64,000 nucleotides of DNA from Patescibacteria group bacterium (GTDB lineage: Bacteria > Patescibacteriota > Patescibacteriia > SG8-24). Position numbers and translations under genes: made by a program. The notes beneath the pieces were generated by a model, which worked only from the letters and a program-made list of their open reading frames with translations, was not told the DNA's origin and ran no database searches. The stretch is from NCBI GenBank assembly GCA_028714475.1, contig JAQTNC010000001.1, forward strand, positions 22,678 through 86,677, in the 5' to 3' direction. Positions within the stretch are counted from its first letter, which is position 1, and the number at the start of each line of letters is the position of its first letter. Shown here one piece after another: positions 1 through 64,000 of this stretch.

Positions 1-857
1 CGGTCGCGGAGCGCGGTTTCCATACCGATTGTTAGACGATGAGAGGAAGCACGCAGCTCGGCGGCCACGTCGCGCCGGTCCGGCACGAGCAGTTCCGCGG
101 CGTTGGTCGGCGTCGAGGCGCGCACGTCGGCGGCATAATCGGTCAGCGTCTCGTCGCGCTCGTGGCCCACGCCGACGACGACCGGCTGGCGCGAGCCAAA
201 CACCGCCCGCGCCACGTCCTCGGAATTGAATGCGGCCAAATCCTCAAGCGAACCGCCGCCGCGCACGAGCACGACGACCTCGGCCAACTCCGGATGACGG
301 TTGAAATGCTGGAAGGCCGAAACAATCTGTTCGGCCGCGTCACGGCCCTGCACCTGAACGTCAACATGATTGATGGCCAAGCCGCCCCAGCGGTTGCCGA
401 GAATGCGCAGGAAATCGCCGTAGGCCGCCGACTCGCCGGAAGCGATGAGACCGATGCGTTCAGGAAACCGCGGCAAAGGCCGCTTGCGCTCGGTCGCGAA
501 AAGGCCCTCCGCCGTGAGTTTGGCGCGCATGAGCTCGAAAGCACGGCGTAACGCGCCCTCCCCCACCGGCTCCGCCTTCTCCACGTTCAACGAAAACTTG
601 CCGCTCTTCGCGTGAACCTTCGGGTGCCCGTACGCGCGCACGCGCAAGCCGTCCTCAAGCGGCTGACGCATTTGCCAAACCGTCGAGAAGCAACTGACAA
701 CGGCCTCCTCATCCTTGAGCAGGAACCAAATCCACTTGCCCTGCGAGACGCGGTATTCCGCGACCTCACCTTCCACCCAAACGCCTTCTGGAAAAACCGC
801 CGTGGTCAAGGCGGTATTCAGGAATTCCACGAATTGCGAGACGGTGAAGGGATTCAT
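1..857 (-). CDS. xseA: exodeoxyribonuclease VII large subunit, N-terminal ~285 aa (gene runs off the window start)
   Basis: ATG on the minus strand at 857..855. Translation MNPFTVSQFVEFLNTALTTAVFPEGVWVEGEVAEYRVSQGKWIWFLLKDEE...LVRGGGSLEDLAAFNSEDVARAVFGSRQPVVVGVGHERDETLTDYAADVRASTPT matches the XseA OB-fold N-terminus and catalytic core. The frame is open to position 1. It is missing from the ORF track because it has no in-window stop. Confidence 0.8.
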   Translation of the reverse strand, partial: MNPFTVSQFVEFLNTALTTAVFPEGVWVEGEVAEYRVSQGKWIWFLLKDEEAVVSCFSTVWQMRQPLEDGLRVRAYGHPKVHAKSGKFSLNVEKAEPVGEGALRRAFELMRAKLTAEGLFATERKRPLPRFPERIGLIASGESAAYGDFLRILGNRWGGLAINHVDVQVQGRDAAEQIVSAFQHFNRHPELAEVVVLVRGGGSLEDLAAFNSEDVARAVFGSRQPVVVGVGHERDETLTDYAADVRASTPTNAAELLVPDRRDVAAELRASSHRLTIGMETALRD

Positions 858-862
858 GGGGG

Positions 863-933
863 TACGGAGAGACAGAGTGACAGAGAGACAGAGATGGGGG
901 GGTTCCGTAAATTCTTTTCTCTATGTCTCTATA
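863..933. repeat. gagacagag-word palindromic element
   Basis: gagagacagagtgacagagagacagagatggggg...ttctctatgtctctatatcac. Confidence 0.6.
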
Positions 934-2004
934 TCACTTCTTCTTAGCCTGCGTTTTCGTCTTTTCCGGCGTCGGATCAACAGGCGGCGTAGGAGGCACA
1001 AAAACGTACGTCTCCCCGTTCAGCGACCAGCCGGGTCGCGGTCCGCCACCGACTATGAATATGTAACGGTCAGCGGCGGCGGCACCTTCGGCATGAAGCG
1101 GTTGGGGCATTTCCCCGATCATGATCCATGCATGCCGAGCAACATCATAAGCGTCCACTTTGCCGGAGACGCCGGAACCGGTCAAGCCCCCGAAAACGAA
1201 CACCCGGCCGTCAAGATAAGCCATGGCAAAATCGCCTCGGCGCGAAGGCATGGGCATGGCCGCGTCCCAGGACGCTTCCACGTCATTGAACAGCTCGGCC
1301 TTGGATAGGCTTTCGACGGTCGTGCTGGCCAAGCCGCCGAAGACCAGGAAACTGTCGTCAATCGCTGCCGCCCCGCCCCGATCCCGCACGGTCAGCATCT
1401 CTTCGCCGCTCATCCAGTCGCCGCTCCCAGGATCGTAAACCCAGTGCGAGCTCAAGGCACCGGTGACGCCACGGCCGCCGAAAAGATGCATCTTGCCGTC
1501 GTGCACGGCTACGGCCGCGCCACCGATTGATTTCGGGATCGGTTTGCCTTCGGACCAGCGGTCGGTTTGCGGGTCATAGATGTAAAGGGAATCCGTCGGG
1601 CGTGACGCCCAGCCGAACAAACCGCCAGCGGCATAAAGCTTGCCGCCGATTTCGGCCAAGGCGACATGGTTTCGGGGCTGGGGCAGCGGCGCAACGATGG
1701 TCCAACGACCGGTGCGCACGTCCAGACATTCGACCGTGGCGACGGTGCGGTACCAGGCGTCCACGCCGCCGACAACACAAACGCGGCCGGCGACGGTCGC
1801 GGCCGCGACGCCAGTACGCGGAGTCGGCATGGGGTCGGCCTGGAGCCAGTAGCCTTCCGTGCGGGTGGGCGTCGGCGCGCCGAAAACGTACGGCGCTAAA
1901 CCCGGCCGCTCCGGCTCCAAGCCGAGTGGATCAAAACCGCGAACGTACCAGAGGTAGCCGTAGACTGCCGCGGCCAGCAGGAGGATGTATATGACTTTCT
2001 TCAT
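934..2004 (-). CDS. Kelch-repeat beta-propeller protein with N-terminal membrane anchor
   Basis: 356-aa ORF with ATG start. N-terminal hydrophobic helix MKKVIYILLLAAAVYGYLW. Repeated GG..(Y/F)..GG and W..(I/V)..(M/L)P motifs typical of Kelch blades (VVGGVDAWY, LYAAGGLFGW, MHLFGGRG, FLVFGG, VFVFGGL, IFIVGGG). Confidence 0.7.
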   Translation of the reverse strand: MKKVIYILLLAAAVYGYLWYVRGFDPLGLEPERPGLAPYVFGAPTPTRTEGYWLQADPMPTPRTGVAAATVAGRVCVVGGVDAWYRTVATVECLDVRTGRWTIVAPLPQPRNHVALAEIGGKLYAAGGLFGWASRPTDSLYIYDPQTDRWSEGKPIPKSIGGAAVAVHDGKMHLFGGRGVTGALSSHWVYDPGSGDWMSGEEMLTVRDRGGAAAIDDSFLVFGGLASTTVESLSKAELFNDVEASWDAAMPMPSRRGDFAMAYLDGRVFVFGGLTGSGVSGKVDAYDVARHAWIMIGEMPQPLHAEGAAAADRYIFIVGGGPRPGWSLNGETYVFVPPTPPVDPTPEKTKTQAKKK

Positions 2005-2035
2005 GATAATACTAAATAAGCGGCGGTGGACCGAA

Positions 2036-2115
2036 GAGCTGAAGATAGGGAGTTCTGAAGTGCTGGAGTCTTCAGTACTTCAGAACTTCAGCACTTCCAC
2101 GCTTCAGCACTCCAA
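2036..2115. repeat. ctgaagtgctggag-family imperfect palindromic intergenic element
   Basis: gttctgaagtgctggagtcttcagtacttcagaacttcagcacttccacgcttcagcactcc is built from ctgaag/ctggag words and their complements. Related copies lie at 11556-11621, 23062-23145 and 28966-29100. Confidence 0.7.
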
Positions 2116-2119
2116 TCTC

Positions 2120-3001
2120 CTACGGCTGCAAAACGTCCTCCGTCCGGCCGTCAATGCTGATGACGACATCACGAACCTCCGGGAACTGCTTGAGCGTCTG
2201 GATGATCTGCGACCGAATGGCAATCACGCGACAGGAACCGCCGATGCCTTTCTCCAGGCTCGGCTTGAAGTCCGCCGTCACGACGCCGCTGCCGTCCGTC
2301 GTCACGGACTCGAGCCCAGCGCCAGCCGGCAAGGAGGTGAAATAGCCCGAATTTTTTTCCGCGTCGGTCGGGCCCTTGAGCAGTTCCGTCAGGGCCTGAT
2401 GATAAATTGATCCCTTTGACGACACGACACGCTCGACCGACCGCACCACGGAACAATCCGTGCCGCCGTCAGCCGTAGTGCCGAAAAAAACGCGGATGGA
2501 CACGGTGTCCAACTGGACGAACGAGACGTGCCGCACCTCGACCGGCGACAGCTGGCCGTCATGCTCATAGGAAACCTCGACCGTGCCGTTGCCCTGAACG
2601 GTCGCGGGCAAGGCGAAGGACTGGCTGAAGCGGCCGAAGGCGGACGACTGGCTTTCGCGGATGACCGAAACGCGCGTGGCGGCGATGACGGCACCCGTCT
2701 CGTCCTTGACGGTGACAGTCAGGTCGCCGATGTCCGTTCGCGCCCGACCGGCCGCGTCAAAAGACAGGGACAGCCTTGCCCCTTCGGCCGGGGTTTCCAA
2801 AACCACCGCCGAGACCGGATCCGTCGCCCCTGAAGACGACGGCGAGGCATCCTTGGGCGGCACGGCCGGCAGGGCGGTTTGATCGTTCTTGACGCTGGAC
2901 AAGGCCGGTTCCGGCTGGATAGTCGGAGCGGTTAGGCGCCCAACAGAAAATCCGGCGACGGCCACGATGACCACGAGAAGGATGAAAACGATTTTTTTCA
3001 T
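2120..3001 (-). CDS. GerMN-domain protein, membrane anchored
   Basis: Internal ATG at 3001 begins MKKIVFILLVVIVAVAGF (signal/anchor). C-terminal region FFGTTADGGTDCSVVRSVERVV...YHQALTELLKGPT...VISIDG resembles the GerMN/Gmad2 fold. The upstream 75 codons of the track ORF are arginine-rich and lack a signal, so they are probably not translated. Confidence 0.6.
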   Translation of the reverse strand: MKKIVFILLVVIVAVAGFSVGRLTAPTIQPEPALSSVKNDQTALPAVPPKDASPSSSGATDPVSAVVLETPAEGARLSLSFDAAGRARTDIGDLTVTVKDETGAVIAATRVSVIRESQSSAFGRFSQSFALPATVQGNGTVEVSYEHDGQLSPVEVRHVSFVQLDTVSIRVFFGTTADGGTDCSVVRSVERVVSSKGSIYHQALTELLKGPTDAEKNSGYFTSLPAGAGLESVTTDGSGVVTADFKPSLEKGIGGSCRVIAIRSQIIQTLKQFPEVRDVVISIDGRTEDVLQP

Positions 3002-3119
3002 GGGTTTAACATCAAACTTCCAACGAATGGATGATACCAGATTACGGGGCGTGAGCGAAGTTCGGCCGACGTCCCTTTGACAGCAAAAGGTTATCAAAAT
3101 CCAGGGTAAAAACCCTGGT

Positions 3120-3128
3120 TGTGGATAA
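3120..3128 (-). promoter_or_regulatory. perfect DnaA-box 9-mer (TTATCCACA on the minus strand)
   Basis: TGTGGATAA, preceded by the hairpin CCAGGGtaaaaaCCCTGG. About 120 nt upstream of the GerMN gene start. Confidence 0.5.
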
Positions 3129-3155
3129 GAAACGTTAATAACAACTAGACGGACT

Positions 3156-6100
3156 CTAAACGCTCGCCTGACCACGGCGCAACACAATGGCGAGCCCGAT
3201 ACCCAAGGCGACGACCACGAGGGCAATCGCGCCGATGACGTACCAGCGCATCATCTGATTCATCGGTTCCTCCACCGCGACCACGGAAACCGGCTTGAAG
3301 TAATCCTGTTCGCTCACGGCCTGGGCTTCGGCGACGAAGAACGACAGCGGCGCGCTTTTTGCCTGAATCTTGCCGGTATCGTCGGTGACGGCGACATAGG
3401 CGGTATGTTCGCCGTCGGTGAGCGAATCCGCCAGCTCATACTCCCAGTTGCCGCTTTCGTCCGCCGTCGTCGTGAGGACGAGCGGCAGGTAGGAGTAGAT
3501 GAAGATGGTCACTGTCTCGCCGGGCCGAGCCTTGCCCTGAAAGGTCGTTTGCGGCGGCGCTTCGCCCTCTGCTGGCGTGACGTTCGCGCTCTCCACGGCC
3601 ATGTCCGCCGATTCCTCGCCCGCAACCCGCGGCTGTTCCATCGGCACGCCGGAAACGATGGCCGCGTCCACTGGCGTCACCTTGATCAGTGACTCACCCA
3701 ACTTGCCCGGACCGAGCGGGTTGTAGCCGTTCTTCACCTCGTCGCTGTCGCTGTAGCCGTCGCCATCCGTGTCGGACTTGAGCGGGTCGGCCCCCCACCG
3801 CTTCTCCACGTCATCCGGCAAGCCGTCGCCATCGGAATCAATCATGAGCACGGCGGGCACGGCTTCATGGTTCGTCGTGGCGTCCGTCCTCACCAAGGCC
3901 GGCGACGCCTGAACCTTGAAGGTGGTCTCCTTGTTCGACTGTAACGGGATGTTCTCCGCGAGAATCGTCGCGGTCGTGGCGGCCGTCGGTTTCTCGGGCG
4001 GCATTTCGGTTGGCGGGGCGGCCGGTGTTTCGCCCGGTTCGGGCTCGGCCGGCTTTTCCGGACGCTGGAACTTGATGACCGTGCCGACGAGCGGCGTTAC
4101 GGCCGTCTGCAACTCATTGAGTTTGGTAGCCGACAGGAGGCCGACGGTCTGCTGGGCCACCTGATCCGGCGTCAAATCACGGCTGACCTGACCGAGATAA
4201 GCGACGCACTCCTCCTTGGTGATGATGCCGGCTTGGCGGCACTTGTCGTTGCGGCTGCGGAATGCCAGCCATTCGTCGCACCGGTTGGCGGGGATGTTGT
4301 TCTTCACGCATTCGGCGTCCAGACGGCTGACGGCATCAGTGATCTGCGCCGAGAGCGGCGCGGTCTCGAAAGGCTTCGTCCCGGTCGGCGTTTCCTGCGC
4401 GGCGGCGCGGATGGCTTCCGGGGGGAGGACAACGACGGTCGAGAGCGGCACTGGCGGCGGAACCGGTGGGATGACGGTGCCCGGCTTCTCCTGGGTCGGC
4501 GGCAACTGGTTGGCGACCAGCGTATAGACCGGCAGGCTGCTCGCGCGCCGACTGCCGGAAACAGCCATGACGACGACGCCGTAGCGACCGTCGGCACTCA
4601 CGGTCGTGTCCCACAGGCCCACCCAACGCCTGGATTCCGGCGCGAAGATGGCGGGCTTATCCTGCTGGAAAGAGCCGTCCGTCGCCTTGATGAGGAAGGT
4701 CACGGACTCCGGCCCGCCCGTGACTTCGGCCGCGAGCAGCGCCACACCCTTGATCGTGTACGGCAAGCCCACCACCTTGGCGGCGAGCGGCGGAAGTGGG
4801 GCTTCCGGCGTTCCGGTGGGCGGCGCGGTCGACGGAATTTCGGTGGTCGGCGGCGTGGAAACCAGATTGTCTATCTTGACGTCAACCGACGCACTTTCGC
4901 CGGCAAACTGCCCATTCACCATGGCCTTGGCCCGGACGCGATACGCGCCGTTAGGCATATGGGCGGTATCCACGGTCGCGCTCCACACTCCGTCTGTCCC
5001 AGGTATGGCGGGCGTCACGAAGGGCGCTGAACTCGCGGTCGCAACCGGCTCAAGGATGAATTGCACGGAACCCGGCTGGCCCTCGACTTCCGCCCGGAAA
5101 ACGACGCTGCCGGAAAGCGTCGCCCCGTTGCCCGGAGCGCCAAGGGTGACCTTGAGCGCGGTCGGCGGCGACGCAGCCTCATTGGTCACGTAAACGCCGA
5201 TGAGTTCGCTCTCGACCCAGTCCGTGCCGAAACGCGCCCTGGCTTTCACCTGATATTGGCCATTGGCCGCGGCCAGGGTGTCCCAAACGGCGTTCCAGAC
5301 CAAACCGGCGGCATCGCTCATGGCCGGCCGCGTGAGCGGTTGCGCGTTGGCGCTGCCGGTGATCGCAAAGACAACCTCGTCAGCCTTGCGGCTCACAGTT
5401 GCGGACAGGCTGGCGGACTGTCGTAGAATCGCGCCGGAAAGCGGCATCGTCACGACCGGGGCGTTCGGCGGCGGCGTCGAGGTCGTCTCGTACCGGAATG
5501 GCCGTGGGCCAGCCGCGGCCAGACGATTGTTGTTGGCGTCGTAGGCCTCAACCGTCAAATCCAGATCCGCGGCGGTCGTGATGGACGGTGTCCATGACGC
5601 TGACCAAGTGCTGTTCGTCTTGGTGCCGTTAACGGAGAAAAGCGGGGTGGCCGTGGCGGAAGCGCCACGCGGATAGACGCGGAAGAGGAGGCGCGAAAGG
5701 CCGCTGCCGGAAGCCGTCGCGGACAGGTTGACGGGACTCACGCGCAACACGACATCGTTCGCCGGGGCAAGAATCTGCACCGTGACCGTGGTGGTTTGAC
5801 CGGGCGCGAAATTGAACGTCCGCGGCCCCTCGCTGTTCAGGCGAACGGATGCCGAATCCAAGGCGTATACATAAAGGTCAAACAAGCCCGTCGTGCCGGT
5901 CGGCGGCGTCCAGTTGGCGGTCCAAGTGTTGGCCGCGGTGGCCGCGACCGTACCGGGGATTTCGGCGAAAGGTGTGCCGGTCGGCGGAACGCCCGGCGGG
6001 AATATTCGGAACTTGACCTGGCTCACGCCGGTGCCGGTGACCGTGGCGGACATCGGCATGGTGGCCGACGAGATGGTGGCGTTCACCGCTGGCGCGCCGA

Positions 6101-8399
6101 TCACGACGGTCACGGCCTGATTGCCTGGCGGGGCATAGTTAAACCCGACCCAAGCGGACTCGGCCATGACTGCATTCGCGGAGTTCTTGGCCACGACGCT
6201 GGCCTCATAAGCGCCGGCGACCGCGTCAGCGCTGTTCCATGAGGCACTCCAGCCCCCGGTCGCGGCATCGCGCGCGGTGACGATTATTTCCGTGGCGGCC
6301 GACGCTCCGGAGCGCCGAATGCGAAAAGCCGTCTGGGTCACCTCCGCGCCCGAGGAATTCGCCGAAAGCATGAGGGGCATGGCCGTCAACGTCTGGCCGG
6401 CCGTCGGCAATGTCATCGTCACGGTCGCGGTCGAAGTGGATGGCGAAAACTTGAAACTGCGCGGCTCGCTAATCGCCAGAACCGCGCTACTGGAACTCAA
6501 GGCGTAAGCGCGAACGTCGAACCAGCCGCTGATTCCGGACGCCGGGCTCCAGGAGCCGGACCAGGCATTGGCGCTGCCGCTCCCCGTCACTTCCGTGATG
6601 GGTGCGGCCGTCGTCGGCTGCCCTTGGGTCCAGACCTTGAAGACAACCTTGTTCACGCCCGTGCCGGTCGTGTTGGCCGAGAGGCTGACCGGGCTCGCGG
6701 TATAAACCGTGCTGGCAGCCGGAGCTGTCATGGCGGCGACGACCGTCGAAGACGGCGCATAGTTGAAGCCGACCCGCGATGATTCGCTCACGATGGCGCC
6801 GCCCGCGGACGTCTTGGTCACGGCCTGCGCCTCGTAACTCCCGGCCGCCGCGGTCGAGCTGTTCCACGAGGCCTGCCAGCTCTTCCCTTGGCTGGCGGAC
6901 ACCGTCGTGCCGTCAACCGTGACGAGCGGCGTTGAGCCACCGGGCAGGTAAATCCGGAAACTGACGGCCGCGACCGTATCCGTCGTGGAGGCGGTGAGCG
7001 CTATCGGCATGGCGGTCAGGTTCAGTCCTGAAGTGGGCGTCACGATGCTCACGGAGGCCGTGGATGACGGCGTATATTGGAAACCGCGCGGCTCGGTCTG
7101 GGCGAGGACGACGCTCGTCGAACTCATGGCAAAAGCGCGGACCTCAAAGCCGCCGTTATATCCTGCCGCCGGCGTCCAATTGGCGGTCCAGACGTTGCCG
7201 CCCATCGTCCCCGTCACTTCCGCCACCGGAGCGGCCGTCACCGGCTGACCCGGTGTCCAAACCTTGAAGACGACCTGGCTCACGCCCGTGCCGGTCGTGT
7301 TGGCCGTGAAGCCAATCGGTGCCGCGGTGAAAACCGAGGCGGCCGCCGGCGCGCCGAGGCTGATTGAGACCTGTGGCGTCGGCGAATACTGGAAGGACAC
7401 CCTCGATCCTTCCTTGATGACCGCCTGGTTCTGACCGATGACGACGGCTTGCGCTTCGTACGCCCCGCCGGCGACGCCACTGGAATTCCATGTGCCACTC
7501 CAACTCATGCCCTGGCTTCCGGATATGCTCATGCCGGGAAACGAGTAAAGCGGCGTCATCCCATTGGGTTGGAAAATGCGGAAATCAACCGCGTAGGCGC
7601 TCACGGAGGTCGTGGCGGAAAGCGCGATCGGCATGGCCGTCAGGTTCAAGCCGGCCGTGGGTGTCACCAGACTGACGGAAATGTTGTTTGGCGGGTTGTA
7701 ACTGAACGGGCGCGGGCCGTCCGCCGCGAGTTGGGTGTTAACCGCGTCGGTAACGACCGCCGTGACCTGGTAGTTGCCGGCCGGGCGGGACGTCTCGTTC
7801 CAATGGGCGGTCCAGTAATTCCCGCTAAGCGCGCCGGTGATTTCGGCAATCGGCGGCTCGGTGGAAGACGCGCCCTGCGGCTGAACGCGGAAACGCACCA
7901 GGAAGCCGGCCGGGCCGGACGCGGTGGCCGAAAAGGTTATCGGCATGGCGGTAAAGGAAGTGCCGCTCGCCGGGGACGTGAGCGACACGGTCGCGTTCGT
8001 CAACGTCTGGTTATAGACGTAGAAAGGCCGCACCTCGTCGTTGGTTGACACGCGCACCCCTTCGACATAGGCGCTCGCCTGAACGGTATAAGAGCCGTTC
8101 TGGCTGGTCGTCGAATCCCAACGGCAAGTCCAGTTCGTGCCGGTCGTGCCGGCGGTGGCTGGGCAAACGACGGCCGTGCCTCCGGTCGGGACGATGTTGA
8201 AGCGCACCTCGCTGACCGCCTGATCGGTCATCGCCTCGAACGAGAAGGTGCCGCTCACGCTGGTGCCGGCCGCCGGCGTGACGAGCGCAACCGTCGGCGT
8301 CACCGCCTGCGCCATCGGAGCCATAGGCAAACCGGCCACGGCAACCAACGTTGCCGACGCCAAGGTTTTCCTGATTTTGGCCAAAACAGTCGTGCGCAT
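3156..8399 (-). CDS. giant (1748 aa) cell-surface protein: signal peptide, about 12 alternating Ig-like repeats, Cys-rich module, thrombospondin type-3 repeats, Ig-like domain, C-terminal TM anchor
   Basis: ATG at 8399 gives MRTTVLAKIRKTLASATLVAVAGLPMAPMAQA (signal peptide). Two alternating ~100-aa repeat types follow (LTAMPIALSATT...W.SSW.S...GSYEAQAV and VFKVWT.GQP.TAAP..EVTG...W.A.W.P..G..G.F.VRA.A). Then DSDGDGLPDDVEKRWGADPLKSDTDGDGYSDSDE (TSP3 repeats), and the C-terminus WYVIGAIALVVVALGIGLAIVLRRG. The upstream 88 codons of the track ORF are R-rich and unlikely to be coding. Confidence 0.75.
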   Translation of the reverse strand: MRTTVLAKIRKTLASATLVAVAGLPMAPMAQAVTPTVALVTPAAGTSVSGTFSFEAMTDQAVSEVRFNIVPTGGTAVVCPATAGTTGTNWTCRWDSTTSQNGSYTVQASAYVEGVRVSTNDEVRPFYVYNQTLTNATVSLTSPASGTSFTAMPITFSATASGPAGFLVRFRVQPQGASSTEPPIAEITGALSGNYWTAHWNETSRPAGNYQVTAVVTDAVNTQLAADGPRPFSYNPPNNISVSLVTPTAGLNLTAMPIALSATTSVSAYAVDFRIFQPNGMTPLYSFPGMSISGSQGMSWSGTWNSSGVAGGAYEAQAVVIGQNQAVIKEGSRVSFQYSPTPQVSISLGAPAAASVFTAAPIGFTANTTGTGVSQVVFKVWTPGQPVTAAPVAEVTGTMGGNVWTANWTPAAGYNGGFEVRAFAMSSTSVVLAQTEPRGFQYTPSSTASVSIVTPTSGLNLTAMPIALTASTTDTVAAVSFRIYLPGGSTPLVTVDGTTVSASQGKSWQASWNSSTAAAGSYEAQAVTKTSAGGAIVSESSRVGFNYAPSSTVVAAMTAPAASTVYTASPVSLSANTTGTGVNKVVFKVWTQGQPTTAAPITEVTGSGSANAWSGSWSPASGISGWFDVRAYALSSSSAVLAISEPRSFKFSPSTSTATVTMTLPTAGQTLTAMPLMLSANSSGAEVTQTAFRIRRSGASAATEIIVTARDAATGGWSASWNSADAVAGAYEASVVAKNSANAVMAESAWVGFNYAPPGNQAVTVVIGAPAVNATISSATMPMSATVTGTGVSQVKFRIFPPGVPPTGTPFAEIPGTVAATAANTWTANWTPPTGTTGLFDLYVYALDSASVRLNSEGPRTFNFAPGQTTTVTVQILAPANDVVLRVSPVNLSATASGSGLSRLLFRVYPRGASATATPLFSVNGTKTNSTWSASWTPSITTAADLDLTVEAYDANNNRLAAAGPRPFRYETTSTPPPNAPVVTMPLSGAILRQSASLSATVSRKADEVVFAITGSANAQPLTRPAMSDAAGLVWNAVWDTLAAANGQYQVKARARFGTDWVESELIGVYVTNEAASPPTALKVTLGAPGNGATLSGSVVFRAEVEGQPGSVQFILEPVATASSAPFVTPAIPGTDGVWSATVDTAHMPNGAYRVRAKAMVNGQFAGESASVDVKIDNLVSTPPTTEIPSTAPPTGTPEAPLPPLAAKVVGLPYTIKGVALLAAEVTGGPESVTFLIKATDGSFQQDKPAIFAPESRRWVGLWDTTVSADGRYGVVVMAVSGSRRASSLPVYTLVANQLPPTQEKPGTVIPPVPPPVPLSTVVVLPPEAIRAAAQETPTGTKPFETAPLSAQITDAVSRLDAECVKNNIPANRCDEWLAFRSRNDKCRQAGIITKEECVAYLGQVSRDLTPDQVAQQTVGLLSATKLNELQTAVTPLVGTVIKFQRPEKPAEPEPGETPAAPPTEMPPEKPTAATTATILAENIPLQSNKETTFKVQASPALVRTDATTNHEAVPAVLMIDSDGDGLPDDVEKRWGADPLKSDTDGDGYSDSDEVKNGYNPLGPGKLGESLIKVTPVDAAIVSGVPMEQPRVAGEESADMAVESANVTPAEGEAPPQTTFQGKARPGETVTIFIYSYLPLVLTTTADESGNWEYELADSLTDGEHTAYVAVTDDTGKIQAKSAPLSFFVAEAQAVSEQDYFKPVSVVAVEEPMNQMMRWYVIGAIALVVVALGIGLAIVLRRGQASV

Positions 8400-8556
8400 G
8401 CCCTTGTCCAGCCTTTTCCGAAGCGCCGATAAACGCCCTCCGGGCCGTGCCAGAAAAAATATCTTTATAGATAAATTATAGCGTTTTTTCGCTCGGCTGA
8501 CAATATATTCCAAAACGACGCCGGATTGGCGTCGCTTCTGTCCTACAAAACCGAAA

Positions 8557-9522
8557 TCACCGCCCCTCGAAGATGTCCTCCACGAAACGGATGTCCAGAC
8601 AGCGGCTGAAATAGGTAAGTAGCTGCGATCGGGCGAAGCCGATGTGCTCCTCCGGCAAATCACGCCACAGCCAGATGCGGTTGGCGCATTTCACGAGCAG
8701 GCCGACCTGCATCTCCTCAACGTCAATCGGAAAATGTTTCGCCAGTTCCTTGACGTAGGCGCGCTGCCAGTCCGGATTGCCCCACATCATGATCCAGCAT
8801 TTCATGGCCACGAACTCCCACGGATCCACGCCACCGACCCAGTCGGCGACCGCGATGCGGCCTTCCGGCAGGAGGATGAAGTTGCGCGGATAAAAATCGC
8901 CGTTCGTGAAGAGGTTGCCCTGGTAGCGTTCCGTGCCCGTGGCGGTGAAAAGCTCGTTGGCCCGCTCCACCGTTTCCGCCATGACGAGGCCTCGCGCCAC
9001 CAGCTCCTGGCTCCGCCGCCGGAATTCCTCGTGCCAGTGGTCGAAATTGAACCGGCGCACGAAAGGCGGCAGGTTTTCCACGTCCACCACGCGCAAATCG
9101 CGCAGGACATCCACGGCGTAACGCGCCACCTGCAGGCCGATGCCGCGGCCGCCGAGGACTTCCGGCTTGGACGACAGCTCCGACCATTCGAAAAGGAGCG
9201 GCATGCCCTTGATGTAGCGCGTGAGCGACCAACGCAAACCCGCGAACGTCCCGTCATTCACGTACTCCGGCAGGACCAGCCGTTCGAAATACTGCTGGTC
9301 GATCTGCGGCAAAACGTCGCGCAGGACGCGCACCTCATACTCCATGCTGGCCGCCTTCCGTTCGTCGCTGCCGTACTTGAGGATGAGGGCGGCCTCACCC
9401 TGGCCCGCCGCGACAGGACGGCAAAGCAGGACGTTCCATTTGACGGCGTCAACAATCTTCAACCCCAAGTGATCGAGGAGTTCAGGCAGGCGCGGATGAA
9501 TCGGCGGCAAGGCGGGATCCAC
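8557..9522 (-). CDS. phosphotransferase-family protein (APH/protein-kinase-like fold)
   Basis: GTG start 11 nt after the ppiase stop. Gly-rich N-lobe ...AAGQGEAALILKYG and catalytic-loop-like TNGDFYPRNFILL...VADWVGG, analogous to the HGD.H.N / D.E motifs of aminoglycoside and choline kinases. The antisense ORF 8644..9633 was rejected. Confidence 0.55.
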   Translation of the reverse strand: MDPALPPIHPRLPELLDHLGLKIVDAVKWNVLLCRPVAAGQGEAALILKYGSDERKAASMEYEVRVLRDVLPQIDQQYFERLVLPEYVNDGTFAGLRWSLTRYIKGMPLLFEWSELSSKPEVLGGRGIGLQVARYAVDVLRDLRVVDVENLPPFVRRFNFDHWHEEFRRRSQELVARGLVMAETVERANELFTATGTERYQGNLFTNGDFYPRNFILLPEGRIAVADWVGGVDPWEFVAMKCWIMMWGNPDWQRAYVKELAKHFPIDVEEMQVGLLVKCANRIWLWRDLPEEHIGFARSQLLTYFSRCLDIRFVEDIFEGR

Positions 9523-9533
9523 AATAGAAAGCG

Positions 9534-10241
9534 TTATTTGGCGGTCTCGACAGTCACCTTGGTCATGACGTCGCCGACGGAGATCCTCCGGACCACGTCC
9601 ATGCCGGACACGACCCGACCGAAGACGCTGTAGTTCTTCGGCAACGTCAGGTTGTCCTCGAGCATGATGAAGAACTGGCTGCCGTTCGTATTCGGGCCGC
9701 TGTTGGCCATGGCCACAATGCCAGCCTTGTAATCCAAGGTGACTTTATCATCCTCAAACTTGTAGCCGGGGCCGCCCGTGCCGTTGCCTTTCGGGTCGCC
9801 GCCCTGGATGACGAAGCCGGGCTCCACGCGATGGAAAGTCAGTCCGTCATAAAAGCCGCTCCTGGCCAAGGCGTAAAAATTTGACGCGGCGCGTGGCCCT
9901 TCCGCCGGCAGGAGTTCGAAAACGATGTCGCCTTTGGTGGTGGCGATGCGCACCGTCTTTCCCTTTAGCTCGGACGTCGGCAATATGCCCGGGAAGGACG
10001 TCGGGCGGGGCGGCTTGGCCGTCTCGTCGCTCGGTTCGGCTGGTGTCGACGGCGGCGTTGATGGTTCAACCACGACTTGCGGTTCGGCGGCGGCGTTGCC
10101 GTAACTCTCCGGCGGACGCGCCAAAGCGGATTCCTGATTCATATTCTGTGGGGCGATGGCCGTCTGGTTGCCTTGAGCGCAGCCAGCGCCCAAAAGAGCC
10201 AGCGCGGCCAACGAGACGGTCATGAGATGATTAATTCGCAT
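9534..10241 (-). CDS. peptidyl-prolyl cis-trans isomerase, cyclophilin type (probable lipoprotein)
   Basis: Lipobox LLGAGC. Cyclophilin motifs FHRVEPGFVIQGGDP, GIVAMANSGPNTNGSQFFI, FGRVVSGMDVV. Confidence 0.85.
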   Translation of the reverse strand: MRINHLMTVSLAALALLGAGCAQGNQTAIAPQNMNQESALARPPESYGNAAAEPQVVVEPSTPPSTPAEPSDETAKPPRPTSFPGILPTSELKGKTVRIATTKGDIVFELLPAEGPRAASNFYALARSGFYDGLTFHRVEPGFVIQGGDPKGNGTGGPGYKFEDDKVTLDYKAGIVAMANSGPNTNGSQFFIMLEDNLTLPKNYSVFGRVVSGMDVVRRISVGDVMTKVTVETAK

Positions 10242-10277
10242 ATGTTTGTTGTTAGGCTCTAGTCACTAGCCACTAGT

Positions 10278-11555
10278 TTACCGGACTGCTCGCTCTCGCT
10301 CAAGGGCACTTTCGGTATAGACGTTGGCCGCGTTCCAGAGCAGCCAGCCGCTTGCGCCTTGCTCGTCGCTCGCGCGAATCTGCAGCCGCACCTTGTTCGC
10401 GTCATACGTCGCGCCCATGTCGAAATCCTGCAGCCACGGTCGGTAAGTCGCGAGCTTCGCTTCCTCCCCTTTTGCCTCGGCTTCGGCCTTCATCGTCGCA
10501 ATCAGCTTCTGCCCGCGAATCATGTTGTCGCGGACGACCTCGTAGGGATGCTCGGCGGGATTGGCAAAACCTTGGAAACCGTCCGCGTAGTGCGACGGAT
10601 ACACCATCGGCGAGATGAAATCGAAATGCGGCAGGGCGTCGCGCAACATCTGACCAATGTTGAGGTCGTATTCATGCTGCCACATCGTGAGTCCGAAGAG
10701 ATCCACCGAAATCGGAATGCCTTGCTTCTGCCGCAGCTGCAGATCCAGATAGGCGAAGAACTCGCCCAAGACCTCGTGCTTGGGACGCTCACCGTCATAA
10801 AAGGGATACTGCAGGCCTTTCAGGTTGCCGTCGGACGGGAAACGGATGTAATCGAACTGAACCTCGTCGAAGCCGGATTCATAGGCCTCGCGGGCGATGG
10901 CGGCGTTGTATTCCCAGACCTCCTGGCTGGCCGGGTCGAGCCAGCGGATGCCGCGGTTGTCGCGCCAGACGGCGCCGCCCTGGCGGACCGCGAGCTTGGG
11001 CCGCACCGCCACGAGCGCCGAATCCTGGAAGACCGGCACGCGCGCGATGAGGTACAGGCCCTCGGCGTGGAGGCGCTTGGACAATTCGCGCAGGTCGCCA
11101 AGGGACGGCTTTTTGGCGACCGCCACGTTCAGCGCTTCGTCGCGCGGTTTGAAGGCCAACTCATACTTGGAATCCTTGAGGTCAATGACGAGCGCGTTGA
11201 TTTCCGTGCGCTTGGCGATGCCCAGGACCCGTTCAAGCACGATCTTGTTCCCGTACCCGTCGGAGGTCAGGTACAGGCCTTTCACCTTTTCCGGCAACGG
11301 CTGATGTTCGACGCCGGGGATGATGGGCGGCGGCAGACCCGGGCCGTCGTCGGTCCGCACCGCGCCCCAGTCAGGGCGGAACGATTCAAGGGCTATCTGA
11401 CGCTGATAGAACAGGGTCGCGTCAAAATACGCCATGGCCGGCAGGGCGGCCAGAAAAACGATCAGCGCTCCGTGACGCAAAATGAAATCGCGAATTTTGG
11501 CGAGTGCTGCGGCGCGGCGTTCGGCGGGCGTAGGTTCATCGTGGAAGGGCCACAT
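10278..11555 (-). CDS. putative glycoside hydrolase (TIM-barrel, DUF4015-like), N-terminal TM anchor
   Basis: 425 aa. TM helix ALIVFLAALPAMAYF. Core ...GLYLTSDGYGN...INALVIDLKD...EGLYLIARVPVFQD...FDEVQFDYIRFPSDG... resembles the putative glycosyl hydrolase family found next to polysaccharide genes. Confidence 0.55.
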   Translation of the reverse strand: MWPFHDEPTPAERRAAALAKIRDFILRHGALIVFLAALPAMAYFDATLFYQRQIALESFRPDWGAVRTDDGPGLPPPIIPGVEHQPLPEKVKGLYLTSDGYGNKIVLERVLGIAKRTEINALVIDLKDSKYELAFKPRDEALNVAVAKKPSLGDLRELSKRLHAEGLYLIARVPVFQDSALVAVRPKLAVRQGGAVWRDNRGIRWLDPASQEVWEYNAAIAREAYESGFDEVQFDYIRFPSDGNLKGLQYPFYDGERPKHEVLGEFFAYLDLQLRQKQGIPISVDLFGLTMWQHEYDLNIGQMLRDALPHFDFISPMVYPSHYADGFQGFANPAEHPYEVVRDNMIRGQKLIATMKAEAEAKGEEAKLATYRPWLQDFDMGATYDANKVRLQIRASDEQGASGWLLWNAANVYTESALERERAVR

Positions 11556-11621
11556 AGGAGTACTGGAGTACTGAAGTGCTGGAGTGCTGGAGTATCTTCA
11601 GTACTTCAGCACTTCCCAGCT
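11556..11621. repeat. ctgaagtgctggag-family imperfect palindromic intergenic element
   Basis: ggagtactggagtactgaagtgctggagtgctggagtatcttcagtacttcagcacttcccagcttcagaac. Confidence 0.7.
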
Positions 11622-12977
11622 TCAGAACTTCTCAAATCCTTTCCTCCCCAGCAACTTATACATGTGCTTCTTGCCGGCCTCCACGCCGGGTTGGTCATAG
11701 GCATTGACGTCGAGGAGTTCGCCGGCGACGGCCGTGGCGATCTGGAAGAAATTGACGAGCGCGCCGACGGCTTCGGGGCTGACGCGCGGGACGAAGACAG
11801 TGCCGTTCGGCCGGCCATTTTCGGTAAGCGCCAGACTGGTCGCCGCGCGTTCGGCGTGGAGGATTTCCCCGAGCCGATGGCCGGCCATGTAGGCCGTGCC
11901 TTCGATGTCCGGGTAGGGGTTCGGCAGGCGGAAATCCGCGTCCGGACTCTCGACCTCGATGAAGGTCAAGGTCTTGTCGAACGGCCCCTCATTATATAAC
12001 TGAACCTGTGAGTGCTGGTCGGTCGCGCCGAGCGCGGCGACCGGGGTAAAACCGTGGTTAACGACCTTGCCGTGGCGGTCGAGCCTCTTGCCGAGCGACT
12101 CGGCCCAGAGCTGACGGAACCAGGAACCGAACTCGCGGAGGCGTTCGCCGTAAGGCATGAGCACGGTGATGTGCTGACTGCGGCGGACATAGCCGTCGTG
12201 CTGAAGGCCGGCGAACATGAGCGGGCCGTTGTCCATCGTCTTGGCCGCGGCGAACTCGTCGCGCACGGCGCGACAGCCGACGACGAGGCGCCGCACGGGG
12301 ATGCCGGCGCAAGCCGCCGGAAACAGTCCGACCGGCGTGAGCACGGAGAATCGTCCGCCGATGTCAGCGGGCACCGGCAGGGTGCGGTAACCTTCGCGAT
12401 CAGCGATCTTGCGCAGCGTTCCTTTTTCCGTGTCAGTCGTGGCGATGACGTGGCGGGCGTGCCGATTCACGCCCACGGCTTTCACCAAACGGTCGCGAAG
12501 CAGAACGAACGCGCTCATCGGCTCGATGGTGTCGCCGGATTTGGAAATGACATTGATGGCCGTCTTGCGCCAATCAAGGTCGCGAAGCAGCGCGGCCATC
12601 TCGTCCGGATCAGTGTTCGCGCCGATGAAACGGATCTCCATCCCCTTCCCCGCCGGCTTCAGTGCCTTGACGAGCATCCGCGCGCCCAAGTCCGAGCCGC
12701 CGATGCCGATGACGACGAGCGTCTTGAACTCGCGCCCAACGGTCTTGGCCATCGCCTCGACGGCCTTCAAGTCAGCGGTTCGTTCCGGAATCGCCATGAA
12801 CCCGAGCTGGCCGGAGCGCCATTGCTTGATGACCGCCGCCCGGACAGGCTCCAACCGACGGGCCAAATCAATCAAGTCGGCCTTGGGCATCATCATGTTG
12901 CCGCGTTCCGCCGTCATGCGCGAATAGTCGAAGCGAACGAAAGGCTTTACTTCCGCCTTTTTCGTGGTTTTAGGCAT
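11622..12977 (-). CDS. pgi: glucose-6-phosphate isomerase (short ~450-aa type)
   Basis: Motifs VVIGIGGSDLGARM, SKSGDTIEP, GGRFSVL..VGL, and the C-terminus YDQPGVEAGKK. Confidence 0.9.
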   Translation of the reverse strand: MPKTTKKAEVKPFVRFDYSRMTAERGNMMMPKADLIDLARRLEPVRAAVIKQWRSGQLGFMAIPERTADLKAVEAMAKTVGREFKTLVVIGIGGSDLGARMLVKALKPAGKGMEIRFIGANTDPDEMAALLRDLDWRKTAINVISKSGDTIEPMSAFVLLRDRLVKAVGVNRHARHVIATTDTEKGTLRKIADREGYRTLPVPADIGGRFSVLTPVGLFPAACAGIPVRRLVVGCRAVRDEFAAAKTMDNGPLMFAGLQHDGYVRRSQHITVLMPYGERLREFGSWFRQLWAESLGKRLDRHGKVVNHGFTPVAALGATDQHSQVQLYNEGPFDKTLTFIEVESPDADFRLPNPYPDIEGTAYMAGHRLGEILHAERAATSLALTENGRPNGTVFVPRVSPEAVGALVNFFQIATAVAGELLDVNAYDQPGVEAGKKHMYKLLGRKGFEKF

Positions 12978-13114
12978 AATCCCAGATTGATTAAACGATA
13001 GGATGATTATACCTCATGCCGTAAGTAAACACATCTTTCAGCCAATCTTTCGCCGCAATCGGCTGGGCCAAAGACATCTTCGGCGGCTAACGAATCATAA
13101 TGATGATCAAAGAA

Positions 13115-13160
13115 CCCTCCGGTCCGTCCGGAGGGTTCTTGATTTTCATTTACGTCATCG
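13115..13160. terminator. terminator hairpin after the HExxH gene
   Basis: GAACCCTCCGGtccgtCCGGAGGGTTC with an 11-bp perfect stem and flanking T-runs. Confidence 0.75.
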
Positions 13161-13187
13161 GTCTGTCAGACTCGGAAAAACGAAGCA

Positions 13188-14360
13188 TCATCTTGTTTGC
13201 CCTTTGTCCGGCGGTTTGACCTCATAAGATTCCAAGAATTTCAGCAATGTCTCCGGGATGCTGGTTTCAATCTCGATGTCCTGCTGACCAAGTTCTTCTG
13301 GCTCCAGCGCGTTTTCACAATCCGATCCCAAGCCGGCATCCGCCAGCTTGGCAAAATGTTTTGCCATCAGGTCGACACCCGTTTCCTCCATGATCTGCTT
13401 AATCCAGGCATAAGCGCGATTGGAGGCGTCGGCTTCAAGTATCTGGACGACCAGATAAGCGGATTGCCTGATTTCCACCCATTGCCTGTTCTGCTCCAAC
13501 TGAAGGTTGACGAGTCTCAGGCGTTCCTGTGTATACTTGAGCATCTGCTCGCGAGTGCCGTTCTCATCGCCGCCGTCCAACAGGAGTTTGGCCCTAGCCA
13601 AGAATATCGGGAGTTCTGTTTGTACGGCCTGGATCTCTCGCTCCGTCCGTTCGGCATCCTCAATGGCCCGTAATGGCTTATCGCCAAGACTCGAAACGAC
13701 CTCCGGAAATTCCCGGTAAACCGCCTCCAAAGCCGCTTTCGCGCCGCCAAAATCAGGGAAGCGCGACGCCCTCATGTCCATGGAGGCTTTATAGTATTCC
13801 CAAAGCTTTGCCTGCTTGTCATCATGCGTCTGATCGGCGTGACCAACCTCGTGCAGAACCGTCGCCAAACGGCTGGGGTTGTCAAAACCGGAAATGAGCA
13901 CCTGATTTCGCTCCCGCAGATGGACCCACGGCTGTTCCTCCTCGCCTTCAGCCGGCATCAGAATCTCCGCGCCGTGCTTGTTAACCAGGGAGAGGACATC
14001 CATCTCCGTCGGCCAGCCGTCTTTTTCCCCGCGAATGCGGACGGCCTGGACGCGCCTCATCTTCAAATTCTTGTCATGATAGGGCACCTCGACATCTTCG
14101 GTGCCGATCTCCAATTCGAGCCGGCCCAAAAGCCTGCCTTCGCTGTCCCTATATTCATATTCGTGCACCTCGGTTTTTCTTTCCTTTCTCTCCACTCGGC
14201 TCTCCGGTGCGGCATCATCAATCTTTGCCGCTTCGTGGCCGGACGGGTCCGCTTGTTGGTCACTCATATCATTGGGATTTTCTAATGAGAGCACCGCCCT
14301 CTCCGGGCACGGCGCTTGCCAGTTGGCGAATTGATCGTTCTGACGCCTGGTTTCGGGCAT
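13188..14360 (-). CDS. hypothetical protein with HExxH zinc-metallopeptidase-like motif, on a low-GC gene
   Basis: ATG at 14360 preceded by AAGGGAAATCTT (the track GTG 24 nt upstream has no RBS). ...NPSRLATVLHEVGHADQTHDD contains HEVGH. The acidic N-terminal ~140 aa is low complexity. Local GC is about 48%, versus about 63% for the flanks. Own promoter at 14419-14447 and terminator at 13115-13160. Confidence 0.5.
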   Translation of the reverse strand: MPETRRQNDQFANWQAPCPERAVLSLENPNDMSDQQADPSGHEAAKIDDAAPESRVERKERKTEVHEYEYRDSEGRLLGRLELEIGTEDVEVPYHDKNLKMRRVQAVRIRGEKDGWPTEMDVLSLVNKHGAEILMPAEGEEEQPWVHLRERNQVLISGFDNPSRLATVLHEVGHADQTHDDKQAKLWEYYKASMDMRASRFPDFGGAKAALEAVYREFPEVVSSLGDKPLRAIEDAERTEREIQAVQTELPIFLARAKLLLDGGDENGTREQMLKYTQERLRLVNLQLEQNRQWVEIRQSAYLVVQILEADASNRAYAWIKQIMEETGVDLMAKHFAKLADAGLGSDCENALEPEELGQQDIEIETSIPETLLKFLESYEVKPPDKGQTR

Positions 14361-14418
14361 AAGATTTCCCTTAAATATCCTCACGACAAGTTCAACCTTT
14401 CTTTATGTATAATATCAA

Positions 14419-14447
14419 AATATAGCATTTTTTGGCAGTTTTGGCAA
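14419..14447 (-). promoter_or_regulatory. sigma70-like promoter TTGCCA-N17-TATATT for the low-GC HExxH gene
   Basis: Minus-strand TTGCCAaaactgccaaaaaatgcTATATTttgatattatacat in an AT-rich intergenic region. Confidence 0.5.
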
Positions 14448-14610
14448 GCCCAGCTGGCCGAGATACGGGGATTCGGAGAGGCGAAGTAAATGAGTGCTCT
14501 GAATCTTCGAATCTAAAAAAAGACGTTCGGCATAGATGGGCCGAACGCCACGAAGCTCCTGACGTTAACAAGGTGCTTCATGGCGTTACGGACCAATATT
14601 TTCCTGCCGC

Positions 14611-15504
14611 TCACGCGGCAGACTGATGGTCACCCTGACCGTCTTCCCCGAAGGCGGTCACTGTTTGGACCACGCGGAATTTCGGCGGCGCCGCGCCTAG
14701 GAATGCCGTATCTCCGCGTTGCCCGGTGACGTTTCCGGACCTGTCGGACACGTCGCCGATCAGGCCTTCGTTGCGTCCCTCAACCCCGGAGGCATCGCCC
14801 CAGCACCGCGACCAGTCGCCTGAATGCTTGCCGACGATGAAGTTCTCGAGACGGCGCGTCACCAGCCAGACCATCTGGTCGGATGGCAGGTCGCTTAGGA
14901 GGCGTGGGTTCCGACGGAAGCGCTCCGCGGTTCCCGAGAGTCCGGTTACGTCGCCGACGAACGGCGTCAGGTCACCGCGCAGCTGCGATACGTCACCCAT
15001 GACATCGGAGCAGTAGCCCGTCTTGTTGGTGAGATCGCCGCAGATCGCGGAAACGGTTCCGTACAGTCCCCGGTGAATCGTCCCCCAGACGCGGGAAACG
15101 TCGCCGTAGATGTTGTCCATCGGGCCGACCAGGCCCGTGACGTTGCCGGTGGTTCCGGGATTCACCCGGCCGGTGATGCCCCTGGCATCGCCCCACAAGC
15201 CGGACAGGTCTCCGGTCAGATTCGCGCTGACATTGTAGAGCCAGCGCTTCTCGTAACAGACCGCCGTCGAAGGCACGGCCATCAGGTAGGCCGTGAGCTT
15301 CACGAAGTACAGCCAGCGCTTCTCGAGTTCCTCCGTGGACAGTTGCCGTAATTGTTCATCATCCAGTGGCTGCGGCATCACGCCAACGTCCGACTGAACG
15401 ATATCCCAATCCAAGGCTACTTCCGGATTGACGGTTCTCTTGGCAACCTGCAGTCTCTCGTTGAAAGTCTGCGCAGCGGGAAACACCGGGGTATTATTTG
15501 CCAT
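14611..15504 (-). CDS. hypothetical protein with degenerate ~9-10-aa GD.(S/T)G repeats
   Basis: ATG at 15504 with GAGGT RBS. Repeats of the form TGDLSGLWGDARGITGR...YGDVSRVWG...CGDLTNKTGY...MGDVSQLRGDLTPFVGDVTGLSG...WGDASGVEG...IGDVSDRSGNVTGQRGD. Internal duplication EKRWLYF/EKRWLYN. Confidence 0.5.
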   Translation of the reverse strand: MANNTPVFPAAQTFNERLQVAKRTVNPEVALDWDIVQSDVGVMPQPLDDEQLRQLSTEELEKRWLYFVKLTAYLMAVPSTAVCYEKRWLYNVSANLTGDLSGLWGDARGITGRVNPGTTGNVTGLVGPMDNIYGDVSRVWGTIHRGLYGTVSAICGDLTNKTGYCSDVMGDVSQLRGDLTPFVGDVTGLSGTAERFRRNPRLLSDLPSDQMVWLVTRRLENFIVGKHSGDWSRCWGDASGVEGRNEGLIGDVSDRSGNVTGQRGDTAFLGAAPPKFRVVQTVTAFGEDGQGDHQSAA

Positions 15505-15663
15505 GATTACCTCGCTTGAGTGTAAAGGCCAAGTTCAAGCCGTAGCCGCGTCTTGTGGCACGGCAGCTCGAACACGAAGAAATAGTATAGTGTATTTGCG
15601 CGATCTTGTCAAGGGGTGAGGTTGGCGAGCTGATAGGCTGTCGGCAATGGTTGAGAAGTATTG

Positions 15664-15700
15664 AGAAACGCCGCAAAACGCCCGGCGGCAAACCAGGGCG
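15664..15700. terminator. bidirectional terminator-like hairpin after the RecB-like nuclease gene
   Basis: AACGCCCggcggcaaaccaGGGCGTT with A/T runs on both sides. Confidence 0.6.
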
Positions 15701-15723
15701 TTTTATTGTTAACTGCGGACTGT

Positions 15724-17247
15724 TCACTGTTGACTCCCAACGGACGCTTCCCGCGTGAGCCAATCCTTGAGCGCCGCCGTGGCGCGGACGTCGTCCTCGT
15801 TGTAGCGGATGACGGCGTCGAGCTTTTTCTTGTCGCCTTTCGCGAGCCAGGCCTCGTAGAACTCGACCGACTGGCTGCCGGTCGCGACTTGCTTGCCGCG
15901 CTCGAAGCCGATGTACCCGCCGATGTCCTTGAGGCCGTAGAAGTAAAGCGGAAAGACGACGTCTTCCTTGATAATCTCGTTCAGGTCGATCATCGCCTCC
16001 TGAAAACGCGCGAGCGCCGGCGAGCCGCCGTAACGCGCCTCAAGCGCCGTGAGCCGTGTCATCTCATAATCGCCGTAGTGATAGACGACGTAACGATCCG
16101 GCAGGCCGCCGAGCCAGTGCAGGAAAAGCTGCCACATTTTTCCCTCGTCCTCTGGCTTGGTCGCGACGATGTGCTCGTAACGGTCGCCGTCGGTGTCACG
16201 CAGGAGGAAACCGAACAGGTAATCCGCCTGGCGCGGCGGATCGCTCTCGATGTCGAAATGGATTTCTAATGGCAACCCTTTGACTCGCTTCGCTCGCTCA
16301 GGGAATATTTCTGTTCTGTCCCGAGCTTGCCTGCCCTCCGTAGCTTTTGCGGAGGAGGGTCGAGGGACAGAAACGAGTGATGGCGGCAATTCAGTCGGCC
16401 GGCGAAAAAAATGTCGCCGCTCGATAAGCGCCCGCGCCTGGATTTTCATCCGCTCCAGGGTCTTCCTTTTGAGCTCGCCGCCAGGCTCAACGAGCGACTC
16501 GATGTCCGCCAGCGCGAAATCATGGACGGTCGTGATGCCTCGTTCGCGCAAGGCGGCCGCGGTCTTGTAACGGAGGTTGTAGAGAAGCGCGATGTCGTCC
16601 TTGGTCTCGACGGCGGCCACGCATTCATGCAGCCACGGCGAGACGCGGCAGCCGGAATTGAGGTGCGGACCGGGTCTCTCTCCGGCAAGAATGGCCCGCA
16701 GCCGCGCCAATGCGTCCTCAAACTGCGGTGCGAACTCATCGAGATCCGTGCCGAGGCGCACGCCTTGGCCATTAACGGCGAAACCGTGACGCGGCCGCCG
16801 GCCTTGGATGTGCGAAAGCAATTCGCCGTGAAGAGCGGCCTGCAAACGATGCCCATCATTCAGCCGGTCAACGAAATTCTTGACGTCTACGGCCACGTAG
16901 TGCCAGCCGCCGAACTCCGACGGCATGCCGTCGGTGCGCTCAAGCAAATCCGGTTCAGAAATCAGGTCGCCGTACTTCAGCATACCGCCGCGAATCCGCG
17001 CCTCGCCTTTCTTCATGAGCGCGAGCGTTCTTTTTGCGCGTTCGGCGACGGTCTTGCCCTTCGGCTTCGCCCACATGCCGCCGCCGAGTGCCTCATCCTC
17101 GGCGAAGATGTCGCCGCACAAAAGCATGTCCGCGAGCTTGGTGCGCCGCTTGGCCTGGCCGCCGAACCGCTCGAAATACGGCCAGTTGGGACAGGCGTGA
17201 AATTTGTACAGGAGGGTGGGAGTGATGATGACGGAAGATTTTGTCAT
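15724..17247 (-). CDS. TM0106-family RecB-like putative nuclease (PD-(D/E)xK Cas4-like N-domain plus RNase-H-like 3'-5' exonuclease C-domain)
   Basis: ATG at 17247 begins MTKSSVIITPTLLYKFHACPNWPYFERFG. The C-terminal part IHFDIESDP...YLFGFLLRD...VVYHYGDYEMTRL is DnaQ/RNaseH-like. The 39 extra N-terminal codons of the track ORF are the translation of repeat element A and are not expected to be coding. Confidence 0.7.
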   Translation of the reverse strand: MTKSSVIITPTLLYKFHACPNWPYFERFGGQAKRRTKLADMLLCGDIFAEDEALGGGMWAKPKGKTVAERAKRTLALMKKGEARIRGGMLKYGDLISEPDLLERTDGMPSEFGGWHYVAVDVKNFVDRLNDGHRLQAALHGELLSHIQGRRPRHGFAVNGQGVRLGTDLDEFAPQFEDALARLRAILAGERPGPHLNSGCRVSPWLHECVAAVETKDDIALLYNLRYKTAAALRERGITTVHDFALADIESLVEPGGELKRKTLERMKIQARALIERRHFFRRPTELPPSLVSVPRPSSAKATEGRQARDRTEIFPERAKRVKGLPLEIHFDIESDPPRQADYLFGFLLRDTDGDRYEHIVATKPEDEGKMWQLFLHWLGGLPDRYVVYHYGDYEMTRLTALEARYGGSPALARFQEAMIDLNEIIKEDVVFPLYFYGLKDIGGYIGFERGKQVATGSQSVEFYEAWLAKGDKKKLDAVIRYNEDDVRATAALKDWLTREASVGSQQ

Positions 17248-17365
17248 AAATTGTAGCGGCGCGGTGCGGCGCGAAGACTTGGAGCGCCGCACGGGCGGTA
17301 TGGGCCGCCCGGTGTTTGCCGAGCGATTTCCTATTCTACGCGAGGCAAACCTGTCGCGCACCACC
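17248..17365. repeat. three-hairpin structured repeat element, copy A (abuts the start codon of the RecB-like nuclease)
   Basis: Sequence gtagcggcgcg GTGCGGCGC gaagacttgga GCGCCGCAC GGGCGG tatg GGCCGCCC ggt GTTTGCC gagcgatttcctattctacgcgag GGCAAAC ctgtcgcgcaccacc. About 85% identical to copy B. Stems that differ between copies carry compensatory changes. Confidence 0.7.
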
Positions 17366-17380
17366 TTGAACGAACCCTGA

Positions 17381-17412
17381 AGAAATAGGTGGGGCGAGAC
17401 AGGGTCTCGCCG
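17381..17412 (-). terminator. rho-independent terminator of the ABC permease gene
   Basis: Minus-strand GGCGAGACcctgTCTCGCC followed by CACCTATTTCTTC. Confidence 0.7.
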
Positions 17413-18669
17413 CTACTCATACCTCAAAGACGTAATCGGATCCAATGCGGCGGCTTTGCGAGCAGGTTGTAACCCGAAGACAATGCCGGTCACGGCCGCG
17501 ACGATGGCCGCACCCACGAAAGCTTCCACAGAAACTAGATACGGGACATTAAGCCCATTCAAATTCATGATGAGCACAACCACAAGCGTGAGCAGGAAGC
17601 CGATGCCGCCGCCGATGATGCCGCCAGCCGTGGTGAGCGCCACGGATTCGGCCAGGAACTGCAAGAGGATGTCGTGGTTCTTGGCGCCGAGCGCCTTGCG
17701 CAAGCCGACCTCGCGGATGCGTTCGGTGACGGAAACAAGCATGATGTTCATGATGCCGATGCCGCCGACGACGAGCGAGATGGCGGCCAGGAACGCCAGG
17801 AACCAAGTGATGACGTCGGTGATCGTGTTAAGACGGTCGGTTATGTCCTTGGCCGACATGATCAGGAAATCATCCTTGGTCGGGTCAGTTATGCGGTGCC
17901 GCTTGCGCAGAAGCCGCGTGAGCTCGTCCATCATTGGTGCCACGCTCGCCTCGTCATTGGCGCGCAAGTCTATCTCGACGAGCTTGTCATTGCCGATCAG
18001 CCGTTTCTGCATAAACCGTAGCGGCATGACGGCCATGGAATCAACATCGATGCCCATCATGCCGCCCATTGGTTTCAAGGTGCCGATGACCTCCATCGGG
18101 ACGCCCTTGACCTTGACTTTTTGGCCGATTGCTTCCGCGCCACCGAACAGCTTGTCCTTGGCCTTGCTGCCAAGCAGGATGTATGAGGACATGGACCGCT
18201 CCTCGTCATCGGTGAAATACCGGCCAGTTCCAACCGTAATCATCGGGACAATGGTGGGGTAGTCAGCCGACGTTCCGATCAACATGGTTCGGTACTCCTC
18301 GTTGCCGTAACGCACGAACTCCTGGCCGCTGACGATGCCAGCCACGGCCATGGCATGCGGCACGTTCTTCCTGTCCTTCATCGCATTCAAGTCGTCATAA
18401 GTGAGCGACATCGGCGCGGCGCCCAGCATGAGCGCATGCATCGAATTCTCCTGCGACGCTCCCGGCACGGCTGGGTTGATGGAAACGAAATCGCGGCTGG
18501 CGAAACTTTCCACGTAACCGATGATGGCCGCTTTCACGGCCACGCCGAGCGAGATGATGATGGTCACGGAAAAGACGCCGATGACGATACCAAGGAGCGA
18601 CAAGGCCGTCCGCACCTTGTTGCGGCTCAAATTCTTGAAAGCGTTCTTAGTGGCGGGGATGAGGCTCAT
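17413..18669 (-). CDS. ABC transporter permease, MacB/FtsX type
   Basis: ATG at 18669 begins MSLIPATKNAFKNLSRNKVRTALSLLGIVIGV. Four TMs and a periplasmic domain. A terminator hairpin GGCGAGACCCTGTCTCGCC plus T-run sits directly 3' of the gene. Confidence 0.85.
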   Translation of the reverse strand: MSLIPATKNAFKNLSRNKVRTALSLLGIVIGVFSVTIIISLGVAVKAAIIGYVESFASRDFVSINPAVPGASQENSMHALMLGAAPMSLTYDDLNAMKDRKNVPHAMAVAGIVSGQEFVRYGNEEYRTMLIGTSADYPTIVPMITVGTGRYFTDDEERSMSSYILLGSKAKDKLFGGAEAIGQKVKVKGVPMEVIGTLKPMGGMMGIDVDSMAVMPLRFMQKRLIGNDKLVEIDLRANDEASVAPMMDELTRLLRKRHRITDPTKDDFLIMSAKDITDRLNTITDVITWFLAFLAAISLVVGGIGIMNIMLVSVTERIREVGLRKALGAKNHDILLQFLAESVALTTAGGIIGGGIGFLLTLVVVLIMNLNGLNVPYLVSVEAFVGAAIVAAVTGIVFGLQPARKAAALDPITSLRYE

Positions 18670-18673
18670 GGGA

Positions 18674-19903
18674 TTACTCGTAACGCAACGACTCAATGGC
18701 ATCTAGCCGTGCGGCGGCCATGGCCGGACCGACGCCGAAGCCCAAGCCGATGCCGATGGAGACAAACAGGGAAACGGCGACGGCGACGCCGGAAATCATG
18801 TAGTTCCAGGCCAAACCGTAATACGCGGCGATGAATCCGACTCCGTAAGCGATGAGCGCGCCCAAAATCAGCCCGATTATTCCGCCGGTGAAGGCGATGA
18901 ACGAACTCTCGAGCAGGAACTGGATGAGGATGCGCCGCGGCTTGGCGCCAAGCGCCTTCCGGAGGCCGATCTCGCGGGTCCGTTCGCGCACGGCGACATA
19001 CATGATGTTCATGATGTTGATGCCGCCGACCAGAAGCGAGATAGCGGTCACGAGCACGAGAAAAGCGTTGATGGCGGTGGTAACGCTGCTCAAGATGCTC
19101 AAGGCCTGATTGACTGAACGCACCGAGAAGTCATCATTGCTCGCATCCTTGATGTGGTGCCGCCGCCGCAAGGTCGTCTCGATTTCCGACTTGAGCCACT
19201 CGATGTTATCGGCGGAATCAGCTTTGACGGTCGCGGCATTGATGTGATTGATGCCAAGGAGGCTCTTCTGCACCGTGGTCGAGGGAATGAACACGGCCTT
19301 GTCGAGCCCCTGACCGAGGGTGCTTCCCTTCTCGGCCAGGACGCCGATCACCTGAAAGCTGACATCCTTGATGCGCACGCTCTGTCCGATCAAACGGCTC
19401 CCGGAAGGGTTCAGGTCAGCCGCTACCTTGTAGCCGAGCACCACGACGCGAGAGTAGGATTCCACGTCGCTCACTCCGAAAAAACGACCGTCCTCCAGCT
19501 TGGCGTCCTGAAGAACGGCCATCTCCTCGCTCGTCCCATTCACGCTCGTGATGAACGATTTCTGGCCGTAGCTTATGGCAGCCGACGTCGAGACCATAGG
19601 CGAACCGGCGATGACGTGCGGCAGCTTCCGCAAGGCGCGATAATCCTTTTCCGTAAGCGTCGTCGTGATGACGCCCATGACCGAGGCCGGCGGTGCGTCT
19701 TCCGAGCTGCCACCCGGCATAACATTGATGAGGTTGGTGCCCAGCGCGGTAATCTGTCCCATGATCAGGTCCTGGGCGCTTTTTCCCACCGAAGAAACCG
19801 CCACCACCGACATGACGCCGATGATGACGCCAAGCATGGTCAAGACCGTACGGGTCTTGGCCGCCTGAAGGGTTCGCAGGGAATAAATCGCGTCCTTGAG
19901 CAT
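18674..19903 (-). CDS. ABC transporter permease, MacB/FtsX type (paralog of the downstream permease)
   Basis: Begins MLKDAIYSLRTLQAAKTRTVLTMLGVIIGV and ends with a C-terminal FtsX region. A 4-nt gap separates it from the next permease. Confidence 0.85.
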   Translation of the reverse strand: MLKDAIYSLRTLQAAKTRTVLTMLGVIIGVMSVVAVSSVGKSAQDLIMGQITALGTNLINVMPGGSSEDAPPASVMGVITTTLTEKDYRALRKLPHVIAGSPMVSTSAAISYGQKSFITSVNGTSEEMAVLQDAKLEDGRFFGVSDVESYSRVVVLGYKVAADLNPSGSRLIGQSVRIKDVSFQVIGVLAEKGSTLGQGLDKAVFIPSTTVQKSLLGINHINAATVKADSADNIEWLKSEIETTLRRRHHIKDASNDDFSVRSVNQALSILSSVTTAINAFLVLVTAISLLVGGINIMNIMYVAVRERTREIGLRKALGAKPRRILIQFLLESSFIAFTGGIIGLILGALIAYGVGFIAAYYGLAWNYMISGVAVAVSLFVSIGIGLGFGVGPAMAAARLDAIESLRYE

Positions 19904-19904
19904 C

Positions 19905-19998
19905 GGGGTGAAGGTTGATACTAGGCACTAGGCTCTAGGTTCTAGAGGTAACTAGTGCCAAGTGCCAAGTGCCTAGTGCCTAGTGTCTAGTGCCTAGT
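19905..19998. repeat. ctaggcactag / ctagtgcctag palindromic element inside the ABC efflux operon (between ATPase and permease genes)
   Basis: ctaggcactaggctctaggttctagaggtaactagtgccaagtgccaagtgcctagtgcctagtgtctagtgcctagtgtctagg. Low GC relative to the flanks. A shorter relative ctagtcactagccactag sits at 10255-10275. Confidence 0.75.
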
Positions 19999-20000
19999 GT

Positions 20001-20678
20001 CTAGGACACCACTCGCCCATCGCGTATGCGCACGATGCGCTCGGCGCGTTCGGCGACGTCCGGCTCATGCGTCACCATGACGATGGTGTTGCCGTCCTTG
20101 TGCAGGCCGCGGATGATTTCCATCACCTCGTCCGACGTCTTGGTGTCGAGATTGCCGGTCGGCTCGTCGGCCAAGATGAATGACGGGTCGTTGATGAGCG
20201 CCCGGGCGATGGCCGCGCGCTGCTGTTCGCCGCCGGACATCTGGTTCGGGTTGGCGTCGATGCGGTGGCTCAAGCCGACCTTCTCGATGAGCATGCGGGC
20301 GCGCTCGCGAATGAGTATCGGGTCAACCGCGGTGTTCGAATATTCCGTCGGCAAAAGCACATTTTCCAGCACCGAGGTGCGCGGCAGGAGGTTGTAGGCC
20401 TGGAAGATGAAGCCGAGTTTGCTGTTCCTGATGTCGGCGCGCTGGTCCTCGGTCAACTGGCTGGCGTCCTTGCCCTCGAACCAATACTTGCCGGAGGTCG
20501 GAGACAACATGAAGCCAAGCGCGTACATGAGCGTGGACTTGCCGCATCCGGACGGCCCCATGATGGCGATAAACTCCCCTTTTTTGATATCCAAATCAAT
20601 ACCCGCCAGCGCCCGCACGATACGGTCGCCCTGCGTGTATTCCTTGGTCAGCTGTTCGAGGCGGATAAGGCTGGGCAT
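20001..20678 (-). CDS. ABC transporter ATP-binding protein (MacB/LolD-like)
   Basis: ATG at 20678 begins [14 protein letters not shown]. Walker [10 protein letters not shown], signature MSGGEQQR, Walker [13 protein letters not shown]. Confidence 0.9.
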
Positions 20679-20790
20679 AGGATGAGCGGCCTTAAACGTA
20701 GCGGCGGGGCTTGCCCCCGCACCACAATAGACGAAAGGCAATCATCATAACGGATATTTCGTTTCGGTGATGGCGGGTCAAGCCCGCCCG

Positions 20791-22509
20791 CTACTTCTTA
20801 TTCGTGGCGACGACCACTTCATCGCCCTCCGCCAGACCGGACAGCAATTCGACATAATCGTTGTTCTCAAGCCCGACCTGGATATCCTTCGTGACCGGTT
20901 GGCCATTCACGAGCACCTGGACGGTCTTCTTGCCGACCGCGTCCTTGATGGCGCGGACGGGAACTCGCAGGACATTGTCACGTTGCGCGGTCGAAATGTC
21001 GAGATTCGCGGTCATGCCGGAACGCAGGCGCTCGTCATCCTTGTCGAAGACTATCTTGGTCTCGTAAAAAATGACCCCTTCCACGACCTTCTCGGCCGGC
21101 TGGATGCTGATGACCTTGCCAGTCCAGATTTCATTCACGCTGAAAGCGTCCAGGGTGATGTTGACCGGGTCGTTGACCTTGACGCGCGCGATGTCCACCT
21201 CGGAAATGTTGGCGGTGATCTCGAACCGATCCTTGGCGTTCAACGTCACGGCCACCTGGCCGGGCTGAACCGTCTCGCCGGGATTGAAAGGCAAATCGGT
21301 GACGATGGCGGTGAGCGGCGCGCGAATCGAGCGCTTGGCCAAATCCGCCTGCAGGCTCGCGAGGGTCGCTTCGGCAGATGCCACCTGGGCGCGTTGGGCG
21401 TCTATCTCTTCCGGCCGCGAGCCGGTCTTCTTGAGGTTATAGGACGCTTCCGCCTGGTTAACCGCGGCGGTCGCGCTGTCCACGGCATGGGCGGCGCTGG
21501 TCACGGCCGATTCGGCGTTGGACACGGCGATTTCCGCGGCGGTGATGTCCGTCGCGTTCAGGCGCTCCTGAAGATCCAACGCGCTCTTGTCCGCGTTCAC
21601 CTTCGTCAACATGGCGTTCAGGGACGACTGGGCGGTACTCGCGTTGATTTGATAGGTGGACAAGGTGGCGGCCGGCAAGCTCGGGGCATATTGTAAAACT
21701 TTGGCGCAGGCGTCAGCATGGCGCTTGACCGCCGTGAGCGCGTTCACCACCGCGTCGTAATTGTTCGTCATGCCGGTCGCACCACCCACGGCGCGGGCGG
21801 ATGCGGCCGCGGCAGACAAGGCCGTGAGCGCGGTCTTGGCCTCGCGCCGGGTGCTCGTGGCATCAGACTGGGATTGAGAGTCGGAAGATGAGAAGAGAAG
21901 CAGGTCGTTCAAGTCGAACATCGGGCTGGTCAGGCGATTCACGGCATCGCTCGCCGTGGTGGACGCGCTGTCGTAATCGTCCTGCAAGGCAGAAACTTTC
22001 CCTTCGTCCTGGGTCGTCGTCCTCGCCTTCACGTTCTCGTAACTGCGGCGGGCGTTCGTGAGCGCGGTCTCGGCATCGGCCTCGGCGGCTACGGCTGCCG
22101 TGTATTGTTGGCGCGCCGCTTCCACAGCGGTCTGGGAAACCAACATGTCCGCGGCCGTCGCACCGGCCTGCAGTTCCCGCAACCGGGCGCGGGCCGAAGC
22201 CACGGCGGCCTGCTGAGAAGCCACCCGGGCAGACGCGTCGCGCGTGTCCAACTGAATCAACAGGTCGCCTTCCTTGACCTCGGCGCCTTCCTTGACGGCA
22301 ATCTTGGTGATCTTGCCGCTGACCTCCGGCTGAAGGCTGATCTTGGACGAGGGGGCGATGGAGCCGGTCACCGACACTTCGGAAATGACCGTGCCGCGGG
22401 TGATTTTTTCCGTTTCGTAGGTTGTTTTAGGGCGCGTCAAACCGTAAACCGCCCCGCCGGCAACAACCACGCCGAGACCAATGAGCAGAATTTTTACAGA
22501 TTTTTTCAT
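20791..22509 (-). CDS. efflux transporter periplasmic adaptor (HlyD/MacA membrane-fusion family) with long coiled-coil
   Basis: N-terminal TM, lipoyl-like segments (GTVISEVSVTGSIAP...ISLQPEVSGKITKIAVKEGAEVKEGDLL), and a long Ala/Gln coiled coil. It is first in the operon with the ATPase and the two permeases. Confidence 0.8.
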   Translation of the reverse strand: MKKSVKILLIGLGVVVAGGAVYGLTRPKTTYETEKITRGTVISEVSVTGSIAPSSKISLQPEVSGKITKIAVKEGAEVKEGDLLIQLDTRDASARVASQQAAVASARARLRELQAGATAADMLVSQTAVEAARQQYTAAVAAEADAETALTNARRSYENVKARTTTQDEGKVSALQDDYDSASTTASDAVNRLTSPMFDLNDLLLFSSSDSQSQSDATSTRREAKTALTALSAAAASARAVGGATGMTNNYDAVVNALTAVKRHADACAKVLQYAPSLPAATLSTYQINASTAQSSLNAMLTKVNADKSALDLQERLNATDITAAEIAVSNAESAVTSAAHAVDSATAAVNQAEASYNLKKTGSRPEEIDAQRAQVASAEATLASLQADLAKRSIRAPLTAIVTDLPFNPGETVQPGQVAVTLNAKDRFEITANISEVDIARVKVNDPVNITLDAFSVNEIWTGKVISIQPAEKVVEGVIFYETKIVFDKDDERLRSGMTANLDISTAQRDNVLRVPVRAIKDAVGKKTVQVLVNGQPVTKDIQVGLENNDYVELLSGLAEGDEVVVATNKK

Positions 22510-22593
22510 AACATTAAAACAAATATACCCTGAGCGGAGCGAAGCGGAGTCGAAGGGTGTTCATATATTATTATTTTAGCAAATTTATCGGCC

Positions 22594-23058
22594 TTAATGA
22601 AGGGGGCATGAGCCGTTACGAATCGGCATCGCCTCCATCTGTTCGACAATTTTCTTCATGTATTTGGCGTAATTGGATAGCTCACTGTCATTCAGCACCG
22701 ACAGTATCTTTTCAGATAAGGCAAGCTGGTGCTTCTTCATGGCCACGAAGAACCGCCGTGCTTTGGGCGTAAGCGTGATGACGAGCGCGCGCCTGTCCGT
22801 CGAGTTTTGCTTGCGCTGGATGTAACCCTTCTTGAGCAGGCCGTCCAAGAGCTGGGTAGCGGCGCTGCTGGTCACGCCGAAAAAACCCGCGATGTCCTTG
22901 ACTCCCAGGCCTTCATGGTCGCCCAGCACCAGCAAAGCCAGGCCCTGCGGATGAGTTAGATCGTGTTTTGCGAGCAGGGCGGAAACGCACAAGATCGTCT
23001 TTCGACGAAGAATCTCGACATCTTCCCAGAATTCCTCGAGTTGTTGGCGACGGTTCAT
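22594..23058 (-). CDS. MarR family transcriptional regulator
   Basis: 154 aa. wHTH segment GLALLVLGDHEGLGVKDIAGFFGVTSSAATQLLDGLLKKGYIQRKQNSTDRRALVITLTPKARRF. Sits immediately upstream of the efflux operon. Confidence 0.85.
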   Translation of the reverse strand: MNRRQQLEEFWEDVEILRRKTILCVSALLAKHDLTHPQGLALLVLGDHEGLGVKDIAGFFGVTSSAATQLLDGLLKKGYIQRKQNSTDRRALVITLTPKARRFFVAMKKHQLALSEKILSVLNDSELSNYAKYMKKIVEQMEAMPIRNGSCPLH

Positions 23059-23061
23059 AGG

Positions 23062-23145
23062 CAGAATGCCGGAGTTCTGGAGTGCTGAAGTGCTGGAGTC
23101 TTCAGCACTCCAGCACTTCCCCGCCCCAGCACTATTACATTAGGT
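23062..23145. repeat. ctgaagtgctggag-family imperfect palindromic intergenic element
   Basis: ggagttctggagtgctgaagtgctggagtcttcagcactccagcacttcc. Confidence 0.7.
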
Positions 23146-23186
23146 TCTTAACATATTAGCTGATTATATAATTCTGTCTAGAGGGG

Positions 23187-23195
23187 TGTGGATAA
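23187..23195 (-). promoter_or_regulatory. perfect DnaA-box 9-mer
   Basis: TGTGGATAAG, about 130 nt upstream of the marR start. Confidence 0.5.
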
Positions 23196-23439
23196 GCCGT
23201 TTCAATCCCGACCTAATGAAGCCTCCCCGGGCTCACGCCCGGGGTATCTAACGCCCCATCCTGTTTCATTCACCGTAGCCCACTGCCCCCTACGCCCTCC
23301 GGGCTTCGGGGGATTCACGCGTCAGGAACCCCGGGCTGACGCCCGGGGTATTCGGCGGAGGTGAACAAAAAGCGGGGCCGGAGCGACATGGTCAGAAGAC
23401 CAAGCATCTCCAGCCCCGAGGGCTAAGGACCGAACTGCG

Positions 23440-24399
23440 TTACTGCCGGTGGAGCGGCACGGCCACGCACCCACTGCGCGTATTGCGCTCGTGGATGTTC
23501 AGGTGAGCGCAACCGTCAAAAAACGCAACGTAGGGCGAGTGTTCCCACGCACCTCCGCCATACTCATCGAGACAGTATCCTCCGACGATGGCACCCGGCA
23601 CGGTTTCGCCGTTCATGCGCGAAACCCATGTCGGATTCTGGGCGGCCGCGTAAATGACGGCGGCATGGGCGGCCCGACCATGGACGCCGCGCGCGACCAC
23701 GCCGCGCTTCGCATCCCATTTGTCAGCCAGCCCAACCACCTCAATCCGAACCGTGTTGTGGGGATGGTCGGTGGCGTTGTCGGCTAGCCTTACCCGCTTG
23801 GCGAGATCAGCACGGTAAACGGGTTGATACTGCCTGAACTTGTCGCCAAAGGCGTCCCGCATCCGGTCGCGAGCGTAGGCAAGGGTCGCCGGAACCGATT
23901 CCCGGTACACGCAAACGGCCGTGTGCAGGAATTCGTTGCGCGGCAGTTCGGCCTCGTAGCGCCCCGCCAGACCCGACTCACTGAACTCGCGCAATGCGGC
24001 GTCAATGGCGATTCCGGAAACTTCCGGGTAAGCTCGCGCCATCTCCAGCACCTCGACGAGCGGCGTGAACCACCCGTGAATCAGGCGAAATGACGGGGCG
24101 GCGCGCATTGTCGCGAACATTGCCTCAACCACCTCGGGGTGCTTGAGGAGTTTCTCGACGTCGCTTTTGGAGACGCGACCGGCAATCAAGAGCTTGTACG
24201 CCCTGACCGCCAAAGCGGCCAGCGACGGATCGCCCTCCATCGCTTCGTCCATCTCCCCCATGGTCTTGGGGTCGAGAACGGCAGCGAATCTGCCGAAGAA
24301 CGCTAACACCCTTCCGTAATACTCGCCGTTGAACAGGTTGGCCATGTGGTTACCCCATTCCTTTCCAATGCCGTCCGGTTGATCCGTCGAGGCGACCAT
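23440..24399 (-). CDS. hypothetical protein
   Basis: 319-aa ORF with ordinary composition. C-terminal Cys/His-containing region (GGYCLDEYGGGAWEHSPYVAFFDGCAHLNIHER). No family recognised. An alternative start at 24345 (MANLFNG) is possible. Confidence 0.45.
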   Translation of the reverse strand: MVASTDQPDGIGKEWGNHMANLFNGEYYGRVLAFFGRFAAVLDPKTMGEMDEAMEGDPSLAALAVRAYKLLIAGRVSKSDVEKLLKHPEVVEAMFATMRAAPSFRLIHGWFTPLVEVLEMARAYPEVSGIAIDAALREFSESGLAGRYEAELPRNEFLHTAVCVYRESVPATLAYARDRMRDAFGDKFRQYQPVYRADLAKRVRLADNATDHPHNTVRIEVVGLADKWDAKRGVVARGVHGRAAHAAVIYAAAQNPTWVSRMNGETVPGAIVGGYCLDEYGGGAWEHSPYVAFFDGCAHLNIHERNTRSGCVAVPLHRQ

Positions 24400-24598
24400 C
24401 GCCCTTCCGGACTACCCTTTGTTTTGAGGACGGCGCTTCGGGGCCGTTTTTCCGCCCAGCCCCGAGGCGCCGCCTTCAATCATTATTAAGGAACTGGTCG
24501 GACGTATTTCAGCATGATTGCGGTAGAAGGTCAAAGTTTGAGTGGATGAAAACCTCCTCCTTGACCAACAACGATAATTGCCGTATTCTTCGCTCAAT

Positions 24599-25627
24599 AT
24601 GCCCGCCATGATCCCCCTCGACTCCGCTGCGCTCCCTCCCTTCGCTGAAGCTGCGGGAGGCAGGCGCTCGGGGAATAACGGTGTTTTTTGGTTTTCCTCC
24701 CCCACCCCTCTTGTCGTGCTCGCCCCGATGGCGGACATGACGGATTCGGCGTTCGGTAGGTTGGCGCGGCGACTCGGCGCGGACGCGGTGTTCCGCGAGA
24801 TGATTTCGGCCGAAGCGCTCACGCGCGGGAATCCGGCGACTTTGGCGATGGCGGCGTTCGTGCCGGAGGAGCGGCCAATCATCCTGCAGATCTTCGGCAC
24901 TGATTCGGCAATGATGGCGGAGACGGTGCGAATATTAGATGAGCGACTTGATCCGGACGGATTCGACATCAACATGGGTTGTCCGGCGCAAAAAATCGTC
25001 GGCAACTTCAACGGCTCGGCGCTCATGCGCGAACCGGCCGTGGCGGCGGCCATCGTGCGGGCGATGAAGGCGGCGACCACCAAACCTGTTTCCGTGAAGA
25101 CGCGCCTCGGCTGGTCGCGGCCGGAAGAAATTCTGGAATTCATCCGCGTGCTTGAGGATGCCGGGGCTGACCTCGTGACGATTCATGGACGAACCAAGGA
25201 GCAAGGCTATGCTGGCACGGCGGATTGGGAGATGATTGGCCGCGCGCGGCAGGCGGTGAAAATCCCGGTCATCGCCAACGGCGACGTCATTGATGGCGCG
25301 TCAGCGCGTCGCTGTCTGGAAATCACCGGCGCAAGCGGCATTATGATCGGCCGCGGCGCGCTCGGCAACCCCTGGGTGTTCGGGGAAATTCACGCCGCCC
25401 TCGCAGACCAACCGTGGACGCCGCCGACGACTGAAGAAAAAAATGCGCTCATCCTCGAACACGCCCGGCTGTACGCCGAACGCTGGGGAGGTGACGAGCC
25501 ACTCGTCACTTTCCGCAAGCATCTCATCTATTATTTCCGCGGCACGGAAGGTGCCAAACGCTGGCGCGAGCAGGCTGTCGCGGTGAGCACAATGGAGGAT
25601 TTAAAAAATCTTTTGGACACAATTTAA
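24599..25627 (+). CDS. dus: tRNA-dihydrouridine synthase
   Basis: LVVLAPMADMTDSAFGRLARRLGAD, ILQIFG, DINMGCPAQKIV, VSVKTRLGW, TIHGRT: a Dus-family TIM barrel. The ATG at 24599 was chosen over the TTG at 24578. Confidence 0.85.
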   Translation: MPAMIPLDSAALPPFAEAAGGRRSGNNGVFWFSSPTPLVVLAPMADMTDSAFGRLARRLGADAVFREMISAEALTRGNPATLAMAAFVPEERPIILQIFGTDSAMMAETVRILDERLDPDGFDINMGCPAQKIVGNFNGSALMREPAVAAAIVRAMKAATTKPVSVKTRLGWSRPEEILEFIRVLEDAGADLVTIHGRTKEQGYAGTADWEMIGRARQAVKIPVIANGDVIDGASARRCLEITGASGIMIGRGALGNPWVFGEIHAALADQPWTPPTTEEKNALILEHARLYAERWGGDEPLVTFRKHLIYYFRGTEGAKRWREQAVAVSTMEDLKNLLDTI

Positions 25628-25705
25628 GATGGAAGGTGCAACGCGAAATTTTTTTTCGTTCCCACAAACACAAAACCGGGCGAGGGCGCCCGGCCAGGAC
25701 AAGAC

Positions 25706-26197
25706 TTACTTGTCGAACTGATGCCCGATGATGTTACCGGGGACATCGCGGTTGAAGAGAACTTCGCTGCCTACGAGAAGGTACACTTGCGCGATGCCGG
25801 CCTCTTCCATCGCCTCCCAGCATGGCTGACAGCACCACCAGTGACCCCAGAGGTAGAGGTCGGCGCCGCGCGGGTCGAGACCCTGCTCCAGGACGTCGCG
25901 GATGGCAGTCGGCTCACCGTGGTTCTTGGGACTGCAGCCTTCGCACAGATCATATCCCTCGCCACTCCGGCACTTCAGCTCCACGCGGCGGCAACCATGC
26001 TCTTTGTGGTAGTTGCTTCCGTTGGCGCCGATGCCGAGGATAGCGCCGGCCCGCACGATAACCGAAGCGTTGGGCATGGCCTTGTCGAGGGAATGTGCTT
26101 GGGCGAACGCCTTGGCAACAATCATGAACTTGTTGCCGGCCGGAACGTAGAGAATCGTTCGGCCTTCCGGCAAATACGGGTACTTGATAATGGACAC
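25706..26197 (-). CDS. dCMP / cytidine deaminase family protein
   Basis: GTG start preceded by CCAAGGAGG. Zinc motifs H(G)EPTAI ... PCWEAMEEAG (H.E / PC..C). Confidence 0.8.
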   Translation of the reverse strand: MSIIKYPYLPEGRTILYVPAGNKFMIVAKAFAQAHSLDKAMPNASVIVRAGAILGIGANGSNYHKEHGCRRVELKCRSGEGYDLCEGCSPKNHGEPTAIRDVLEQGLDPRGADLYLWGHWWCCQPCWEAMEEAGIAQVYLLVGSEVLFNRDVPGNIIGHQFDK

Positions 26198-26266
26198 GCG
26201 GGCCTCCTTGGTGGAACCTTGCCGTGAACCTTAGAAAGGTCGCCCGATAGTGTCAAACAAACGGGC

Positions 26267-26275
26267 TGTGGATAA
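26267..26275 (-). promoter_or_regulatory. perfect DnaA-box 9-mer
   Basis: TGTGGATAAT, about 70 nt upstream of the dCMP deaminase start. Confidence 0.5.
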
Positions 26276-26359
26276 TTTCGACCGATATCACCTCTTGAAT
26301 ACCCCAAAACTACAAATCGCCTGCACCAGAAGGGTACAGGCGATTGGCGAACGAAGAAC

Positions 26360-27628
26360 TCATTTGGACTCGACGAGCCATTTCACCGCGGTGTCGAGCG
26401 TACGGTCGCCGCGGAGACAATCCCGGCACGGGTCGACGGCAACCGGCACGTCTGGCTGAACGCCATTTCCGGTGACGGAAACATTCCCAGGCGTGAACCA
26501 ACGGAAGTTAGTCAGTTTCAGCCAATAGCCGCCAGAATACGGCCAAGATATCTGACCGACACCCTTGCCGAAAGTCTTCTGGCCGAACACGCGGGCCAAT
26601 CCGTAAAACTTCAAGGCTCCGGCCAGGACTTCTGCCGCGGAAGCGGTCGTCGGTCCCACCAAAACGGCGGTGCGAACTCCGGCCGCGACGGCCTCGCCGT
26701 CGCCGAACCACCCCTCGGGCTTGCCGTCTTTCTTCACGGAGAAGGCAACGACCCGACGCCCGACCCACGCGCTCGCGACCTTGGCCGTGGCCATCTCCAA
26801 GAGACCGCCGGTGTTGTTCCGCAGGTCGAGGACGATACCGTCCGGTTCCTGGGCAACCACGTTCTTCATCCGTCCGGGGAACTCGTTGCCGACGGCGTCG
26901 GTGAACGCATTGAAACTGACCAGGGCAACCTGCTTGACGCCGCTGTCCAGCCAATTGACCGAAACCACCGATTCCGAGGCTTCCGAACAGCTGACCTCGA
27001 AATCAAGGGTGTCGTTGCCGGACACGCGAACCGTCACGCTGACGGTCTGGTCCTGGAACCGGCAAAACCGTTCGCCCCTAGAGGCTACAACCTCGCTAAT
27101 CGGCTGGCCGTCGATGGCCACCACCTCGTCGTTCGATGACAGTCCGGCTCGCTTGGCCGGACCGTTCGGCAGAAGGTCGGTCACGAAGTGCCGCCCGTTG
27201 CCCGTCCGGATCTTGAAACCCGGATTGACCGGCACGGTCTTGTGGGTCGTTTCCGGCCCGGCCTTCTCCCTCTTTTTGAAGGACGAGTGCCGATCCTCGA
27301 GCGCCTCGACCATGCCTTTCCGGCAGCCATCGACGAGCTGTTCCCGCGGCACGTCACGGTAGAAATTATCCGTGATTCTTCTTTCGAAGAGAAGGTAGTC
27401 CGCGCCGGGTCCTTTCTGGTGCCAGGCATAGGCACCCGAGACGGCACCGGACGCGAAGACCAACAGCCAAACCAAGAGGAACCTGAGATTTTTCCAGTGC
27501 CGCAAAGACGCAAGGAGGCACAGAAACGCCCAGATCCACCTGCCCCACACCTTCACGATGTCCCACAAAACCCCGCCTAACCAACAGATGCCTTTCAGCA
27601 AGGCCGTGCGAAGAGACAACAAGGTCAT
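26360..27628 (-). CDS. carboxyl-terminal processing protease (S41) with PDZ domain
   Basis: N-terminal TM. PDZ-like segment GFKIRTGNGRHFVTDLLPNGPAKRAGLSSNDEVVAIDGQPI. S41 core LDLRNNTGGLL...VLVGPTTASAAEVLAGAL...GQKTFGKG. Confidence 0.85.
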   Translation of the reverse strand: MTLLSLRTALLKGICWLGGVLWDIVKVWGRWIWAFLCLLASLRHWKNLRFLLVWLLVFASGAVSGAYAWHQKGPGADYLLFERRITDNFYRDVPREQLVDGCRKGMVEALEDRHSSFKKREKAGPETTHKTVPVNPGFKIRTGNGRHFVTDLLPNGPAKRAGLSSNDEVVAIDGQPISEVVASRGERFCRFQDQTVSVTVRVSGNDTLDFEVSCSEASESVVSVNWLDSGVKQVALVSFNAFTDAVGNEFPGRMKNVVAQEPDGIVLDLRNNTGGLLEMATAKVASAWVGRRVVAFSVKKDGKPEGWFGDGEAVAAGVRTAVLVGPTTASAAEVLAGALKFYGLARVFGQKTFGKGVGQISWPYSGGYWLKLTNFRWFTPGNVSVTGNGVQPDVPVAVDPCRDCLRGDRTLDTAVKWLVESK

Positions 27629-27830
27629 GACAGAAACCTTTCCCGTAGCCTGATGGCCCGGAGTGAGATTGCTGACGCGATGTCAAAGAACCGCGCTTTA
27701 ACCATCGAAACAGTTTTTGGCTAAAAAGTCAACGTTGTATTCATGGGGTCGGGCCTTGAATGATGAAATGAGCCTCCAGAAAACCGATAATTCAAGACCT
27801 GACCCCCAGCAAGAGCAAGTGATATAATAT

Positions 27831-28949
27831 ATGAATATGGCGGACGTGACTGACACCCAACAAAAAACAGGCTGGTTCCGGCGGGTTTGGCATCGCCACC
27901 GCGCCGCTGTTTGGTCCATCTTGGGCTCGCTCGTCATCCTCGCGGTGGCCGGGGCGGCCGTGTTCATCGGACTCGGCGACGGCAACGGCAATATTCACCT
28001 GCCGGCGATGCTGACCGGGAAAAAGGCCGAGGCGCCGCCGGTCACGTCGCCCACCACGCCCACGGCTAATGATCGCGACTGGCAACGCTACGGGCACCTC
28101 GACCTCCTGCGCAAGATGTTGGCCAGCTATGAGCACGATCGGCGCGATTACCCCCAGAGCCTCGCCGACCTCGTGCCGCGTTACCTGAAACAGTTGCCCA
28201 CCGACCCGACCACCGGCCAACCCTACGCCTACGAACGCACCGCGACCGGCTACCGGCTCACGGCCGATTTCGAAGCCGGCGTCATGGCGCTCGCCGCCGG
28301 TCGGCACCATCTCTCGCCGAATGGCTTTGACCTGCCGACCGAAACCGGAGGATCCGGCGCGCCTCCTCCGGCCCCGAACGTCACGCAACCCGCCGCCCAA
28401 CCCACGAACCCCCTGCCACCGCTCCCCACCAACCTGCCCGGCGACACGGACGGCGATGGGCTCACTGACGACGTCGAAAAAATCCTTGGCACTGACCCGA
28501 ACAACCGGGACACGGACGGCGACGGATTAACGGACGGCGAGGAAAGCGTCATCACCAAGACCGACCCGCTCAACCCGGACACGGACGGCGACGGCTTTTC
28601 CGACGGTGCGGAAGTCGCTGGCGGATTCGACCCGAAAGTCAAAGGCGGACGGCTGCCGGATTCCGACAATGACGGCGTCACGGACCTGGCCGAGGAAATC
28701 AAGGGGCTGAACCCGTTCGACCCGGACACGGATCTCGACGGTTTGGCGGACGGCGACGAACTGGCCGTGTTCGGCACCGACCCGCTCAAGGCCGACACGG
28801 ATGGCGACGGCGTTTCCGACGCCACGGAAATCAGCAACGGCGACAACCCGCTCGGCACCGGCCGGCTGACGTCCGAACAGCAGGCGGACATCCAGGCCAA
28901 GTCCGCCGCCGGCCTTCACCAGCCGACCCTGAAAACGCTGGGCCGGTGA
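27831..28949 (+). CDS. membrane-anchored protein with thrombospondin type-3 (Ca-binding) repeats
   Basis: TM helix ILGSLVILAVAGAAVFIGL. About 8 D.DGDG(L/F)(T/S)D repeats. Confidence 0.7.
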   Translation: MNMADVTDTQQKTGWFRRVWHRHRAAVWSILGSLVILAVAGAAVFIGLGDGNGNIHLPAMLTGKKAEAPPVTSPTTPTANDRDWQRYGHLDLLRKMLASYEHDRRDYPQSLADLVPRYLKQLPTDPTTGQPYAYERTATGYRLTADFEAGVMALAAGRHHLSPNGFDLPTETGGSGAPPPAPNVTQPAAQPTNPLPPLPTNLPGDTDGDGLTDDVEKILGTDPNNRDTDGDGLTDGEESVITKTDPLNPDTDGDGFSDGAEVAGGFDPKVKGGRLPDSDNDGVTDLAEEIKGLNPFDPDTDLDGLADGDELAVFGTDPLKADTDGDGVSDATEISNGDNPLGTGRLTSEQQADIQAKSAAGLHQPTLKTLGR

Positions 28950-29030
28950 AGAAGTCAGTGCGGGAGCGCAGAAGTACTGAAGTGCTGAAGAGGGAAAAGC
29001 TTGACAACTGTTGAACGGCCCAACAACTTC

Positions 29031-29094
29031 TCCAGCACTCCAGCACTCCAGCACTCCAGCACTCCAGCACTCCAGCACTCCAGCACTCCAGCAC
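29031..29094. repeat. (CCAGCACT)8 perfect 8-bp tandem repeat inside a ctgaagtgctggag-family palindromic element
   Basis: Eight uninterrupted CCAGCACT units. The upstream partner agtactgaagtgctgaag lies at 28972-28991. The track ORFs 28527..29078 and 28831..29094 (VLECWSAG repeats) are translations of this repeat. Confidence 0.9.
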
Positions 29095-29174
29095 TTCCTA
29101 CTGGTTCGCCGTCGTTAGCCATGATAATCTTAGGTTAGCGGACGGTTCACGCCTTTAGAGCCGCCCCCATCCGC

Positions 29175-29540
29175 ATGGGCAACCCCCGCAACAACCGTTT
29201 CGGCCCGCTGGCTGTCGGCATGATTGCCGTAATGCTGTCTTTGGCGGCGGTTGCCGCGTGTCCGCGCGCGACTTCATCTGCGGAAACGACGACCGGCGAA
29301 TCGGCACCGACCATCACAAATGAACAGGTCGTAAATCTCGGCACCGCCTTCGTGGAATTCTGGAAGATCGCTTGGGACAAGACCATCAACGCCGCTCACG
29401 CCGTCAACCTGTTCATCCGCGAGTTGTTCGCCGAGATTCGCGTCACGTCACGGCCAGCACCATCACTGCCCGTCGTTCCCATGACCGGACGCCCTGATGC
29501 CGCGACAACCAACTCCCCGCCAACCAACGCCGCGCCTTAA
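29175..29540 (+). CDS. hypothetical small secreted protein or lipoprotein
   Basis: Signal-like N-terminus MIAVMLSLAAVAAC. No family recognised. Confidence 0.4.
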   Translation: MGNPRNNRFGPLAVGMIAVMLSLAAVAACPRATSSAETTTGESAPTITNEQVVNLGTAFVEFWKIAWDKTINAAHAVNLFIRELFAEIRVTSRPAPSLPVVPMTGRPDAATTNSPPTNAAP

Positions 29541-29552
29541 TTCTGCCTACCT

Positions 29553-30038
29553 ATGATCGAGAACGAACTTACTTTCGTGGTCAAGAACATGCCGGACCTA
29601 ACCGGCTTGGGTCACAACGACATCGAGCAACATTACCTTTCCGAAGGTGCCGAGCCGGTTCGCATCCGCAAGATCGGCCGCCGCTTTGAGCTGACGAAAA
29701 AAATGGATCTGGCCAAGTCCGACTTGAGCCGCCGCGAGGAAATCAATCTGCCGCTCACCGAGGGTGAATTCGAGCGCCTGAAGACGCTCTCACTGCGCCA
29801 CATCCAGAAGACCCGTTATTACGCGCCATTGCCGGAAGGGCTAATGGCGGAACTCGACGTCTATCACGGCGATCTCGAGGGTCTCGCGCTGGTCGAGGTG
29901 GAATTCATCGATGAGACCGTGCGTGCTTCCTTCGTGCCGCCGCCGTGGTTCGGCCGCGACATCTCGCAGGAAGCCTGGTCACGCAACCACAACCTCGCCG
30001 CCATGACGCTGGAACAGGTGAAGAAATATCTGGAGTGA
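29553..30038 (+). CDS. CYTH (triphosphate tunnel metalloenzyme) domain protein
   Basis: MIENELTFVVK ... RIRKIGRRFELTKK ... ELDVYHGDLEGLALVEVEF: the alternating acidic/basic beta-strands of the CYTH/CthTTM fold. Confidence 0.7.
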   Translation: MIENELTFVVKNMPDLTGLGHNDIEQHYLSEGAEPVRIRKIGRRFELTKKMDLAKSDLSRREEINLPLTEGEFERLKTLSLRHIQKTRYYAPLPEGLMAELDVYHGDLEGLALVEVEFIDETVRASFVPPPWFGRDISQEAWSRNHNLAAMTLEQVKKYLE

Positions 30039-30094
30039 TTTCAAGCACGTCATCAATAACGAAAAACGCTGGTTCCATGACCAGCGTTTTTAAA

Positions 30095-30185
30095 TGCCAA
30101 GTTGTGGAGTAATGGAGTCGTGGAGTAGTGAAGCGACTATGAAAAACAAAATCGACTTTTCTACTTCACGACTTTACAACTTAAC
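30095..30185. repeat. gtggagtagtgaag-word palindromic element
   Basis: gttgtggagtaatggagtcgtggagtagtgaagcgact...agtcgacttttctacttcacgactttacaac. Confidence 0.6.
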
Positions 30186-30197
30186 GACTCCAACCCC

Positions 30198-31259
30198 CTA
30201 CTCTCCCCGCAAATGCCCCAGTATCCCCGGATTCTCCACGTCCTCCTTGAATTCGCGGCGATAAATGTCGATGAGCGCGAGGGCCACGGAAACGGTCAGC
30301 GGGCCGAGGATAAAACCGGCGAAGCCGTAAAACTCGATGCCGCCCACGATGGAGAGAAGCACCAACAGAGGATGGATGTCCGTGCGCCGCTGAACGAGCT
30401 TGGGCTGAAGGAAATTGTCGATCGCGCCGATGATGGCCACGGAGATGACGGTCAAAACCACGGCCGCCCCCAACTGTCCGCTCACGACCAGGTAAACGAT
30501 GGCGGGCACGGTCACGATCGAGGTCCCGACGACCGGCAACAGGCTGGAAACGCCCGTCATGGCGCCCCAGAAAATCGGTGCCGGCACGCCGGTCGCCCAA
30601 AAGGCCACGGCGGCAATGATGCCCTTGATGATGCCGACCACGATGGTGCCGTTCAGGACGGCGGCCACCGACTGCACCAGGCGCTGGAAGATCATCTCGT
30701 CGTTCTCGTCGCTCAAGGGCGAGAGGAACAACAACTCCTTCTTGATGCGGGTGCCGTCCTTGAGCAGGTAATAGGCAGAGAACATCATGACGACGGCGTT
30801 CAGGAATACGTCCATGGCATTCGAGAAGAACCCGATGATGTCCGCCGACAGCTTTTCCAGGACGGTCGTCAATATCTTCAGCAGTTCGCCGGAAATAGCC
30901 GGGATCTGCGCATGCCACGAAACCGGCAAGACCCGCCGCAGGGCTTCCATCAGGTTATTGATGTCAAGAAGATGGCCGGCGTTGCCGAGATACGCGCCAA
31001 TCTCGTTGACGAAGGCGGCCAGGAAAAAGATGGTCGGCGACAGGAAAGCCGCCATCACCAGGATGATGGTCAGGAACGCGGCCGCCACCTCGGATTTAAG
31101 ATAGCGGTAGATGAACTTAAAGATTGGCCTCGTCACGATGGCGATGACGCCGCCGAAAGCCAAGGCCACCAGGTAAGAACGGAAAACCAGCACGGTGAGC
31201 GCGATGCTGCCGGCCAAGCAGGACAGGAAGAAATAGGTCTGGAATTTCTTGTAGTTCAT
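30198..31259 (-). CDS. AI-2E family transporter (PerM/YdiK-like)
   Basis: 353 aa with 8 TMs. Characteristic segments FFLSCLAGSIAL, MFSAYYLLKDG, GLFFGAMTGVSSLLPVVGT. Confidence 0.85.
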   Translation of the reverse strand: MNYKKFQTYFFLSCLAGSIALTVLVFRSYLVALAFGGVIAIVTRPIFKFIYRYLKSEVAAAFLTIILVMAAFLSPTIFFLAAFVNEIGAYLGNAGHLLDINNLMEALRRVLPVSWHAQIPAISGELLKILTTVLEKLSADIIGFFSNAMDVFLNAVVMMFSAYYLLKDGTRIKKELLFLSPLSDENDEMIFQRLVQSVAAVLNGTIVVGIIKGIIAAVAFWATGVPAPIFWGAMTGVSSLLPVVGTSIVTVPAIVYLVVSGQLGAAVVLTVISVAIIGAIDNFLQPKLVQRRTDIHPLLVLLSIVGGIEFYGFAGFILGPLTVSVALALIDIYRREFKEDVENPGILGHLRGE

Positions 31260-31351
31260 GCCTTAATTATACGGCTTTTTTCGGCGGGAATCAAACCCGG
31301 CTCCGTTTCGGGCGCCCACGGCGCTTGGCCGACGGGCCCAAACACAAAAGC

Positions 31352-31380
31352 CGGCGAACCGGCTTTAGCGAGAGTGGCGT
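31352..31380. terminator. bidirectional terminator hairpin
   Basis: AAAAGCCGGcgaaCCGGCTTT. Confidence 0.7.
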
Positions 31381-31392
31381 CCCGAAAAGGAA

Positions 31393-32118
31393 TCAGGAGG
31401 CCAGATAAACCTGACAGCGGACGGTCACGACGCGGCCGATGACCATGAGGTCGTCGGCACAGCTGGCCGCCATGACCTTGGCCACGGTATAGACCTGCCG
31501 CAGGGCGGCGGGATTCGATGCCGCCAGGTTGTCCAGATTTAGGAACGCGGTCAGGTCACCGTGCTGCAGGAACCCCTGACGTTCGCCGTCCGCATCCATA
31601 AAGAACTTATGGCCATTACAGCGGCACTGGTTGGTGAAGCGGTTGTGCTCGAGAACCGCCACGATCAGGCGGCCCAGCTCCTCCGCCGCCTGGGCAACCG
31701 CGTTCGCCAAGGGAAAGGCGGAAGAAACGACGATCTCCGCCTCGCTGTCCTCGTCATCGCCGTCCGTTCGCCTGGCCAACTCCGCATGAACACAGCCGAT
31801 GAAATCCTCGCCGCACTTTTGGACGACGGCCACGCAGCCGCCGTACTCCATCAGGCGATTGAACGACGGGCTTCTTCGGCACAACCACCCCTCCAGGAGC
31901 TCCTGACGGCGGTCGTCGCTCTCGGCGGCAGTGAGCGCGGTCGACAGCTTCTTCGGCAATGCCTGACGCTGGGTCCTTCGCTTGGCCGGCCGGGCCGCGA
32001 CCGAAGAGCGGCTTCGAGAGCATTTTCCGGCCGATCGACGACTCGCGGATTGATGACGTTTTTTCACGACAAGCCTCCTTGGCAAAAGAGCGTTGCGGAA
32101 CGCGGGGTTCTTCCCCAT
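31393..32118 (-). CDS. hypothetical protein with a highly basic ~85-aa N-terminal tail and a Cys/His C-terminal domain
   Basis: Promoter TTGACT-N17-TAAGGT, then 12 nt to the ATG (very short leader). The tail KKRHQSASRRSAGKCSRSRSSVAARPAKRRTQRQALPKK may be DNA/RNA binding. The C-domain ...CVHAELARR...TNQCRCNGHKF is weakly deaminase-like (H.E...C..C). The start could instead be the internal ATG at 31851. Confidence 0.45.
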   Translation of the reverse strand: MGKNPAFRNALLPRRLVVKKRHQSASRRSAGKCSRSRSSVAARPAKRRTQRQALPKKLSTALTAAESDDRRQELLEGWLCRRSPSFNRLMEYGGCVAVVQKCGEDFIGCVHAELARRTDGDDEDSEAEIVVSSAFPLANAVAQAAEELGRLIVAVLEHNRFTNQCRCNGHKFFMDADGERQGFLQHGDLTAFLNLDNLAASNPAALRQVYTVAKVMAASCADDLMVIGRVVTVRCQVYLAS

Positions 32119-32130
32119 GCTGACAGCCAG

Positions 32131-32159
32131 ACCTTAACAACCGCTTTCGACAAAGTCAA
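32131..32159 (-). promoter_or_regulatory. sigma70-like promoter TTGACT-N17-TAAGGT with a very short leader
   Basis: Minus-strand TTGACTttgtcgaaagcggttgtTAAGGT ctggctgtcagc ATG. Confidence 0.55.
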
Positions 32160-32264
32160 CCATATGGAGCTCTCCCGAGATTACGCCGGAGCTTCGGCAG
32201 CCGCTGGACGGGATGCCCCGCCATTCGGCGGGACTCCCTCGTCTTATTGCATCAATGTGGGTCG

Positions 32265-32370
32265 CAATATGCCCGGCTGGGTGAATCGCGAGCTGGCGAG
32301 CGATTCACGGGCAGCACGGGCTGCCCGGGGTTTGGCGAGCAATCACCGATTCTTTGCGAGCCAAACGAGC
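32265..32370. repeat. three-hairpin structured repeat element, divergent copy C
   Basis: Sequence GTGAATCGC gagctggcgag GCGATTCAC GGGCAGC acg GCTGCCC gggGTTTGGCgagcaatcaccgattctttgcgagGCCAAAC. The architecture matches A/B, with different stem-1 and stem-2 sequences that still pair. Hairpin 3 is nearly identical to copy B. Confidence 0.6.
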
Positions 32371-32501
32371 GGAGCCGTGAGGCGCACTTAATGTTGCGCC
32401 GGAACGGTCCGCGAGCGAAGCCGAGTGCAGTGCGCCCGGACCAGCGGCTGCCTGAAAAAGAAGGGCCGGTGACACCGGCCGTTGATAATCAAGTTGCCGT
32501 T

Positions 32502-33149
32502 TCAACCCGGTCGCCCTTGCCGTTCCGGAAGTTGCCGGTCAAGAATGCCCTGCACATTGCCGATGACGATGACGAAATGCTCGAAAGGGTACCAGGCCGT
32601 CGGCCGCCCCACTTCGCGCACCTCGAAATCATAACCTGACACCGCGAGAAAGCGCCGCCAACCGGCGGCATCGCGGTTGTAACCGCCGGGCAGTCCGCCA
32701 TAATGCACGAAATTGATGACGCGCTCCAGCAGGCCGGACGTCCGGCTGGGCTTGTCCTCGAAGGCGAAAACGCGGCGGCCAACGCGCAAGGCGCGGTCAA
32801 TGAGATCCATCTGGCTAGGAAAATGATGAAGCACATCGTTCAGGAGCACGGCGTCAAAGGAACCCGGCGCGAAAGGCAGTTCGCCGTAGGGCGTCACGGC
32901 CGTGAACGGGATGTCCGTCACCAAGGCCTGACGCACGTCCGCGCCGACGAAATCCAGCCTGAAACGGTCGCAAATGATGGCGGACACCACGCCGTTGCCG
33001 CAACCCAAGTCCAGCACGCGCGAACCCGGCGTGATGAGCGACGCGAGGCAATCAGCAATGAACTGCCCGCGGATTTCGGTGAGCCGTCGGAACCGGAGGG
33101 AATTCAGGCGACAGGCCAATAAGCCGTTCGTTTTTGTTCTTGACTTCAT
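32502..33149 (-). CDS. class I SAM-dependent methyltransferase
   Basis: ATG at 33149 begins MKSRTKTNG. Motif I VLDLGCGNGV, motif post-I DFVGADV, motif II FDAVLLNDVLHH. The upstream 69 codons of the track ORF are R/G junk. Confidence 0.8.
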   Translation of the reverse strand: MKSRTKTNGLLACRLNSLRFRRLTEIRGQFIADCLASLITPGSRVLDLGCGNGVVSAIICDRFRLDFVGADVRQALVTDIPFTAVTPYGELPFAPGSFDAVLLNDVLHHFPSQMDLIDRALRVGRRVFAFEDKPSRTSGLLERVINFVHYGGLPGGYNRDAAGWRRFLAVSGYDFEVREVGRPTAWYPFEHFVIVIGNVQGILDRQLPERQGRPG

Positions 33150-33187
33150 GACACTTGACTCAAGACGGCGGCGCTGACAGCCAGGCG

Positions 33188-34864
33188 TCAGGCCCGTCCG
33201 GCTTCCGCGTGTTCCAAGGCACGGGAGGCAATCACCCAGTAAGCGGCCACGATGCCGACCGTCACGACGAGCAGGCCGAACAGGGCCACGGCGTCGAAGC
33301 GGCCGTCCATCAAGTACGCGAGCGTCATCATCCGCACGTATCGGGTCACGACCCAAACGTAACCGACGCCGATGGCCGTGGCCGCCAAACCGGCCGGCGA
33401 GGTCGAAAGCTCGTCCGGATCGCGATCCCGGAAATCAGGATAAAGGCATCCCTGACCAAGCGTCACGACCACCATGGCCGCGACCGTGCAGGCCGCCGCC
33501 GTCAAGAAACCGATCGCCAACGGCCACGGCACGCCGAACAGCCGAATCGTCACGAGTGCCGCGCCGATGATGGGGACGGCAATGACCGCGCACCAGAAGA
33601 AATACTTCCACGAGAAAAGCTCGTGACGATGCATCGGGCTGGACCAGATGACCCAGGCGCAGCGGCCGTCCTGGGAGAGCGCGGGGAAGGCGAAACGCAG
33701 GCCGAGCGCCAAGGCGAAATACCCGATGGCGGCAAAACTGGCCGCCACCGCCTTGGACTGCATGACCGGCTCATCCAAGCCGCCCAGTTTGGCGACGGCG
33801 CGCAAGGCGAACAGGCAGAAGAAAAGGAGCAGCATCAGGAAGCCGGCGCGCGCCAGCTGGTCGGGGTTGCGGGTGAAATTCAGCCATTCCTTCTCGAAGA
33901 TGTAACCGTGACCCAATCGCCAAAGCCTCGGAAACGGTGGCTGTTTCGCCGCGCCATCCGCACCGCGATAACCGGCCACGAAGGAGATTTCCTCGAAACG
34001 CTGGCGCAGGGCGATATACCATCGTCCGGCGAACAACGTCATCAGGACCAAGGCCACGGCGATTGCCAGCGCGTTCCAGGCCAAGGCGGCCGGCTGACCG
34101 CTCGGTTGGGTGAAGGCAAGCGTCGCCTGGGCCAGCGGATGCGTCGGGAACCAGCCGAAAATCGCGTCGAGACGCTGGGAGGACGCCTCGATGGCCGCCG
34201 CGCCGTTCACGTCAAAAATCCGATAGAGCGCGTGCGGCACGATTTGGCGCATGAACAGGAACAGCATTGCCACGAACAAGACCCCATCGGCCAGACGCAG
34301 CCACGAGCGCGGCAAGAGCGCCGCGAGCCACGCGAAGACAAACGACAACAGGCCGCCGGTCAAGGCCACGGTGAGCGACAGGAGGAGAAGCGCCACGGCC
34401 GCGAACGCGTAATAAGGAGCCGGCGCGTGCACGGCTACGCCCAACGCCGCTAGCGCCGGTACGCCGACCACGAGCACCGGCCAAACGGACAGCGAGGCGG
34501 CCAACAGGAAACGGTGCATGAACAGGGCCGACGGCTCAACCGGCAAGGCCGCGAGCAGGCGCACTTCGCCGTTCGCGTAAATGAGGGGGATGGAGGACGC
34601 GACAAAACTGGCGACGCCAAGGAAAAGCACCGTCGCGAAAGAGGCCTCGAGAACGTATTTCACGATGAGCGGGGCCGGGCCTTCGGTGGCTCCCGCGATC
34701 TCCACGAAGAACGCGCGGAAGAGTAGAAACACGCCCGCCGCAATGACGACACCGACGACGATAAATGCCGCCGCCACGGCCATCCGCGCCCAATTGGCCT
34801 CGCGCCAGGCGCGGCGAGCGGCCAAGCGGCGGACATCAGCCAACTGAACCACCTCCTTGAACAT
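33188..34864 (-). CDS. ABC-2 type exporter permease (polytopic)
   Basis: 558 aa, about 12 predicted TM helices. Directly downstream of an ABC ATPase. Confidence 0.65.
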   Translation of the reverse strand: MFKEVVQLADVRRLAARRAWREANWARMAVAAAFIVVGVVIAAGVFLLFRAFFVEIAGATEGPAPLIVKYVLEASFATVLFLGVASFVASSIPLIYANGEVRLLAALPVEPSALFMHRFLLAASLSVWPVLVVGVPALAALGVAVHAPAPYYAFAAVALLLLSLTVALTGGLLSFVFAWLAALLPRSWLRLADGVLFVAMLFLFMRQIVPHALYRIFDVNGAAAIEASSQRLDAIFGWFPTHPLAQATLAFTQPSGQPAALAWNALAIAVALVLMTLFAGRWYIALRQRFEEISFVAGYRGADGAAKQPPFPRLWRLGHGYIFEKEWLNFTRNPDQLARAGFLMLLLFFCLFALRAVAKLGGLDEPVMQSKAVAASFAAIGYFALALGLRFAFPALSQDGRCAWVIWSSPMHRHELFSWKYFFWCAVIAVPIIGAALVTIRLFGVPWPLAIGFLTAAACTVAAMVVVTLGQGCLYPDFRDRDPDELSTSPAGLAATAIGVGYVWVVTRYVRMMTLAYLMDGRFDAVALFGLLVVTVGIVAAYWVIASRALEHAEAGRA

Positions 34865-34867
34865 ACG

Positions 34868-35599
34868 TCAGGCGGTCAGGGCCAGGTAATAATCCTCGAG
34901 CGAACCGTGTCCCACGTTGGCGCGCCGGCCGAGCTCGGCCACTGTCCCCTCCTCGATGAGCTGACCTTCCTTGAGGATGCCCAGGCGACCGCACAGCTCC
35001 TCGGCGACGGCCAAGGTGTGCGTCGAAAGCAGGATGGCCCCGCCGGCCGACGCGAACTCACGGAGCATTTCCTTGGTGATGCGAGCGCTCTGCGGATCCA
35101 GGCCGATCATCGGCTCGTCGATGAGCAGGAGTTTCGGTTCATGCAGGAGCGCCGCGAGAATCGAGATCTTCTGGCGGTTGCCGCGCGAATACTGGCCGAA
35201 GGCGCCCTCGGCGACATCCTTCAAGCCGTAGCGATCAAGCAGCATCGCCACGCGCTCGTCGCGCCGTCCGCGCTCCATGCCGAAAATCTGGCCGACGAAC
35301 TCCAGGAACTCGCGACCGGAAAGGCGGTCGTACGCCTGCGGGTCGTCCGGTATGTAACCGAGGCCGCGCTTGGATCGCGTCGGGTGACGGATGACGTCGA
35401 GGCCGTTCACCTCGATTGTCCCCTTGGTCTGCCGGTAAAGGCCGGCGATGGTCTTGATGGTCGTGGTCTTGCCCGACCCGTTCGGACCGATAAGGCCGTA
35501 TATCTCACCGGGCATGATTTCTAGCGACAAATCCCGCACGGCCGTGACCGTCCGGAATTTCTTGGTGACTTTTTTGAGCAATAATGCTGGTTCCGACAT
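34868..35599 (-). CDS. ABC transporter ATP-binding protein
   Basis: Walker A GPNGSGKTT, signature YSRGNRQK, Walker B LLLIDEPMIGLD. Confidence 0.9.
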   Translation of the reverse strand: MSEPALLLKKVTKKFRTVTAVRDLSLEIMPGEIYGLIGPNGSGKTTTIKTIAGLYRQTKGTIEVNGLDVIRHPTRSKRGLGYIPDDPQAYDRLSGREFLEFVGQIFGMERGRRDERVAMLLDRYGLKDVAEGAFGQYSRGNRQKISILAALLHEPKLLLIDEPMIGLDPQSARITKEMLREFASAGGAILLSTHTLAVAEELCGRLGILKEGQLIEEGTVAELGRRANVGHGSLEDYYLALTA

Positions 35600-35798
35600 A
35601 GGGCATCATTATAGCACAAAACTCAAACCTTGCGCGAGGCCATTTTTCGGCTCCGCTTGGCGCAAAATTTGACAGCCTAGACGGGCATGGTCTACGCTCG
35701 AAATAGAGAGAGTACCTACTAAATCCGTAGCGGCGACAGGGCGTTTTCACCCCGTTGAAAGCGCCGGTCACCACCTGGCAGAAAGGAGGAAGGCCCTT

Positions 35799-36260
35799 AT
35801 GCTCAAGGCGGTAAAAATCGCTCTCGGAATTCTCTGCGCGGCGCAGGTCGTCGTCTTTTGTCGCGAGCCGATCAGCCATGTTTTTCGACAGCTGGTCGGA
35901 CACGGCGAAGCAACCACGCACCCCTCGGTCGTGGTGGACTTGCGTGATGTCCTCAAGCGAGCGTTCAGGCCATTCACCGTCCTGGCGGAACAACTGATGC
36001 CAGCCGCGCCCATCGCGGCTGAATTAGCGTCGCCGAACGGCCCTCGCCACCCCAACCATCCGACGGAAAAATCCCCGGTTCTGACGCGTCGCGAGCGTCG
36101 CCACGCCAATTTCATCACCAGCTACCTGATTCGTAATCTTGCGCCCGATCTTTTGAAACAGCCTTCCCCTGCCGCTCGCCAACCTTGGCGGCAATTGCCT
36201 CTCACCGGTTGTCGCCGGTGCTGTGCCTTGGCGTCAAACGGCGTCCAGACATCTGCTTAA
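35799..36260 (+). CDS. hypothetical protein
   Basis: Strong RBS AAAGGAGGAAGG 8 nt before the ATG. A rho-independent terminator (GCCCCCGCCGcaaacaCGGCGGGGG + T-run) lies 40 nt past the stop. The protein has an N-terminal hydrophobic segment and no recognised family. Confidence 0.4.
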   Translation: MLKAVKIALGILCAAQVVVFCREPISHVFRQLVGHGEATTHPSVVVDLRDVLKRAFRPFTVLAEQLMPAAPIAAELASPNGPRHPNHPTEKSPVLTRRERRHANFITSYLIRNLAPDLLKQPSPAARQPWRQLPLTGCRRCCALASNGVQTSA

Positions 36261-36302
36261 CGGCGAGCCTGGCCGGGCGAACACAAAAACCAAACCAAAC
36301 AA

Positions 36303-36345
36303 AAAGCCCCCGCCGCAAACACGGCGGGGGTTAAAAATTAGTTTG
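36303..36345 (+). terminator. rho-independent terminator
   Basis: AAAAGCCCCCGCCGcaaacaCGGCGGGGGTTAAAAATTAGTTT. Confidence 0.8.
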
Positions 36346-36420
36346 AAGTTTTTAGTTGGTAGTTTGTAGTTGCCGGCCAGTTTGTCCTAAAACTACAGAC
36401 CGCAAACTACCAACTAAAAC
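36340..36420. repeat. tagttggtagtttg / caaactaccaacta palindromic element
   Basis: The 17-bp perfect arms ttttagttggtagtttg ... caaactaccaactaaaa flank a 24-nt loop. Sits directly after a canonical terminator. Confidence 0.75.
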
Positions 36421-36532
36421 CATCCGTCCGCCTTGACCATATTGCCTTTAGCTGATTAGATTCCCGCAACGGCCTTTACAATTTGCCGCCAAACTCAAAC
36501 CCCAACGTCAGCCCCAACCAAGGAGCTACGCC

Positions 36533-38356
36533 ATGTGGAAACATGTTCTCGGCTATTTCCGGCAGTTCGCCGTGCTCAAGGGCATGCGGCGCGAGTACTG
36601 GGGCGTCCAGTCCATCAACTTCCTGGATTGCCTCTATGGCTTCGCCTTCGGGACCGTCTCCACCATCTTCATGTCGCAGACCCTCGGATTCAGCGACATC
36701 GGGGCGGGTGCGGCCCTGTCGTGGCTCGGCATCTTCACCAGCGTCTTCCTCTTCGCCTCGGGCCCCATCGTGGACCACTTCGGCCTCAAGAAGTCGCTGT
36801 TCCTGTCGATCTTCTTCGTCATCCTGATGCGCGGCGGCATGGCCCTGTGCGCCTTCTGGCCGCTCCTGCCACATCACGAAGATATCTACGCGTGGTTCGC
36901 GGGAATCGCCGGCCTGACCGGCGACGGCAGCTGGTTCCATCACGTCGCCTGGCGACCGTACAGCTACCTCGCCTTCCTGGCCCTCGGCGGCCTGCCCGTC
37001 TCGGTGAAGAACACGGCCTACCACATCGGGAACAAGCGGTTCACCACCGCCGCATCCCAGTCCGCGGGCTTCAACCTGTGGTACATCATCATGAACGTCT
37101 CCGCGGTCGTCGCGGGCCTCGTGGTCGACCTGTTCCGCACGGATTGGCACCTGCACTACGGCTGGTTCATCGTCCTCGGCGTCGGCACGGCCGTCCTCTC
37201 GCTCCTCTCGACTTGGTTGCTCATCAAAGACGAGCGCCCGGCCGAAGAGCGAGACAGACCGCAGACAAAAAATGCGCTGCCGCCCCCGTCAGAAAATGAA
37301 GCTGGTTCGCCCGACCTAGGGAAGGTCACGGTATGGCTGAAACTGTTGAGGTTGCTCCCAGTTTGGAGCCTCGTTCTGCTAACGATGACTTGGCTCGGCC
37401 TAGTCGTTGCCAGCGGTTACGTTTGGCGTCATACCCCGCGCTTCATCCAAGTGCCGCTCCTGTACGTCTGGCGCAAGCTGGTCGTCGTGGCGCGCTACAC
37501 GCGAAAAGTCTGCCGAGAACCGTCCTTCTGGCGAATGATGGCGACTGTCAGCAGTTACGTTTGGCGTCACACCCCGCGCTTCATCCGCGTGCCGCTCCTG
37601 TTCGTCTGGCGAAAACTGGTCATCGTTTGGCGCTACACGCGAAAAGTCTGCCGAGAGCCATCCTTCTGGCGAATGATGGCAGCCGTCACCCTGAATCTCG
37701 GGGTCAGCTCGGTCTTCATCTACTGGTCGATGATCTCGCCCAAGTACTGGGACCGCACCATCGGGCCGGACGCGGCCATCGGCAAGCTGTCGGCCATCAA
37801 CCCGGTCATCATCGTCGTCGGTCTCGTCCTGCTGGTGCCGATCATCAACAAGTTCAAGACCTTCACGATGCTGACCTGGGGCTCGTTCATCTCGGCCGGG
37901 AGCCTCATCCCGCTCGTCATCCCGTGGTACTGGGTCAGCTCCGATCCGCGGACGGCCTACTACGCGACGAGCATCGTCTCGATGGTGGTGTTCTCGTTCG
38001 GCGAGATGATGTTCTCCCCGCGCCTCTCGCAGTACATCCTCGCCGTGGCCCCGGTCGGTCAGGAGGGAATCTATTCCTCCTTCGCCGCCCTGCCGTCGTT
38101 CGTGAGATCGACGATCGTCGGGTTCACGTCCGGCGTGATGCTCACGAGGTGGTGTCCGGAAACGCGGGTGCTCCACGGCGTCGAGAAACCTCTCCGCGAG
38201 GTCATCGCCGCTCGGATCCTGCCCTACTGGGACACGCCCGAGGCGATGTGGCTCATCCTGACGGTAGCCGCCATCGTCGGACCCATCCTCATGGTGGTCC
38301 TGCACAAGTGGTTCGTGAGCGGGATGCGTCACGACACGACGGTCGCGGCAAATTGA
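36533..38356 (+). CDS. MFS transporter with a 47-aa tandem duplication in the central loop
   Basis: 12-TM MFS topology. The duplicated segment is SGYVWRHTPRFIQVPLLYVWRKLVVVARYTRKVCREPSFWRMMATV / SSYVWRHTPRFIRVPLLFVWRKLVIVWRYTRKVCREPSFWRMMAAV (37412-37552 / 37553-37693). Confidence 0.8.
   Translation: MWKHVLGYFRQFAVLKGMRREYWGVQSINFLDCLYGFAFGTVSTIFMSQTLGFSDIGAGAALSWLGIFTSVFLFASGPIVDHFGLKKSLFLSIFFVILMRGGMALCAFWPLLPHHEDIYAWFAGIAGLTGDGSWFHHVAWRPYSYLAFLALGGLPVSVKNTAYHIGNKRFTTAASQSAGFNLWYIIMNVSAVVAGLVVDLFRTDWHLHYGWFIVLGVGTAVLSLLSTWLLIKDERPAEERDRPQTKNALPPPSENEAGSPDLGKVTVWLKLLRLLPVWSLVLLTMTWLGLVVASGYVWRHTPRFIQVPLLYVWRKLVVVARYTRKVCREPSFWRMMATVSSYVWRHTPRFIRVPLLFVWRKLVIVWRYTRKVCREPSFWRMMAAVTLNLGVSSVFIYWSMISPKYWDRTIGPDAAIGKLSAINPVIIVVGLVLLVPIINKFKTFTMLTWGSFISAGSLIPLVIPWYWVSSDPRTAYYATSIVSMVVFSFGEMMFSPRLSQYILAVAPVGQEGIYSSFAALPSFVRSTIVGFTSGVMLTRWCPETRVLHGVEKPLREVIAARILPYWDTPEAMWLILTVAAIVGPILMVVLHKWFVSGMRHDTTVAAN
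37412..37693 (+). repeat. 141-bp x2 in-frame tandem duplication within the MFS transporter gene
   Basis: 37412-37552 and 37553-37693 are about 90% identical at nucleotide level and encode 47-aa duplicated loop segments. Confidence 0.85.
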
Positions 38357-38459
38357 GTCGTTAGTTCAGCCGGCACTTCGAGCTTGCTGCCCGGTTCTCC
38401 TCTTAACGGAGAGCCGGTTTTTTGTGTTTAGTCATAAATTTCAACGGTGCCTGTCCCCC

Positions 38460-38468
38460 TTATCCACA
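38460..38468 (+). promoter_or_regulatory. perfect DnaA-box 9-mer in a hairpin loop, plus an adjacent degenerate box
   Basis: CTGTCCCCcTTATCCACAgttttttcGGGGACAG. A reverse-orientation GGGGATAAC follows 25 nt downstream. Confidence 0.45.
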
Positions 38469-38599
38469 GTTTTTTCGGGGACAGTCCCCTGAAAATCTGG
38501 GGATAACCTGGCACGTATACAAAAACCGATCCAGCAAGCGGGTGCTGAATCGGCGGTGAGGTGCGGCGGGCAACGAAGAGAAGGGGCTGCGAGCTAACT

Positions 38600-39181
38600 C
38601 TATTCCTGCCTCGCCACCAAACGGTTGAGGCATCGGGAAACGGCCGCCAGCAGACGCAGACAGATGACCGGGCACGGCTGGTCCAGGAGCGCCTCGGCTT
38701 CGACGAGACGTCTCGCGTGCCGTTCCAAATCCGTGATTCTGGCATCGATGAGTTCGCCTCTGCTCGCCGCCGCTTCGAGTTGCTGTCGGGCGACATCCAT
38801 TTGCGCGCGGACAACGGCCAGCGTTTCTCGGGCGACCACCGTCACGCGTCCGATGAGCGGCAGGGTGTGCCTTTCAATGGCGTGCATTCCGCCTTCGGCC
38901 CAACCTAGGTTGCACTCGGCCTGCCAGACATCCACTTCAGCCAACGGGTAGCGGCCAGCCGCAAGGTGCTGTTCGGCCACCCGAAGGTGCTCTTCAGCGA
39001 CTGTCAGGCGCCCGGAGGCTTCCTGAAGGAACTCTCTCGGCGCCCGACAGGTCCAAGCTCCCTGGCCCTTCCTGGCTGTCGCCCTTTCCCGAAACAGACG
39101 CAGACGACGCCTTCCTTCCGTCACTCGATTCGATATCCGAACCTTCCATTCCTGGTAGCCGGGACAATCAGTTGCTAACAT
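38600..39181 (-). CDS. hypothetical coiled-coil protein
   Basis: A sigma70-like promoter TTGACT-N17-TTAAAT lies about 55 nt upstream (39264..39236). 193 aa, largely helical (EEHLRVAEQHLAAGRYPLAEVDVWQAECNLGWAEG...). No family recognised. Confidence 0.45.
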   Translation of the reverse strand: MLATDCPGYQEWKVRISNRVTEGRRRLRLFRERATARKGQGAWTCRAPREFLQEASGRLTVAEEHLRVAEQHLAAGRYPLAEVDVWQAECNLGWAEGGMHAIERHTLPLIGRVTVVARETLAVVRAQMDVARQQLEAAASRGELIDARITDLERHARRLVEAEALLDQPCPVICLRLLAAVSRCLNRLVARQE

Positions 39182-39235
39182 GTTCTTCTCTTTCTCGCGT
39201 TGTCCGTGAAAAGACCGCGGCTAAAACTTGGCCTG

Positions 39236-39264
39236 ATTTAATCGCATTAACAAAGAAAAGTCAA
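39236..39264 (-). promoter_or_regulatory. sigma70-like promoter TTGACT-N17-TTAAAT
   Basis: Minus-strand TTGACTtttctttgttaatgcgaTTAAAT, about 55 nt upstream of the ATG at 39181. Confidence 0.6.
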
Positions 39265-39333
39265 GCCGTGACCATCAGAAAAGCCGACTGTCCACGCGGA
39301 CGGCCGGCTTCGCAAGCCGCGACTCGATTTCGG

Positions 39334-39738
39334 CTACCAGACGCTATCGTCGCCTTGCTGCTGAAGCAGCGACAACATTTCGCTGGCCGCCTGACGCGAC
39401 TTACGGTTCCAATCGAAGAGACAACCAATAGCCCTGGCAACATCTTCCGACGAACTGGTCTCGCTGGCCAGGACGGCCAACGCCTCATCCGCCGGTTCCA
39501 TCTCGACGTCGAGCAGTACGGTCGATCGGCCAGCCCGGACGCCTTCGCTAGTATGGTCGCGGAAACCCTTGAAAAGAGCGGTGATTTCGGCCACTTCGGC
39601 CTGGCGAGCCTGGTAATCCGCGCCTCGACAGCGCCCTAGACAACCAGCGGCCGTTATTGAAGACGCGACCAGCAACGCCATTCTTCCCTCTTCGGACCAA
39701 AAAGACTCGGACTGACCCAATGCCTCTGCTTTCTCCAT
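39334..39738 (-). CDS. hypothetical protein
   Basis: ATG preceded by GAAAGGG. 134 aa (MEKAEALGQSESFWSEEGRMALLVASSITAAGCLGRCRG...). Co-oriented with the gene at 38600. The plus-strand ORF 39172..39639 overlaps and is the alternative reading. Confidence 0.35.
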   Translation of the reverse strand: MEKAEALGQSESFWSEEGRMALLVASSITAAGCLGRCRGADYQARQAEVAEITALFKGFRDHTSEGVRAGRSTVLLDVEMEPADEALAVLASETSSSEDVARAIGCLFDWNRKSRQAASEMLSLLQQQGDDSVW

Positions 39739-39921
39739 CACTGACCCTTTCCGGCTTTCGCCAATTCTAAACGCCAATGAACAAGAGAATTGAAATTAGC
39801 ACAGGCGCGGCCAAACGTCAATCTCCGCCGCCGCACCCCAAGCAACTTGACGGGGGACGAAAATTTTGCTAAGGTCGGGTCAACCCTTGCTATCCTAGCC
39901 AGGCCGAAAGCGAGAAACAAG

Positions 39922-40299
39922 ATGTCGCAAGCGACTTTCCAGAAACTGCTCTTTGCCTGCCTGACCGCCGGCGCCCTCGATGTCGCCATCATGTTCCAGT
40001 GGTTTGCCCCACACCAAGAGGCGCTGACAGCGGTCTTCATGCTCTTCGTTGGCGGGATAATCACGCTCGGCGGCTTCAGCGCCTTCGCGAACGCCTGCGC
40101 CATCGTATTAACCACCACTGTCGTGGCCGGCATCGTCGGCTGGCAATACACCTACCCATCCGTGATGGCGTCTGACTGGCCCGCCCTGTCACCCAACATG
40201 GCATTTCTGGCCTTTCTGGGTGCGGAACTGCTGGGGCTGGTCCTGGTGGTCAAGGCCTTGCGGCCGGCTCTCGAACGACTCGGCAAATGGCCGTGGTGA
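39922..40299 (+). CDS. small membrane protein (4 TM)
   Basis: Begins MSQATFQKLLFACLTAGALDVAIMF. A terminator hairpin GGCGGCC...GGCCGCC plus T-run directly follows. Confidence 0.5.
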   Translation: MSQATFQKLLFACLTAGALDVAIMFQWFAPHQEALTAVFMLFVGGIITLGGFSAFANACAIVLTTTVVAGIVGWQYTYPSVMASDWPALSPNMAFLAFLGAELLGLVLVVKALRPALERLGKWPW

Positions 40300-40317
40300 A
40301 ATCGAGCCACAACTTGT

Positions 40318-40374
40318 CGTCTACCCGTGCCGCTGGCGGCCCCTCACCCTTGAGGCGGCCGCCACTGTTTTTAC
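40318..40374 (+). terminator. terminator of the small membrane-protein gene, immediately preceding repeat D1
   Basis: GGCGGCCcctcacccttgaGGCGGCCGCC + ACTGTTTTTA. Confidence 0.6.
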
Positions 40375-40745
40375 GGAATATATTGTGCGAAGCACACTTT
40401 GCGGACAAGATGACTTCATCTCGCGAGGCCACCCTGTACCGTAATGGTACAGGGTTCCGCAGGCCGAGCGCATACTATATATAGGTTGGTGGGACGAAGC
40501 CGCGGGTGACGCGGAGCGGGGCGACCGACGGGCGGACCCGGTTCCGGAGACAATCGCTCGCGCAATTACGCATCCAGCGCGAGCGCTGTCGACGGAAGCG
40601 GGCCCGACCGGCGGGAGCACGGGTTGGTGACTTGCATGTGGAATCGCGGCAGGACCCGCGGCCGGTTGTTTCTGAGCCTCTGCCTTCACGAGAACGACAT
40701 AATCAATAAACCCAGGCACAAAGCCCGGGCTTGTTGTTTATATAT
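40375..40745. repeat. ~370-bp structured repeat D1 (between a plus-gene terminator and the metK stop)
   Basis: Blocks shared with D2: attgtgcgaagcacactttgcgga; gcaggccgagcgcatac; gccgcgggtgacgcggagcgggg ... gcggcaggacccgcggc (a long-range pair GCCGCGGG/CCCGCGGC). The variable inserts are perfect hairpins (CCCTGTACCgtaatGGTACAGGG). Confidence 0.6.
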
Positions 40746-40757
40746 GGAATGTCGCCG

Positions 40758-41795
40758 TCAGTTCAGCACGATATGCTCCCACGGGAAACCGTCGCGGCCG
40801 AAATGCCCGTAGGCGGCCGTCTGGCGGTAAATGGGTCGGCGCAGGCCGAGTCGCTCGATGATGGCGCGCGGCCGGAAATCAAATTGATCCTTCAAATATC
40901 CAGTCAGGTCGCGCCCGTCGCCGCCGACCGCGCGGAGCATTACCGGCTCTTCCTTGCCGATGACGTAAGCGACGGAAACGAGACAGTTCTTGGCGTGGCC
41001 GTTTGCGACGATGTTCTTCGCGGCGAAGCGCGCCATATATGCGCCCGAGCGATCCACCTTGGTCGGATCCTTGCCGGAGAACGCGCCGCCGCCGTGCGGG
41101 ATGAGTCCGCCGTAGGTATCCACCATCAGCTTGCGGCCGGTGAGCCCGGTGTCCGCGCGGAATCCGCCGTCCACGAACGAGCCGGTCGGGTTCACGTAGA
41201 TGCGCGTCGCGCCCGGGTCGCCGAGGAGCGGATCAACGAGATGCTTGAGCAGGAGCTTCTTGATTTCCGCGACGCCGATGTCATCACTGTGTTGGGCCGA
41301 GACGACGATCGCGTCAACGCGACCGTGGTCAACGGTCACCTGCGACTTGCCGTCCGGCTTGAGCCAGGTGAACTCCGGATGATTGCGGCGCAGGTCCGCG
41401 AGGCCCCAAGTCAAACGGTTCGCGAGCACGACCGGTTCCGGCAGGAATTCCGACGTCTCGCACGTGGCGTAGCCGTACATGATGCCCTGGTCGCCGGCGC
41501 CGCCCACGTCCACGCCGCGCGCGATGTCACGCGACTGTTCCTCCACGTTGGTGAAGACCTCGAGTTCGTCGTCGTAGCCTATGTCGCGATAGACGCGCTC
41601 TGCCACCTGGGCCAAATCAATTTCCGCCTGCGAAGTGACTTCGCCGCCGATCATGAGCGCGCCGTGAGAGCCGAAAACCTCCACCGCCACGCGGCTCGCT
41701 GGGTCACGGCTCAAGTAGGCGTCCAGAATGGCGTCAGCGATTTGGTCGCAGACCTTGTCCGGGTGGCCTTCGGTGACGGATTCGACGGTTTTCAT
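40758..41795 (-). CDS. metK: S-adenosylmethionine synthetase (short 345-aa form)
   Basis: ESVTEGHPDKVCDQIAD, GGGAFSGKDPTKVDRSGAYMAR, FVDGGFRADTGLTGRKLMVDTYGG. Confidence 0.9.
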   Translation of the reverse strand: MKTVESVTEGHPDKVCDQIADAILDAYLSRDPASRVAVEVFGSHGALMIGGEVTSQAEIDLAQVAERVYRDIGYDDELEVFTNVEEQSRDIARGVDVGGAGDQGIMYGYATCETSEFLPEPVVLANRLTWGLADLRRNHPEFTWLKPDGKSQVTVDHGRVDAIVVSAQHSDDIGVAEIKKLLLKHLVDPLLGDPGATRIYVNPTGSFVDGGFRADTGLTGRKLMVDTYGGLIPHGGGAFSGKDPTKVDRSGAYMARFAAKNIVANGHAKNCLVSVAYVIGKEEPVMLRAVGGDGRDLTGYLKDQFDFRPRAIIERLGLRRPIYRQTAAYGHFGRDGFPWEHIVLN

Positions 41796-41798
41796 GAC

Positions 41799-41807
41799 TG
41801 TGGATAA
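41799..41807 (-). promoter_or_regulatory. perfect DnaA-box 9-mer immediately 5' of the metK start codon
   Basis: Minus-strand TTTATCCACAgtcATG. It sits in the divergent region shared with the metallophosphoesterase gene. Confidence 0.5.
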
Positions 41808-42026
41808 ATGTTTCCCGGCCGACTCCTCGGCCTGACGATATGAAGTCAGGATACGTCAAAATAGCACAAAAGCCAGTATTTGTCCAGACCCCCGCCAAGG
41901 CTTGATACTTTCGTTTAATCATGCGGACGCCGATGTTACGATTGAGTTAACGCAGGTGGTATGGTCCATCTGCGTTGAGCGAAAGCTCATTGTCAATTCA
42001 CGAGAGGGAATAGAAGGAGAGCCATC

Positions 42027-44141
42027 ATGGCAAACCGGAAACCAGCCCGTCCGACTGCTACCGAAGAGACCGAGTGCCGCATCCTCGTGGCCTCCCAGCT
42101 GATGTACCCGAGCCACGATCACCGCGTGGGATTCCTGAAGCTCATGGCGCAAGTCGCCAAGGAGCGGGACGCCCACTACGTCGTCATGGCCGGAGGACTG
42201 GTCAGCGAAAAGGGCGTGAAAGACACGCGCCGAGGCCTCGAGCGACGGCTGAAGAAGCTCGACAAGGAGCAGCAGGCCCTCGAGGAGAAGCACGAGAAAA
42301 CGACCAACCCGCGGACTCGGCGCGCCCAAGAGCGCCGACTGGCAACCATCGCGAAGAAGCAGCAGCGGTTCACCCGCTTCCTGCATCACCTGGAGCCGTC
42401 GGCCATCGCCAGGCAGTTGGCACAAGCGATTCCGAGTTTCGTGAACGCGGCCGGGGATCCCATCAAGATGTATGTGTTCCCGTCCCCGCAACTCGACGGC
42501 GTCATCGGCAACCAAGTCGCCGACATCCTGTCGGCCAGGCTGCGCAAGGGCGAAGTGTTTTCCTACCCGCAGGACAATCCGACCCTGCTGGCCACCCAGG
42601 CCGGCAAGAGGGTCGAGGTCCTGGTGCCGATGCACGGCAGTTTCCGCGGTGAGTACTCGTCGACGCCGATCCAGCGCCGTTTGCTCGAGCGCATGAAGCT
42701 GCCGAGGCGGCGTTTGCCGGATCTCTTCATCGTCGGCGGTCACGGCGTCACCTGGTTCAAGCCGATCGGGAATTACCCGGTGCCCATCGTCGGCGTGCCG
42801 ATGATGAACGGCTCGTCCGCGGTACAGGTCGCGGAAAACCAGGTCGGTGTGACGCTCATCACGTTGCGGCGCGGCGACCCCGAGCCGACCGTGGAGGTCA
42901 TCCCGCTCCAGGACGCCCTGCTCACCGAGCTCATGCACATCCGGATGCCCAAGAAGGTCAAGCCGCGCCAGAGGCAGCTGCTCGAGATCCTTCAGCGAGA
43001 AGGCGAGCAGACCATCGGCGTAATGGCGGACAAGACCGGCCTCGACAGGGAACAGATCGACGCGGCCCTGCGCCCGTTCGTCGGTGACGGCACCGTCAAC
43101 AGGCAATGGGACCTGAAGTGGCACGAGGACTCGGGGCGCTGGGGTTGGAACCCGTATTGGGTACGCAAGTACCTGGAGTACCCGCCCATGGCGGCCGCCC
43201 AAGCCACGGACACGATCACCGCGTTCGGTTGCCTGCATGCGGCCTCCGTGTGCAACGACCCGGAACTGTTCCTGGAGACCCTGCCTCGATCCATGATCGA
43301 GAACGGCTCCAACCTGCTCATCGGCGCCGGCGACTTCACGAACGGCGACAAGCACCCTGGGCTGGTTCAGGAAACGGTCTTCCGGATCAAGGCCGGCGAA
43401 CAGGAGCTTCTGGCCGGAGAGATGGTCGCCAAGGCCATGCTCAAGGTGTTCTACCACCGGTTTGCCGCCGCCGTGGCGACGAATCGGCCGACCACCCCCG
43501 TGCAAGGCCTCGCGCTGGTCAATGCCTGCCTGCCGGATTTCCGCTACATCCTCGGCAACCACGACTTGTGGGTCGGGGATCGCGGTATGATCCCGCTCGA
43601 CGGGTTCCGGCGCATGGCGGTCGATGTCCTGTTCGACGCCATCGAAGCGGCACTCGGCGAACTGGATCTGACGGTTCGCGGCCTCAAGCGTGCCATCGAG
43701 GGCAAGGTGAAGCTGGTGGGAGAGGAAGAGAACGAGCGCCTGACGCTGCCGTCCGGGCTCCGCGTTGGTCTCACGCACCCGCACATGGGCCGGACGAAGA
43801 CGGAAAGCATTCGCACCCAGGAGGCCTTGGCCTTCATGCGCGACTGCCACATCGTCTTCGTGGCCAACTTCCATGTCGGTTCCGTGACGGCCATCTATGA
43901 CTCGGAACTGGGCCAGCGTTTCGGCGTCCAGCTCGGCACGATCCTGCAGGGTTCCGGCTTCGAGCGTCACCGCATGAAGGAAGTCGACAACCACATCGCG
44001 GTCTGCCATGTCGGCTCCACGAACGGCCGCATCGTTTGGCACCGGCACACCTATCGCGACGGCGTCCGCTGGACGAAGCCGCGGTTCGCACCGGATCACG
44101 CCTACCAAGCGGCCCGCAAGGCCGTTGGGTTGGTCGCCTAA
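42027..44141 (+). CDS. protein with two calcineurin-like metallophosphoesterase domains (the first degenerate) and a coiled-coil insert
   Basis: RBS GAAGGAGAG. Domain 2 has GCLHAAS, LLIGAGDFTNGDKH and ILGNHDLW (GD/GNHD motifs). Domain 1 has RILVASQ..SHDH, VVMAGGLVS and FIVGGHG. The overlapping antisense ORF 41919..44108 was rejected on composition. Confidence 0.65.
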   Translation: MANRKPARPTATEETECRILVASQLMYPSHDHRVGFLKLMAQVAKERDAHYVVMAGGLVSEKGVKDTRRGLERRLKKLDKEQQALEEKHEKTTNPRTRRAQERRLATIAKKQQRFTRFLHHLEPSAIARQLAQAIPSFVNAAGDPIKMYVFPSPQLDGVIGNQVADILSARLRKGEVFSYPQDNPTLLATQAGKRVEVLVPMHGSFRGEYSSTPIQRRLLERMKLPRRRLPDLFIVGGHGVTWFKPIGNYPVPIVGVPMMNGSSAVQVAENQVGVTLITLRRGDPEPTVEVIPLQDALLTELMHIRMPKKVKPRQRQLLEILQREGEQTIGVMADKTGLDREQIDAALRPFVGDGTVNRQWDLKWHEDSGRWGWNPYWVRKYLEYPPMAAAQATDTITAFGCLHAASVCNDPELFLETLPRSMIENGSNLLIGAGDFTNGDKHPGLVQETVFRIKAGEQELLAGEMVAKAMLKVFYHRFAAAVATNRPTTPVQGLALVNACLPDFRYILGNHDLWVGDRGMIPLDGFRRMAVDVLFDAIEAALGELDLTVRGLKRAIEGKVKLVGEEENERLTLPSGLRVGLTHPHMGRTKTESIRTQEALAFMRDCHIVFVANFHVGSVTAIYDSELGQRFGVQLGTILQGSGFERHRMKEVDNHIAVCHVGSTNGRIVWHRHTYRDGVRWTKPRFAPDHAYQAARKAVGLVA

Positions 44142-44223
44142 CGAACCCCTCTCGACGAGCGCATCAGCCTGACGGAGCTTTCCGGCAGGCTGATTTTAGT
44201 ATTTTCGCCAGGTCTAGCCTATT

Positions 44224-44291
44224 CAAATCTACCCGGCAGATTTGACGCGAAAACTGCCGGGTAGATTTGGAGTCAAAACTGCCGGGTAGAT
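44224..44291. promoter_or_regulatory. three-box repeat array (one 15-bp box inverted relative to two direct copies), candidate operator or attenuator
   Basis: AAATCTACCCGGCAG atttgacgcgaaaa CTGCCGGGTAGATTT ggagtcaaaa CTGCCGGGTAGATT. Box 1 is the exact reverse complement of boxes 2 and 3. It lies 77 nt upstream of the gene at 44368. Confidence 0.55.
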
Positions 44292-44367
44292 TCCGACCGT
44301 CGCAGACCGCTTGACGTCCTCCCCCGCCCTGCTACGGTAAAAATTACCCCCACCCAAGGAGGTCATC

Positions 44368-44697
44368 ATGTCGCGCTGGCCTCTTCTGGCCCTTGTCGCT
44401 CTCGCCGCCGTTCTTGCCCTGCCGCTCGTCCGGGGGCCGCTCTGGCTGTCCATCACCTGTACTGCCTTCCTGACCGGTGTGGCCGGCCTCGCGCTCACGC
44501 GCGTGCGGTCCGCCCTGCTCGCGCTCCTTCTCGTTTTTGGCGCCGCTCTCGCCGCCCTGCAGTTCCTGTGGCGCGTGTATCGGCCCGGCGCCTACCCGCC
44601 AATCGTGGCGCTCTACAGCGTCCAATGCGGACTGGTGTTCGTCGCCATCGCCGCCGTCACGATTGTCATCCTTGTCCGCCGCCGCTGGCGAAAATGA
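44368..44697 (+). CDS. small membrane protein (3 TM)
   Basis: RBS AAGGAGG. Begins MSRWPLLALVALAAVLALPLV. Preceded by an inverted/direct repeat array. Confidence 0.55.
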   Translation: MSRWPLLALVALAAVLALPLVRGPLWLSITCTAFLTGVAGLALTRVRSALLALLLVFGAALAALQFLWRVYRPGAYPPIVALYSVQCGLVFVAIAAVTIVILVRRRWRK

Positions 44698-44829
44698 CCC
44701 CATGCCAAGCGTGGGGTCATTATATTATCGAAAATTTGCCGGACGCGACCCTTGACAGAATCTGCCGTCCCCGCTAATTTATCGTCAGCCGTAGCTCCTT
44801 TCAGGCTAACGGAGATTGGAGAGGAATCC

Positions 44830-45630
44830 GTGACGAACAAACCTTCCGACCCCATTGGGCTGTTCATCTTAAGTGCGCTCGCCTACCCGATTGTGTGCCT
44901 GCTGACCAAGGCCCTGCCGTTCCTGCCAGCCGAGTCGCCGGTCTACGCCGTCGCCGCCATCGCCTTCATCACGACCATGGTGAACAACGACCGGTCGGAA
45001 GGCATGGCGAAGAGGCTCTGGCGCGGCCGCACCATACCGCTCTGGCTCGGCGCGCTCCTCGGCCTTGCTCTCGTGCTCACGCCCCTCTGGGCCAAGATGT
45101 GGCACGAGGGCGGCGAGAACAAGGACTTGTTGTTCGTCATCCTGTCGGCCTTCAAGGTGACCGGCTGGGTCATGGGCACGTCCGTCGCGGCCATCGTCCT
45201 TTCGGCCGTCATGTCCATGGACGTCAAGGGTGCCTTCAAGCTGGGCTGGGTATTTTCCCTAGTCTCTTCCCTGGTCATGGGCTTGTCATGCATGGCGGTT
45301 TCAAATTGCATGCTATGCCTGAACTGGACGGACAGTGACTCCGGCTTAACCTTGGCCTTGGTCGCCTTGCTCCTCACCGCCACCATAGGCGGCGACGCTT
45401 CCGACAGCGACATTCAAGCCAAGCCGTGGCGGTTCATCGGGAGTCAATTGTCCGGCTTGACCGTTTGGCTGTTGCTGTCGGCTGTGGTCGCGACCGTTTT
45501 CTTCAACAGCGTGGCCCTTTTCGCCAATCTGCCCAGTCCGCTGGCTTTTGGCCTCTGGGTTGCCCTCGGCTCGGCCGCCGCCATCGCCATGCGCGTAAAA
45601 TCCGCTCTCGAAGAAGAGCCGGCCGACTGA
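44830..45630 (+). CDS. polytopic membrane protein
   Basis: GTG at 44830 after GGAGAGG. About 8 TMs. A terminator hairpin CGCCCATCGTC...GACGATGGGCG plus T-run follows. Confidence 0.5.
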   Translation: MTNKPSDPIGLFILSALAYPIVCLLTKALPFLPAESPVYAVAAIAFITTMVNNDRSEGMAKRLWRGRTIPLWLGALLGLALVLTPLWAKMWHEGGENKDLLFVILSAFKVTGWVMGTSVAAIVLSAVMSMDVKGAFKLGWVFSLVSSLVMGLSCMAVSNCMLCLNWTDSDSGLTLALVALLLTATIGGDASDSDIQAKPWRFIGSQLSGLTVWLLLSAVVATVFFNSVALFANLPSPLAFGLWVALGSAAAIAMRVKSALEEEPAD

Positions 45631-45631
45631 C

Positions 45632-45682
45632 GCCGCCCGCTTCGAACCCGCCCATCGTCTCCGCGACGATGGGCGTTGTGTA
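45632..45682 (+). terminator. terminator of the membrane-protein gene, immediately preceding repeat D2
   Basis: CGCCCATCGTCtccgcGACGATGGGCG + TTGTGTAATAAATT. Confidence 0.7.
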
Positions 45683-46025
45683 ATAAATTGTGCGAAGCAC
45701 ACTTTGCGGAATAGACGACTTCCTTTCGCTCGGCCAGGCGACGCTTTGCGTCGCCCCGCAGGCCGAGCGCATACACATATTTGTTGGTAGAACGAGGCCG
45801 CGGGTGACGCGGAGCGGGGACCCCGATGGCGCGCATCCCTCACCATTTCCGCTCCGTTTTTTCACCGACGGAAATGGTGAGGGAGAGCACCAGCGGGGTG
45901 CGGAGCGGCAGGACCCGCGGCACGTCAGGCCTGGTTTGTCGCTTTCGTGGGAATGACAACAAAGGAATGCCCTTCGACAAGCCGTGCACCATGACGGTGC
46001 GCGGCAAGCTCAGGGCATATTTATT
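45683..46025. repeat. ~340-bp structured repeat D2 (between a plus-gene terminator and the helicase stop)
   Basis: Same conserved blocks as D1. The inserts at equivalent positions are different perfect hairpins (GGCGACGCtttgCGTCGCC; CCCTCACCATTTCCG...CGGAAATGGTGAGGG). Confidence 0.6.
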
Positions 46026-46039
46026 TATTGTTGCTCAAA

Positions 46040-48130
46040 CTAATAATCCCCCAAAAAGCTTTTCTTCTTCCAATCCTTCTTGACCTGCTGCATGCGGTTC
46101 TTCACGCCCTGCATGGCGCTCGTTGGCTCGCCGTCCGCGCCAATCTCCACCGCCTCGTCATCATAATCATCGTCGCCAGAAAACTCACTGAACCCGCACT
46201 TTCGTCCGGTCGGGTCGCTCACGCAGTTCGGCGAAATTTCGTCGAGGAACATCGAGCGCTCCTCAAACTCGATGGAACCGCGCCCGACCGAGGCCGGATG
46301 CGACAGGTAAAGTCGATCCTTGGCGCGAGTGACGGCGACGTAGAAAAGCCGCCGCTCCTCTTCCACGCCGCCCTGTTCCTCAAGCGCGCGACGGTTCGGG
46401 AAACTCGACGCCGTAAGATGAATGACAAAAACAATCGGCCACTCCAACCCTTTGGCTTGATGAACGGTCGAAAGCACGACCTGGTTCGCGCCCTTGACGT
46501 GTCCGCCAGTCGCCCGCGCCTCGTCAAGCGTCACCTCCGCGAGGAAATCGTCGAGCTTGACGTAGGGCTCGGCAAAACGCGCCATCTGCTCAAGATCCTC
46601 CAGCCGCTCGCGGAAATTCGGAAATTCAGCTTCGAGAAAATCCGCGTACGGCGACTTGATGACGCTACGAATGAGCGCGGCGGGCACATCGCCAGCCGCC
46701 ACGACCTCCTCAAGCGTCGCGTGCAAATCGCGCCAACCGACCGCGCCGCGATTACCGACGATGCTTTCGCCATCGAGCAGCGGTATCCGTTCCAGCGAAC
46801 CGCCCTGCCGAAAGGTCATGAGCAGACGCCCCGCGGCCACCTCGCCGATGCCGGTCCAATGGTTTTCGAGAACGCGTCGCCACGCCGCCTCGTCGGCGAA
46901 ATTCTGGCGCACGCGCAGGAAGGCCAACGTGTCCTTGACGTGGGCGCGGTCGAAGAAGCGCAAGCCGCCGCGATAGTCGTAAGGAATGCCGCGCCGCGTC
47001 AACTCGAACTCCAACGCCTGCGAATGGCTGGCGGCCCGAAACAGCACGGCGATATCTACCGGTCGCGTGCCGGTTCGCAAAAGCTTCTCAATGGAGTTGG
47101 CGACAAACTCCGCCTCGCGCGAGGCCGACGGCGAGGGCACAATGGCCGGTTTCTCCTGCCCGCCGCGTACGGCCGCGAGCTCCTTAGGGAACTGCTCGAC
47201 ATTCTTGGCGATGATGTCGTTGGCCAAGCCGAGGATTTCCGGCGTCGAGCGGTAATTCGTCTCCAGCTTGAAGACGCGCGCCTCCGGATAATGCTTAGGG
47301 AAATCCAGGATGTTGCGCACGTCCGCGGCGCGAAAGGAGTAGATGCTCTGGGCGTCGTCGCCGACCACGAGCAGGTTGTGTTTCGGCCCGGCGAGCCGAC
47401 GGATAAGGGCGTTCTGCAAGGCGTTCGTGTCCTGATACTCGTCAACCAAAATGTACTTGAACTGGCTCGACAGCCGCTCGCGCACGAGCGGGTCATCCTC
47501 CAAGAGCCGCGCTAGGCGCACCAACAGGTCGTCGAAATCCATGGCATTGGCCGCGAGCTTCTTTTTTTCATAAAGGTCCGCCACGGCCTGTAATTCCGCC
47601 ATGATGCCGAGGAAATGCGGGTGCAACTTCATGAGTGCCGCCTCAAAAGACATCTGCGCGTTGCGCCGATAAGAGACGACATCCTGAACGACGGCCGGCG
47701 AGGGAAAACGCCGCCCGGCCTTGTCGTGTCCGAGCTCCTTGATGCTCGCCTTATAGAGAGAGCGCGAGTCGTCCTGATCCAGAATGGTGAACGACGGCGT
47801 ACAGCCTACGCGGTCGGCATAGACGCGCAAAAGCCGGTTGGCAACCGAATGGAACGTCCCGCCCCAGAGTCCGAGCGGCCGCCGCGAACCAGCCGCACCC
47901 AGCAGCTCGCCAATGCGCGTCATCATCTCGTTGGCAGCCTTGTTGGTGAAAGTGAGCAGGAGGATGTTCTCCGGCGCGATGCCGTGCTCGATGAGCCAGG
48001 CGACGCGATAGACGATGGTGCGCGTCTTGCCCGAACCGGCGCCGGCCAAAACCAAACACGGCCCGTCACCCTCACGGACGACGGCCAGCTGTTCGGCATT
48101 CAGTTCGTTTTCGTAATCAAGACGAGACAT
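46040..48130 (-). CDS. ATP-dependent DNA helicase, UvrD/PcrA/Rep family
   Basis: LNAEQLAVV, AGAGSGKTRT (Walker A), LLTFTNKAANEM, ILVDEYQDTN, VVGDDAQSIYSFRAA, QNYRS, TVHQAKGLEW. The C-terminal ~60-aa acidic tail is extra. Confidence 0.9.
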   Translation of the reverse strand: MSRLDYENELNAEQLAVVREGDGPCLVLAGAGSGKTRTIVYRVAWLIEHGIAPENILLLTFTNKAANEMMTRIGELLGAAGSRRPLGLWGGTFHSVANRLLRVYADRVGCTPSFTILDQDDSRSLYKASIKELGHDKAGRRFPSPAVVQDVVSYRRNAQMSFEAALMKLHPHFLGIMAELQAVADLYEKKKLAANAMDFDDLLVRLARLLEDDPLVRERLSSQFKYILVDEYQDTNALQNALIRRLAGPKHNLLVVGDDAQSIYSFRAADVRNILDFPKHYPEARVFKLETNYRSTPEILGLANDIIAKNVEQFPKELAAVRGGQEKPAIVPSPSASREAEFVANSIEKLLRTGTRPVDIAVLFRAASHSQALEFELTRRGIPYDYRGGLRFFDRAHVKDTLAFLRVRQNFADEAAWRRVLENHWTGIGEVAAGRLLMTFRQGGSLERIPLLDGESIVGNRGAVGWRDLHATLEEVVAAGDVPAALIRSVIKSPYADFLEAEFPNFRERLEDLEQMARFAEPYVKLDDFLAEVTLDEARATGGHVKGANQVVLSTVHQAKGLEWPIVFVIHLTASSFPNRRALEEQGGVEEERRLFYVAVTRAKDRLYLSHPASVGRGSIEFEERSMFLDEISPNCVSDPTGRKCGFSEFSGDDDYDDEAVEIGADGEPTSAMQGVKNRMQQVKKDWKKKSFLGDY

Positions 48131-48215
48131 GGGGAGTGGCAGAGTGGCAAAGAAAATTGTGCTTTGCGACCCTGCGACTTTGCAACTATGCCACTATGCA
48201 ACTTTTTTATTATCC
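48125..48215. repeat. gtggcagagtggcaaag / ctttgcaactatgccac palindromic element
   Basis: ggggagtggcagagtggcaaagaaaattgtgctttgcgaccctgcgactttgcaactatgccactatgcaac. Confidence 0.6.
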
Positions 48216-48643
48216 TCCATCCACCTCCGCAAAATCTCCAACGCGGCTGGATTGATGAAGTTCGCCGGCAACTCGTCAGGCGTGAGCCAAAACCATTCGG
48301 AGAATTTCTGCGGCTCCATGAGGCTCGGCTCCTGCAAGGTCCGGCCAACGAACAACGGGACAACATCCCCTTCCTTGGCACCAGCTACGTCCTCAAGGTA
48401 AGCGATGATTTCCAAATCAGTGATGCCGATCTCTTCCTCGGTTTCGCGCCGCACGGCCGCTTCAAGAGTTTCACCCTCCTCGCAGCGTCCACCTGGAATC
48501 GTCCAAACGCTGACTGGCTTCCAGACATCCTTCGAATAATGCCGCTCGGCGGTCACGAACTTCCCGTCACGCACGATGAAAACGCCCGGGCATAGCAGCC
48601 GGTGGCCAGGGCGTTTCAGCTGTTCATCCAATGGGCCCGACAT
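48194..48643 (-). CDS. NUDIX hydrolase
   Basis: Nudix box GGRCEEGETLEAAVRRETEEEIGI. ATG at 48643 begins MSGPLDEQLKRPG. The upstream R/S/W-rich codons of the track ORF were discarded. Confidence 0.8.
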   Translation of the reverse strand: MSGPLDEQLKRPGHRLLCPGVFIVRDGKFVTAERHYSKDVWKPVSVWTIPGGRCEEGETLEAAVRRETEEEIGITDLEIIAYLEDVAGAKEGDVVPLFVGRTLQEPSLMEPQKFSEWFWLTPDELPANFINPAALEILRRWMEDNKKVA

Positions 48644-48656
48644 GTTTTCCCAAACA

Positions 48657-48989
48657 TCAACGCGCGACAAGCATGATGAGCATGAGCGCCAGGAGGGCCA
48701 AGACCATGAAGCCGGTCGTGTAGCCAAGCAGTTTCAGCGCCTCCGTGCGCTTGCCTTGCGTGAACAGCCAGACCGGCTGACCGAGCACCAGGATGCTCTC
48801 GATAAGTGCTGACACGACGAAGAGCGTCAGCATGAACGCGCCGATGAGCATTTCAACTGGCGGCGTGCCGAAAATCCGGTTGGCGTTGGACATGAAAAAA
48901 ACTACCAGCACGACATACAACACGGCGCTGGCGGCATTGCGCAGGGCTTTCAGAACCAGTTTCGATTCATCATTTTTTTGGCCAAACAT
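48657..48989 (-). CDS. small membrane protein (3-4 TM)
   Basis: Begins MFGQKNDESK... with hydrophobic helices. 14 nt upstream of the nudix start, so probably co-transcribed. Confidence 0.5.
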   Translation of the reverse strand: MFGQKNDESKLVLKALRNAASAVLYVVLVVFFMSNANRIFGTPPVEMLIGAFMLTLFVVSALIESILVLGQPVWLFTQGKRTEALKLLGYTTGFMVLALLALMLIMLVAR

Positions 48990-49156
48990 AGATAGATTAT
49001 GAATATATATTAATCATTACGCGGCAGGGCCTTACTGGAGCGTTCCCGTCCTGCGAAGTATAGCTGGCCAGCTTAGTCCCGACAAGACTCGGCCGTCAAG
49101 CAACAAACAGAAAGCGGGAACCCAGTTGGGCTCCCGCCAAGCGTCTCGACAACGAC

Positions 49157-50379
49157 CTACCGCAGCGTCTCCCGCCGTTCGAACTCGGGCGGATTACCTT
49201 CGCGGTGGTAGCGACTGACCACAACCATGTTCAAGGCGACGGTCATCCCCGGGTTAAGACGTAGCCAGGCCCGAACCTGGTTTCGCCTTTCGGCGAAGTA
49301 GTCGTGATGTTTGTCAAAATCCGTGGACGCCGGACCGTTGCGGAGGAACCCGATATCCACGACCACGCCGTTGAGGGATTCGAACCTGACCGTCACCGGC
49401 GCTTCGAGGCCGCCGAAACCGAAGGTGTCCGAACGACTCTTGAGGGCGGCGACCAACTCCTTGAGCGCGGGCAACCGTTCCATCAAGGCCTTGGCGTGAC
49501 ACCCTTGGAACTCCGCGGCCGCCTGAAGGAGGGGGTCGTCTAAGCGACCCCATCGCGCCGAACTATCCGTCAGGAACGGAGCGACCGCCGCGACGGCGTA
49601 ACGCATGATGCCATCGCCGCCCGCTCGGACAAAAGCCGAAGCCAATGCCGACGACAGGATCGTTCGTTCCCGGGACTGTTGGGAACCCTTCTTCGCGGCA
49701 ACCAAGAGGTAGTACCGGGCCAGGCGCGCGGGCGGAAATGACTGGTCGGTCGTCACGCGCGCCACAGCCTCGAACATCTGGTGTTCGGGGTCGAACCGGA
49801 AGTTCCGATCGGCCAGAAACGCGAAGAGCCGATCCGCCTCCGCCTCATCCTGGGTTTGCCGACACCGCCGCCCAATCTCGATGAGCAGGGCGGCCTTGGT
49901 CTGGAGCAAGGAGGGAAAATTGATTGAGACCGGCTTGGTCTCATCCTGGGCCACGAATTCGCGCGCCGTGCCCGGCTGGCCAATCGGCAATTCCGTCCAC
50001 AGTTCAACGGCAGCCTTGGCCCGGGCGGACGCGGCCTCATCGATGGCCCTGGTCCCTGGTTCACCGAACGGCACGAACATTTTCGAGTCAACGATACCCA
50101 AGAGGGCCGTGTCGGTGATGGCCAGGAAAAGGGCGTCGAGAAAACGCAGCGCCTGAACGTCATCATGATGATGGGCGGCCATTCGCAGCCGAACCAGGAT
50201 TTCCTGTTCCCTTTCCCGGCCGGCTATATCCGCGATGCTGGCCAGGGTTGACCAGTCGCCGCTTGTCTCCAGCATGGCTCTAAGCGGCTTGTACGGTCCG
50301 TCCTGCTGGCTTGTGGAGCCGTAACAACGGGCGGTCTGGTCGAGTCTCTGCTTCACCCAATCTCTCATCTTGTCGGACA
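49157..50379 (-). CDS. hypothetical protein (408 aa)
   Basis: ATG at 50379 begins MSDKMRDWVKQRL. The upstream 34 codons of the track ORF are GRP-rich junk. No family recognised. The 5' region carries several perfect hairpins. Confidence 0.5.
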
Positions 50380-50614
50380 TGTTTCCCTGTCTTTCTCTCG
50401 GCGGTCGCGACCGCCTTGGTCCCTTCCCGCGGGAAGGGTTGCCTCGCCTTCCCCGTAGGGTCGGTCCGGCGGTTGTTGTCAACGAACGGCGGATGCCATC
50501 CGCCCGCCGACCTTACCCCAACGTCTGATTTCCGTCAATAAGGTCAATCCGAAAATGCCTAGTGCCAAAAGTGTCCGACATTTTTTTGTGTCGAACACTT
50601 TCCTGAAAAAATTT

Positions 50615-51015
50615 TCAGCCGAGCAGGCGGCGGTGTTCGCGCATCATGCAATCGTCAACGACCGCGACGAGACCCGCCGCTTCGGCGCGCTTGGCCGCGT
50701 CGGGGTTACCGGCACCGTCCTGCATCCAGACGACCTTGGCCCCTCGGCGGATGGCCGCCTCGACGATTTCCGGCACCGCTTCGGAACGACGAAAAATCTG
50801 GACGATTTCCACCGGCTCCGGCACGGATTCCAAATCCGGATATGCCTTCTCACCCAGCACCTCCGTCTCATTCGGATTCACCGGAATGACGCGATAGCCT
50901 TTTTCCTTTAAATACGACGCCACGCCAAAACTCGGCCGGTCGGGCTTGGACGACAAACCAACCGAGGCGATGGTTCGGTAATTCGTCAGGATGTCACGGA
51001 TCTGTTCGTCGGACA
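50615..51015 (-). CDS. CoA-binding domain protein (YccU-like)
   Basis: Begins MSDEQIRDILTNYRTIASVGLSSKPDRPS, then GYRVIPVNP and KVVWMQDG. The upstream R-rich codons of the track ORF are the antisense of the poly-Gly tail of the preceding gene. Confidence 0.8.
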
Positions 51016-51018
51016 TAT

Positions 51019-52767
51019 TTACCACGACCCTCCCCCGCCTCCGCCTCCGCCGCCGCCAGAGAAACCGCCTCCGCCGAAACCGCTGCCCGAACCCGAACGG
51101 CTTGGGCTCGACAGCACGGCCGAATTCATGGACGTATTGATGGAATTGAAGGCCGACTCGAACATCGCGGCGTTGAAGACGCCGGCGCTGAAGGCCTGGC
51201 CGTGATACCAATCAGGCTGCGGCAAGGTCATGCCCTCAAAGGCCTTGGCCCATTTGCCGACGACGCCGAAAACCATGGCATACGGTAGGAACTTCTCGAA
51301 GATGTTCTCCTTTTCCTGCCACTGCAGACGGTATTTTTCCGCCGTTTTCAGGTATTCGCGGAAGCCTTCCGCATGCTCGTGGGCGATCACGCCCTTTTCC
51401 GTTTTGCGCGGCATGAACCAGCCGAAGACGAAGACGATGATACAGGTTCCGTACCACGCGACAGCGGCGTGAGCCATGTTTCCATTCAAGAGAGCCAGGA
51501 TGCTGACGCCGATGAACCATCCTAAAGCCGCGGCGCCAACCGCCCCGCCGATGAAGCCCTTGCGCACCGCTTCCGGGTTCGCGGTGAAATACCCGTCCGT
51601 GACGGTTGACTCGTACATCTGCTTGGTGATGACGGGCAGAGCCGTGCTGAAGGCATAACGCTCCTTCAGCTGGGAAACCGGCACCTTGTCGCCCAACCCG
51701 AAAATCGTCTTCAGTATCTCTCGCTCGTAATTACGCAAGCTGCCGTCCGCTTGCCAGTCCTTCACCCGCTCGAACTCATAATCCTTGCTCGTCAGGATGA
51801 GCCCGTGGGATTCGGTCTCGTTGATGCGCAGGTAACCCCGCACGGCCAAATCCACGATGGTGGCGGTCACTTCCTTTACGTTGGCGGTATCGTCAATGAG
51901 CGTCCCGACCGCGGCCGGCGGCAGCTTGTCCGGCGGCTCGTACTGGACGACGAGCGTCTGGCGGCCGATCGGATCACGGCCGTTCTTGCGCCACAGCGCG
52001 TACATGACAGTCAAAACCGCGAGTGGCAGCAGATAGACGAGATACGGTCGCCATGGATTTGGGTATTCGGGGTAAATCTTGGCGATGAGGCCCGGCGCCC
52101 AACCCACGACTATGGTCAACCCTTCGCCCGGGCCAAAGCCGTCCGACGCGAAGTTGGCTACCGTGCCTTGAGTGGCCGCCACGCAATCGGAGCGCGTGGA
52201 GCCGCTGACGCCGGTATAACATTTTGTCGTCATGCTCGCGGACGGCACCGCTTCCGGCAAGCGAACTACCGCGGAAACGCGGCTGATGGGGACCTCCCAG
52301 CCGTTGCCGGTCACGTTCCAGTAAAGCTCGTCGTGGTCAGCGAAATACCGGAGCGCACCGCGCAATTCATATGTGATGACGTAATACCGGGTGCCGGAAA
52401 TCGTCTGGTTCGGATCGCCGATGCGCACGCGCAATCCGGAACGGCCGTTTTCGATCTCGTACGGCCAAGCCGTGCCTTGCTCATCAACGACGCCGGTGAC
52501 CGTCACCGGAATGCGATAGGTTCGTCCGCGGTCGTCGCGGTATTCCACCGGGATGTCGCGGTAGATGCCGTGCCGCTCGGTCGGGAAGAAATACTCGATA
52601 TGTTCCGTCACGGCGAGAACGCCGTCTTCGCGCACCTCGAGGTCAACGGCAAAGGAACGAATCTCCTCCGCCGTTTGCGCCGCCACAGGCTGCGTCGGCC
52701 AAGCCAAAACGGCGGCGACCAACGCGAGTGATGTTGCCGCCATGACGAACAGCCCGCGCGCTGACAT
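51019..52767 (-). CDS. DUF2207-family membrane protein with poly-glycine C-terminus
   Basis: Begins MSARGLFVMAATSLALVAAVLA (signal), then a large extracellular domain and 3 TMs, ending SGSGFGGGGFSGGGGGGGGGGSW. Confidence 0.7.
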   Translation of the reverse strand: MSARGLFVMAATSLALVAAVLAWPTQPVAAQTAEEIRSFAVDLEVREDGVLAVTEHIEYFFPTERHGIYRDIPVEYRDDRGRTYRIPVTVTGVVDEQGTAWPYEIENGRSGLRVRIGDPNQTISGTRYYVITYELRGALRYFADHDELYWNVTGNGWEVPISRVSAVVRLPEAVPSASMTTKCYTGVSGSTRSDCVAATQGTVANFASDGFGPGEGLTIVVGWAPGLIAKIYPEYPNPWRPYLVYLLPLAVLTVMYALWRKNGRDPIGRQTLVVQYEPPDKLPPAAVGTLIDDTANVKEVTATIVDLAVRGYLRINETESHGLILTSKDYEFERVKDWQADGSLRNYEREILKTIFGLGDKVPVSQLKERYAFSTALPVITKQMYESTVTDGYFTANPEAVRKGFIGGAVGAAALGWFIGVSILALLNGNMAHAAVAWYGTCIIVFVFGWFMPRKTEKGVIAHEHAEGFREYLKTAEKYRLQWQEKENIFEKFLPYAMVFGVVGKWAKAFEGMTLPQPDWYHGQAFSAGVFNAAMFESAFNSINTSMNSAVLSSPSRSGSGSGFGGGGFSGGGGGGGGGGSW

Positions 52768-52799
52768 CGGATAGGACCGGGTTGACGTTGGCATAAGAA

Positions 52800-53837
52800 T
52801 CAATGGTTAAGGTACTTCGCCTTGTTGGCGGCGTGTTCCTCGTTCGTTTTGGCGTAATGAACCTGACCGGAGCTGTCCGTCAGGAAATACCACCAATCGT
52901 TGGCCTCGGGCGACGTCGCATCCCAAAGCGCGGCGAGGCCGGGATTGTCGATGGGTCCTGGCGGCAGGCCGGGATAGACATACGTGTTATATCGCGAATC
53001 CACGGCCAGCTCTGCCGCGCCGACGGCCGGCTTATTGCTGCCCGCCACGTAATTGACCGTCGAATCGGCCTGAAGCGGCATGCCCTCGGCCAAACGCCGC
53101 CAGAAGATGTCGGCGACCAAGCGCCGGTCCTTCTCAGTTCGAACCTCCTTCTCGATTACGCTCGCCATGGTCACAATCTCATGCAACGAATGGCCAGAGG
53201 CGGCGACTTGTCCGGCCAAATCCCTTTTCAGCTTGCGGCCGAAATTGACCAGCAGGCGCCGCACTATGTCCTCCGGCGGCGCAGCCCGCGGCAAACGATA
53301 AGTGTCAGGAAAAAGATACCCTTCCAAACTGACGCAGTCCGGCTTGTCCTTGAGGAAGGCAAATTCGCCGGAAAAATCACGCGGCTGTTTCCCGGAGCGG
53401 CAATCGGCGGCCGGTTCGCCGGTGACATCATACAGCTGGTCGGCCCCACCATAACCGGCGCGCTTCAGGCTCTCCTGAAGGTCGCGCAAATCCTCACCCT
53501 CCTTGATGAGCAGGACAAACTCGGTGGCGGAAATGCCGCCCTTCGTCAGCCGCTCGGCCAGCTCGCGCAAGGTGGCGGCACCGCCCAAATCATATGACCC
53601 CGGCTGGATCACCTTGTCGAATCCGCTGGTCGTGAGGACAAAACGAAACAGCGTCGCGCTGTGGACGAAACCTGACTGCTTCAGCCGATCAGCGACGGCC
53701 GCGGCGGATTCGCCCGGTCGCACCTCGAAATTCGCGCTGGTTGGCCGACCCGGCGTCGCGAAAAAAACGGCAGCCCAGGCGGTAGCGGCCAAGACGAAAA
53801 AAGCAGCAACGGTAATAATGGAGAATTTCCTGTTCAC
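52800..53837 (-). CDS. mltG: endolytic murein transglycosylase MltG/YceG-like
   Basis: GTG start. N-terminal TM. YceG signature ...EGYLFPDTY...MASVIEKE...NTYVYPGLPPGPI. Confidence 0.8.
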   Translation of the reverse strand: MNRKFSIITVAAFFVLAATAWAAVFFATPGRPTSANFEVRPGESAAAVADRLKQSGFVHSATLFRFVLTTSGFDKVIQPGSYDLGGAATLRELAERLTKGGISATEFVLLIKEGEDLRDLQESLKRAGYGGADQLYDVTGEPAADCRSGKQPRDFSGEFAFLKDKPDCVSLEGYLFPDTYRLPRAAPPEDIVRRLLVNFGRKLKRDLAGQVAASGHSLHEIVTMASVIEKEVRTEKDRRLVADIFWRRLAEGMPLQADSTVNYVAGSNKPAVGAAELAVDSRYNTYVYPGLPPGPIDNPGLAALWDATSPEANDWWYFLTDSSGQVHYAKTNEEHAANKAKYLNH

Positions 53838-53844
53838 ATGTTCA

Positions 53845-53925
53845 GGGTGAGTTGTTGAGTTGTTTGGTTGTTGAGGATACGCCTCTCACCAACCAAACAA
53901 CCCAATCACTTAACCACCCAATAAC
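53845..53925. repeat. gttgttgagttgtttgg / ccaaacaacccaa palindromic element
   Basis: gggtgagttgttgagttgtttggttgttgagg...ctcaccaaccaaacaacccaatcac. Confidence 0.6.
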
Positions 53926-53928
53926 CCA

Positions 53929-55014
53929 CTAAAGATATTTCTTCATCCGCGGGTCTTTCTTCATCTCCGCCACAACCCTCCTCACGTCCTGCGCCCGGCC
54001 CTTGGGGCAGACGAGTAGGGCATCACCGGTATCCACGACCACCATGTCATTCACGCCGATAAGGGCGACAATCTTGCCTTTGGGCTGGCGCACCAGGTTG
54101 CCGACGGAATCAATGTTCACAATCGGCCCATCCGTCTTGACCTGACTTTGCGACTCCGTGGCTTCGGCCACCGCGCGCCAATGCCCGATGTCCATCCAGT
54201 CAAAAGTGGCCGGCAGGACCAAACCTTCTTTCATGTGTTCCATCAAGCCAAAATCGATGCTGATGGAAACCAATTGCTCATAGAGCGCGGCGATCTTATT
54301 GGCCGTGCCGGGCCGGTCGATGAGCGGCAATATCTTCTCGTAGATGGCGTAGTGCTCCGGCATGTGGATCTTAAACTCTTTTAGGAAGTGTCTGACCGTG
54401 CCGGCGAAGAGCGAGGGGTTCCAGAGATAATCACCAGAAGCAAGATAGGACTCGGCCGTCTTGAAGTCCGGCTTTTCGACGAAGCGGATGAACTGACGGA
54501 TTGAGTAACGGCCCTCGCGGTCGGCACTGCCGGCTGGCGCGCCCATCTTGATGTAGCCGTAGCCAGTTTCCGGGTAGCGCGGCGGGATGCCGACAAAAAT
54601 CATCTTGTTCGGATTTGCCTCGATGGTCTTCTCCACCGCTTTCAGCATGCGGATGTACTCGCGCTCGTTCTTGACGTAGGCGTCGGAATTAATCATGACG
54701 AATGATTCGTCCGGTTCGCGCGCGAACAGGTGCAGGAGCGCGAAGGCAAGAGCGTTCGACGAGTCCTTCCGATAAGGGTCAGCGATGAGATTGCGAGCCG
54801 GCAACCCCGGCAAGTCGCGCCGCGCCGGTCCGAGCATCGCGGCGCCGGTGACGACAAGAATGTCCTTCGGGGCAAAGCCGCGCCGCAGGCGGTCGTAGGT
54901 GACGCGGAGCATCGAGCGGTCGCCGATGACCGGTCGAAGTTGTTTAGGAAACTTATTGCGTGAGGCCGGCCACAGGCGGGTGCCGCCGCCGCCGGCAAGG
55001 ATGATGGCTTTCAT
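53929..55014 (-). CDS. mannose-1-phosphate guanylyltransferase (GDP-mannose pyrophosphorylase)
   Basis: MKAIILAGGGGTRLWPASR..KFPKQL, LVVTG, FVMINSDAY. Confidence 0.85.
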   Translation of the reverse strand: MKAIILAGGGGTRLWPASRNKFPKQLRPVIGDRSMLRVTYDRLRRGFAPKDILVVTGAAMLGPARRDLPGLPARNLIADPYRKDSSNALAFALLHLFAREPDESFVMINSDAYVKNEREYIRMLKAVEKTIEANPNKMIFVGIPPRYPETGYGYIKMGAPAGSADREGRYSIRQFIRFVEKPDFKTAESYLASGDYLWNPSLFAGTVRHFLKEFKIHMPEHYAIYEKILPLIDRPGTANKIAALYEQLVSISIDFGLMEHMKEGLVLPATFDWMDIGHWRAVAEATESQSQVKTDGPIVNIDSVGNLVRQPKGKIVALIGVNDMVVVDTGDALLVCPKGRAQDVRRVVAEMKKDPRMKKYL

Positions 55015-55045
55015 ATGATAGGTGAAGACGTAAAAGCTCCGCCGC

Positions 55046-55936
55046 TTACTGCCGCGGGCGCAATAAATTCCTCTCTAGCCGTGCGGCGAGCCACGCCGCA
55101 AACATGCCGACCGCCGCGCCTGCGACGATGTCGCTCGGGTAATGCACCCCGACAAAGACGCGGCCCAGGGCCACGAGCACGGCCGCGGCCAGGAGCGCCG
55201 CGCCAAATCGCGGCCAGGTCCGGCAAGCGGCAAAGGCCATGGCGAAAGCGATGGCGGCGTGATCGGACGGGAAGGATTTCTCGAGCGGCGACTTGTCAAT
55301 CAGCTGATGGACGTCGTAGAGCGTCACGAACGGCCGCGGACGGAACCAGATGAAGCCGATAATAGCGTTCGCGACATACGCCAAGGCAGCGGCTACGGTA
55401 CCGCGGACGACGGCGACGAACACCCGTTCGGAATCCGCGTCCGGCGAACGGCGCTGCAGGAACCGCCGCAGCCGATCGCGCCACCCCAAATGACGTTCAC
55501 GCCAAACCACGATTCCGGCGGCGACAAGAATGGCGCCAGCCATCAGGAAGATCAGGTATTCGGATGCGAAGAGAAAAATCGCGTCCAACCATGACTGACG
55601 GCCAGCCAAATTGTTCATCGCGCGGAACAGTTCGACATCGGGACGGAACATATTGGGGTGAGTTGAGTAATTGCGCCAAAGGTTGATGCTGGCGGCGGCT
55701 AGGGCAACCAACGCCCAGACAATATTGGCAACCGCCGGCTGATACGCGTGCTTGCGCCACGAGACGACCACGATGCCGGTGGCGCCGCTCACGTTAAGGA
55801 AAACGTTGAGCGCCGACGACGGATCGACGACGCGCAGGCTCACGAGGGCATAGGCCGTGAGCAGGGCGGCGGCACCGTACCAACCGACGGCTTCGGCCAA
55901 CCGACCAGCCGGTCGCGTCTTGAGCCCAATCATCAT
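55046..55936 (-). CDS. PAP2-family phosphatase (membrane)
   Basis: PAP2 motifs RPRPF, FPSDHAA, GVHYPSDIVAG. Polytopic. Confidence 0.75.
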   Translation of the reverse strand: MMIGLKTRPAGRLAEAVGWYGAAALLTAYALVSLRVVDPSSALNVFLNVSGATGIVVVSWRKHAYQPAVANIVWALVALAAASINLWRNYSTHPNMFRPDVELFRAMNNLAGRQSWLDAIFLFASEYLIFLMAGAILVAAGIVVWRERHLGWRDRLRRFLQRRSPDADSERVFVAVVRGTVAAALAYVANAIIGFIWFRPRPFVTLYDVHQLIDKSPLEKSFPSDHAAIAFAMAFAACRTWPRFGAALLAAAVLVALGRVFVGVHYPSDIVAGAAVGMFAAWLAARLERNLLRPRQ

Positions 55937-57966
55937 AGCCGGTCAACAAAACCCTGGCGAGGCGGTTCAGGCGGCGGGGATGGCGGTTGTTGCGCCGCAG
56001 GCGACGGCATTTCCACAGCCGGCGGCGGGGGCGGTTCAACGGGAGCCGCAGCCGGGACTTCCCCCTCGCTTACCGGCACGACCTCTTCCTTGACCGCCAC
56101 CGGAACGACCGGTTCGACCGACTGTTCCGTCGGAGCCGATGACTGAACGGCGTCTTTTCCCTTATACCCTTCAGCCAGCTGGTCAATCGCGGACATGGCC
56201 GGAGTCGGCGCGGCCAGCGGCCCAGCCGCAGGCACAACGGATGCCGATGGCTTGCCTTCCGCCACCGCCACGGGTGCGGTCGTCTCCGCCCTTAACCCCG
56301 GCTCCGGCCTTCCGGCCTTGAGGCTCTCCGGCTCTTCCTTATATGTAGCGCTGCGCCGCAAAGGGATGTCGGCGGCGATGAACGTCGGCTCGGTCGCGGC
56401 GGAAAAATCCACCGGATCGGTTTCCGTCTTGAGATAATTCTTCTTGGTGACCGTCAGGTAATATTTGCCGGTGCCGACGCGGAAATTATACCGGCCGAAC
56501 GTGTCGGTCACGCGCGACTCGAGCAGCTTGTGATACGGCAGGGCGAAGATGCGCACGACGGCGTTCAGCACCGGCCGATCTGACTCGTCGTCGTAAACCA
56601 CGCCCCAATTCTTGGGTCGGATCGGCATGGCGAACCGCCGGAAGAAGAAATACAGAGCGACCTGCAGAAGGAAAAGCAGGGCCGTGAGCACCGACGGCTT
56701 GATGACGATTGACGCGCCCCCCAGGACCGGGCCGACAAGAGCGAACCGCCGCTGGAAACGCCGCCAACGATCCTGACGGACGAGCGTCCGGTCATCGGCC
56801 TGCTCCTCGCCGACTGGATCAATCGGCACGTTCGGCGTCAGCACCGCCCCTTCGCCGCCGACCGGAATTTCCTCGCCGTGGTAAAGGTCAACGAACTGAC
56901 CTTGCTCGTGGAAACCCTTGGTCACCTGGCTGGGGAACTGAAACCGCAGTTTGCTCACTTCAAGGAGATAGCGCCCTTCAGGAGCGATGAAAGAAAAACG
57001 CCCGTCCTTGTCAGTAACCTCGCTCTTCAAGATCCGGTTGGTGCTGGCCTGGCGCAGGCGGATGATGGCCAAGTCTTCCGGCAGGTTCGACAGCGAATTA
57101 TAGATGGTGCCCCAATGCTTGCGGCGACGACGCTTAATGGCCAAGATCGGCTGGGTCAGGAAAAACAGGATGTACTGGAAAGATCCGGCAGCCGTCGTGG
57201 CTTGGGCGGCAGCCGCGGCGTTCACGGCTGCGGCAGCGGCGATGGCCGGCGCCACCCCTTTTTCCGTGACGGCCTGCACGTCATCGCGCTGAACGAACGC
57301 CGTCGTTTCCGCGACCGTCGTCTCGGCAAAACCGACAAAAGCTTCCGGCAGGTTCTCCAGACCGTAAATCAGGCCGCCCGCGCCGGTCACGCCAGGCGGC
57401 GCCGAGCCGCCTTCCGCACCGACCAACCCTTGCGTCGTGAGCGCGTGCGGTCCGGCCAACCAATCGCCAGCCCCTTTCTCCAGAGTGAACAGGATGGCAT
57501 AGGAGTCGCATTTCGGGGCGCTGCAGTCCCGACCGTCAGCCGTCAGTGAGCGGTAAGTATATGGTGTTCCGCCGGGAAAGGGGTTTTTCGGGATGCGCTG
57601 AAGATACACCGATCCTTCCGCGCTGTCGCTGAAACCGCCGTCCGACAAAACGGTGGCGCCCGGTTCGCCGAGCACGGTGCCGCCCTGACCGGGGTCGCTG
57701 TCCGGCGGATAGGCGCCGTTGGTCTCGAAATACATCTCCACCCCCTCACGGAGGGCCTTCACATCGGAGACGCGCTTGGTGTCCCGCGAGCTGCGACGGG
57801 CGCTTTCGTAGGAAACCGTGCCGATGGTGGAAAGCAAGCCGATGATGGCCACCACGGTCATGATTTCAATTAAGGTAAATCCGGCGCGCCGGAAGGCCGA
57901 AGCGATGGAAGCCGCATTCCTCAAGGATCCCGTCCGCCAAAGGTGTATTCTGATTTTTTGTCGCAT
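55933..57966 (-). CDS. type IV pilin-like protein (prepilin N-terminal methylation site) fused to two TM-preceded carboxypeptidase-regulatory-like domains and a Pro/Ala-rich tail
   Basis: ATG at 57966 preceded by AGAAAGG gives leader MRQKIRIHLWRTGSLRNAASIASAFRRAG|FTLIEIMTVVAIIGLLSTIG (the G|FTLIE prepilin site). Two DKDGRFSF...YLL / DTFGRYNF...YYL beta-sandwich modules follow. The C-terminal 130 aa is P/A/E/V rich. It overlaps the PAP2 gene start by 4 nt. Confidence 0.7.
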   Translation of the reverse strand: MRQKIRIHLWRTGSLRNAASIASAFRRAGFTLIEIMTVVAIIGLLSTIGTVSYESARRSSRDTKRVSDVKALREGVEMYFETNGAYPPDSDPGQGGTVLGEPGATVLSDGGFSDSAEGSVYLQRIPKNPFPGGTPYTYRSLTADGRDCSAPKCDSYAILFTLEKGAGDWLAGPHALTTQGLVGAEGGSAPPGVTGAGGLIYGLENLPEAFVGFAETTVAETTAFVQRDDVQAVTEKGVAPAIAAAAAVNAAAAAQATTAAGSFQYILFFLTQPILAIKRRRRKHWGTIYNSLSNLPEDLAIIRLRQASTNRILKSEVTDKDGRFSFIAPEGRYLLEVSKLRFQFPSQVTKGFHEQGQFVDLYHGEEIPVGGEGAVLTPNVPIDPVGEEQADDRTLVRQDRWRRFQRRFALVGPVLGGASIVIKPSVLTALLFLLQVALYFFFRRFAMPIRPKNWGVVYDDESDRPVLNAVVRIFALPYHKLLESRVTDTFGRYNFRVGTGKYYLTVTKKNYLKTETDPVDFSAATEPTFIAADIPLRRSATYKEEPESLKAGRPEPGLRAETTAPVAVAEGKPSASVVPAAGPLAAPTPAMSAIDQLAEGYKGKDAVQSSAPTEQSVEPVVPVAVKEEVVPVSEGEVPAAAPVEPPPPPAVEMPSPAAQQPPSPPPEPPRQGFVDRL

Positions 57967-58166
57967 AACCTTTCTTGGTCGTGTAAGCTGTAACATTTAG
58001 ATAAGTATAGCACGCTGAACCGGCTATCGCCTGTAAAAATCGACCGCGGTGGGTTGACGATAAGTTAAAAACCTGCTAAAGTCTGCGCAATCCGTCATCC
58101 GCCGCCGATTCGGCCAGCGGAAAACGACGGGCAACGCGAGTCGTCCTTTACACAGAAAGGGGCCAA

Positions 58167-58979
58167 ATGGCCGGAAATCGCCGATTCTCGTTTGTTTGGG
58201 ATCTCGGTAAAGTGACTTTTTCCTGGCCAGCTGAGCAAGACTGGCCAGACTGTTGGTTAACCGTGCCGCGCGTTGCGGAGACACTCCGCGCCGCGATTGC
58301 CGACAAGGGCAAAGACGCCGTCGCCAGAACCCTGCGCCGCGTCCAAAATGATTTCGAGTGCGGAGGTCACGCGACGATTGACGCGTTCCGCTTGGACATT
58401 TCTCGGGCGCTGGGTCTGACCGAACCGCTCACCTGGCAGGAATTCGCGCATGGCTACCTCGTGGCGCCGATCCTGATGAAAAACACGGGGCTGGCCGAAA
58501 TCCAGCAATGGCTTACGCGCGCCGGCTACCCGCAAGGTATCCTCTCCAACCTCTGTCCGATCTGGCAACGGATGTGGCAGAAGCGCGGACTCATGGATTT
58601 CGCCGAAGGTCGCGCCGTATACTCGTGCTTCGCCGGCGCCGTGAAGCCTTCCGAGGCGCTGGTCAGGCAATCAATCAGGATGATGTGCCGCGAACCGAAG
58701 AACATCTTCTTCATTGACGACAACCCTGACAACATCAGGATGGTCGAAAAAGCCGGTGCGACAGGTTGTCTCTACGAAAACAACCTTCAGCTGCACGACT
58801 GGCTTCTGGCGGTCGGCATGCCGCCAGACTTGCTGGCACCCCTGCTTTCGACCGAACCGCTGGTCCCAATCGTCGTCACGGACAGGGAAGCCATCGACTT
58901 CCTGATTGCCGAATTCGGCGTCGTGCTTCCTGCGGAGCCTGCCGAAGAACCGGACGAGAAGACCGCCCCAATGTCGTAA
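58167..58979 (+). CDS. HAD-like hydrolase family protein (degenerate motif I), hypothetical
   Basis: Promoter TTGACG-N17-TAAAGT about 70 nt upstream. RBS GAAAGGGG. FVWDLGKV (motif-I-like) and IFFIDDNPDNI...KAGATG (motif-IV-like). Confidence 0.45.
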   Translation: MAGNRRFSFVWDLGKVTFSWPAEQDWPDCWLTVPRVAETLRAAIADKGKDAVARTLRRVQNDFECGGHATIDAFRLDISRALGLTEPLTWQEFAHGYLVAPILMKNTGLAEIQQWLTRAGYPQGILSNLCPIWQRMWQKRGLMDFAEGRAVYSCFAGAVKPSEALVRQSIRMMCREPKNIFFIDDNPDNIRMVEKAGATGCLYENNLQLHDWLLAVGMPPDLLAPLLSTEPLVPIVVTDREAIDFLIAEFGVVLPAEPAEEPDEKTAPMS

Positions 58980-59040
58980 GCCCTTTCGGCGAGTTTCGAC
59001 GCCGCTCATGCGACAAAGCCCGGACACCTCGGTGCCGGGC

Positions 59041-59133
59041 TTTTGTAGTTAGTAGCTAGTTGCAAGTAGCTAGTAGTCGTAAGCAATTGTTTAAGTAACT
59101 ACTCACTACTTGCTACTAGCTACTCACTAATCG
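59041..59133. repeat. agtagctagt-word palindromic element between convergent genes
   Basis: gtagttagtagctagttgcaagtagctagtag ... ctactcactacttgctactagctactcac. Confidence 0.65.
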
Positions 59134-59958
59134 CTATCTCTGGCACTTCGGGCAATACACCGTGCCGCGGCCAGCAAGACGGATTTTCTTGAGCGGCGTG
59201 CCGCAACGCGGACAGGGCTCGCCTTCGCGGCCGTAGGCGTTCAGGTAGCGCACGTTAGTCCCCTCTTTCCCGTAGAGATCAAAATAATTGTCCGCCGAGG
59301 TGCCGCGCCGCCGGATGGAATTCTTGAGGCTCGTGACCACAGCCTCGCGCAGACGCGCGAATTCTCTTTCCTTGACGCTCTTGACCTGACGTGTCGGCGC
59401 AATCTTCGCCGTCCAAAGCGATTCGTCGGCGTAGATGTTGCCGACGCCGGCGACGCACCGCTGGTCCATGAGCGCCTGCTTGACCTTGAGCTTCGGGTGG
59501 CGCAGAAGGCAGGCTTCGAGCTTTTCGGCGGTGAAATTTTTCTCGAGCGGCTCCGGCCCGAAACCTTCCTTTTCCAGATGAGCCGCCACATCCTTCGTGG
59601 GTATGAGTTTCAGGTAGCCGAACTTTCGGAAATCGCTGAAAAAAAGATCGTGCGCCCCGGAGAGGCGGAAGACGACATGGTCGTGCTTGCCCGGCACCGC
59701 CCCTTTCGGCATCAGCCGGAAGCCGCCCGTCAGCTTGAGGTGAACCAACACGGACTGGCCGTTCGAGAAACCGAGAACCAGCAGCTTGGCCCGCCGGCCG
59801 ATGGACTTGAACGCAGTGCCTTTCAGCGCGTCGGCAAATCGCTTGGCCGGCACGTTCAGCCGCCCGGCAAAACCAATATTGACCACCTCGACGCGGCGGC
59901 CAATGACTTCCTTCTCCAATTGGCGACGAATGGTTTCGACTTCTGGCAATTCAGGCAT
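59134..59958 (-). CDS. mutM: formamidopyrimidine-DNA glycosylase
   Basis: ATG at 59958 begins MPELPEVETIRRQL. H2TH and a C-terminal zinc finger CPRCGTPL...YCPKCQ. The upstream 41 codons of the track ORF are the translation of repeat element B. Confidence 0.9.
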   Translation of the reverse strand: MPELPEVETIRRQLEKEVIGRRVEVVNIGFAGRLNVPAKRFADALKGTAFKSIGRRAKLLVLGFSNGQSVLVHLKLTGGFRLMPKGAVPGKHDHVVFRLSGAHDLFFSDFRKFGYLKLIPTKDVAAHLEKEGFGPEPLEKNFTAEKLEACLLRHPKLKVKQALMDQRCVAGVGNIYADESLWTAKIAPTRQVKSVKEREFARLREAVVTSLKNSIRRRGTSADNYFDLYGKEGTNVRYLNAYGREGEPCPRCGTPLKKIRLAGRGTVYCPKCQR

Positions 59959-60079
59959 AAAAAATCGTAGCGGCGGGGTGTGGCGCGAAGACTTGGAGCG
60001 CCACACGGGCGGCATGGGCCGCCCCGGGTTTGGCGAGCAATTTCCGATTATATGCGAGCCAAACTGTCCCCGCACCACC
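59959..60079. repeat. three-hairpin structured repeat element, copy B (abuts the fpg start codon)
   Basis: Sequence gtagcggcggg GTGTGGCGC gaagacttgga GCGCCACAC GGGCGG catg GGCCGCCC cgg GTTTGGC gagcaatttccgattatatgcgag GCCAAAC tgtccccgcaccacc. Relative to copy A, the C>T in stem 1 is matched by G>A on the other arm, and CC>GC in stem 3 is matched by GG>GC. Confidence 0.7.
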
Positions 60080-60126
60080 ATAATACATTTCGGTGGTGGA
60101 GGGGTAAACCCTCCCGCTACAATCTG

Positions 60127-61716
60127 TTAAATCAACGGACAGCCCGTCATCTCGGCCGGCTGGGGCACGCCGAGGAGCTTAAGCACCGTCGGCGCGGTGT
60201 CGGCAAGCATGCCGACCGGCGGCATGATGGAAAGGTCGCCGCCGACCGTTTCTCCCGAAGGCGAAGCCTGCCCCTGGAACTCCCGCCCAACCACCAGGAA
60301 CGGCACCGGGTTCGTGCTGTGTTCCTTGTCAATTTCGCCGGTCTGCAGGTTCAGCACCTCTTCGCCGTTGCCATGATCGGCCGTCATGACCATCACTCCG
60401 CCCGCCTCCAGAAGCGCCGGGACGAGGCGGCCGAGGCACTGGTCAATCACCTCCACGCCCTGTTTGGTCGGCTCGAACTTGCCGGTGTGACCGACCATGT
60501 CGGCGTTGGCAAAATTGCAGATGATGAGGTCGAATTTCTGGTCCTGGATTTCCTTGATGATGCGGTCGGTGAGTTTCGGCGTGGACATGGCTGGCGCCTG
60601 GTCGTAGGAGGAAACGCGCGGCGACGGGATGATGACGCGTTCCTCGCCGGGAAGCGGCTCCTCGCGCATGCCGTTCATGAAGAAGGTGACGTGCGCATAT
60701 TTTTCCGTCTCGGCGATATGCAGCTGCTTCAGCCCGGCGTCGGACACGACCTTGGCCAGGCAGGTCTCGACCATCTCCGGCGGATAGGCGACGTGCGCCG
60801 GCGTCCCTTTCTCGTACTGCATCATCGTGGCGAAATACAGGTCCTTGATCGGCTCGCGCGCGAACTTGCTGAAATCCGGCACGCAGAAGGCCTGGGCGAT
60901 CTGGCGCGCGCGATCCGGCCGGAAGTTGGCGAAGATGAGGGCGTCGCCGTCTCGCACCGGCGCCACCGGCTGGCCGCCGGCCGTGATGATGGTCGGCACA
61001 AATTCCTCGTCATAGACCTTGTTCGCGTATGACTCCTCGATGGCCTTGACCGGATCCTCATGCGTCTTGTCCGCGCCCTTGCCGGTGATGGCGTTATACG
61101 CCTTTTCGACGCGATCCCAGCGGTTGTCGCGATCCATCGCCCAAAAGCGGCCGGACAGGTCGGCGATGCGGCCACTGCCCAACTGCTCCATCCGACTCTG
61201 CAGATTACGGACGAACTCGATGCCGCTGTTGAAAATGCTGTCGCGGCCGTCCAGGAAAGCGTGCACGGCAATTTTCTTGATGCCGTTCTGGGCCGCCAGC
61301 TGGACCAGCGAGTAGATGTGCTCGTCCGAGCCGTGAACGCCGCCGGGACTGACGATGCCCATGACGTGGAAGGTCGAGTCGTTCTTCTTGCATTGTTCGA
61401 CCGCGCCCAAAAAAACCTCGTTCTTGAAAAACGAGCCGGTCTGGATGGCCATGTTGATGCGAGGCAGGGACTGGTAGAAGATCTTGCCGGCGCCGATGGT
61501 CAGGTGACCAACTTCCGAATTGCCCATCTCGCCCCAAGAGAGGCCGACGGCCTCGCCGGAAGCGCGCACCGTCACGGTCGGATAGGTGCGGATGAGCTCG
61601 TCGAAAACCGGCGTGTTCGCGGCCTCGACCGGATTGCCCTCGCCCGGCGGGGCGACGCCCCAACCGTCACAAATGAGGAGCAGGACCGGCTTCGGTTTTC
61701 CCCGAACAGGCATCAT
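60127..61716 (-). CDS. gpmI: 2,3-bisphosphoglycerate-independent phosphoglycerate mutase
   Basis: LLICDGWG, EVGHLTIGAGKI, ADMVGHTG, MVMTADHGN. Confidence 0.9.
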   Translation of the reverse strand: MMPVRGKPKPVLLLICDGWGVAPPGEGNPVEAANTPVFDELIRTYPTVTVRASGEAVGLSWGEMGNSEVGHLTIGAGKIFYQSLPRINMAIQTGSFFKNEVFLGAVEQCKKNDSTFHVMGIVSPGGVHGSDEHIYSLVQLAAQNGIKKIAVHAFLDGRDSIFNSGIEFVRNLQSRMEQLGSGRIADLSGRFWAMDRDNRWDRVEKAYNAITGKGADKTHEDPVKAIEESYANKVYDEEFVPTIITAGGQPVAPVRDGDALIFANFRPDRARQIAQAFCVPDFSKFAREPIKDLYFATMMQYEKGTPAHVAYPPEMVETCLAKVVSDAGLKQLHIAETEKYAHVTFFMNGMREEPLPGEERVIIPSPRVSSYDQAPAMSTPKLTDRIIKEIQDQKFDLIICNFANADMVGHTGKFEPTKQGVEVIDQCLGRLVPALLEAGGVMVMTADHGNGEEVLNLQTGEIDKEHSTNPVPFLVVGREFQGQASPSGETVGGDLSIMPPVGMLADTAPTVLKLLGVPQPAEMTGCPLI

Positions 61717-61720
61717 AGCG

Positions 61721-63301
61721 TCAGCTGCGCAGGAGGGAGAAACCGGTCATTTCCACCGGCTTTGGCAATTCCATGATATCGAGAATGGTCGGGGCGATGT
61801 CGGCCAGCATGCCGTCGCCAAGACGGGCGCGGCGGAACTTCTCGCTGGCCAGGATGAACGGCACGGGATTGGTCGTGTGTTCGGTCATGACTTCTCCCGT
61901 CTGCGGGTTGACCTTGCACTCGGCGTTGCCGTGGTCGGCCGTGATGACAAGATGCCCCTTGGCTTCCTTCACGGCCTCATGAATCTGTCCCAAGCAGACA
62001 TCCACCGACTCCATTGCCTTGACCGTGGCCGCCAGGTTGCCGGTATGGCCGACCATGTCAAGGTTGGCGAAATTCAGGCAGATGAAATCATGTTGTCCGT
62101 TCTTGATGCGGCGCACGACCTCGGAGGCGATGGTCGGGGCGCGCATCTCCGGCTTGTCGTCGTAATGGGCGATGAACGGGGACGGGATGCGCATGCGCTC
62201 CTCGCCGGCTCGCGTGTCGGCGAAACCGCCGTTGAAGAAGTAGGTGACGTGGGCGTACTTCTCCGATTCGGCGATGTAGAACTGGCGGAGCGGTGCCATC
62301 ACCTCGGTCATGCCGAGCTGGATGTCGCGACTCGGGAAGGCGGTGAAAACGTGGGGCAGGTCAGGGCCGAAGTCGGTCATGGCGGCGAAGCGGGTGTTCT
62401 TCGGCACGCGCTTGCGCTTGAAGGCGTTCTCGTTGTGCAGCTCGAAATCCTTCTGCACGAAGCACTTGGTCAGCTCACGGGCGCGGTCAGACCGCAAGTT
62501 GAAGTAGATGAAGACGTCGTTGTCCCCGACCGCGCCCAGCGGCCGGTGTTCATCGTCGGTGATGACCGTCGGCAGGAGATACTCGTCACTCTCGCCGCGG
62601 TTGTAACCGTGCAGGATGGCCGCGTGCGCGCTTGGGGCGACCAGACCCTCGCCGTTCACGATGGCGTTGTAAGCCATCTCGATGCGATTCCAACGCTTGT
62701 TGCGGTCCATGGCGTAGAACCGGCCCATGATGGTGGCGATGGCTTGGTTCGGATAAAGCTTGGGCTCCAGGTCATGCAGGAGCCGCGTGGCCGAGAACGG
62801 CGGCGAGTCGCGGCCGTCAGTGAAGAGATGAAGCCGCACCTTGTCCATGCCCTCCTCGTGGCACAGCTTGAGCATGGCGTAGAGATGATCCGGGCAGGAA
62901 TGGGCGCTGTTGCCGTTGGACATGAGGCCCAAGAGATGGACTTTGGTGCCGTATTTCTGGGCGTGCTTAAAGACCTCCTTGAACGCCATGTTCTTGAAGA
63001 AGGTGCGGTCCTTGATGGCTTCGGAAACGTAAACGATATCCTGCCGCACGATGCGGCCGGCGCCGATGTTCATGTGACCGGCTTCGGAGTTTCCCTCCTG
63101 ATCCGGCAGGAGGCCGACGTAACGGCCATGCGCCATGAGCTGGGTGTGCGGATAGCGGGCGCGGATGGCGTCGAGCACCGGCGTTTTAGCGAGGGTGACG
63201 GCGTTGCTGTTGGCCGGCGGAGCGATGCCCCAGCCGTCCAATACAGCCAAAACGACCGGCGCCGGACGGGCAGGTTTTGAGGCCTTTTTTGGCATATTCA
63301 T
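61721..63301 (-). CDS. gpmI: 2,3-bisphosphoglycerate-independent phosphoglycerate mutase, second tandem paralog
   Basis: VLAVLDGWG, EAGHMNIGAGRI, LDMVGHTG, LVITADHGN. Less than 50% identical to the upstream copy by eye. Confidence 0.9.
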   Translation of the reverse strand: MNMPKKASKPARPAPVVLAVLDGWGIAPPANSNAVTLAKTPVLDAIRARYPHTQLMAHGRYVGLLPDQEGNSEAGHMNIGAGRIVRQDIVYVSEAIKDRTFFKNMAFKEVFKHAQKYGTKVHLLGLMSNGNSAHSCPDHLYAMLKLCHEEGMDKVRLHLFTDGRDSPPFSATRLLHDLEPKLYPNQAIATIMGRFYAMDRNKRWNRIEMAYNAIVNGEGLVAPSAHAAILHGYNRGESDEYLLPTVITDDEHRPLGAVGDNDVFIYFNLRSDRARELTKCFVQKDFELHNENAFKRKRVPKNTRFAAMTDFGPDLPHVFTAFPSRDIQLGMTEVMAPLRQFYIAESEKYAHVTYFFNGGFADTRAGEERMRIPSPFIAHYDDKPEMRAPTIASEVVRRIKNGQHDFICLNFANLDMVGHTGNLAATVKAMESVDVCLGQIHEAVKEAKGHLVITADHGNAECKVNPQTGEVMTEHTTNPVPFILASEKFRRARLGDGMLADIAPTILDIMELPKPVEMTGFSLLRS

Positions 63302-63498
63302 TACCTTTATATTATAGCGCGTTTTAAGGCGGGATTAAAGGAGCTTCCGCAGCGGCGGAGAAATGGTCGGTTTTATGGAAAAAACAGCAAGGGAAAAACA
63401 AAAGATCGGCCTGTTTGTTGTGTGGGGATCCGGCAAATTAGGCTCAGGCGAATCTCGGTTGAAGACCGTCCACCCCGGGCTGGACAAATAGGCACTCA

Positions 63499-63948
63499 AT
63501 GGCTAGGATATCGACAGTCGCTTTGCGCCGGAGGAATACCGTGAGTTCAACTAGCAAGTATATAGTGTCGCTCCTTAGGCCGTCCGCCATCCTGCCGACG
63601 ATGGTCATGGCGTGCTGTGCCGTTGGTCAGTACATGATATTCAACCGGCCGGAACTGTACCTCCCGTGGGAACGCGTATGCCTTCCGCTGGCGGTGCTCG
63701 TGGTCAGCGCCGCCATTGCGAGACACAGACACGGCGCGCACGGCTTGGTTGCGGGCATCGTGGTCTGTATCGCCTCGGCCTACACGACGGCCTTTACGTC
63801 AACGACTGTCGCCGCCAACACCTGGCGAAGCCTGATGACGCACGGGTGGGTGCTGCTGGCCATGATACTCGTTTGTTTTGTCTCATCCTTAGCGCTCTTC
63901 GCAAGCATCGCGCTCTGGGGTCAGCCCTCAAACCGCTCGTTCCGCTAA
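63499..63948 (+). CDS. hypothetical membrane protein
   Basis: 149-aa ORF with 3-4 hydrophobic helices. No RBS or family evidence. Confidence 0.35.
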   Translation: MARISTVALRRRNTVSSTSKYIVSLLRPSAILPTMVMACCAVGQYMIFNRPELYLPWERVCLPLAVLVVSAAIARHRHGAHGLVAGIVVCIASAYTTAFTSTTVAANTWRSLMTHGWVLLAMILVCFVSSLALFASIALWGQPSNRSFR

Positions 63949-64000
63949 CCGAACGCCATCTCTCGACCAAAACCCCGTGCTGCATTCGCTTGCGGCACGG

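Follow-up and report, generated by a model that had tools for sequence, protein, structure and literature searches.

It has been noticed for decades that bacterial gene ends can carry heptamer and octamer repeats, which have no accepted function. The closest described repeats are the convergent pairs of G-rich heptamers of Xanthomonas (GGGAATC) and Nostoc (GGGGAYT) (Rehm et al. 2015, PMC4692102). Approximately 90% of these repeats are intergenic; most lie no more than 50 bp past a stop codon, which some overlap, and few lie between divergent ORFs. In many cases, two arrays converge and are able to form a stem-loop; length and sequence vary between close relatives, and each Xanthomonas genome carries 70-75 convergent pairs. 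The repeats are transcribed, their function is given as unknown, and slippage is cited as an explanation (PMC4692102). Long simple-sequence repeats with units of 5-11 nt were described in prokaryotes by Mrazek and co-workers in 2007, as cited in PMC4692102 and PMC4679880; in this literature, as cited, unit length has been proposed to relate to how much DNA the polymerase holds and, through this, to slippage.

Direct repeats of the heptamer TAACTGA are found in marine Beggiatoaceae, some cyanobacteria, and Bacteroidetes (PMC4679880). These intergenic arrays can overlap the upstream stop codon, provide stop codons in three frames, and usually precede genes without a recognisable ribosome-binding site. 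They consist of one fixed word, are almost exclusively direct (1 of 170 sets is inverted), and have no predicted hairpin.

The REP/BIME elements (and REPINs) of gammaproteobacteria are extragenic imperfect palindromes located at 3ʹ ends and between convergent genes, with none in promoters. REPs are units of 20-40 bp that fall into one family or a few families of near-identical members, bear a GTAG or CGTC tag, and have a linked RAYT transposase. Among the roles proposed for them is mRNA stabilisation (PMC3733652, PMC3116915).

Here, we describe repeats of the Xanthomonas/Nostoc kind in a metagenome-assembled genome (MAG) of an Uhrbacteria-like member of the Patescibacteria. The window, that is, the whole stretch of DNA analysed, is 64 kb of this one genome, and element counts refer to it unless other genomes are named. 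Small and compact genomes are usual in the Patescibacteria (candidate phyla radiation, CPR), and long repeats of such a kind have been linked to large genomes.

Architecture and words of the elements

The window contains 12 elements, 11 full and 1 half, at a density of about 1 per 5 kb. Tandem arrays of 7- or 8-nt units make up the arms of each full element, which is an imperfect hairpin; in every arm, Tandem Repeats Finder detected a period of 7 or 8. The first array is G/T/A-rich and the second is its C/A/T-rich complement, so an imperfect hairpin of 20-40 bp can form from either strand. A first-pass annotation had named palindromes built from longer words at several of these positions; all of the named sites exist, and the longer words resolve into one or two 7- or 8-nt units. 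The elements, with repeat units and positions from Tandem Repeats Finder, are as follows.

Element A, 863-936: G-rich arm (GAGACAGA/GTGACAGA)n at 863-899, C/T-rich arm at 908-936, unit GAGAGACA at 867; occupies the whole spacer from the Kelch-repeat gene stop (934) to the xseA start (857), both genes on the minus strand.
Element B, 2033-2119: CTGRAGTDCT family; G-rich arm 2033-2069, C-rich arm 2070-2119, unit CTTCAGAA at 2070; adjoins the Germane-domain gene stop codon (2120), 28 nt from the Kelch gene start (2004).
Element L (half), 10255-10277: (CTAGTCA/CTAGCCA) x2.7, CTAGTCA at 10259; immediately 3ʹ of the DUF4015 gene stop (10278) and 13 nt ahead of the PPIase start (10241).
Element C, 11556-11636: CTGRAGTDCT family; (GGAGTACT/GAAGTGCT)n at 11556-11594 and (CTTCAGNA)n at 11596-11636, unit GGAGTACT at 11557; the G-rich arm begins immediately beside the DUF4015 start codon (11553-11555), and the C-rich arm extends over the last PGI codons, stop codon (11622-11624) included.
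Element F, 19918-20004: period 7; (CTAGGCN)n at 19918-19948 and (CTAGTGY)n at 19952-20004, units CTAGGCT at 19921 and CTAGTGC at 19952; region 19904-20000 separates the ABC ATPase (20001-20741, minus strand) from the MacB/FtsX permease (18674-19903, minus strand).
Element D, 23068-23135: CTGRAGTDCT family; G-rich arm 23068-23099, C-rich arm 23100-23135, unit TGCTGGAG at 23067; lies at the edge of a 381-nt intergenic region, starting 9 nt from the MarR ATG, which ends at 23058.
Element E, 28957-29100: CTGRAGTDCT family, asymmetric; short G-rich arm 28957-28993 with unit GAAGTACT at 28971, expanded arm (CTCCAGCA) x8.2 at 29030-29095 with 100% identical units; begins 8 nt past the TSP3-repeat gene stop (28949, plus strand).
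Element G, 30101-30197: (TGGAGTNN)n at 30101-30135 and C-rich arm 30150-30197, repeats at 30105 and 30163; between convergent genes, adjoining the AI-2E transporter stop (30198) and beside a compact bidirectional terminator (30062-30091).
Element H, 36339-36424: period 7; (TAGTTKG)n at 36339-36372 and (CMAACTA)n at 36392-36424, unit TAGTTTG at 36339; right behind a compact GC-rich hairpin (36307-36330), with the MFS gene start 108 nt further.
Element I, 48131-48205: (GAGTGGCA)n at 48131-48153 and (TGCMACTA)n at 48160-48205, repeats at 48134 and 48173; spans the NUDIX gene stop (48194) to the UvrD start (48130), the C-rich arm overlapping the NUDIX 3ʹ end.
Element J, 53845-53928: (TGAGTTGT)n at 53845-53876, repeat at 53848, and C/A-rich arm 53884-53928; occupies the spacer from the nucleotidyl-transferase gene stop (53929) to the YceG start (53837).
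Element K, 59044-59133: period 7; (GTAGCTA/GTAGTTA)n at 59044-59078 and (ACTACTC/GCTACTA)n at 59096-59133, units GTAGCTA at 59045 and ACTACTC at 59098; between convergent genes, adjoining the Fpg stop (59134) and beside a compact bidirectional terminator (~59015-59043).

Element L had been listed as a short relative; it does exist, but as half an element that lacks a clear partner arm and folds no better than shuffles.

The paired periodic design exceeds what chance would give. Period-7/8 units occupy both arms in 8 of the 16 strong hairpins of the window, while 15 Markov-1 simulations gave zero to two hairpins each and no periodic ones. Sense-strand stems have predicted stabilities of -19 to -49 kcal/mol. 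Against composition-only shuffles, seven of the 12 elements have fold z scores of -4 to -9, among them B (-4.6 and -6.3), J (-6), and K (-8.4), whose 32-nt arms are 88% complementary; weaker values (0 to -3) were obtained for elements A, E, and I and for half element L. Under dinucleotide-preserving shuffles, z reached -4.3 for element C (-4.25, sense strand) and -4.9 for element F, none of 200 shuffles folding equally well in either case, and ranged from -3.5 to -4.9 across C, F, and three elements of relatives. As the first-pass annotation had observed, the elements are lower in GC (0.37-0.56) than the window (~0.60). Rfam and tRNA scans of the window returned no match, and the units run head-to-tail without the spacers of a CRISPR or TIGR array.

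Like the Xanthomonas/Nostoc repeats, the elements consist of tandem units of about 7 nt that are G-rich on one strand, are arranged as convergent array pairs with the G-rich array before the C-rich one, and are intergenic, near stop codons, and depleted between divergent ORFs (PMC4692102). Unlike them, the units here are 7 or 8 nt long and the host is a Patescibacteria MAG. Moreover, one motif per genome is the rule there, whereas the window alone holds at least five word groups, and the G3-4 tracts that form G-quadruplexes in vitro there are missing from the units here (the G-runs in elements A and I lie outside the arrays). Quadruplexes therefore cannot explain the features that the two sets share. 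Over-represented, intergenic heptamer units are likewise a property of long simple-sequence repeats and cyanobacterial STRR heptamers as cited; however, those are direct arrays, whereas the inverted G-then-C pairs are obligatory here. As far as we found in the cited long-repeat literature, neither this pairing nor a many-word vocabulary within one genome is described. From the TAACTGA repeats, the elements differ in having other words and in being inverted pairs.

The first-pass annotation considered the words unique to each site. In fact, a (G/A/T)AGT core is common to them, with a phasing of 7-8 nt in approximately 12 of 14 distinct elements from five CPR genomes; the G-rich arms of A and F lack it. 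One word set recurs at four loci (2036, 11556, 23062, and 28966), with 18 CTGRAG matches against 0 expected, and these loci are elements B, C, D, and E of the CTGRAGTDCT family. Additionally, the element G word TGGAGTNN (30095) is a relative of this family, F and L have CTAG-based words in common, and B, C, and D share the irregular unit CACTTCCnnGC, and this sharing suggests copying between loci and not purely local birth. CTGAAG and CTGGAG resemble type IIS restriction sites, CAGAG resembles a type III site, GCTGGAG is Chi-like, and the polarity of the arms resembles telomere fusion, all of which we take to be coincidence. Supplying stop codons in all three frames was rejected as a general purpose of the G-rich arm because the GGAGTACT arrays contain no stop codon.

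Location, folding, and possible roles

Every one of the 12 elements is either downstream of a gene or between two convergent genes, and none is found in the five divergent promoter regions of the window, which bears out the REP-like location proposed for them. They occur within operons, between convergent genes, and beside ordinary terminators, with arms that adjoin stop codons. As had been noticed, one lies inside an efflux operon: element F separates the ABC ATPase and MacB permease genes of an HlyD-ABC-MacB-MacB operon, and the TAG stop of the ABC gene is the first CTAG word. However, the proposal that almost every gene 3ʹ end carries such a palindrome overstated their frequency, since only ~12 of ~50 gene ends, or about a quarter, do so and at least 10 others have compact GC-rich terminators only. 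A missing Shine-Dalgarno sequence in the gene after an element was rejected as a special trait because most window genes lack one.

If transcribed, an element would form a long stem-loop in which the stop codon upstream and the start codon downstream come together, and it would then most likely act as a passive obstacle for 3ʹ exonucleases or as a processing site, rather than as a terminator. No U-tract follows the 3ʹ arm, and the terminator-like sites of the window include none of the 12 elements; the elements are thus not canonical terminators. The compact G+C-rich stem with a U-tract that defines a Rho-independent terminator is not what they present, and the T-rich tails seen on the plus strand of three of 11 window elements are on the antisense strand there.

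These locations raise the possibility that the elements are RNA stem-loops selected for 3ʹ exonuclease protection, as RNase III sites, or for read-through attenuation, tuning operon expression in the manner of the REP in malEFG or the internal terminators of ABC-transporter operons. Judged from sequence, we consider such a role possible though rather unlikely. The exclusive placement at 3ʹ ends, the stability of the sense-strand stems, and the contact of the arms with the stop codon and the next start codon are what it would predict, and precedents come from the transcribed Xanthomonas repeats (PMC4692102) and from the known internal hairpins controlling ABC-operon stoichiometry (PMC9045158). 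Yet the 3ʹ arm is without a U-tract, and a compact terminator beside three elements already does the job. Moreover, one arm is able to expand alone, as in element E, and the same operon junctions in relatives work with short spacers. The sense strand also folds no better than the antisense strand: antisense RNA is the more stable in nine of 12 elements, often by a small margin, and the mismatches are without bias towards G-U-compatible changes, a negative result for selection on sense-strand RNA. There is no sign that the RNA fold is under selection, and we therefore regard the elements as mostly tolerated by-products with a possible secondary use.

Relatives, other phyla, and independent assemblies

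The first-pass annotation asked whether related genomes lack such elements entirely. They do not; syntenic relatives carry their own, mostly at different junctions and with different words. The same architecture is present in L002, L003, and L127, so the style is not genome-specific as had been supposed. In L003, the junction orthologous to the element B site also has a heptamer word palindrome, and at one gene junction the words differ among relatives. Two relatives, L004 and L124, have arrays without a partner arm; a metagenome scan with a palindrome-junction pattern gave one match, the 19-unit direct array of L124. The closest relatives found (best UvrD 69% identical) have no elements on two short contigs. 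Other junctions are empty in relatives: the ABC-to-MacB spacer is 97 nt here versus 5-8 nt in L002 and L003, and the gene preceding UvrD, at the element I site, is 5-10 nt away. These short spacers are evidence for gain in the present genome. Conversely, a hairpin of some kind, differing in sequence, is kept at the Germane-to-Kelch and iPGM-to-Fpg junctions in several lineages; this would fit the selected stem-loop role and counts against an origin by slippage and doubling.

Outside the Patescibacteria, the octamers CTGGAGTG, CTGGAGTA, CTGAAGTG, and TGGAGTAA recur in Verrucomicrobia, Planctomycetota, Deltaproteobacteria, Bacteroidota, and Acidobacteriota, as well as in two cultured gammaproteobacteria, and the isolate genomes Pokkaliibacter and Budvicia show the same architecture. 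The repeat type, already reported in Xanthomonas and little studied, is thus also present in many other phyla. Genome collections were scanned with GRAGTDCTGRAGTDCTGRAG, and no Patescibacteria are among the matches listed. Among these matches, the loci are flanked by co-directional genes in 21 cases, convergent genes in 6, and divergent genes in 5; co-directional minus-strand cases usually lie no more than 40 nt from the upstream stop. Words change along single arrays, and T-rich tails follow 3 of 38 elements, the same as controls, again among the matches listed.

The order of the arms is the most regular feature. The 5ʹ arm is the G-rich arm in all 10 informative window elements, G exceeds C on it in 10 of the 11 full ones, and the G-rich array comes first in 38 of the 38 array pairs listed from other phyla, the opposite order occurring in none. 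With RNA folding parameters, G-rich arms alone self-fold better than their complements (sum -131 vs -48 kcal/mol), although this asymmetry is missing for the words of elements A, G, H, and J. Unpaired arrays are G-rich on the coding strand in 18-48 cases versus 6-21, which is suggestive and confounded by undetected partner arms and ORF-calling bias.

The recurrence of words could also reflect mobility. The elements might be decayed miniature mobile elements, REP/RAYT-like or MITE-like, with the CTGRAGTDCT group the youngest and copies of the other, seemingly unique families outside the window; we judge this improbable. One word set at four loci, the shared irregular unit, the CTAG-based words of F and L, the small part of the genome that the window represents, and the apparent insertion between ABC and MacB are in its favour. 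Nevertheless, the REP-like dispersal claimed for the ctgaag/ctggag pair holds only as recurrence and not as mobility, since copies are just 66-75% identical. No terminal motif or common end tag is visible, GTAG occurring only inside some words, and the arms are tandem arrays, unlike those of REP/BIME elements. No target-site duplication of the MITE kind separates filled from empty junctions, in a comparison limited by ~55% amino-acid identity. A Pfam scan of the ~50 window proteins found no transposase and no RAYT (Y1 HUH transposase). Furthermore, the same words appear in unrelated phyla, as convergence or a general process would explain more readily than a single element. A phage link was rejected because viral contigs contained the pattern no more often than scrambled controls (13 matches vs 3 and 12).

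The shared (G/A/T)AGT core and the GGAGT octamers found across phyla hint, at the sequence level, at a sequence-specific constraint or factor. HutP and TRAP bind NAG repeats. By analogy with TRAP and HutP, and with cold-shock proteins on heptamers, the elements could be binding arrays for a nucleic-acid-binding protein reading a (G/A/T)AGT or GGAGT core every 7-8 nt, with the complementary arm as a competitor. The phasing of the core in the five CPR genomes and the recurrence of GGAGT-type octamers agree with such arrays, as does the one heptamer per CspB protein cited in PMC4679880. The idea is nonetheless quite improbable, given that the core was spotted post hoc, is missing from the G-rich arm of A and F, and has no candidate protein identified for it. 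In addition, the loci of other phyla were picked with a GGAGT-containing pattern, so the GGAGT cores there are not independent evidence.

An assembly or amplification artefact, a concern already raised in the first-pass annotation, is hardly credible, even though the sequence comes from a MAG and assemblers struggle with short tandem repeats. An independent Logan assembly of run SRR22315509 reproduces elements A and B exactly (99.97% identity over 3,852 bp), and the edge of the element E array is recovered in a second run, SRR22315508, where the Logan contig breaks inside the array. Reproduction of A, B, and the E edge in two runs counts against a single-assembler artefact, and isolate genomes share the architecture.

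Origin and significance

We regard the elements as a many-word variant of the same kind of object as the Xanthomonas convergent G-rich heptamer pairs. The account we favour, and to which we give about an even chance, is that they are slippage-prone long simple-sequence repeats that have been doubled into palindromes and are tolerated, perhaps used, as stem-loops 3ʹ of stop codons. Every step of this model is inferred from sequence. First, replication slippage would amplify a short unit. Next, a strand-switch or snap-back event would double the array into an inverted copy, probably on the G/T-rich strand, which self-pairs better. Each arm would then drift through GC-to-AT mutation and additional gain and loss of units.

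The local slippage that the first-pass annotation had put forward is supported by the perfect eight-copy array on only one arm of element E, by the partnerless arrays of L004 and L124, by the different words at an orthologous junction, and by the shifts of word within arrays of other phyla. Inverted duplication is supported by unit-order irregularities that are mirrored between the arms in G, H, J, and K. Among 55 mismatches between the arms, 36 place G against A or T and only 9 involve C, with no excess of transitions; these differences look like GC-to-AT decay. Two further observations stand against the slippage and doubling model: the polarity, at 38:0 plus 10:0, would be a very strict rule if mutational bias were its sole cause, and slippage does not explain the AGT core or the GGAGT octamers recurring across phyla.

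The window shows such repeats at high density in an unexpected host, a candidate-phyla-radiation bacterium. As the units are unable to form G-quadruplexes, unit length, post-stop location, and G-then-C pairing need another explanation, and strict polarity together with octamer reuse in distant phyla offers a handle for testing mutational versus functional origins. For annotation, hairpins that fill operon junctions and overlap stop codons should not be labelled terminators. More speculatively, and in our estimate unlikely, the elements could belong to a pan-bacterial class of hairpin repeats that generate themselves and follow a single rule, with the G-rich array ahead of its complement (48 to 0 in this sample). 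The polarity could come from a specific mutational process, for example snap-back synthesis on a G/T-rich nascent strand, or from a conserved cellular factor reading a (G/A/T)AGT or GGAGT core phased every 7-8 nt. If such a class exists, the G-quadruplex explanation for Xanthomonas would be incidental, and the class would be a general, unnamed feature of bacterial gene ends.

Architecture of the hairpin repeats

The window contains 12 hairpin repeats, 11 of them full elements, labelled here A to L:

863-936: element A
2033-2119: element B
11556-11636: element C
23068-23135: element D
28957-29100: element E
19918-20004: element F
30101-30197: element G
36339-36424: element H
48131-48205: element I
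53845-53928: element J
59044-59133: element K
10255-10277: L, a half element

All sites named in the first-pass annotation are present, and the elements rank among the longest inverted repeats of the window according to an inverted-repeat tool. A feature left unstated in that annotation is that every arm is itself built of 7- or 8-nt units in tandem, as identified by Tandem Repeats Finder, and 18 of the 20 period-7/8 arrays found in the window by this program belong to elements. Our own hairpin scan recovered 16 strong hairpins, in eight of which both arms have a period of 7 or 8; each of 15 Markov-1 simulations of the window gave 0 to 2 hairpins, none of them periodic. Fold energies are 4–9 SD better than those of composition-only shuffles in seven of the 12 elements, the excess being weaker in A, E, I, and the half element L. 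Elements C and F, together with three elements of relatives, fold 3.5–4.9 SD better than dinucleotide-preserving shuffles.

The elements are real. The Logan assembly of run SRR22315509 matches window positions 387-4238 at 99.97%, elements A and B included, and a contig of run SRR22315508 starts within the (CTCCAGCA)n array of element E, which together rule out an artefact of one assembler.

Gene ends, relatives, and tests of RNA function

The window has a G+C content of approximately 60%, and Uhrbacteria are among the best named matches to its proteins. Most genes lie on the minus strand (gene map backed by Pfam scans, ~50 ORFs), and neither Rfam at the gathering threshold nor ARAGORN gave a match anywhere in the window. 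The Shine-Dalgarno motif is missing from most window genes, so its absence after elements is uninformative. Several genes have a TATAAT-like box only 3–10 nt before the ATG (for example, upstream of the starts at 35599, 63301, 31259, and 27831); together with the general lack of Shine-Dalgarno motifs, this suggests that the host organism has many leaderless or very short-leader mRNAs.

Nine of the 12 elements sit between co-directional genes and usually take up the entire spacer there. On the sense RNA of these cases, the G-rich arm begins at the upstream stop codon or a few bases from it (in F and C, the stop codon is the first word), and the next start codon lies 0–28 nt beyond the end of the C-rich arm. 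Elements G and K sit between convergent genes, each adjoining a compact bidirectional terminator; H comes after a compact hairpin; and none of the five divergent intergenic regions in the window holds an element. The first-pass claim that almost every gene 3ʹ end carries such a palindrome was overstated, as the share is approximately one quarter and many gene ends carry compact terminators alone. Its placement of one element inside an efflux operon proved accurate: F separates the ABC ATPase gene from the MacB permease gene in a HlyD-ABC-MacB-MacB operon.

Contigs of syntenic relatives keep the gene order at 51–69% protein identity in two series, HlyD-ABC-MacB-MacB ... PGI-DUF4015-PPIase ... 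Germane-Kelch-XseA and iPGM-iPGM-Fpg ... YceG-DUF2207-NUDIX ... UvrD ... MetK.

Spacer lengths at two junctions in relatives and in the window
Junction; relatives; window
ABC to MacB; 5-8 nt; 97 nt
Gene preceding UvrD; 5-10 nt; 63 nt

Elements of this kind also occur in three relatives (loci L002, L003, and L127), and an unpaired array in two more (L004 and L005). A purine-arm/pyrimidine-arm heptamer palindrome directly follows a MacB stop codon in L002; an element with different words occupies the Germane-to-Kelch junction of L003, the junction of element B; and in L127, an element fills the iPGM-to-Fpg spacer, at which the window has a compact hairpin. The array of L004 and L005 is (GGAGTACT)n, a word also used in the window. 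Element density is approximately 1 per 20 kb in relatives versus 1 per 5 kb in the window. Locus L127 also has, at 5560-5662, period 7-8 arrays (GCGGAAA, AAAGCCGG, GAAGTCGG) within what is called as the C-terminus of a pilin-like gene; these repeats either code for a low-complexity tail or form a repeat element across which the gene call was extended.

The terminator-like sites of the window include none of the 12 elements, and T-rich tails on the sense strand are missing from the window elements. Sense-strand folding is no better than antisense, the antisense RNA being the more stable one in nine of the 12 elements, often only slightly so. Aligned to their reverse-complemented partner arms, the G-rich arms show 55 mismatches in 301 positions, of which 36 are G versus A or T and only nine involve C, with no transition excess. 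This is not the pattern expected of selection for G–U-tolerant pairing in mRNA; it matches the outcome expected of GC-to-AT decay in one arm or the other, and the lower G+C content of the elements agrees with such decay.

Other repeats and structures in the window are as follows:

40350-40720 and 45680-46010, plus strand: two copies of a ~330-nt non-coding sequence, 75% identical overall
44224-44292: a near-perfect palindrome (AATCTACCCGGCAGATTT ... AAACTGCCGGGTAGATT; 33-nt arms, 85% complementary) that also consists of 2.8 copies of a 25-nt unit
23225-23348: a G+C-rich hairpin (CCCCGGGCTSACGCCCGGGG) in two copies ~95 nt apart
37411-37680: an in-frame tandem duplication of 138 bp, or 46 codons, in an MFS transporter gene (2.0 copies, 90% identical)

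The ~330-nt copies share conserved blocks, including ATTGTGCGAAGCACACTTTGCGGA, CCGCAGGCCGAGCGCATAC, GCCGCGGGTGACGCGGAGCGGGG, and GCGGCAGGACCCGCGGC, with hairpins of differing sequence at the same position between blocks and a terminator-like hairpin at the end of each copy. Rfam gave no credible match, and no homologue occurs in the loci examined from relatives; the sequence looks like an undescribed structured RNA present as two paralogues. The palindrome at 44224-44292 is intergenic, follows a 704-aa gene, and is unlike the 7–8-nt elements in style; it could be an operator or terminator. The hairpins at 23225-23348 lie within an unusually long 381-nt intergenic region adjoining element D and may represent a small RNA or a regulatory region upstream of a MarR gene.

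Polarity and occurrence in other phyla

In 10 of the 11 full elements, whichever strand is read, G is abundant and C scarce in the 5ʹ arm, with the opposite composition in the 3ʹ arm; F is neutral. Periodic arms are absent from all window hairpins with a C-rich 5ʹ arm. Most units also contain a (G/A/T)AGT core phased at 7–8 nt, which, as it was noticed after the fact, is a lead. The polarity might come from snap-back on the G/T-rich strand, the stronger self-folder in the case of some words, or from selection against a transcript in which a C-rich, G-poor arm comes first and is exposed.

A scan of a genome collection for two and a half consecutive CTGRAG-type units (the family of B, C, D, and E) returned at least 118 loci in many phyla; these were chosen with one word, from which its prevalence cannot be judged, and the choice was blind to polarity. 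Among the matches listed, at least about two-thirds of loci have true arrays of the CTGRAG octamer family (three or more copies), including two cultured gammaproteobacteria. In the flanks of the listed loci (0.86 Mb), periods of 7 and 8 predominate among all tandem repeats, and the vocabulary extends to many further words. Adjacent array pairs of opposite G/C skew at these loci run G-rich then C-rich in 38 cases and the reverse in 0. Most of the ORF pairs around them are co-directional or convergent, co-directional minus-strand cases usually have the element 40 nt or less from the upstream stop, and T-tracts are not enriched at the elements. Viral contigs showed no enrichment over scrambled controls.

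The sole metagenome match to the palindrome-junction pattern is JGI contig Ga0209550_10041701 (L124), in which 19 CACTSAAG / TACTGAAG octamers are directly repeated at 320-470 beside a gene end. Loci L010, L013, L065, L068, and L123 (MAGs of Deltaproteobacteria and Syntrophobacterales) carry (CAGGTTT / CAGGTGT)n followed by (CTGACAC / CTGAAAC)n. This CAGGTTT-type family is common to several genomes, again with the G-then-C hairpin architecture; thus, families besides the searched CTGRAG word recur between genomes.

Origin and class of the elements

Slippage is suggested by element E, which is asymmetric, with a perfect 8.2-copy array in one arm and approximately three units in the other. Unit irregularities are mirrored between the arms of G, H, J, and K (for example, the TTGG-then-TTTG order in H and the GCAAG break in K), which points to inverted duplication of the entire arm rather than two independent arrays. 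Elements B, C, D, and E have a word set and the irregular unit CACTTCCnnGC in common at an identity of only 66–75%. The first-pass idea of a recurring, possibly mobile family holds for the shared words, but nothing points to recent mobility; what makes the four a family is their vocabulary and perhaps common descent.

We prefer an account in which an array would grow by slippage, undergo inverted duplication, decay in its arms, and persist nowhere but downstream of stop codons. An effect of the RNA stem-loop, if any, would be secondary. Slippage, mirroring, decay, and location appear to be recorded in the repeats themselves; the duplication mechanism and any function of the elements we infer. 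The strict polarity and the shared core lie outside the reach of this account.

A literature search found no report of such repeats in the candidate phyla radiation. Their closest precedent is the GGGAATC arrays of Xanthomonas, which number approximately 186 per genome and are ~90% intergenic, most lying 50 bp or less after a stop codon and only 7–8% between divergent ORFs (PMC4692102). Two convergent arrays able to form a stem-loop occur in 70–75 cases; the arrays are transcribed and have no assigned function, and the idea that the heptamer equals the DNA segment held by polymerase has been cited (PMC4692102). TAACTGA heptamer direct repeats overlap stop codons and precede genes without a ribosome-binding site (PMC4679880). 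The window elements belong to a known, unexplained kind, namely G-rich 7–8-nt repeat arrays in convergent pairs at gene ends. What is new in the window is the Patescibacteria host, the use of several words in one genome, and units incapable of forming G-quadruplexes.

Follow-up and report, generated by a model that had tools for sequence, protein, structure and literature searches.

The window, by which we mean the whole 64-kb stretch of DNA analysed here, carries ordinary housekeeping, transport and envelope genes. Relatives of its MetK protein are named Candidatus Uhrbacteria or Parcubacteria, and judged by this homology the window comes from a high-GC (61%), Uhrbacteria-like CPR bacterium and not from a Firmicute. 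(Several of the ‘Gammaproteobacteria’, ‘Bacteroidales’ and ‘Eisenbacteria’ labels among the MetK relatives look like taxonomic misassignments.) Dispersed over the window are five exact copies of one 9-mer, which reads TGTGGATAA in one orientation and TTATCCACA in the other: the former is found on the + strand at 3120, 23187, 26267 and 41799 and on the - strand at 38460, just where an earlier note on this DNA had put it. Site 1 lies inside an over-long ORF; the real GerMN/Gmad2 gene, with a 293-aa product, begins at 3001, and once this start is set all five copies are intergenic, so that the claim that every copy is non-coding holds. Three of them (3120, 23187 and 38460 on the - strand) extend to TGTGGATAAG, as had been noticed before. 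Four precede a gene start, at gaps of 118 nt (GerMN), 128 nt (marR), 69 nt (deaminase-like gene) and 3 nt (metK), a range of 3–128 nt rather than the 10–135 nt first given. That these four point toward the downstream gene is correct as a description and has little statistical weight as evidence, since genes here are mostly on the - strand.

Nothing in the window resembles an origin, in agreement with the earlier note: neither dnaA nor dnaN was found in the 64 kb, the boxes are dispersed, and no GC-skew turn or inflection occurs across it, whereas an oriC combines several boxes with an AT-rich unwinding element, usually beside dnaA/dnaN. Rfam and tRNA scans of the window gave no matches, so a riboswitch or RNA gene does not explain the sites. 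The coordinates of the five sites and of the features around them are collected in the table.

Table. Features at the five sites, elsewhere in the window and in related loci (for the boxes, the strand is that of TTATCCACA or its 1-mismatch form; arrows give the reading direction).
Feature	Coordinates	Strand	Description
Site 1	3120..3128	-	perfect box, TTATCCACA on the - strand
Site 1 palindrome	3091..3128		arms 3091-3107 (TTATCAAAATCCAGGGT) and 3112-3128, 17 nt, 82% complementary
Site 1 terminator-like hairpin	3118->3101		palindrome core, hairpin of the upstream 1835-aa gene, then ATTTTGATAA
Site 2	23187..23195	-	perfect box overlapping a -35-like hexamer
Site 2 promoter-like sequence	23192->23163		TCCACA-N18-TATAAT, upstream of the marR/efflux operon
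marR start	23058		ATG
Site 3	26267..26275	-	perfect box between the S41-peptidase terminator and the deaminase-like gene
S41-peptidase terminator	26345->26315
Deaminase-like gene start	26197		GTG, preceded by an AAGGAGG Shine-Dalgarno
Site 4	38460..38468	+	perfect box, left end of a 47-nt near-palindrome
Site 4 partner	38498..38506	-	1-mismatch box (TGGGGATAA on the + strand), inverted, right palindrome end
Site 4 near-palindrome	38460-38506		arms 38460-38482 and 38484-38506, 83% complementary
Convergent terminator-like hairpins	38391..38554		38391-38417 on +, 38554->38525 on -; bracket site 4
Site 5	41799..41807	-	perfect box before the metK ATG (41795)
Promoter-like site upstream of metK	41886->41858		TGGACA-N17-TATTTT, extended -10
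metK	40758-41795		345 aa
704-aa gene	42027-44141		divergent from metK, ATG at 42027
Tandem repeat	44224-44292		spacer after the 704-aa gene; 25-nt unit, 2.8 copies, 79% matches
Tandem duplication	37411-37680		inside an MFS-transporter gene; 138-nt unit, 2 copies, 90% identical
Tandem-unit hairpins	867-894, 2059-2111, 11557-11631, 19921-20004, 23067-23133, 28957-29095, 30105-30189, 36339-36371, 48134-48203, 53848-53875, 59045-59129
Tandem-unit example	29030-29095		CTCCAGCA x8.2
ABC-transporter extended -10 region	window 35599-35620; L084 14180-14206; L095 5135-5159
Box upstream of the ABC-transporter operon	L084 14139; L095 5092		1-mismatch box, TTATCAACA
dnaA-dnaN region of L002	192-2554		box cluster in spacer 1195-1383

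Site 1 lies 28 nt past the stop codon of an 1835-aa surface-protein gene. The box is the outer end of a palindrome whose other arm carries at its own outer end a 2-mismatch box, TTATCAAAA; this degenerate partner may be the T-tract of the terminator read on the other strand, and by a rough estimate a 7/9 match that close is not significant alone. Downstream of site 2, the marR leader contains an unrelated long hairpin of 8-nt repeats, AGTGCTGGAGTGCTGAAG-ac-TCCAGCACTTCAGCACTCCAG. Site 3 lies 10 nt upstream of a TTGACA-N17-TAAGGT sequence, read by eye and with a -10 below the threshold of the scan. At site 4 the earlier note had described an 8-bp hairpin (CTGTCCCC/GGGGACAG) with the box in its loop: the hairpin is present and is better described as a 47-nt near-palindrome, with a fold of -18.1 kcal/mol (z = -4.2). 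The second, degenerate box reported there is also present, its start 38 nt after that of the perfect box and separated from it by a 29-nt gap rather than the 25 nt stated. The gap between the two convergent terminators that holds site 4 is roughly 85 nt long and, with terminator-like hairpins on both sides, is probably not transcribed. The divergent 704-aa gene has its ATG 219 nt away from site 5, which lies downstream of a promoter-like site and so within the predicted metK leader. The five sites have an intergenic location in common and do not have a promoter geometry in common. We rejected the box as a promoter element in its own right: a -35 is matched at site 2 alone, the sites do not share a spacing to a -10, and for site 5 the -10 would fall inside metK.

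The metK gene encodes a short form of the protein typical of the CPR, and it has neither a SAM riboswitch (no Rfam match) nor a recognisable Shine-Dalgarno sequence; the box takes the position where the latter would be expected. Of the gene labels in the earlier note, Pfam bore out Germane+Gmad2, MarR, dCMP_cyt_deam_1 and S-AdoMet synthetase. The label ‘metallophosphoesterase’ for the 704-aa gene was not borne out: it has no support from Pfam, NCBIfam or the PDB, only GNHD-type alignment motifs. Homologues of about 700–725 aa occur in L083, L084, L086 and L094, with GNHD, GD and LHAGS-type phosphoesterase-like motifs and again no Pfam, NCBIfam or PDB match. The protein evolves fast (32–37% identity where MetK has ~80%), while its gene is kept divergent from metK and adjoins UvrD; a single-sequence AlphaFold model of the 704-aa protein was unusable (pLDDT 38.7). 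Elsewhere in the window, the tandem duplication in the MFS-transporter gene repeats a 46-aa segment (…YVWRHTPRF…VCREPSFWRMMA…). Many intergenic spacers carry tandem 7–8-nt units followed by inverted copies, forming long near-perfect hairpins that may be terminators or RNA-stability hairpins made by slippage.

Five copies are far more than the window would be expected to hold. Dinucleotide shuffles predict 0.12 copies of the exact box and an order-3 Markov model 0.057 (P = 4.6e-9), so that the figure of ~0.5 given earlier was too generous; 0.06–0.12 are expected. By contrast, the window has a single 1-mismatch box (at 38498) against 5.2 expected. When all 9-mers were ranked without bias, the box was the top independent word after one unrelated family of tandem units, AGTGCTGG, which has 26 copies with at most 1 mismatch against 2.5 expected and is also found in relatives’ spacers. 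The 60-nt flanks of the five copies are unrelated to one another, which excludes a longer repeat built around the 9-mer, an outcome the earlier note had named as one that would undo its reading. A dispersed, REP/MITE-like repeat was rejected likewise, as similarity ends at the core and the abundant AGTGCTGG family is separate. Three of the sites consist of a lone box and the other two have one degenerate partner each; with two boxes per site at most, none approaches a datA-type cluster of at least 3–5 boxes within a few hundred bp.

For comparison we assembled nine independent high-GC relatives (L001, L030, L082, L083, L084 and L092–L095), whose MetK proteins are 76–82% identical to that of the window. 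Most share the window’s gene order around UvrD, the ~720-aa protein and metK; it is not conserved in L001 and L030, the only two close relatives returned by a genome-collection scan with MetK, which was saturated by universal peptides. A metagenome scan with the 704-aa protein found no loci, and one with its alignment found three, of which only L088 was usable as a new relative (L089 proved to be the same contig as L084, and L090 measures only 1.5 kb). Many distant CPR and non-CPR loci from the same searches served as controls. The relatives contain four further perfect boxes, all four intergenic. Density is uneven, with 5 boxes in the 64-kb window (~1 per 13 kb) and 4 in the 154 kb of relatives (~1 per 38 kb); five of the nine relative loci have no perfect box, and no 1-mismatch box except in metK or ABC-transporter spacers. 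No functional theme was found among the genes flanking the relatives’ boxes.

To rank the box among words of identical composition we used its 1680 permutations. In all DNA of the window it comes 1st (5 copies) and in all DNA of the relatives 2nd (4 copies); in intergenic DNA alone it comes 1st in both, with 5 copies against 2 for the runner-up in the window and 4 against 3 in the relatives. The same word is unremarkable in low-GC CPR (1 copy in each of two GC bins, 580th–889th) and in non-CPR loci (7 copies, 303rd), and stands 24th in other CPR with GC of at least 0.5 (3 copies against 0.61 expected).

We then pooled the window and the nine relatives (219 kb: 193.7 kb coding and 25.6 kb intergenic) and compared counts with nulls made by shuffling synonymous codons in coding DNA and bases in intergenic DNA. 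Intergenic DNA holds 9 perfect boxes against 0.16 expected, a 57-fold excess, while coding DNA holds none (0.11 expected). With 1 mismatch, coding DNA has 1 box against 10.35 expected, a count as low as which was reached by 0 of 300 shuffles, and intergenic DNA 7 against 3.95. With 2 mismatches the coding count is 155 against 197.0, a 21% depletion again not reached in any of 300 shuffles (intergenic: 41 against 49.4), and with 3 mismatches the depletion is gone (coding 1808 against 1806; intergenic 348 against 357). The coding depletion thus follows similarity to the consensus. The 1-mismatch coding deficit is the lowest among 1145 same-composition words with comparable expectation; the same test on controls gave ratios of 0.94–1.11 for non-CPR loci, 0.91 for low-GC CPR and 0.57 for other high-GC CPR. 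Since the synonymous-shuffle and permutation controls exclude composition, composition does not account for the gradient. Such a gradient is expected if a protein binds the consensus tightly and its binding is useful between genes and harmful inside them. Finally, 6 of the 9 perfect boxes have a partner with at most 2 mismatches within 70 nt (p = 0.013).

It is in the metK-upstream spacer that the box recurs between lineages, and this is the one of the five sites that our conservation comparison covers. In 5 of 11 lineages this spacer has a box with at most 1 mismatch (p < 2e-4): shuffled spacers gave a mean of 0.43 lineages, and 0 of 5000 shuffles reached five. The box is perfect in the window and in L083, has 1 mismatch in L082 and L030, and is a convergent pair of 1-mismatch boxes in L094. 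Position and orientation differ between lineages, which looks like site turnover under selection. A weaker echo was seen in 26 more distant CPR loci, where 6 have a box against 2.0 expected (p = 0.017), among them a perfect one in a Kaiserbacteria genome. Within this comparison the metK spacer thus has a box near a promoter that is conserved in relatives, as would be expected of a DnaA-regulated promoter, and its recurrence fits a regulatory site. In addition, L084 and L095 carry a 1-mismatch box at the same position upstream of an ABC_tran/ABC_tran_2 operon; the window and L082 lack it. The promoter of this operon has an extended -10 (TGnTATAAT) in three lineages, and its position only 8 nt before the ATG points to a leaderless transcript. 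Both extended -10 promoters and an upstream motif resembling TTGTCAA are met with repeatedly in the clade.

The 9-mer is the canonical pan-bacterial DnaA box, matching the consensus TTATCCACA at 9 of 9 positions in the five copies here and in the four of the relatives, and it is non-random in frequency or placement, as a box under selection should be. From the biochemistry established for E. coli, any canonical DnaA would bind such perfect boxes with high affinity in either of its nucleotide states. A more distant CPR genome, L002, illustrates the use of this box family: its 190-nt dnaA-dnaN spacer contains five 1-mismatch boxes in a typical oriC arrangement, and in its DnaA the domain-IV segment GGRDHTT..H is retained as in E. 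coli DnaA; in the DnaA domain IV–DNA structure these residues have a role in base contacts. (L002 is a MAG labelled ‘uncultured Gammaproteobacteria’ and evidently CPR, with 35% GC and a CPR-type MetK 63% identical to that of the window.) The data support the view that the motif is a selected protein-binding site with an exact match to the DnaA consensus. Because DnaA specificity is here taken from that consensus and not from this lineage’s own dnaA/oriC, we infer binding at the window’s sites, and infer it strongly. Our literature search found no paper linking DnaA boxes with Patescibacteria and none linking DnaA with metK.

We therefore consider it probable that the five 9-mers are high-affinity consensus-type DnaA boxes, kept by selection in intergenic spacers, some of them acting as local operators and all together as a sink for DnaA. 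Each perfect box would be occupied by DnaA domain IV, alone or with a weaker inverted partner. Locally, DnaA would modulate transcription at boxes overlapping or flanking a promoter or leader, the candidate targets being the divergent metK/704-aa spacer, the -35 region of marR and the region upstream of the deaminase-like gene’s promoter. Globally, dispersed boxes at ~1 per 13 kb here would form a chromosomal sink that buffers free DnaA (initiator titration), and at ~1 per 13–38 kb a sizeable sink would be expected in a genome of roughly 1 Mb. Box-like sequences inside genes would be purged by selection because bound DnaA obstructs transcription or wastes scarce initiator. Schaefer and Messer reportedly described, in the late 1980s, the DnaA/dnaA-box complex as a transcriptional roadblock, a single bound box being able to stop RNA polymerase; by analogy, a single-box roadblock would explain selection against boxes in genes as well as the box in the metK leader or those at gene ends. 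That DnaA is the binder, and what its binding does, we infer from the pattern. Site 4, set between convergent terminators, site 1, set at a terminator, and the purge of near-copies from all genes lead us to favour occupancy itself, over one particular promoter logic, as the selected property.

The earlier note had proposed that DnaA, or another protein reading this motif, more likely acts as a transcription factor at these promoters, which is borne out in part. A selected site, the exact consensus and the recurrence in the metK spacer of 5 of 11 lineages speak for this; as a general claim it is weakened by the lack of a common promoter position, by sites 4 and 1 lying at terminators and by the absence of a functional theme. 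The corresponding alternative, a pure DnaA regulon in which each box is the operator of an adjacent promoter without collective titration, seems unlikely to us. Four of the five boxes are upstream of a gene start, one overlaps a -35-like hexamer, the metK association recurs across lineages, and TTATCAACA keeps its place before the ABC-transporter operon in both L084 and L095. However, site 4 sits between convergent terminators and site 1 abuts one, start-codon distances from 3 to 128 nt make for inconsistent promoter geometry, and the flanking genes have no functional theme. A regulon alone would also leave unexplained the 10-fold purge of near-consensus boxes from all genes; a promoter regulon explains the 57-fold intergenic enrichment and the graded coding purge no better than DnaA occupancy or titration does.

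Less likely still, and in our view improbable, is another lineage-specific protein, whether a global regulator or a DnaA domain-IV paralogue, with the likeness to the DnaA box due to coincidence or to shared domain ancestry. Enrichment and purging are indeed lineage-specific rather than universal among DnaA-bearing bacteria, and the specificity of the lineage’s cognate DnaA is presumed from the consensus. On the other hand, with reverse complements merged, about 1 in 131,000 9-mers would match the DnaA consensus 9/9 by chance; boxes of this family make up an oriC-like cluster used by DnaA in the CPR; and in a genome with a canonical DnaA these sites would be bound anyway.

The uptake sequences of Neisseria and Pasteurellaceae occur as inverted pairs around hairpins, and known uptake sequences are found about once per kb and are common inside genes. 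An uptake-sequence-like or genome-maintenance signal, that is, a mark of self-DNA for competence, recombination or segregation, would account for perfect copies far outnumbering near-copies and for some copies forming inverted pairs around hairpins, and CPR bacteria carry comEC-type uptake genes (PMC12102498). Yet a density of only ~1 per 13–38 kb, the lack of any copy in 194 kb of coding sequence and the purge of near-copies do not fit, and the identity with the exact DnaA consensus would go unexplained. We rejected a DNA uptake sequence (DUS/USS) for its density and coding avoidance, and regard any signal of this kind as very improbable. Chance, a compositional artefact, a dispersed repeat or a promoter hexamer, the least probable readings of all, could draw on AT-rich 9-mers being likelier in AT-richer spacers, on the copy that doubles as a -35-like hexamer and on other same-composition 9-mers that reach 4 copies in the whole window, but they are effectively refuted by the permutation ranks in intergenic DNA, their replication in independent relatives, the unrelated flanks, the lack of a common spacing to a -10 element and the controls on graded coding depletion.

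How does this pattern compare with model organisms? In E. coli the excess of boxes is modest: about 308 TTWTNCACA sites, where equal base use predicts roughly 280. For its chromosome, titration by dispersed boxes is an established mechanism, and it has been put forward as an ancient mode that suits slow growth (Olivi et al. 2025, PMC12371093). The window’s boxes are like the dispersed boxes of E. coli, which are over-represented consensus-type 9-mers outside oriC thought to buffer free DnaA above all at slow growth (PMC12371093). Unlike in E. coli, the exact consensus is here ~57-fold enriched in spacers and absent from genes, from which near-copies are purged. Box position along the E. coli chromosome is analysed in PMC12371093, in which the word ‘intergenic’ is absent, and the same paper assigns a large share of the chromosome’s titration to datA, DARS1 and DARS2.

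In B. subtilis, eight DnaA-binding regions are known, and these are box clusters. One study reports that DnaA is stably bound in vivo at eight regions between genes (PMC2533591), and it and a second state that the regions outside oriC regulate their neighbours and restrain initiation (PMC2533591, PMC3245932). The lineage studied here resembles B. subtilis in having intergenic DnaA-box regions outside oriC that DnaA would bind. It differs in having single boxes or pairs instead of clusters, at a much higher density and in an unrelated phylum. Three of the five boxes are solitary, which, set against the B. subtilis clusters, counts against our preferred reading.

Selection against spurious transcription-factor or sigma-factor sites in coding DNA is a general population-genetic concept. 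The graded deficit of near-consensus sites, fading with more mismatches, is what that concept describes; unlike the general case, the deficit here is strong (10-fold) and lineage-specific, and our literature search found no report of a graded coding deficit for DnaA boxes. What sets the pattern apart from model organisms is how large the intergenic excess is, that perfect boxes are strictly absent from genes and near-copies purged in a graded way, the single or paired arrangement and the restriction to one CPR lineage, and none of these box features was found reported for Patescibacteria in the literature searched.

A bolder version of the preferred reading, in which the boxes are a sink as well as operators, is that this ultra-small, slow-growing CPR lineage times its replication principally through titration by some 50–100 dispersed perfect boxes. 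We hold this to be doubtful, though conceivable. If DnaA were so scarce per cell that off-target boxes are strongly deleterious, the purge from genes would be explained, and the lineage would exemplify in nature the titration-only, ‘ancient’ mode that has been put forward for slow growers.

CPR bacteria (Patescibacteria) cannot be grown alone, and they have small genomes and limited biosynthetic capacity; we know of nothing on how they control chromosome replication or global transcription. The pattern described here is real, non-random and biologically meaningful: it consists of extra-origin DnaA boxes in a phylum whose replication control is unexplored. Altogether, retention of the box between genes and its removal from coding DNA suggest a genome-wide role for DnaA away from the origin in this lineage. 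The two-way signature (57-fold intergenic excess and 10-fold deficit of near-copies in genes), absent from non-CPR controls, offers a testable handle on this role. It predicts loci that would be occupied by DnaA, among which metK, encoding SAM synthetase, stands out as a conserved target. As an index computable from a genome, combining intergenic enrichment with coding depletion, it could be mapped over the bacteria as a whole, where it would pick out lineages dependent on titration or on DnaA in the role of a global regulator.

Follow-up and report, generated by a model that had tools for sequence, protein, structure and literature searches.

The minus-strand gene at positions 13188–14360 of the window analysed here (the whole 64,000-nucleotide stretch) appears to be a stand-alone gene for a soluble, gluzincin-type zinc hydrolase of a Patescibacteria family, whose low GC content is a trait of that family and which has no tie to the neighboring nuclease and GD-repeat genes. 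We put the probability of this reading at roughly 0.6. From its sequence, the product is probably a zinc metallopeptidase of a new family. The family itself is small, fast-evolving and previously undescribed, and is seen mainly in Patescibacteria (CPR).

The gene and its expression signals

The gene is real: the ORF listing of the window gives a minus-strand reading frame from an ATG at 14360 to a stop at 13188, encoding 390 aa, and this CDS (13188–14360) is further supported by 85 homologous clusters and an AlphaFold model. An exact-match look-up of the window protein found none on record. The NCBI model PHT12_00165 matches it at 100% and begins at M32, the alternative start at 14267, giving 359 aa. 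However, a Shine–Dalgarno-like AAGGGA (14367–14372, minus strand) is found 6 nt upstream of the ATG at 14360, and we therefore favor the longer 390-aa form over the NCBI start.

The initial annotation described a TTGCCA-N17-TATATT promoter, and this sigma-70-like element, with a TG extension and 10 of 12 matches, is present on the minus strand at 14447–14419, ∼50 nt 5' of the ATG. A promoter scan of the region found five promoter-like sites compared with 1.4 expected from shuffles. A probable terminator lies between the stop codon and pgi at 13110–13140, where a perfect hairpin has a 5-nt loop and a stem of 13 bp rather than the 11 bp first reported. Of the two strands, the plus strand has the better T-run, and the efficiency of the hairpin for the target gene is therefore presumed. 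The flanks were also searched for RNA elements; the sole match, to Phe_leader at the terminator, was below threshold (E 0.43). Because the GD-repeat gene is served by a promoter (15612–15584) and a terminator (14549–14522) of its own, separate transcription, as originally proposed, is plausible, and the target gene is plausibly a stand-alone transcription unit distinct from its neighbors.

A protein family defined by two invariant motifs

A word-indexed homologue search recovered only two or three relatives, even with a profile, and an exhaustive scan was required. Run with HMMER against 1.84 billion representatives, it identified 85 related clusters at E <= 1e-3 and 32 at E <= 1e-10. All 85 are unnamed or annotated as 'hypothetical', and they derive mostly from Patescibacteria MAGs. 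The closest homologue of the target protein is 26–36% identical to it.

Across 38 members that share 18–28% identity, H170, E171, H174, Q177, E309 and A312 are invariant, and D311, R315 and A316 are conserved in at least 90%. The family signature is HExGHxxQ ... ExDA[ST]xRA, both motifs of which occur in every family copy at 23 loci. In the target protein the first motif is HEVGHADQ (residues 170–177; 13830–13853, minus strand), an HExxH motif followed by the invariant Gln, both on helix 162–177, and the second is EADASNRA (residues 309–316; 13413–13436, minus strand), which carries the proposed third zinc ligand, Glu309, on helix 303–327. The HExxH motif had been recognized as zincin-like from the outset, an assignment upheld by the invariance of its His, Glu and His residues in 38 diverse homologues, whereas the invariant downstream Glu of the ExDA[ST]xRA helix had been missed. 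The protein thus has the conserved, helical HExxH of a zincin, as judged from the 38-sequence alignment and AlphaFold, and the downstream helical Glu of a gluzincin, as judged from sequence and secondary structure alone. The HExxH motif very probably represents a genuine zincin site, and the signature is of the gluzincin type. A metzincin-type third His was considered and rejected because the alignment shows no conservation of H180.

No family in Pfam, NCBIfam, PADLOC or PHROG reaches threshold for the window protein, and NCBIfam run on all 38 members returned only coiled-coil noise. The view that the protein fits none of the M48, M41, M78/ImmA, SprT or thermolysin-like families agrees with the failure of these searches to find a family match. 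TAL-effector matches in a single-protein PDB sequence search were an artefact of summed weak repeat matches.

Architecture and predicted structure

The AlphaFold model of the 390-aa protein has an overall pLDDT of 84.7, with values >90 for residues 60–385, and a truncated model has a pLDDT of 93.2. Residues 1–58 (14187–14360, minus strand) form an acidic tail that is predicted to be disordered (pLDDT <50 at residues 1–28 and 32–54) and that varies in both length and sequence across the 38-sequence alignment. The initial annotation extended this acidic, low-complexity region to the N-terminal third of the protein, but it covers only ∼58 residues (15%) and is followed by a confidently predicted beta region at residues 61–155 (13896–14180, minus strand). 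This region, delineated from the alignment and AlphaFold models, is composed of long beta hairpins bearing the conserved sequences EYRDxEGxLxG and GEKDGxP and then a small sheet ahead of the active-site helix. The protein contains the peptide ...NPSRLATVLHEVGHADQTHDD, with HEVGH at residues 170–174, and the active-site helix (162–177) is modeled with pLDDT >95. The C-terminal half is helical in the model, as had been anticipated. A long antiparallel coiled-coil hairpin (residues 228–301; 13458–13679, minus strand), consisting of helices 228–262 and 266–301, sits between the two catalytic motifs; long family members (520–600 aa) add an extra domain at this point, visible as an insertion at alignment columns 401–600.

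No membrane segment was found in any of the 38 members, where the maximum Kyte–Doolittle 19-residue mean is 1.56 (cut-off 1.6) and typical values are <=1.2, and none has a signal peptide or N-terminal h-region. The target protein has a pI of ∼5 and D, E, K and R make up 33% of its residues. By these predictions the protein is soluble. The fold search suggested in the initial annotation was run with Foldseek, using both the full model and the 58–227 fragment as queries. It revealed no similar structure among solved and viral structures, with E >0.02 and TM-score <0.25 throughout, and so did not confirm a zincin fold.

Comparison with known metallopeptidase families

The recurrent sub-threshold matches are to two MA-clan families, the YugP-like PF04298 (Zn_peptidase_2) and PF20573 (DUF6782). 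PF04298 is matched in 7 of 38 members, either in the HExxH region (profile 85–104) or at the Glu helix (profile 157–176). For the window protein, residues 303–322 align with profile 157–176 at 13.1 bits; the best listed family member scores 17 bits, and the gathering cutoff of 27 bits is not reached. YugP-type proteins carry HExGHAxQ and ExDAS..RA-like motifs, close to the HEVGHADQ and EADASNRA of the target. They are membrane proteins of ∼220 aa, whereas the target family has no hydrophobic segment and hence no sign of a membrane-embedded architecture. The family also departs from PF04298 in that its N-domain is built of beta hairpins and its two motifs are separated by a coiled-coil hairpin ranging from 75 to ∼270 residues. 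In the literature YugP is described only as a 'putative metalloprotease' (PMC13393411).

DUF6782, itself an uncharacterised putative metallopeptidase family, is matched by 13 of 38 members with E values of 3.4e-4 to 0.1, the listed members scoring 13–15 bits against a cutoff of 27 bits. These matches run through the strands before the HExxH helix and include that helix (profile ∼42–106 of 241); they leave the profile's C-terminal half unmatched, and the window protein has no match. A literature search returned nothing relevant on PF04298 or Patescibacteria together with zincin, and DUF6782 was mentioned in none of the papers of the library searched.

In the M48/M56 gluzincins (HtpX, Ste24, BepA and BlaR1) and the soluble minigluzincins, an HExxH helix is combined with a later helix that supplies a Glu ligand in an E-x-x-A arrangement. 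The target family resembles these enzymes in this logic of HExxH helix and later Glu. Foldseek found no match to an M48 or minigluzincin structure, and membership in M48 itself is rejected on the absence of a Peptidase_M48 match at E <= 0.1 in any of the 38 members and on an hhalign comparison with E. coli HtpX in which only HExxH aligned (13 columns, probability 1%). The M3 oligopeptidases (A/F) show a local likeness around HEFGHAxQ, where the family profile matches PDB entry 4ka8, an oligopeptidase A, at E 0.002; weaker matches to 4put, 2h1j and 3ahm, and one to a designed helical protein, are likewise marginal and local. The M3 match is confined to ∼15–55 residues at the motif, and the M3 enzymes, at ∼600–700 aa, have a different overall fold and place their third ligand ∼25 residues past HExxH, as opposed to at least 135 residues in the target family.

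Proposed function and alternatives

We propose that the protein is a zinc hydrolase of the gluzincin type and probably functions as an endopeptidase. Zinc would be held by His170 and His174 of the HExxH helix and by Glu309 of the ExDA[ST]xRA helix, with Glu171 activating the water molecule. The small sheet before the active-site helix could provide an edge strand for substrate binding, and the coiled-coil hairpin, with its extra domain in long paralogues, may function as a lid, an arm or an oligomerisation element.

It is also conceivable, though we judge it unlikely, that HExxH...E binds metal in a protein that is not a peptidase, such as a hydrolase of another amide or ester, or a coiled-coil protein whose metal binding serves a structural or regulatory role. 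The lack of a fold match to any solved peptidase and of a family model at threshold would fit such a protein, as would the unusual architecture, which pairs a domain of long beta hairpins with a coiled-coil hairpin, and the adjacency of aminoacyl-tRNA-related genes in 7 of ∼25 independent loci. However, the general-base residue Glu171 is invariant, as expected for catalysis rather than for metal binding alone, and the only two families that recur among the remote matches are putative metallopeptidases, whose alignments are in register with both motifs. The frequent adjacency of aaRS and GatA/B genes also raises the idea of a hydrolase tied to aminoacyl-tRNA synthesis, which we consider less likely than the family-wide protease arsenal discussed below. 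When aaRS adjacency was tested prospectively on three newly fetched loci, none had such a neighbor, and we therefore treat it as a lead rather than a finding.

Improbable, to a degree beyond that of a non-peptidase, is an effector or toxin protease that an episymbiotic cell exports by a non-Sec route against its host or competitors. The family does evolve quickly (50–57% identity where the adjacent TrpRS is 80–85% identical) and is limited to a symbiotic lineage; its genomic position, N-terminal tail and inserted domain are variable, and tandem paralogues occur at three loci (L007, L015 and L019), with one copy split. These are features that an effector might be expected to show, but no signal peptide or membrane anchor is found in the 38 members, no secretion-system or immunity gene recurs as a neighbor, and there is no likeness to known effector proteases, M91 being matched by a single member of 38 at E 0.076. 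Extended to the whole family, the same idea would make these proteins a Patescibacteria-specific, rapidly diversifying protease arsenal, released by non-classical export and acting on host or competitor proteins during episymbiosis, a picture we consider improbable. Its members would be soluble gluzincins whose fold is newly arranged, with a beta-hairpin domain and a coiled-coil hairpin in the place of the membrane helices of related enzymes. The reading we prefer remains that of a soluble gluzincin-type hydrolase.

Genomic context and base composition

The neighbors of the target gene are those listed in the initial annotation: pgi (PF00342, E 3.8e-42), a gene for a GD-repeat protein that matches no family, and one for a RecB-like nuclease of the TM0106 type (TIGR03491, E 4.6e-82). 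Between the nuclease and pgi lies a lineage-variable slot (12978–15723) that here holds the GD-repeat and target genes. The gene order abcATP-macB-macB-TM0106-[slot]-pgi-DUF4015-PPIase is shared by three distant relatives (L025, L026 and L027; pgi 57–64% identity), in which the slot lacks both genes and contains an oppositely oriented gene for a 540-aa coiled-coil protein or a 610-aa PP2C protein. Because the slot varies among relatives, the position of the target gene is lineage-specific. The initial annotation took pgi lying directly beside the next gene in relatives as the mark of an insertion; the target gene is indeed absent from the slot, but other genes occupy it.

It had also been suggested that the target, GD-repeat and nuclease genes might form a defence-like module. 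This suggestion is largely refuted. TM0106 stays beside the MacB genes in L025–L027, which do not have the target gene, and neither a TM0106 nor a GD-repeat homologue was found near the family gene in any of ∼27 other family loci, whose immediate neighbors are varied housekeeping genes; the co-occurrence with TM0106 nucleases that a module would predict is therefore lacking. GD-repeat homologues have a different conserved context, consisting of RNase J, CTP-transferase-like and UvrB genes. In PADLOC neither the target nor the GD-repeat protein had a match, and the nuclease matched only Cas4, weakly (E 0.029). In the reading we favor, nothing links the target gene functionally with either the nuclease or the GD-repeat gene.

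Base composition was the original argument for recent horizontal acquisition. GC reaches its lowest value in the 64 kb at the target locus; the dip is real, but it is modest (z = -2.2 against all 1173-bp windows). The gene itself has a GC content of 55.2%, not the ∼48% first stated, compared with 60.9% for the window and 61–63% for flanking genes; only the two intergenic flanks are as low as 44–46%. GC3 is 0.65, as against 0.75–0.81 in neighboring genes. A similar deficit is seen throughout the family, whose genes have a lower GC content than their neighbors in 24 of 27 loci (mean difference -3.8 points, p = 1.3e-6). The difference amounts to -5.2 at GC2 and -5.9 at GC3, values obtained by calling genes crudely as longest ORFs, a method that at times selects an antisense ORF but leaves total GC unaffected. 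Family gene GC follows that of the neighbors and host from 33% to 68% (r = 0.93). Since low GC is family-wide and tracks the host, it is no evidence of recent transfer, and the compositional case for acquisition falls. We attribute the lower GC to two properties shared across the family: a composition rich in charged E, K and D residues, which lowers GC2, and weak codon bias together with fast evolution, which lowers GC3.

That the locus is a recently acquired low-GC island, perhaps with the GD-repeat gene and nuclease as a module, is the least probable of the readings, and quite improbable, because the GC minimum, the AT-rich flanks with the gene's own promoter and terminator, and the absence of the target and GD-repeat genes from the slot in L025–L027 are outweighed by the family-wide deficit, by a closest homologue so divergent that no donor is in sight, and by the failure to find homologues of the target in phage and plasmid collections or a tRNA, integrase or flanking direct repeat at the locus.

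Significance

These results carry a general caution, namely that a gene whose GC content is below that of its neighbors need not be of foreign origin: here the deficit follows a family across genomes of 33% to 68% GC and is accompanied by rapid evolution and a strongly charged composition. Until a substrate or localisation is established, the finding is of modest practical value. Patescibacteria account for much of bacterial diversity, and for the majority of their lineage-specific proteins no function has been assigned. The newly defined family of ∼85 clusters, with its invariant HExGHxxQ ... ExDA[ST]xRA signature and a predicted fold that is confident yet unmatched, adds to this lineage a soluble candidate zinc protease that goes wholly undetected with current annotation libraries.

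The gene and its transcription signals

The target gene lies on the minus strand, from an ATG at 14360 to the end of its stop codon at 13188, and encodes 390 residues. The NCBI model from the same MAG (P0001, 'hypothetical protein PHT12_00165, Patescibacteria group bacterium', on a 154-kb contig) starts 31 codons downstream. Because AAGGGA stands 6 nt ahead of the 14360 ATG in the sequence, we adopted the longer form; in a 38-member family alignment conservation starts at about residue 58, whichever start is used. The promoter-like TTGCCA-17-TATATT site described in the initial annotation is present at 14447..14419 (minus strand), with a TG extension. The perfect-stem hairpin placed after the stop is also there, at 13110-13140, with a stem length corrected to 13 bp. 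The GD-repeat gene upstream (14611-15504, minus) has its own promoter (15612..15584, 11/12 matches) and terminator (14549..14522), making separate transcription of the two genes plausible.

A protein family with paired motifs

Searches with the window protein gave a single sub-threshold Pfam match (13 bits) and none in NCBIfam, PADLOC or PHROGs. Two relatives were all that a word-indexed homologue search returned; when 1.84 billion representatives were scanned exhaustively with HMMER, 85 clusters reached E <= 1e-3 and 32 of these reached E <= 1e-10, the proteins being ∼300–600 aa long. The ten clusters inspected hold one or two sequences apiece, unnamed or 'hypothetical'. Among the 38 aligned members, which are 18–28% identical to the query, H170, E171, H174, Q177, E309 and A312 are invariant, and E69, D72, G75, D121, G173, P219, D311, R315, A316, L376 and Y379 nearly so, giving the signature (F/Y)EYRDxEGxLxG ... 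GEKDGxP ... HExGHxxQ ... ExDA[ST]xRA. In ∼1 Mb of fetched loci, a regular-expression search located the paired catalytic motifs in every family copy and in no other protein.

AlphaFold, supplied with the 38-sequence alignment, gave a model with a pLDDT of 84.7 and a pTM of 0.78, in which residues 60–385 mostly score >90. A disordered acidic tail (residues 1–58) is predicted to precede long β-hairpins (63–121) and a small sheet (132–155), followed by the HExxH helix (162–177), several short helices, a long antiparallel coiled-coil hairpin (228–262 and 266–301), the helix bearing E309 (303–327) and a small C-terminal α/β unit. Long paralogues carry an extra domain inserted at the hairpin tip in the family alignment. 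Charged residues make up one third of these acidic proteins, and no membrane segment or signal-peptide-like N-terminus was found in any of the 38 members.

These motifs and the model are best read as those of a soluble zinc hydrolase of the gluzincin type, probably a peptidase, in which His170, His174 and Glu309 would coordinate the metal and Glu171 would serve as general base. The analysis shows the motifs, how well they are conserved and the predicted secondary structure; metal binding, the chemistry, the substrate and the location are inferences. The predicted scaffold of this putative enzyme is unusual. A metzincin-like third histidine was rejected, since H180 is not conserved in the alignment. 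Sub-threshold matches to DUF6782 ('putative metallopeptidase family'; 13/38 members, best E 3.4e-4) span the strands and helix as far as HExxH, and seven of the 38 members match PF04298 (Zn_peptidase_2) at either the HExxH region (profile 85–104) or the Glu helix (profile 157–176), the latter being where the window protein matches. These matches recur in register with both motifs, all below the 27-bit cutoff. Against PDB sequences, the family profile gave only local motif matches to M3 oligopeptidases and coiled-coil noise; M48 membership was rejected, with no Pfam match and an hhalign probability of 1% against E.coli HtpX. The family is best regarded as new, closest to the YugP-like and DUF6782 families but outside both.

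Spread, evolutionary rate and a possible effector role

Family loci are labeled mostly Patescibacteria, Uhrbacteria, Magasanikbacteria and Parcubacteria. Nine carry the label 'uncultured Gammaproteobacteria', and at least two of these labels, those of L015 (CAZENZ010000029.1) and L021 (CAZRDS010000068.1), look wrong on sequence grounds because their TrpRS is 80–85% identical to that of the Patescibacteria-labeled locus L020, with TrpRS–family gene synteny common to all three. Within this co-inheriting clade the family protein is only 50–57% identical, indicating that it evolves roughly 2.5–3 times faster than TrpRS. Tandem paralogues occur at three loci: L007 (3-1337 and 1679-3484), L019 (1638-3146 and 3143-4567) and L015 (4899-6428, 6533-7777, 7878-8348 and 8421-8837). 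The copy next to TrpRS in L015 is broken into separate ORFs of 156 and 138 aa, perhaps because it is a pseudogene or was misassembled. An effector-like role would be compatible with the fast evolution, the tandem paralogy and the restriction to one lineage, but no export signal or partner gene speaks for it.

Base composition and the question of recent transfer

The initial annotation put the target at ∼48% GC and proposed recent horizontal acquisition. The measured value is 55.2%, compared with 44–46% in its flanks, 61–63% in neighboring genes and 60.9% for the window, and GC3 is 0.65 versus 0.75–0.81 in adjacent genes. GC across the 64 kb is still lowest at this dip (z = −2.2), but the size of the deficit had been overstated. 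A second lower-GC gene (22594-23058, minus, 54.2%) encodes a 154-aa MarR-family regulator.

Comparison of family loci, 20 from species-representative genomes and three obtained by exact look-up, places the family gene below its median neighbor in GC content in 24/27 cases; the difference averages −3.8 points (Wilcoxon p = 1.3e-6). The differences are −5.2 points for GC2 and −5.9 for GC3, medians that are affected, as total GC is not, by a longest-ORF gene caller that at times picks antisense ORFs. The target's deficit of −6.5 points is within the family range. Family gene GC tracks neighbor GC from 33% to 68% (r = 0.93), so a deficit that is family-wide and follows the host is no evidence of recent acquisition. 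Nor were homologues found in phage or plasmid collections, or a tRNA or flanking repeats at the target locus. Charged composition and fast, weakly codon-biased evolution account for the low GC, and recent import is not needed.

Genomic context

Metagenomic relatives whose pgi is 57–64% identical to the window's share the order ABC-ATPase, MacB, MacB, TM0106 nuclease, slot, pgi, DUF4015, cyclophilin, unknown. Their slot spans 1.8–2.0 kb and holds one gene in opposite orientation: a 540-aa E/K-rich coiled-coil protein without a Pfam family in L025 (2921-4546, minus) and L026 (6240-7862, minus), and, in L027 (2977-4809, minus), a PP2C phosphatase of 610 aa whose long tail is a coiled coil. All slot occupants are charged, coiled-coil-rich and devoid of signal peptides. 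Across 80 pgi loci we found neither a family member nor a GD-repeat homologue. Since relatives keep TM0106 without either gene, TM0106 is a conserved resident, and the target and GD-repeat gene occupy a lineage-variable slot. The notion of an island holds to that extent, but relatives this distant do not date the arrival of its present occupants.

The TM0106 ORF (15724-17364, minus) reaches a GTG at 17364, but TIGR03491 aligns only from residue 50 onward and the homologues of relatives have about 485–490 aa, so translation probably begins at the ATG near 17247, as assumed in the initial annotation. The 297-aa GD-repeat protein has GDxxG-type repeats (27–30 nt in the DNA) and no family match save a weak one to TigB RiPP; only about 7 homologues are known (30–53% identity). 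Elsewhere in the window, a 1835-aa ORF (3156-8663, minus) combines bacterial Ig-like domains (Big_7, Big_13) with TSP3 repeats and probably encodes a surface or adhesin-type protein.

At other loci, family genes adjoin TrpRS, PheS, LeuRS and TrxB, ThrRS, GatA, GatB, TrmD and RlmH; RuvX, RecO and RecQ; PyrF, shikimate dehydrogenase and aromatic amino-acid hydroxylase; and C39 peptidase, TrmB-type regulators, the Suf operon, phosphoglucomutase, transketolase and SLT/Nramp. An aminoacyl-tRNA synthetase or GatA/GatB is directly adjacent in about 7/∼25 independent loci (L003, L010, L013, L014, L019, L015/L020/L021 and L023; TrpRS twice, PheS, LeuRS, ThrRS, GatA, GatB), with TrmD and RlmH at two more. 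This category was picked post hoc; if chance adjacency is put at 7% the binomial probability comes to 0.0013, and at 15% to 0.07. A prospective test on three later-fetched loci gave 0/3, and the window target has no adjacent synthetase. The homologues P0004 and P0013, from one metagenome (L104 6524-9275 and L116 3011-6897), each adjoin an SLT-like gene and then an Nramp transporter, which gives the family another small patch of shared gene order.

The suggestion that the three genes form a defence-like unit is not supported. No nuclease, TM0106 included, or GD-repeat protein is an immediate neighbor of family genes elsewhere. In other MAGs, GD-repeat homologues (45–53% identity) occur downstream of an RNase J-like gene, with a CTP-transferase/NAD-kinase-like gene on one side and UvrB on the other, and PADLOC matches neither the target nor the GD-repeat protein.

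The target stands as a sound gene-level observation, its compositional anomaly overstated and the module idea unsupported. What is new about it is the family, which is of a known kind.
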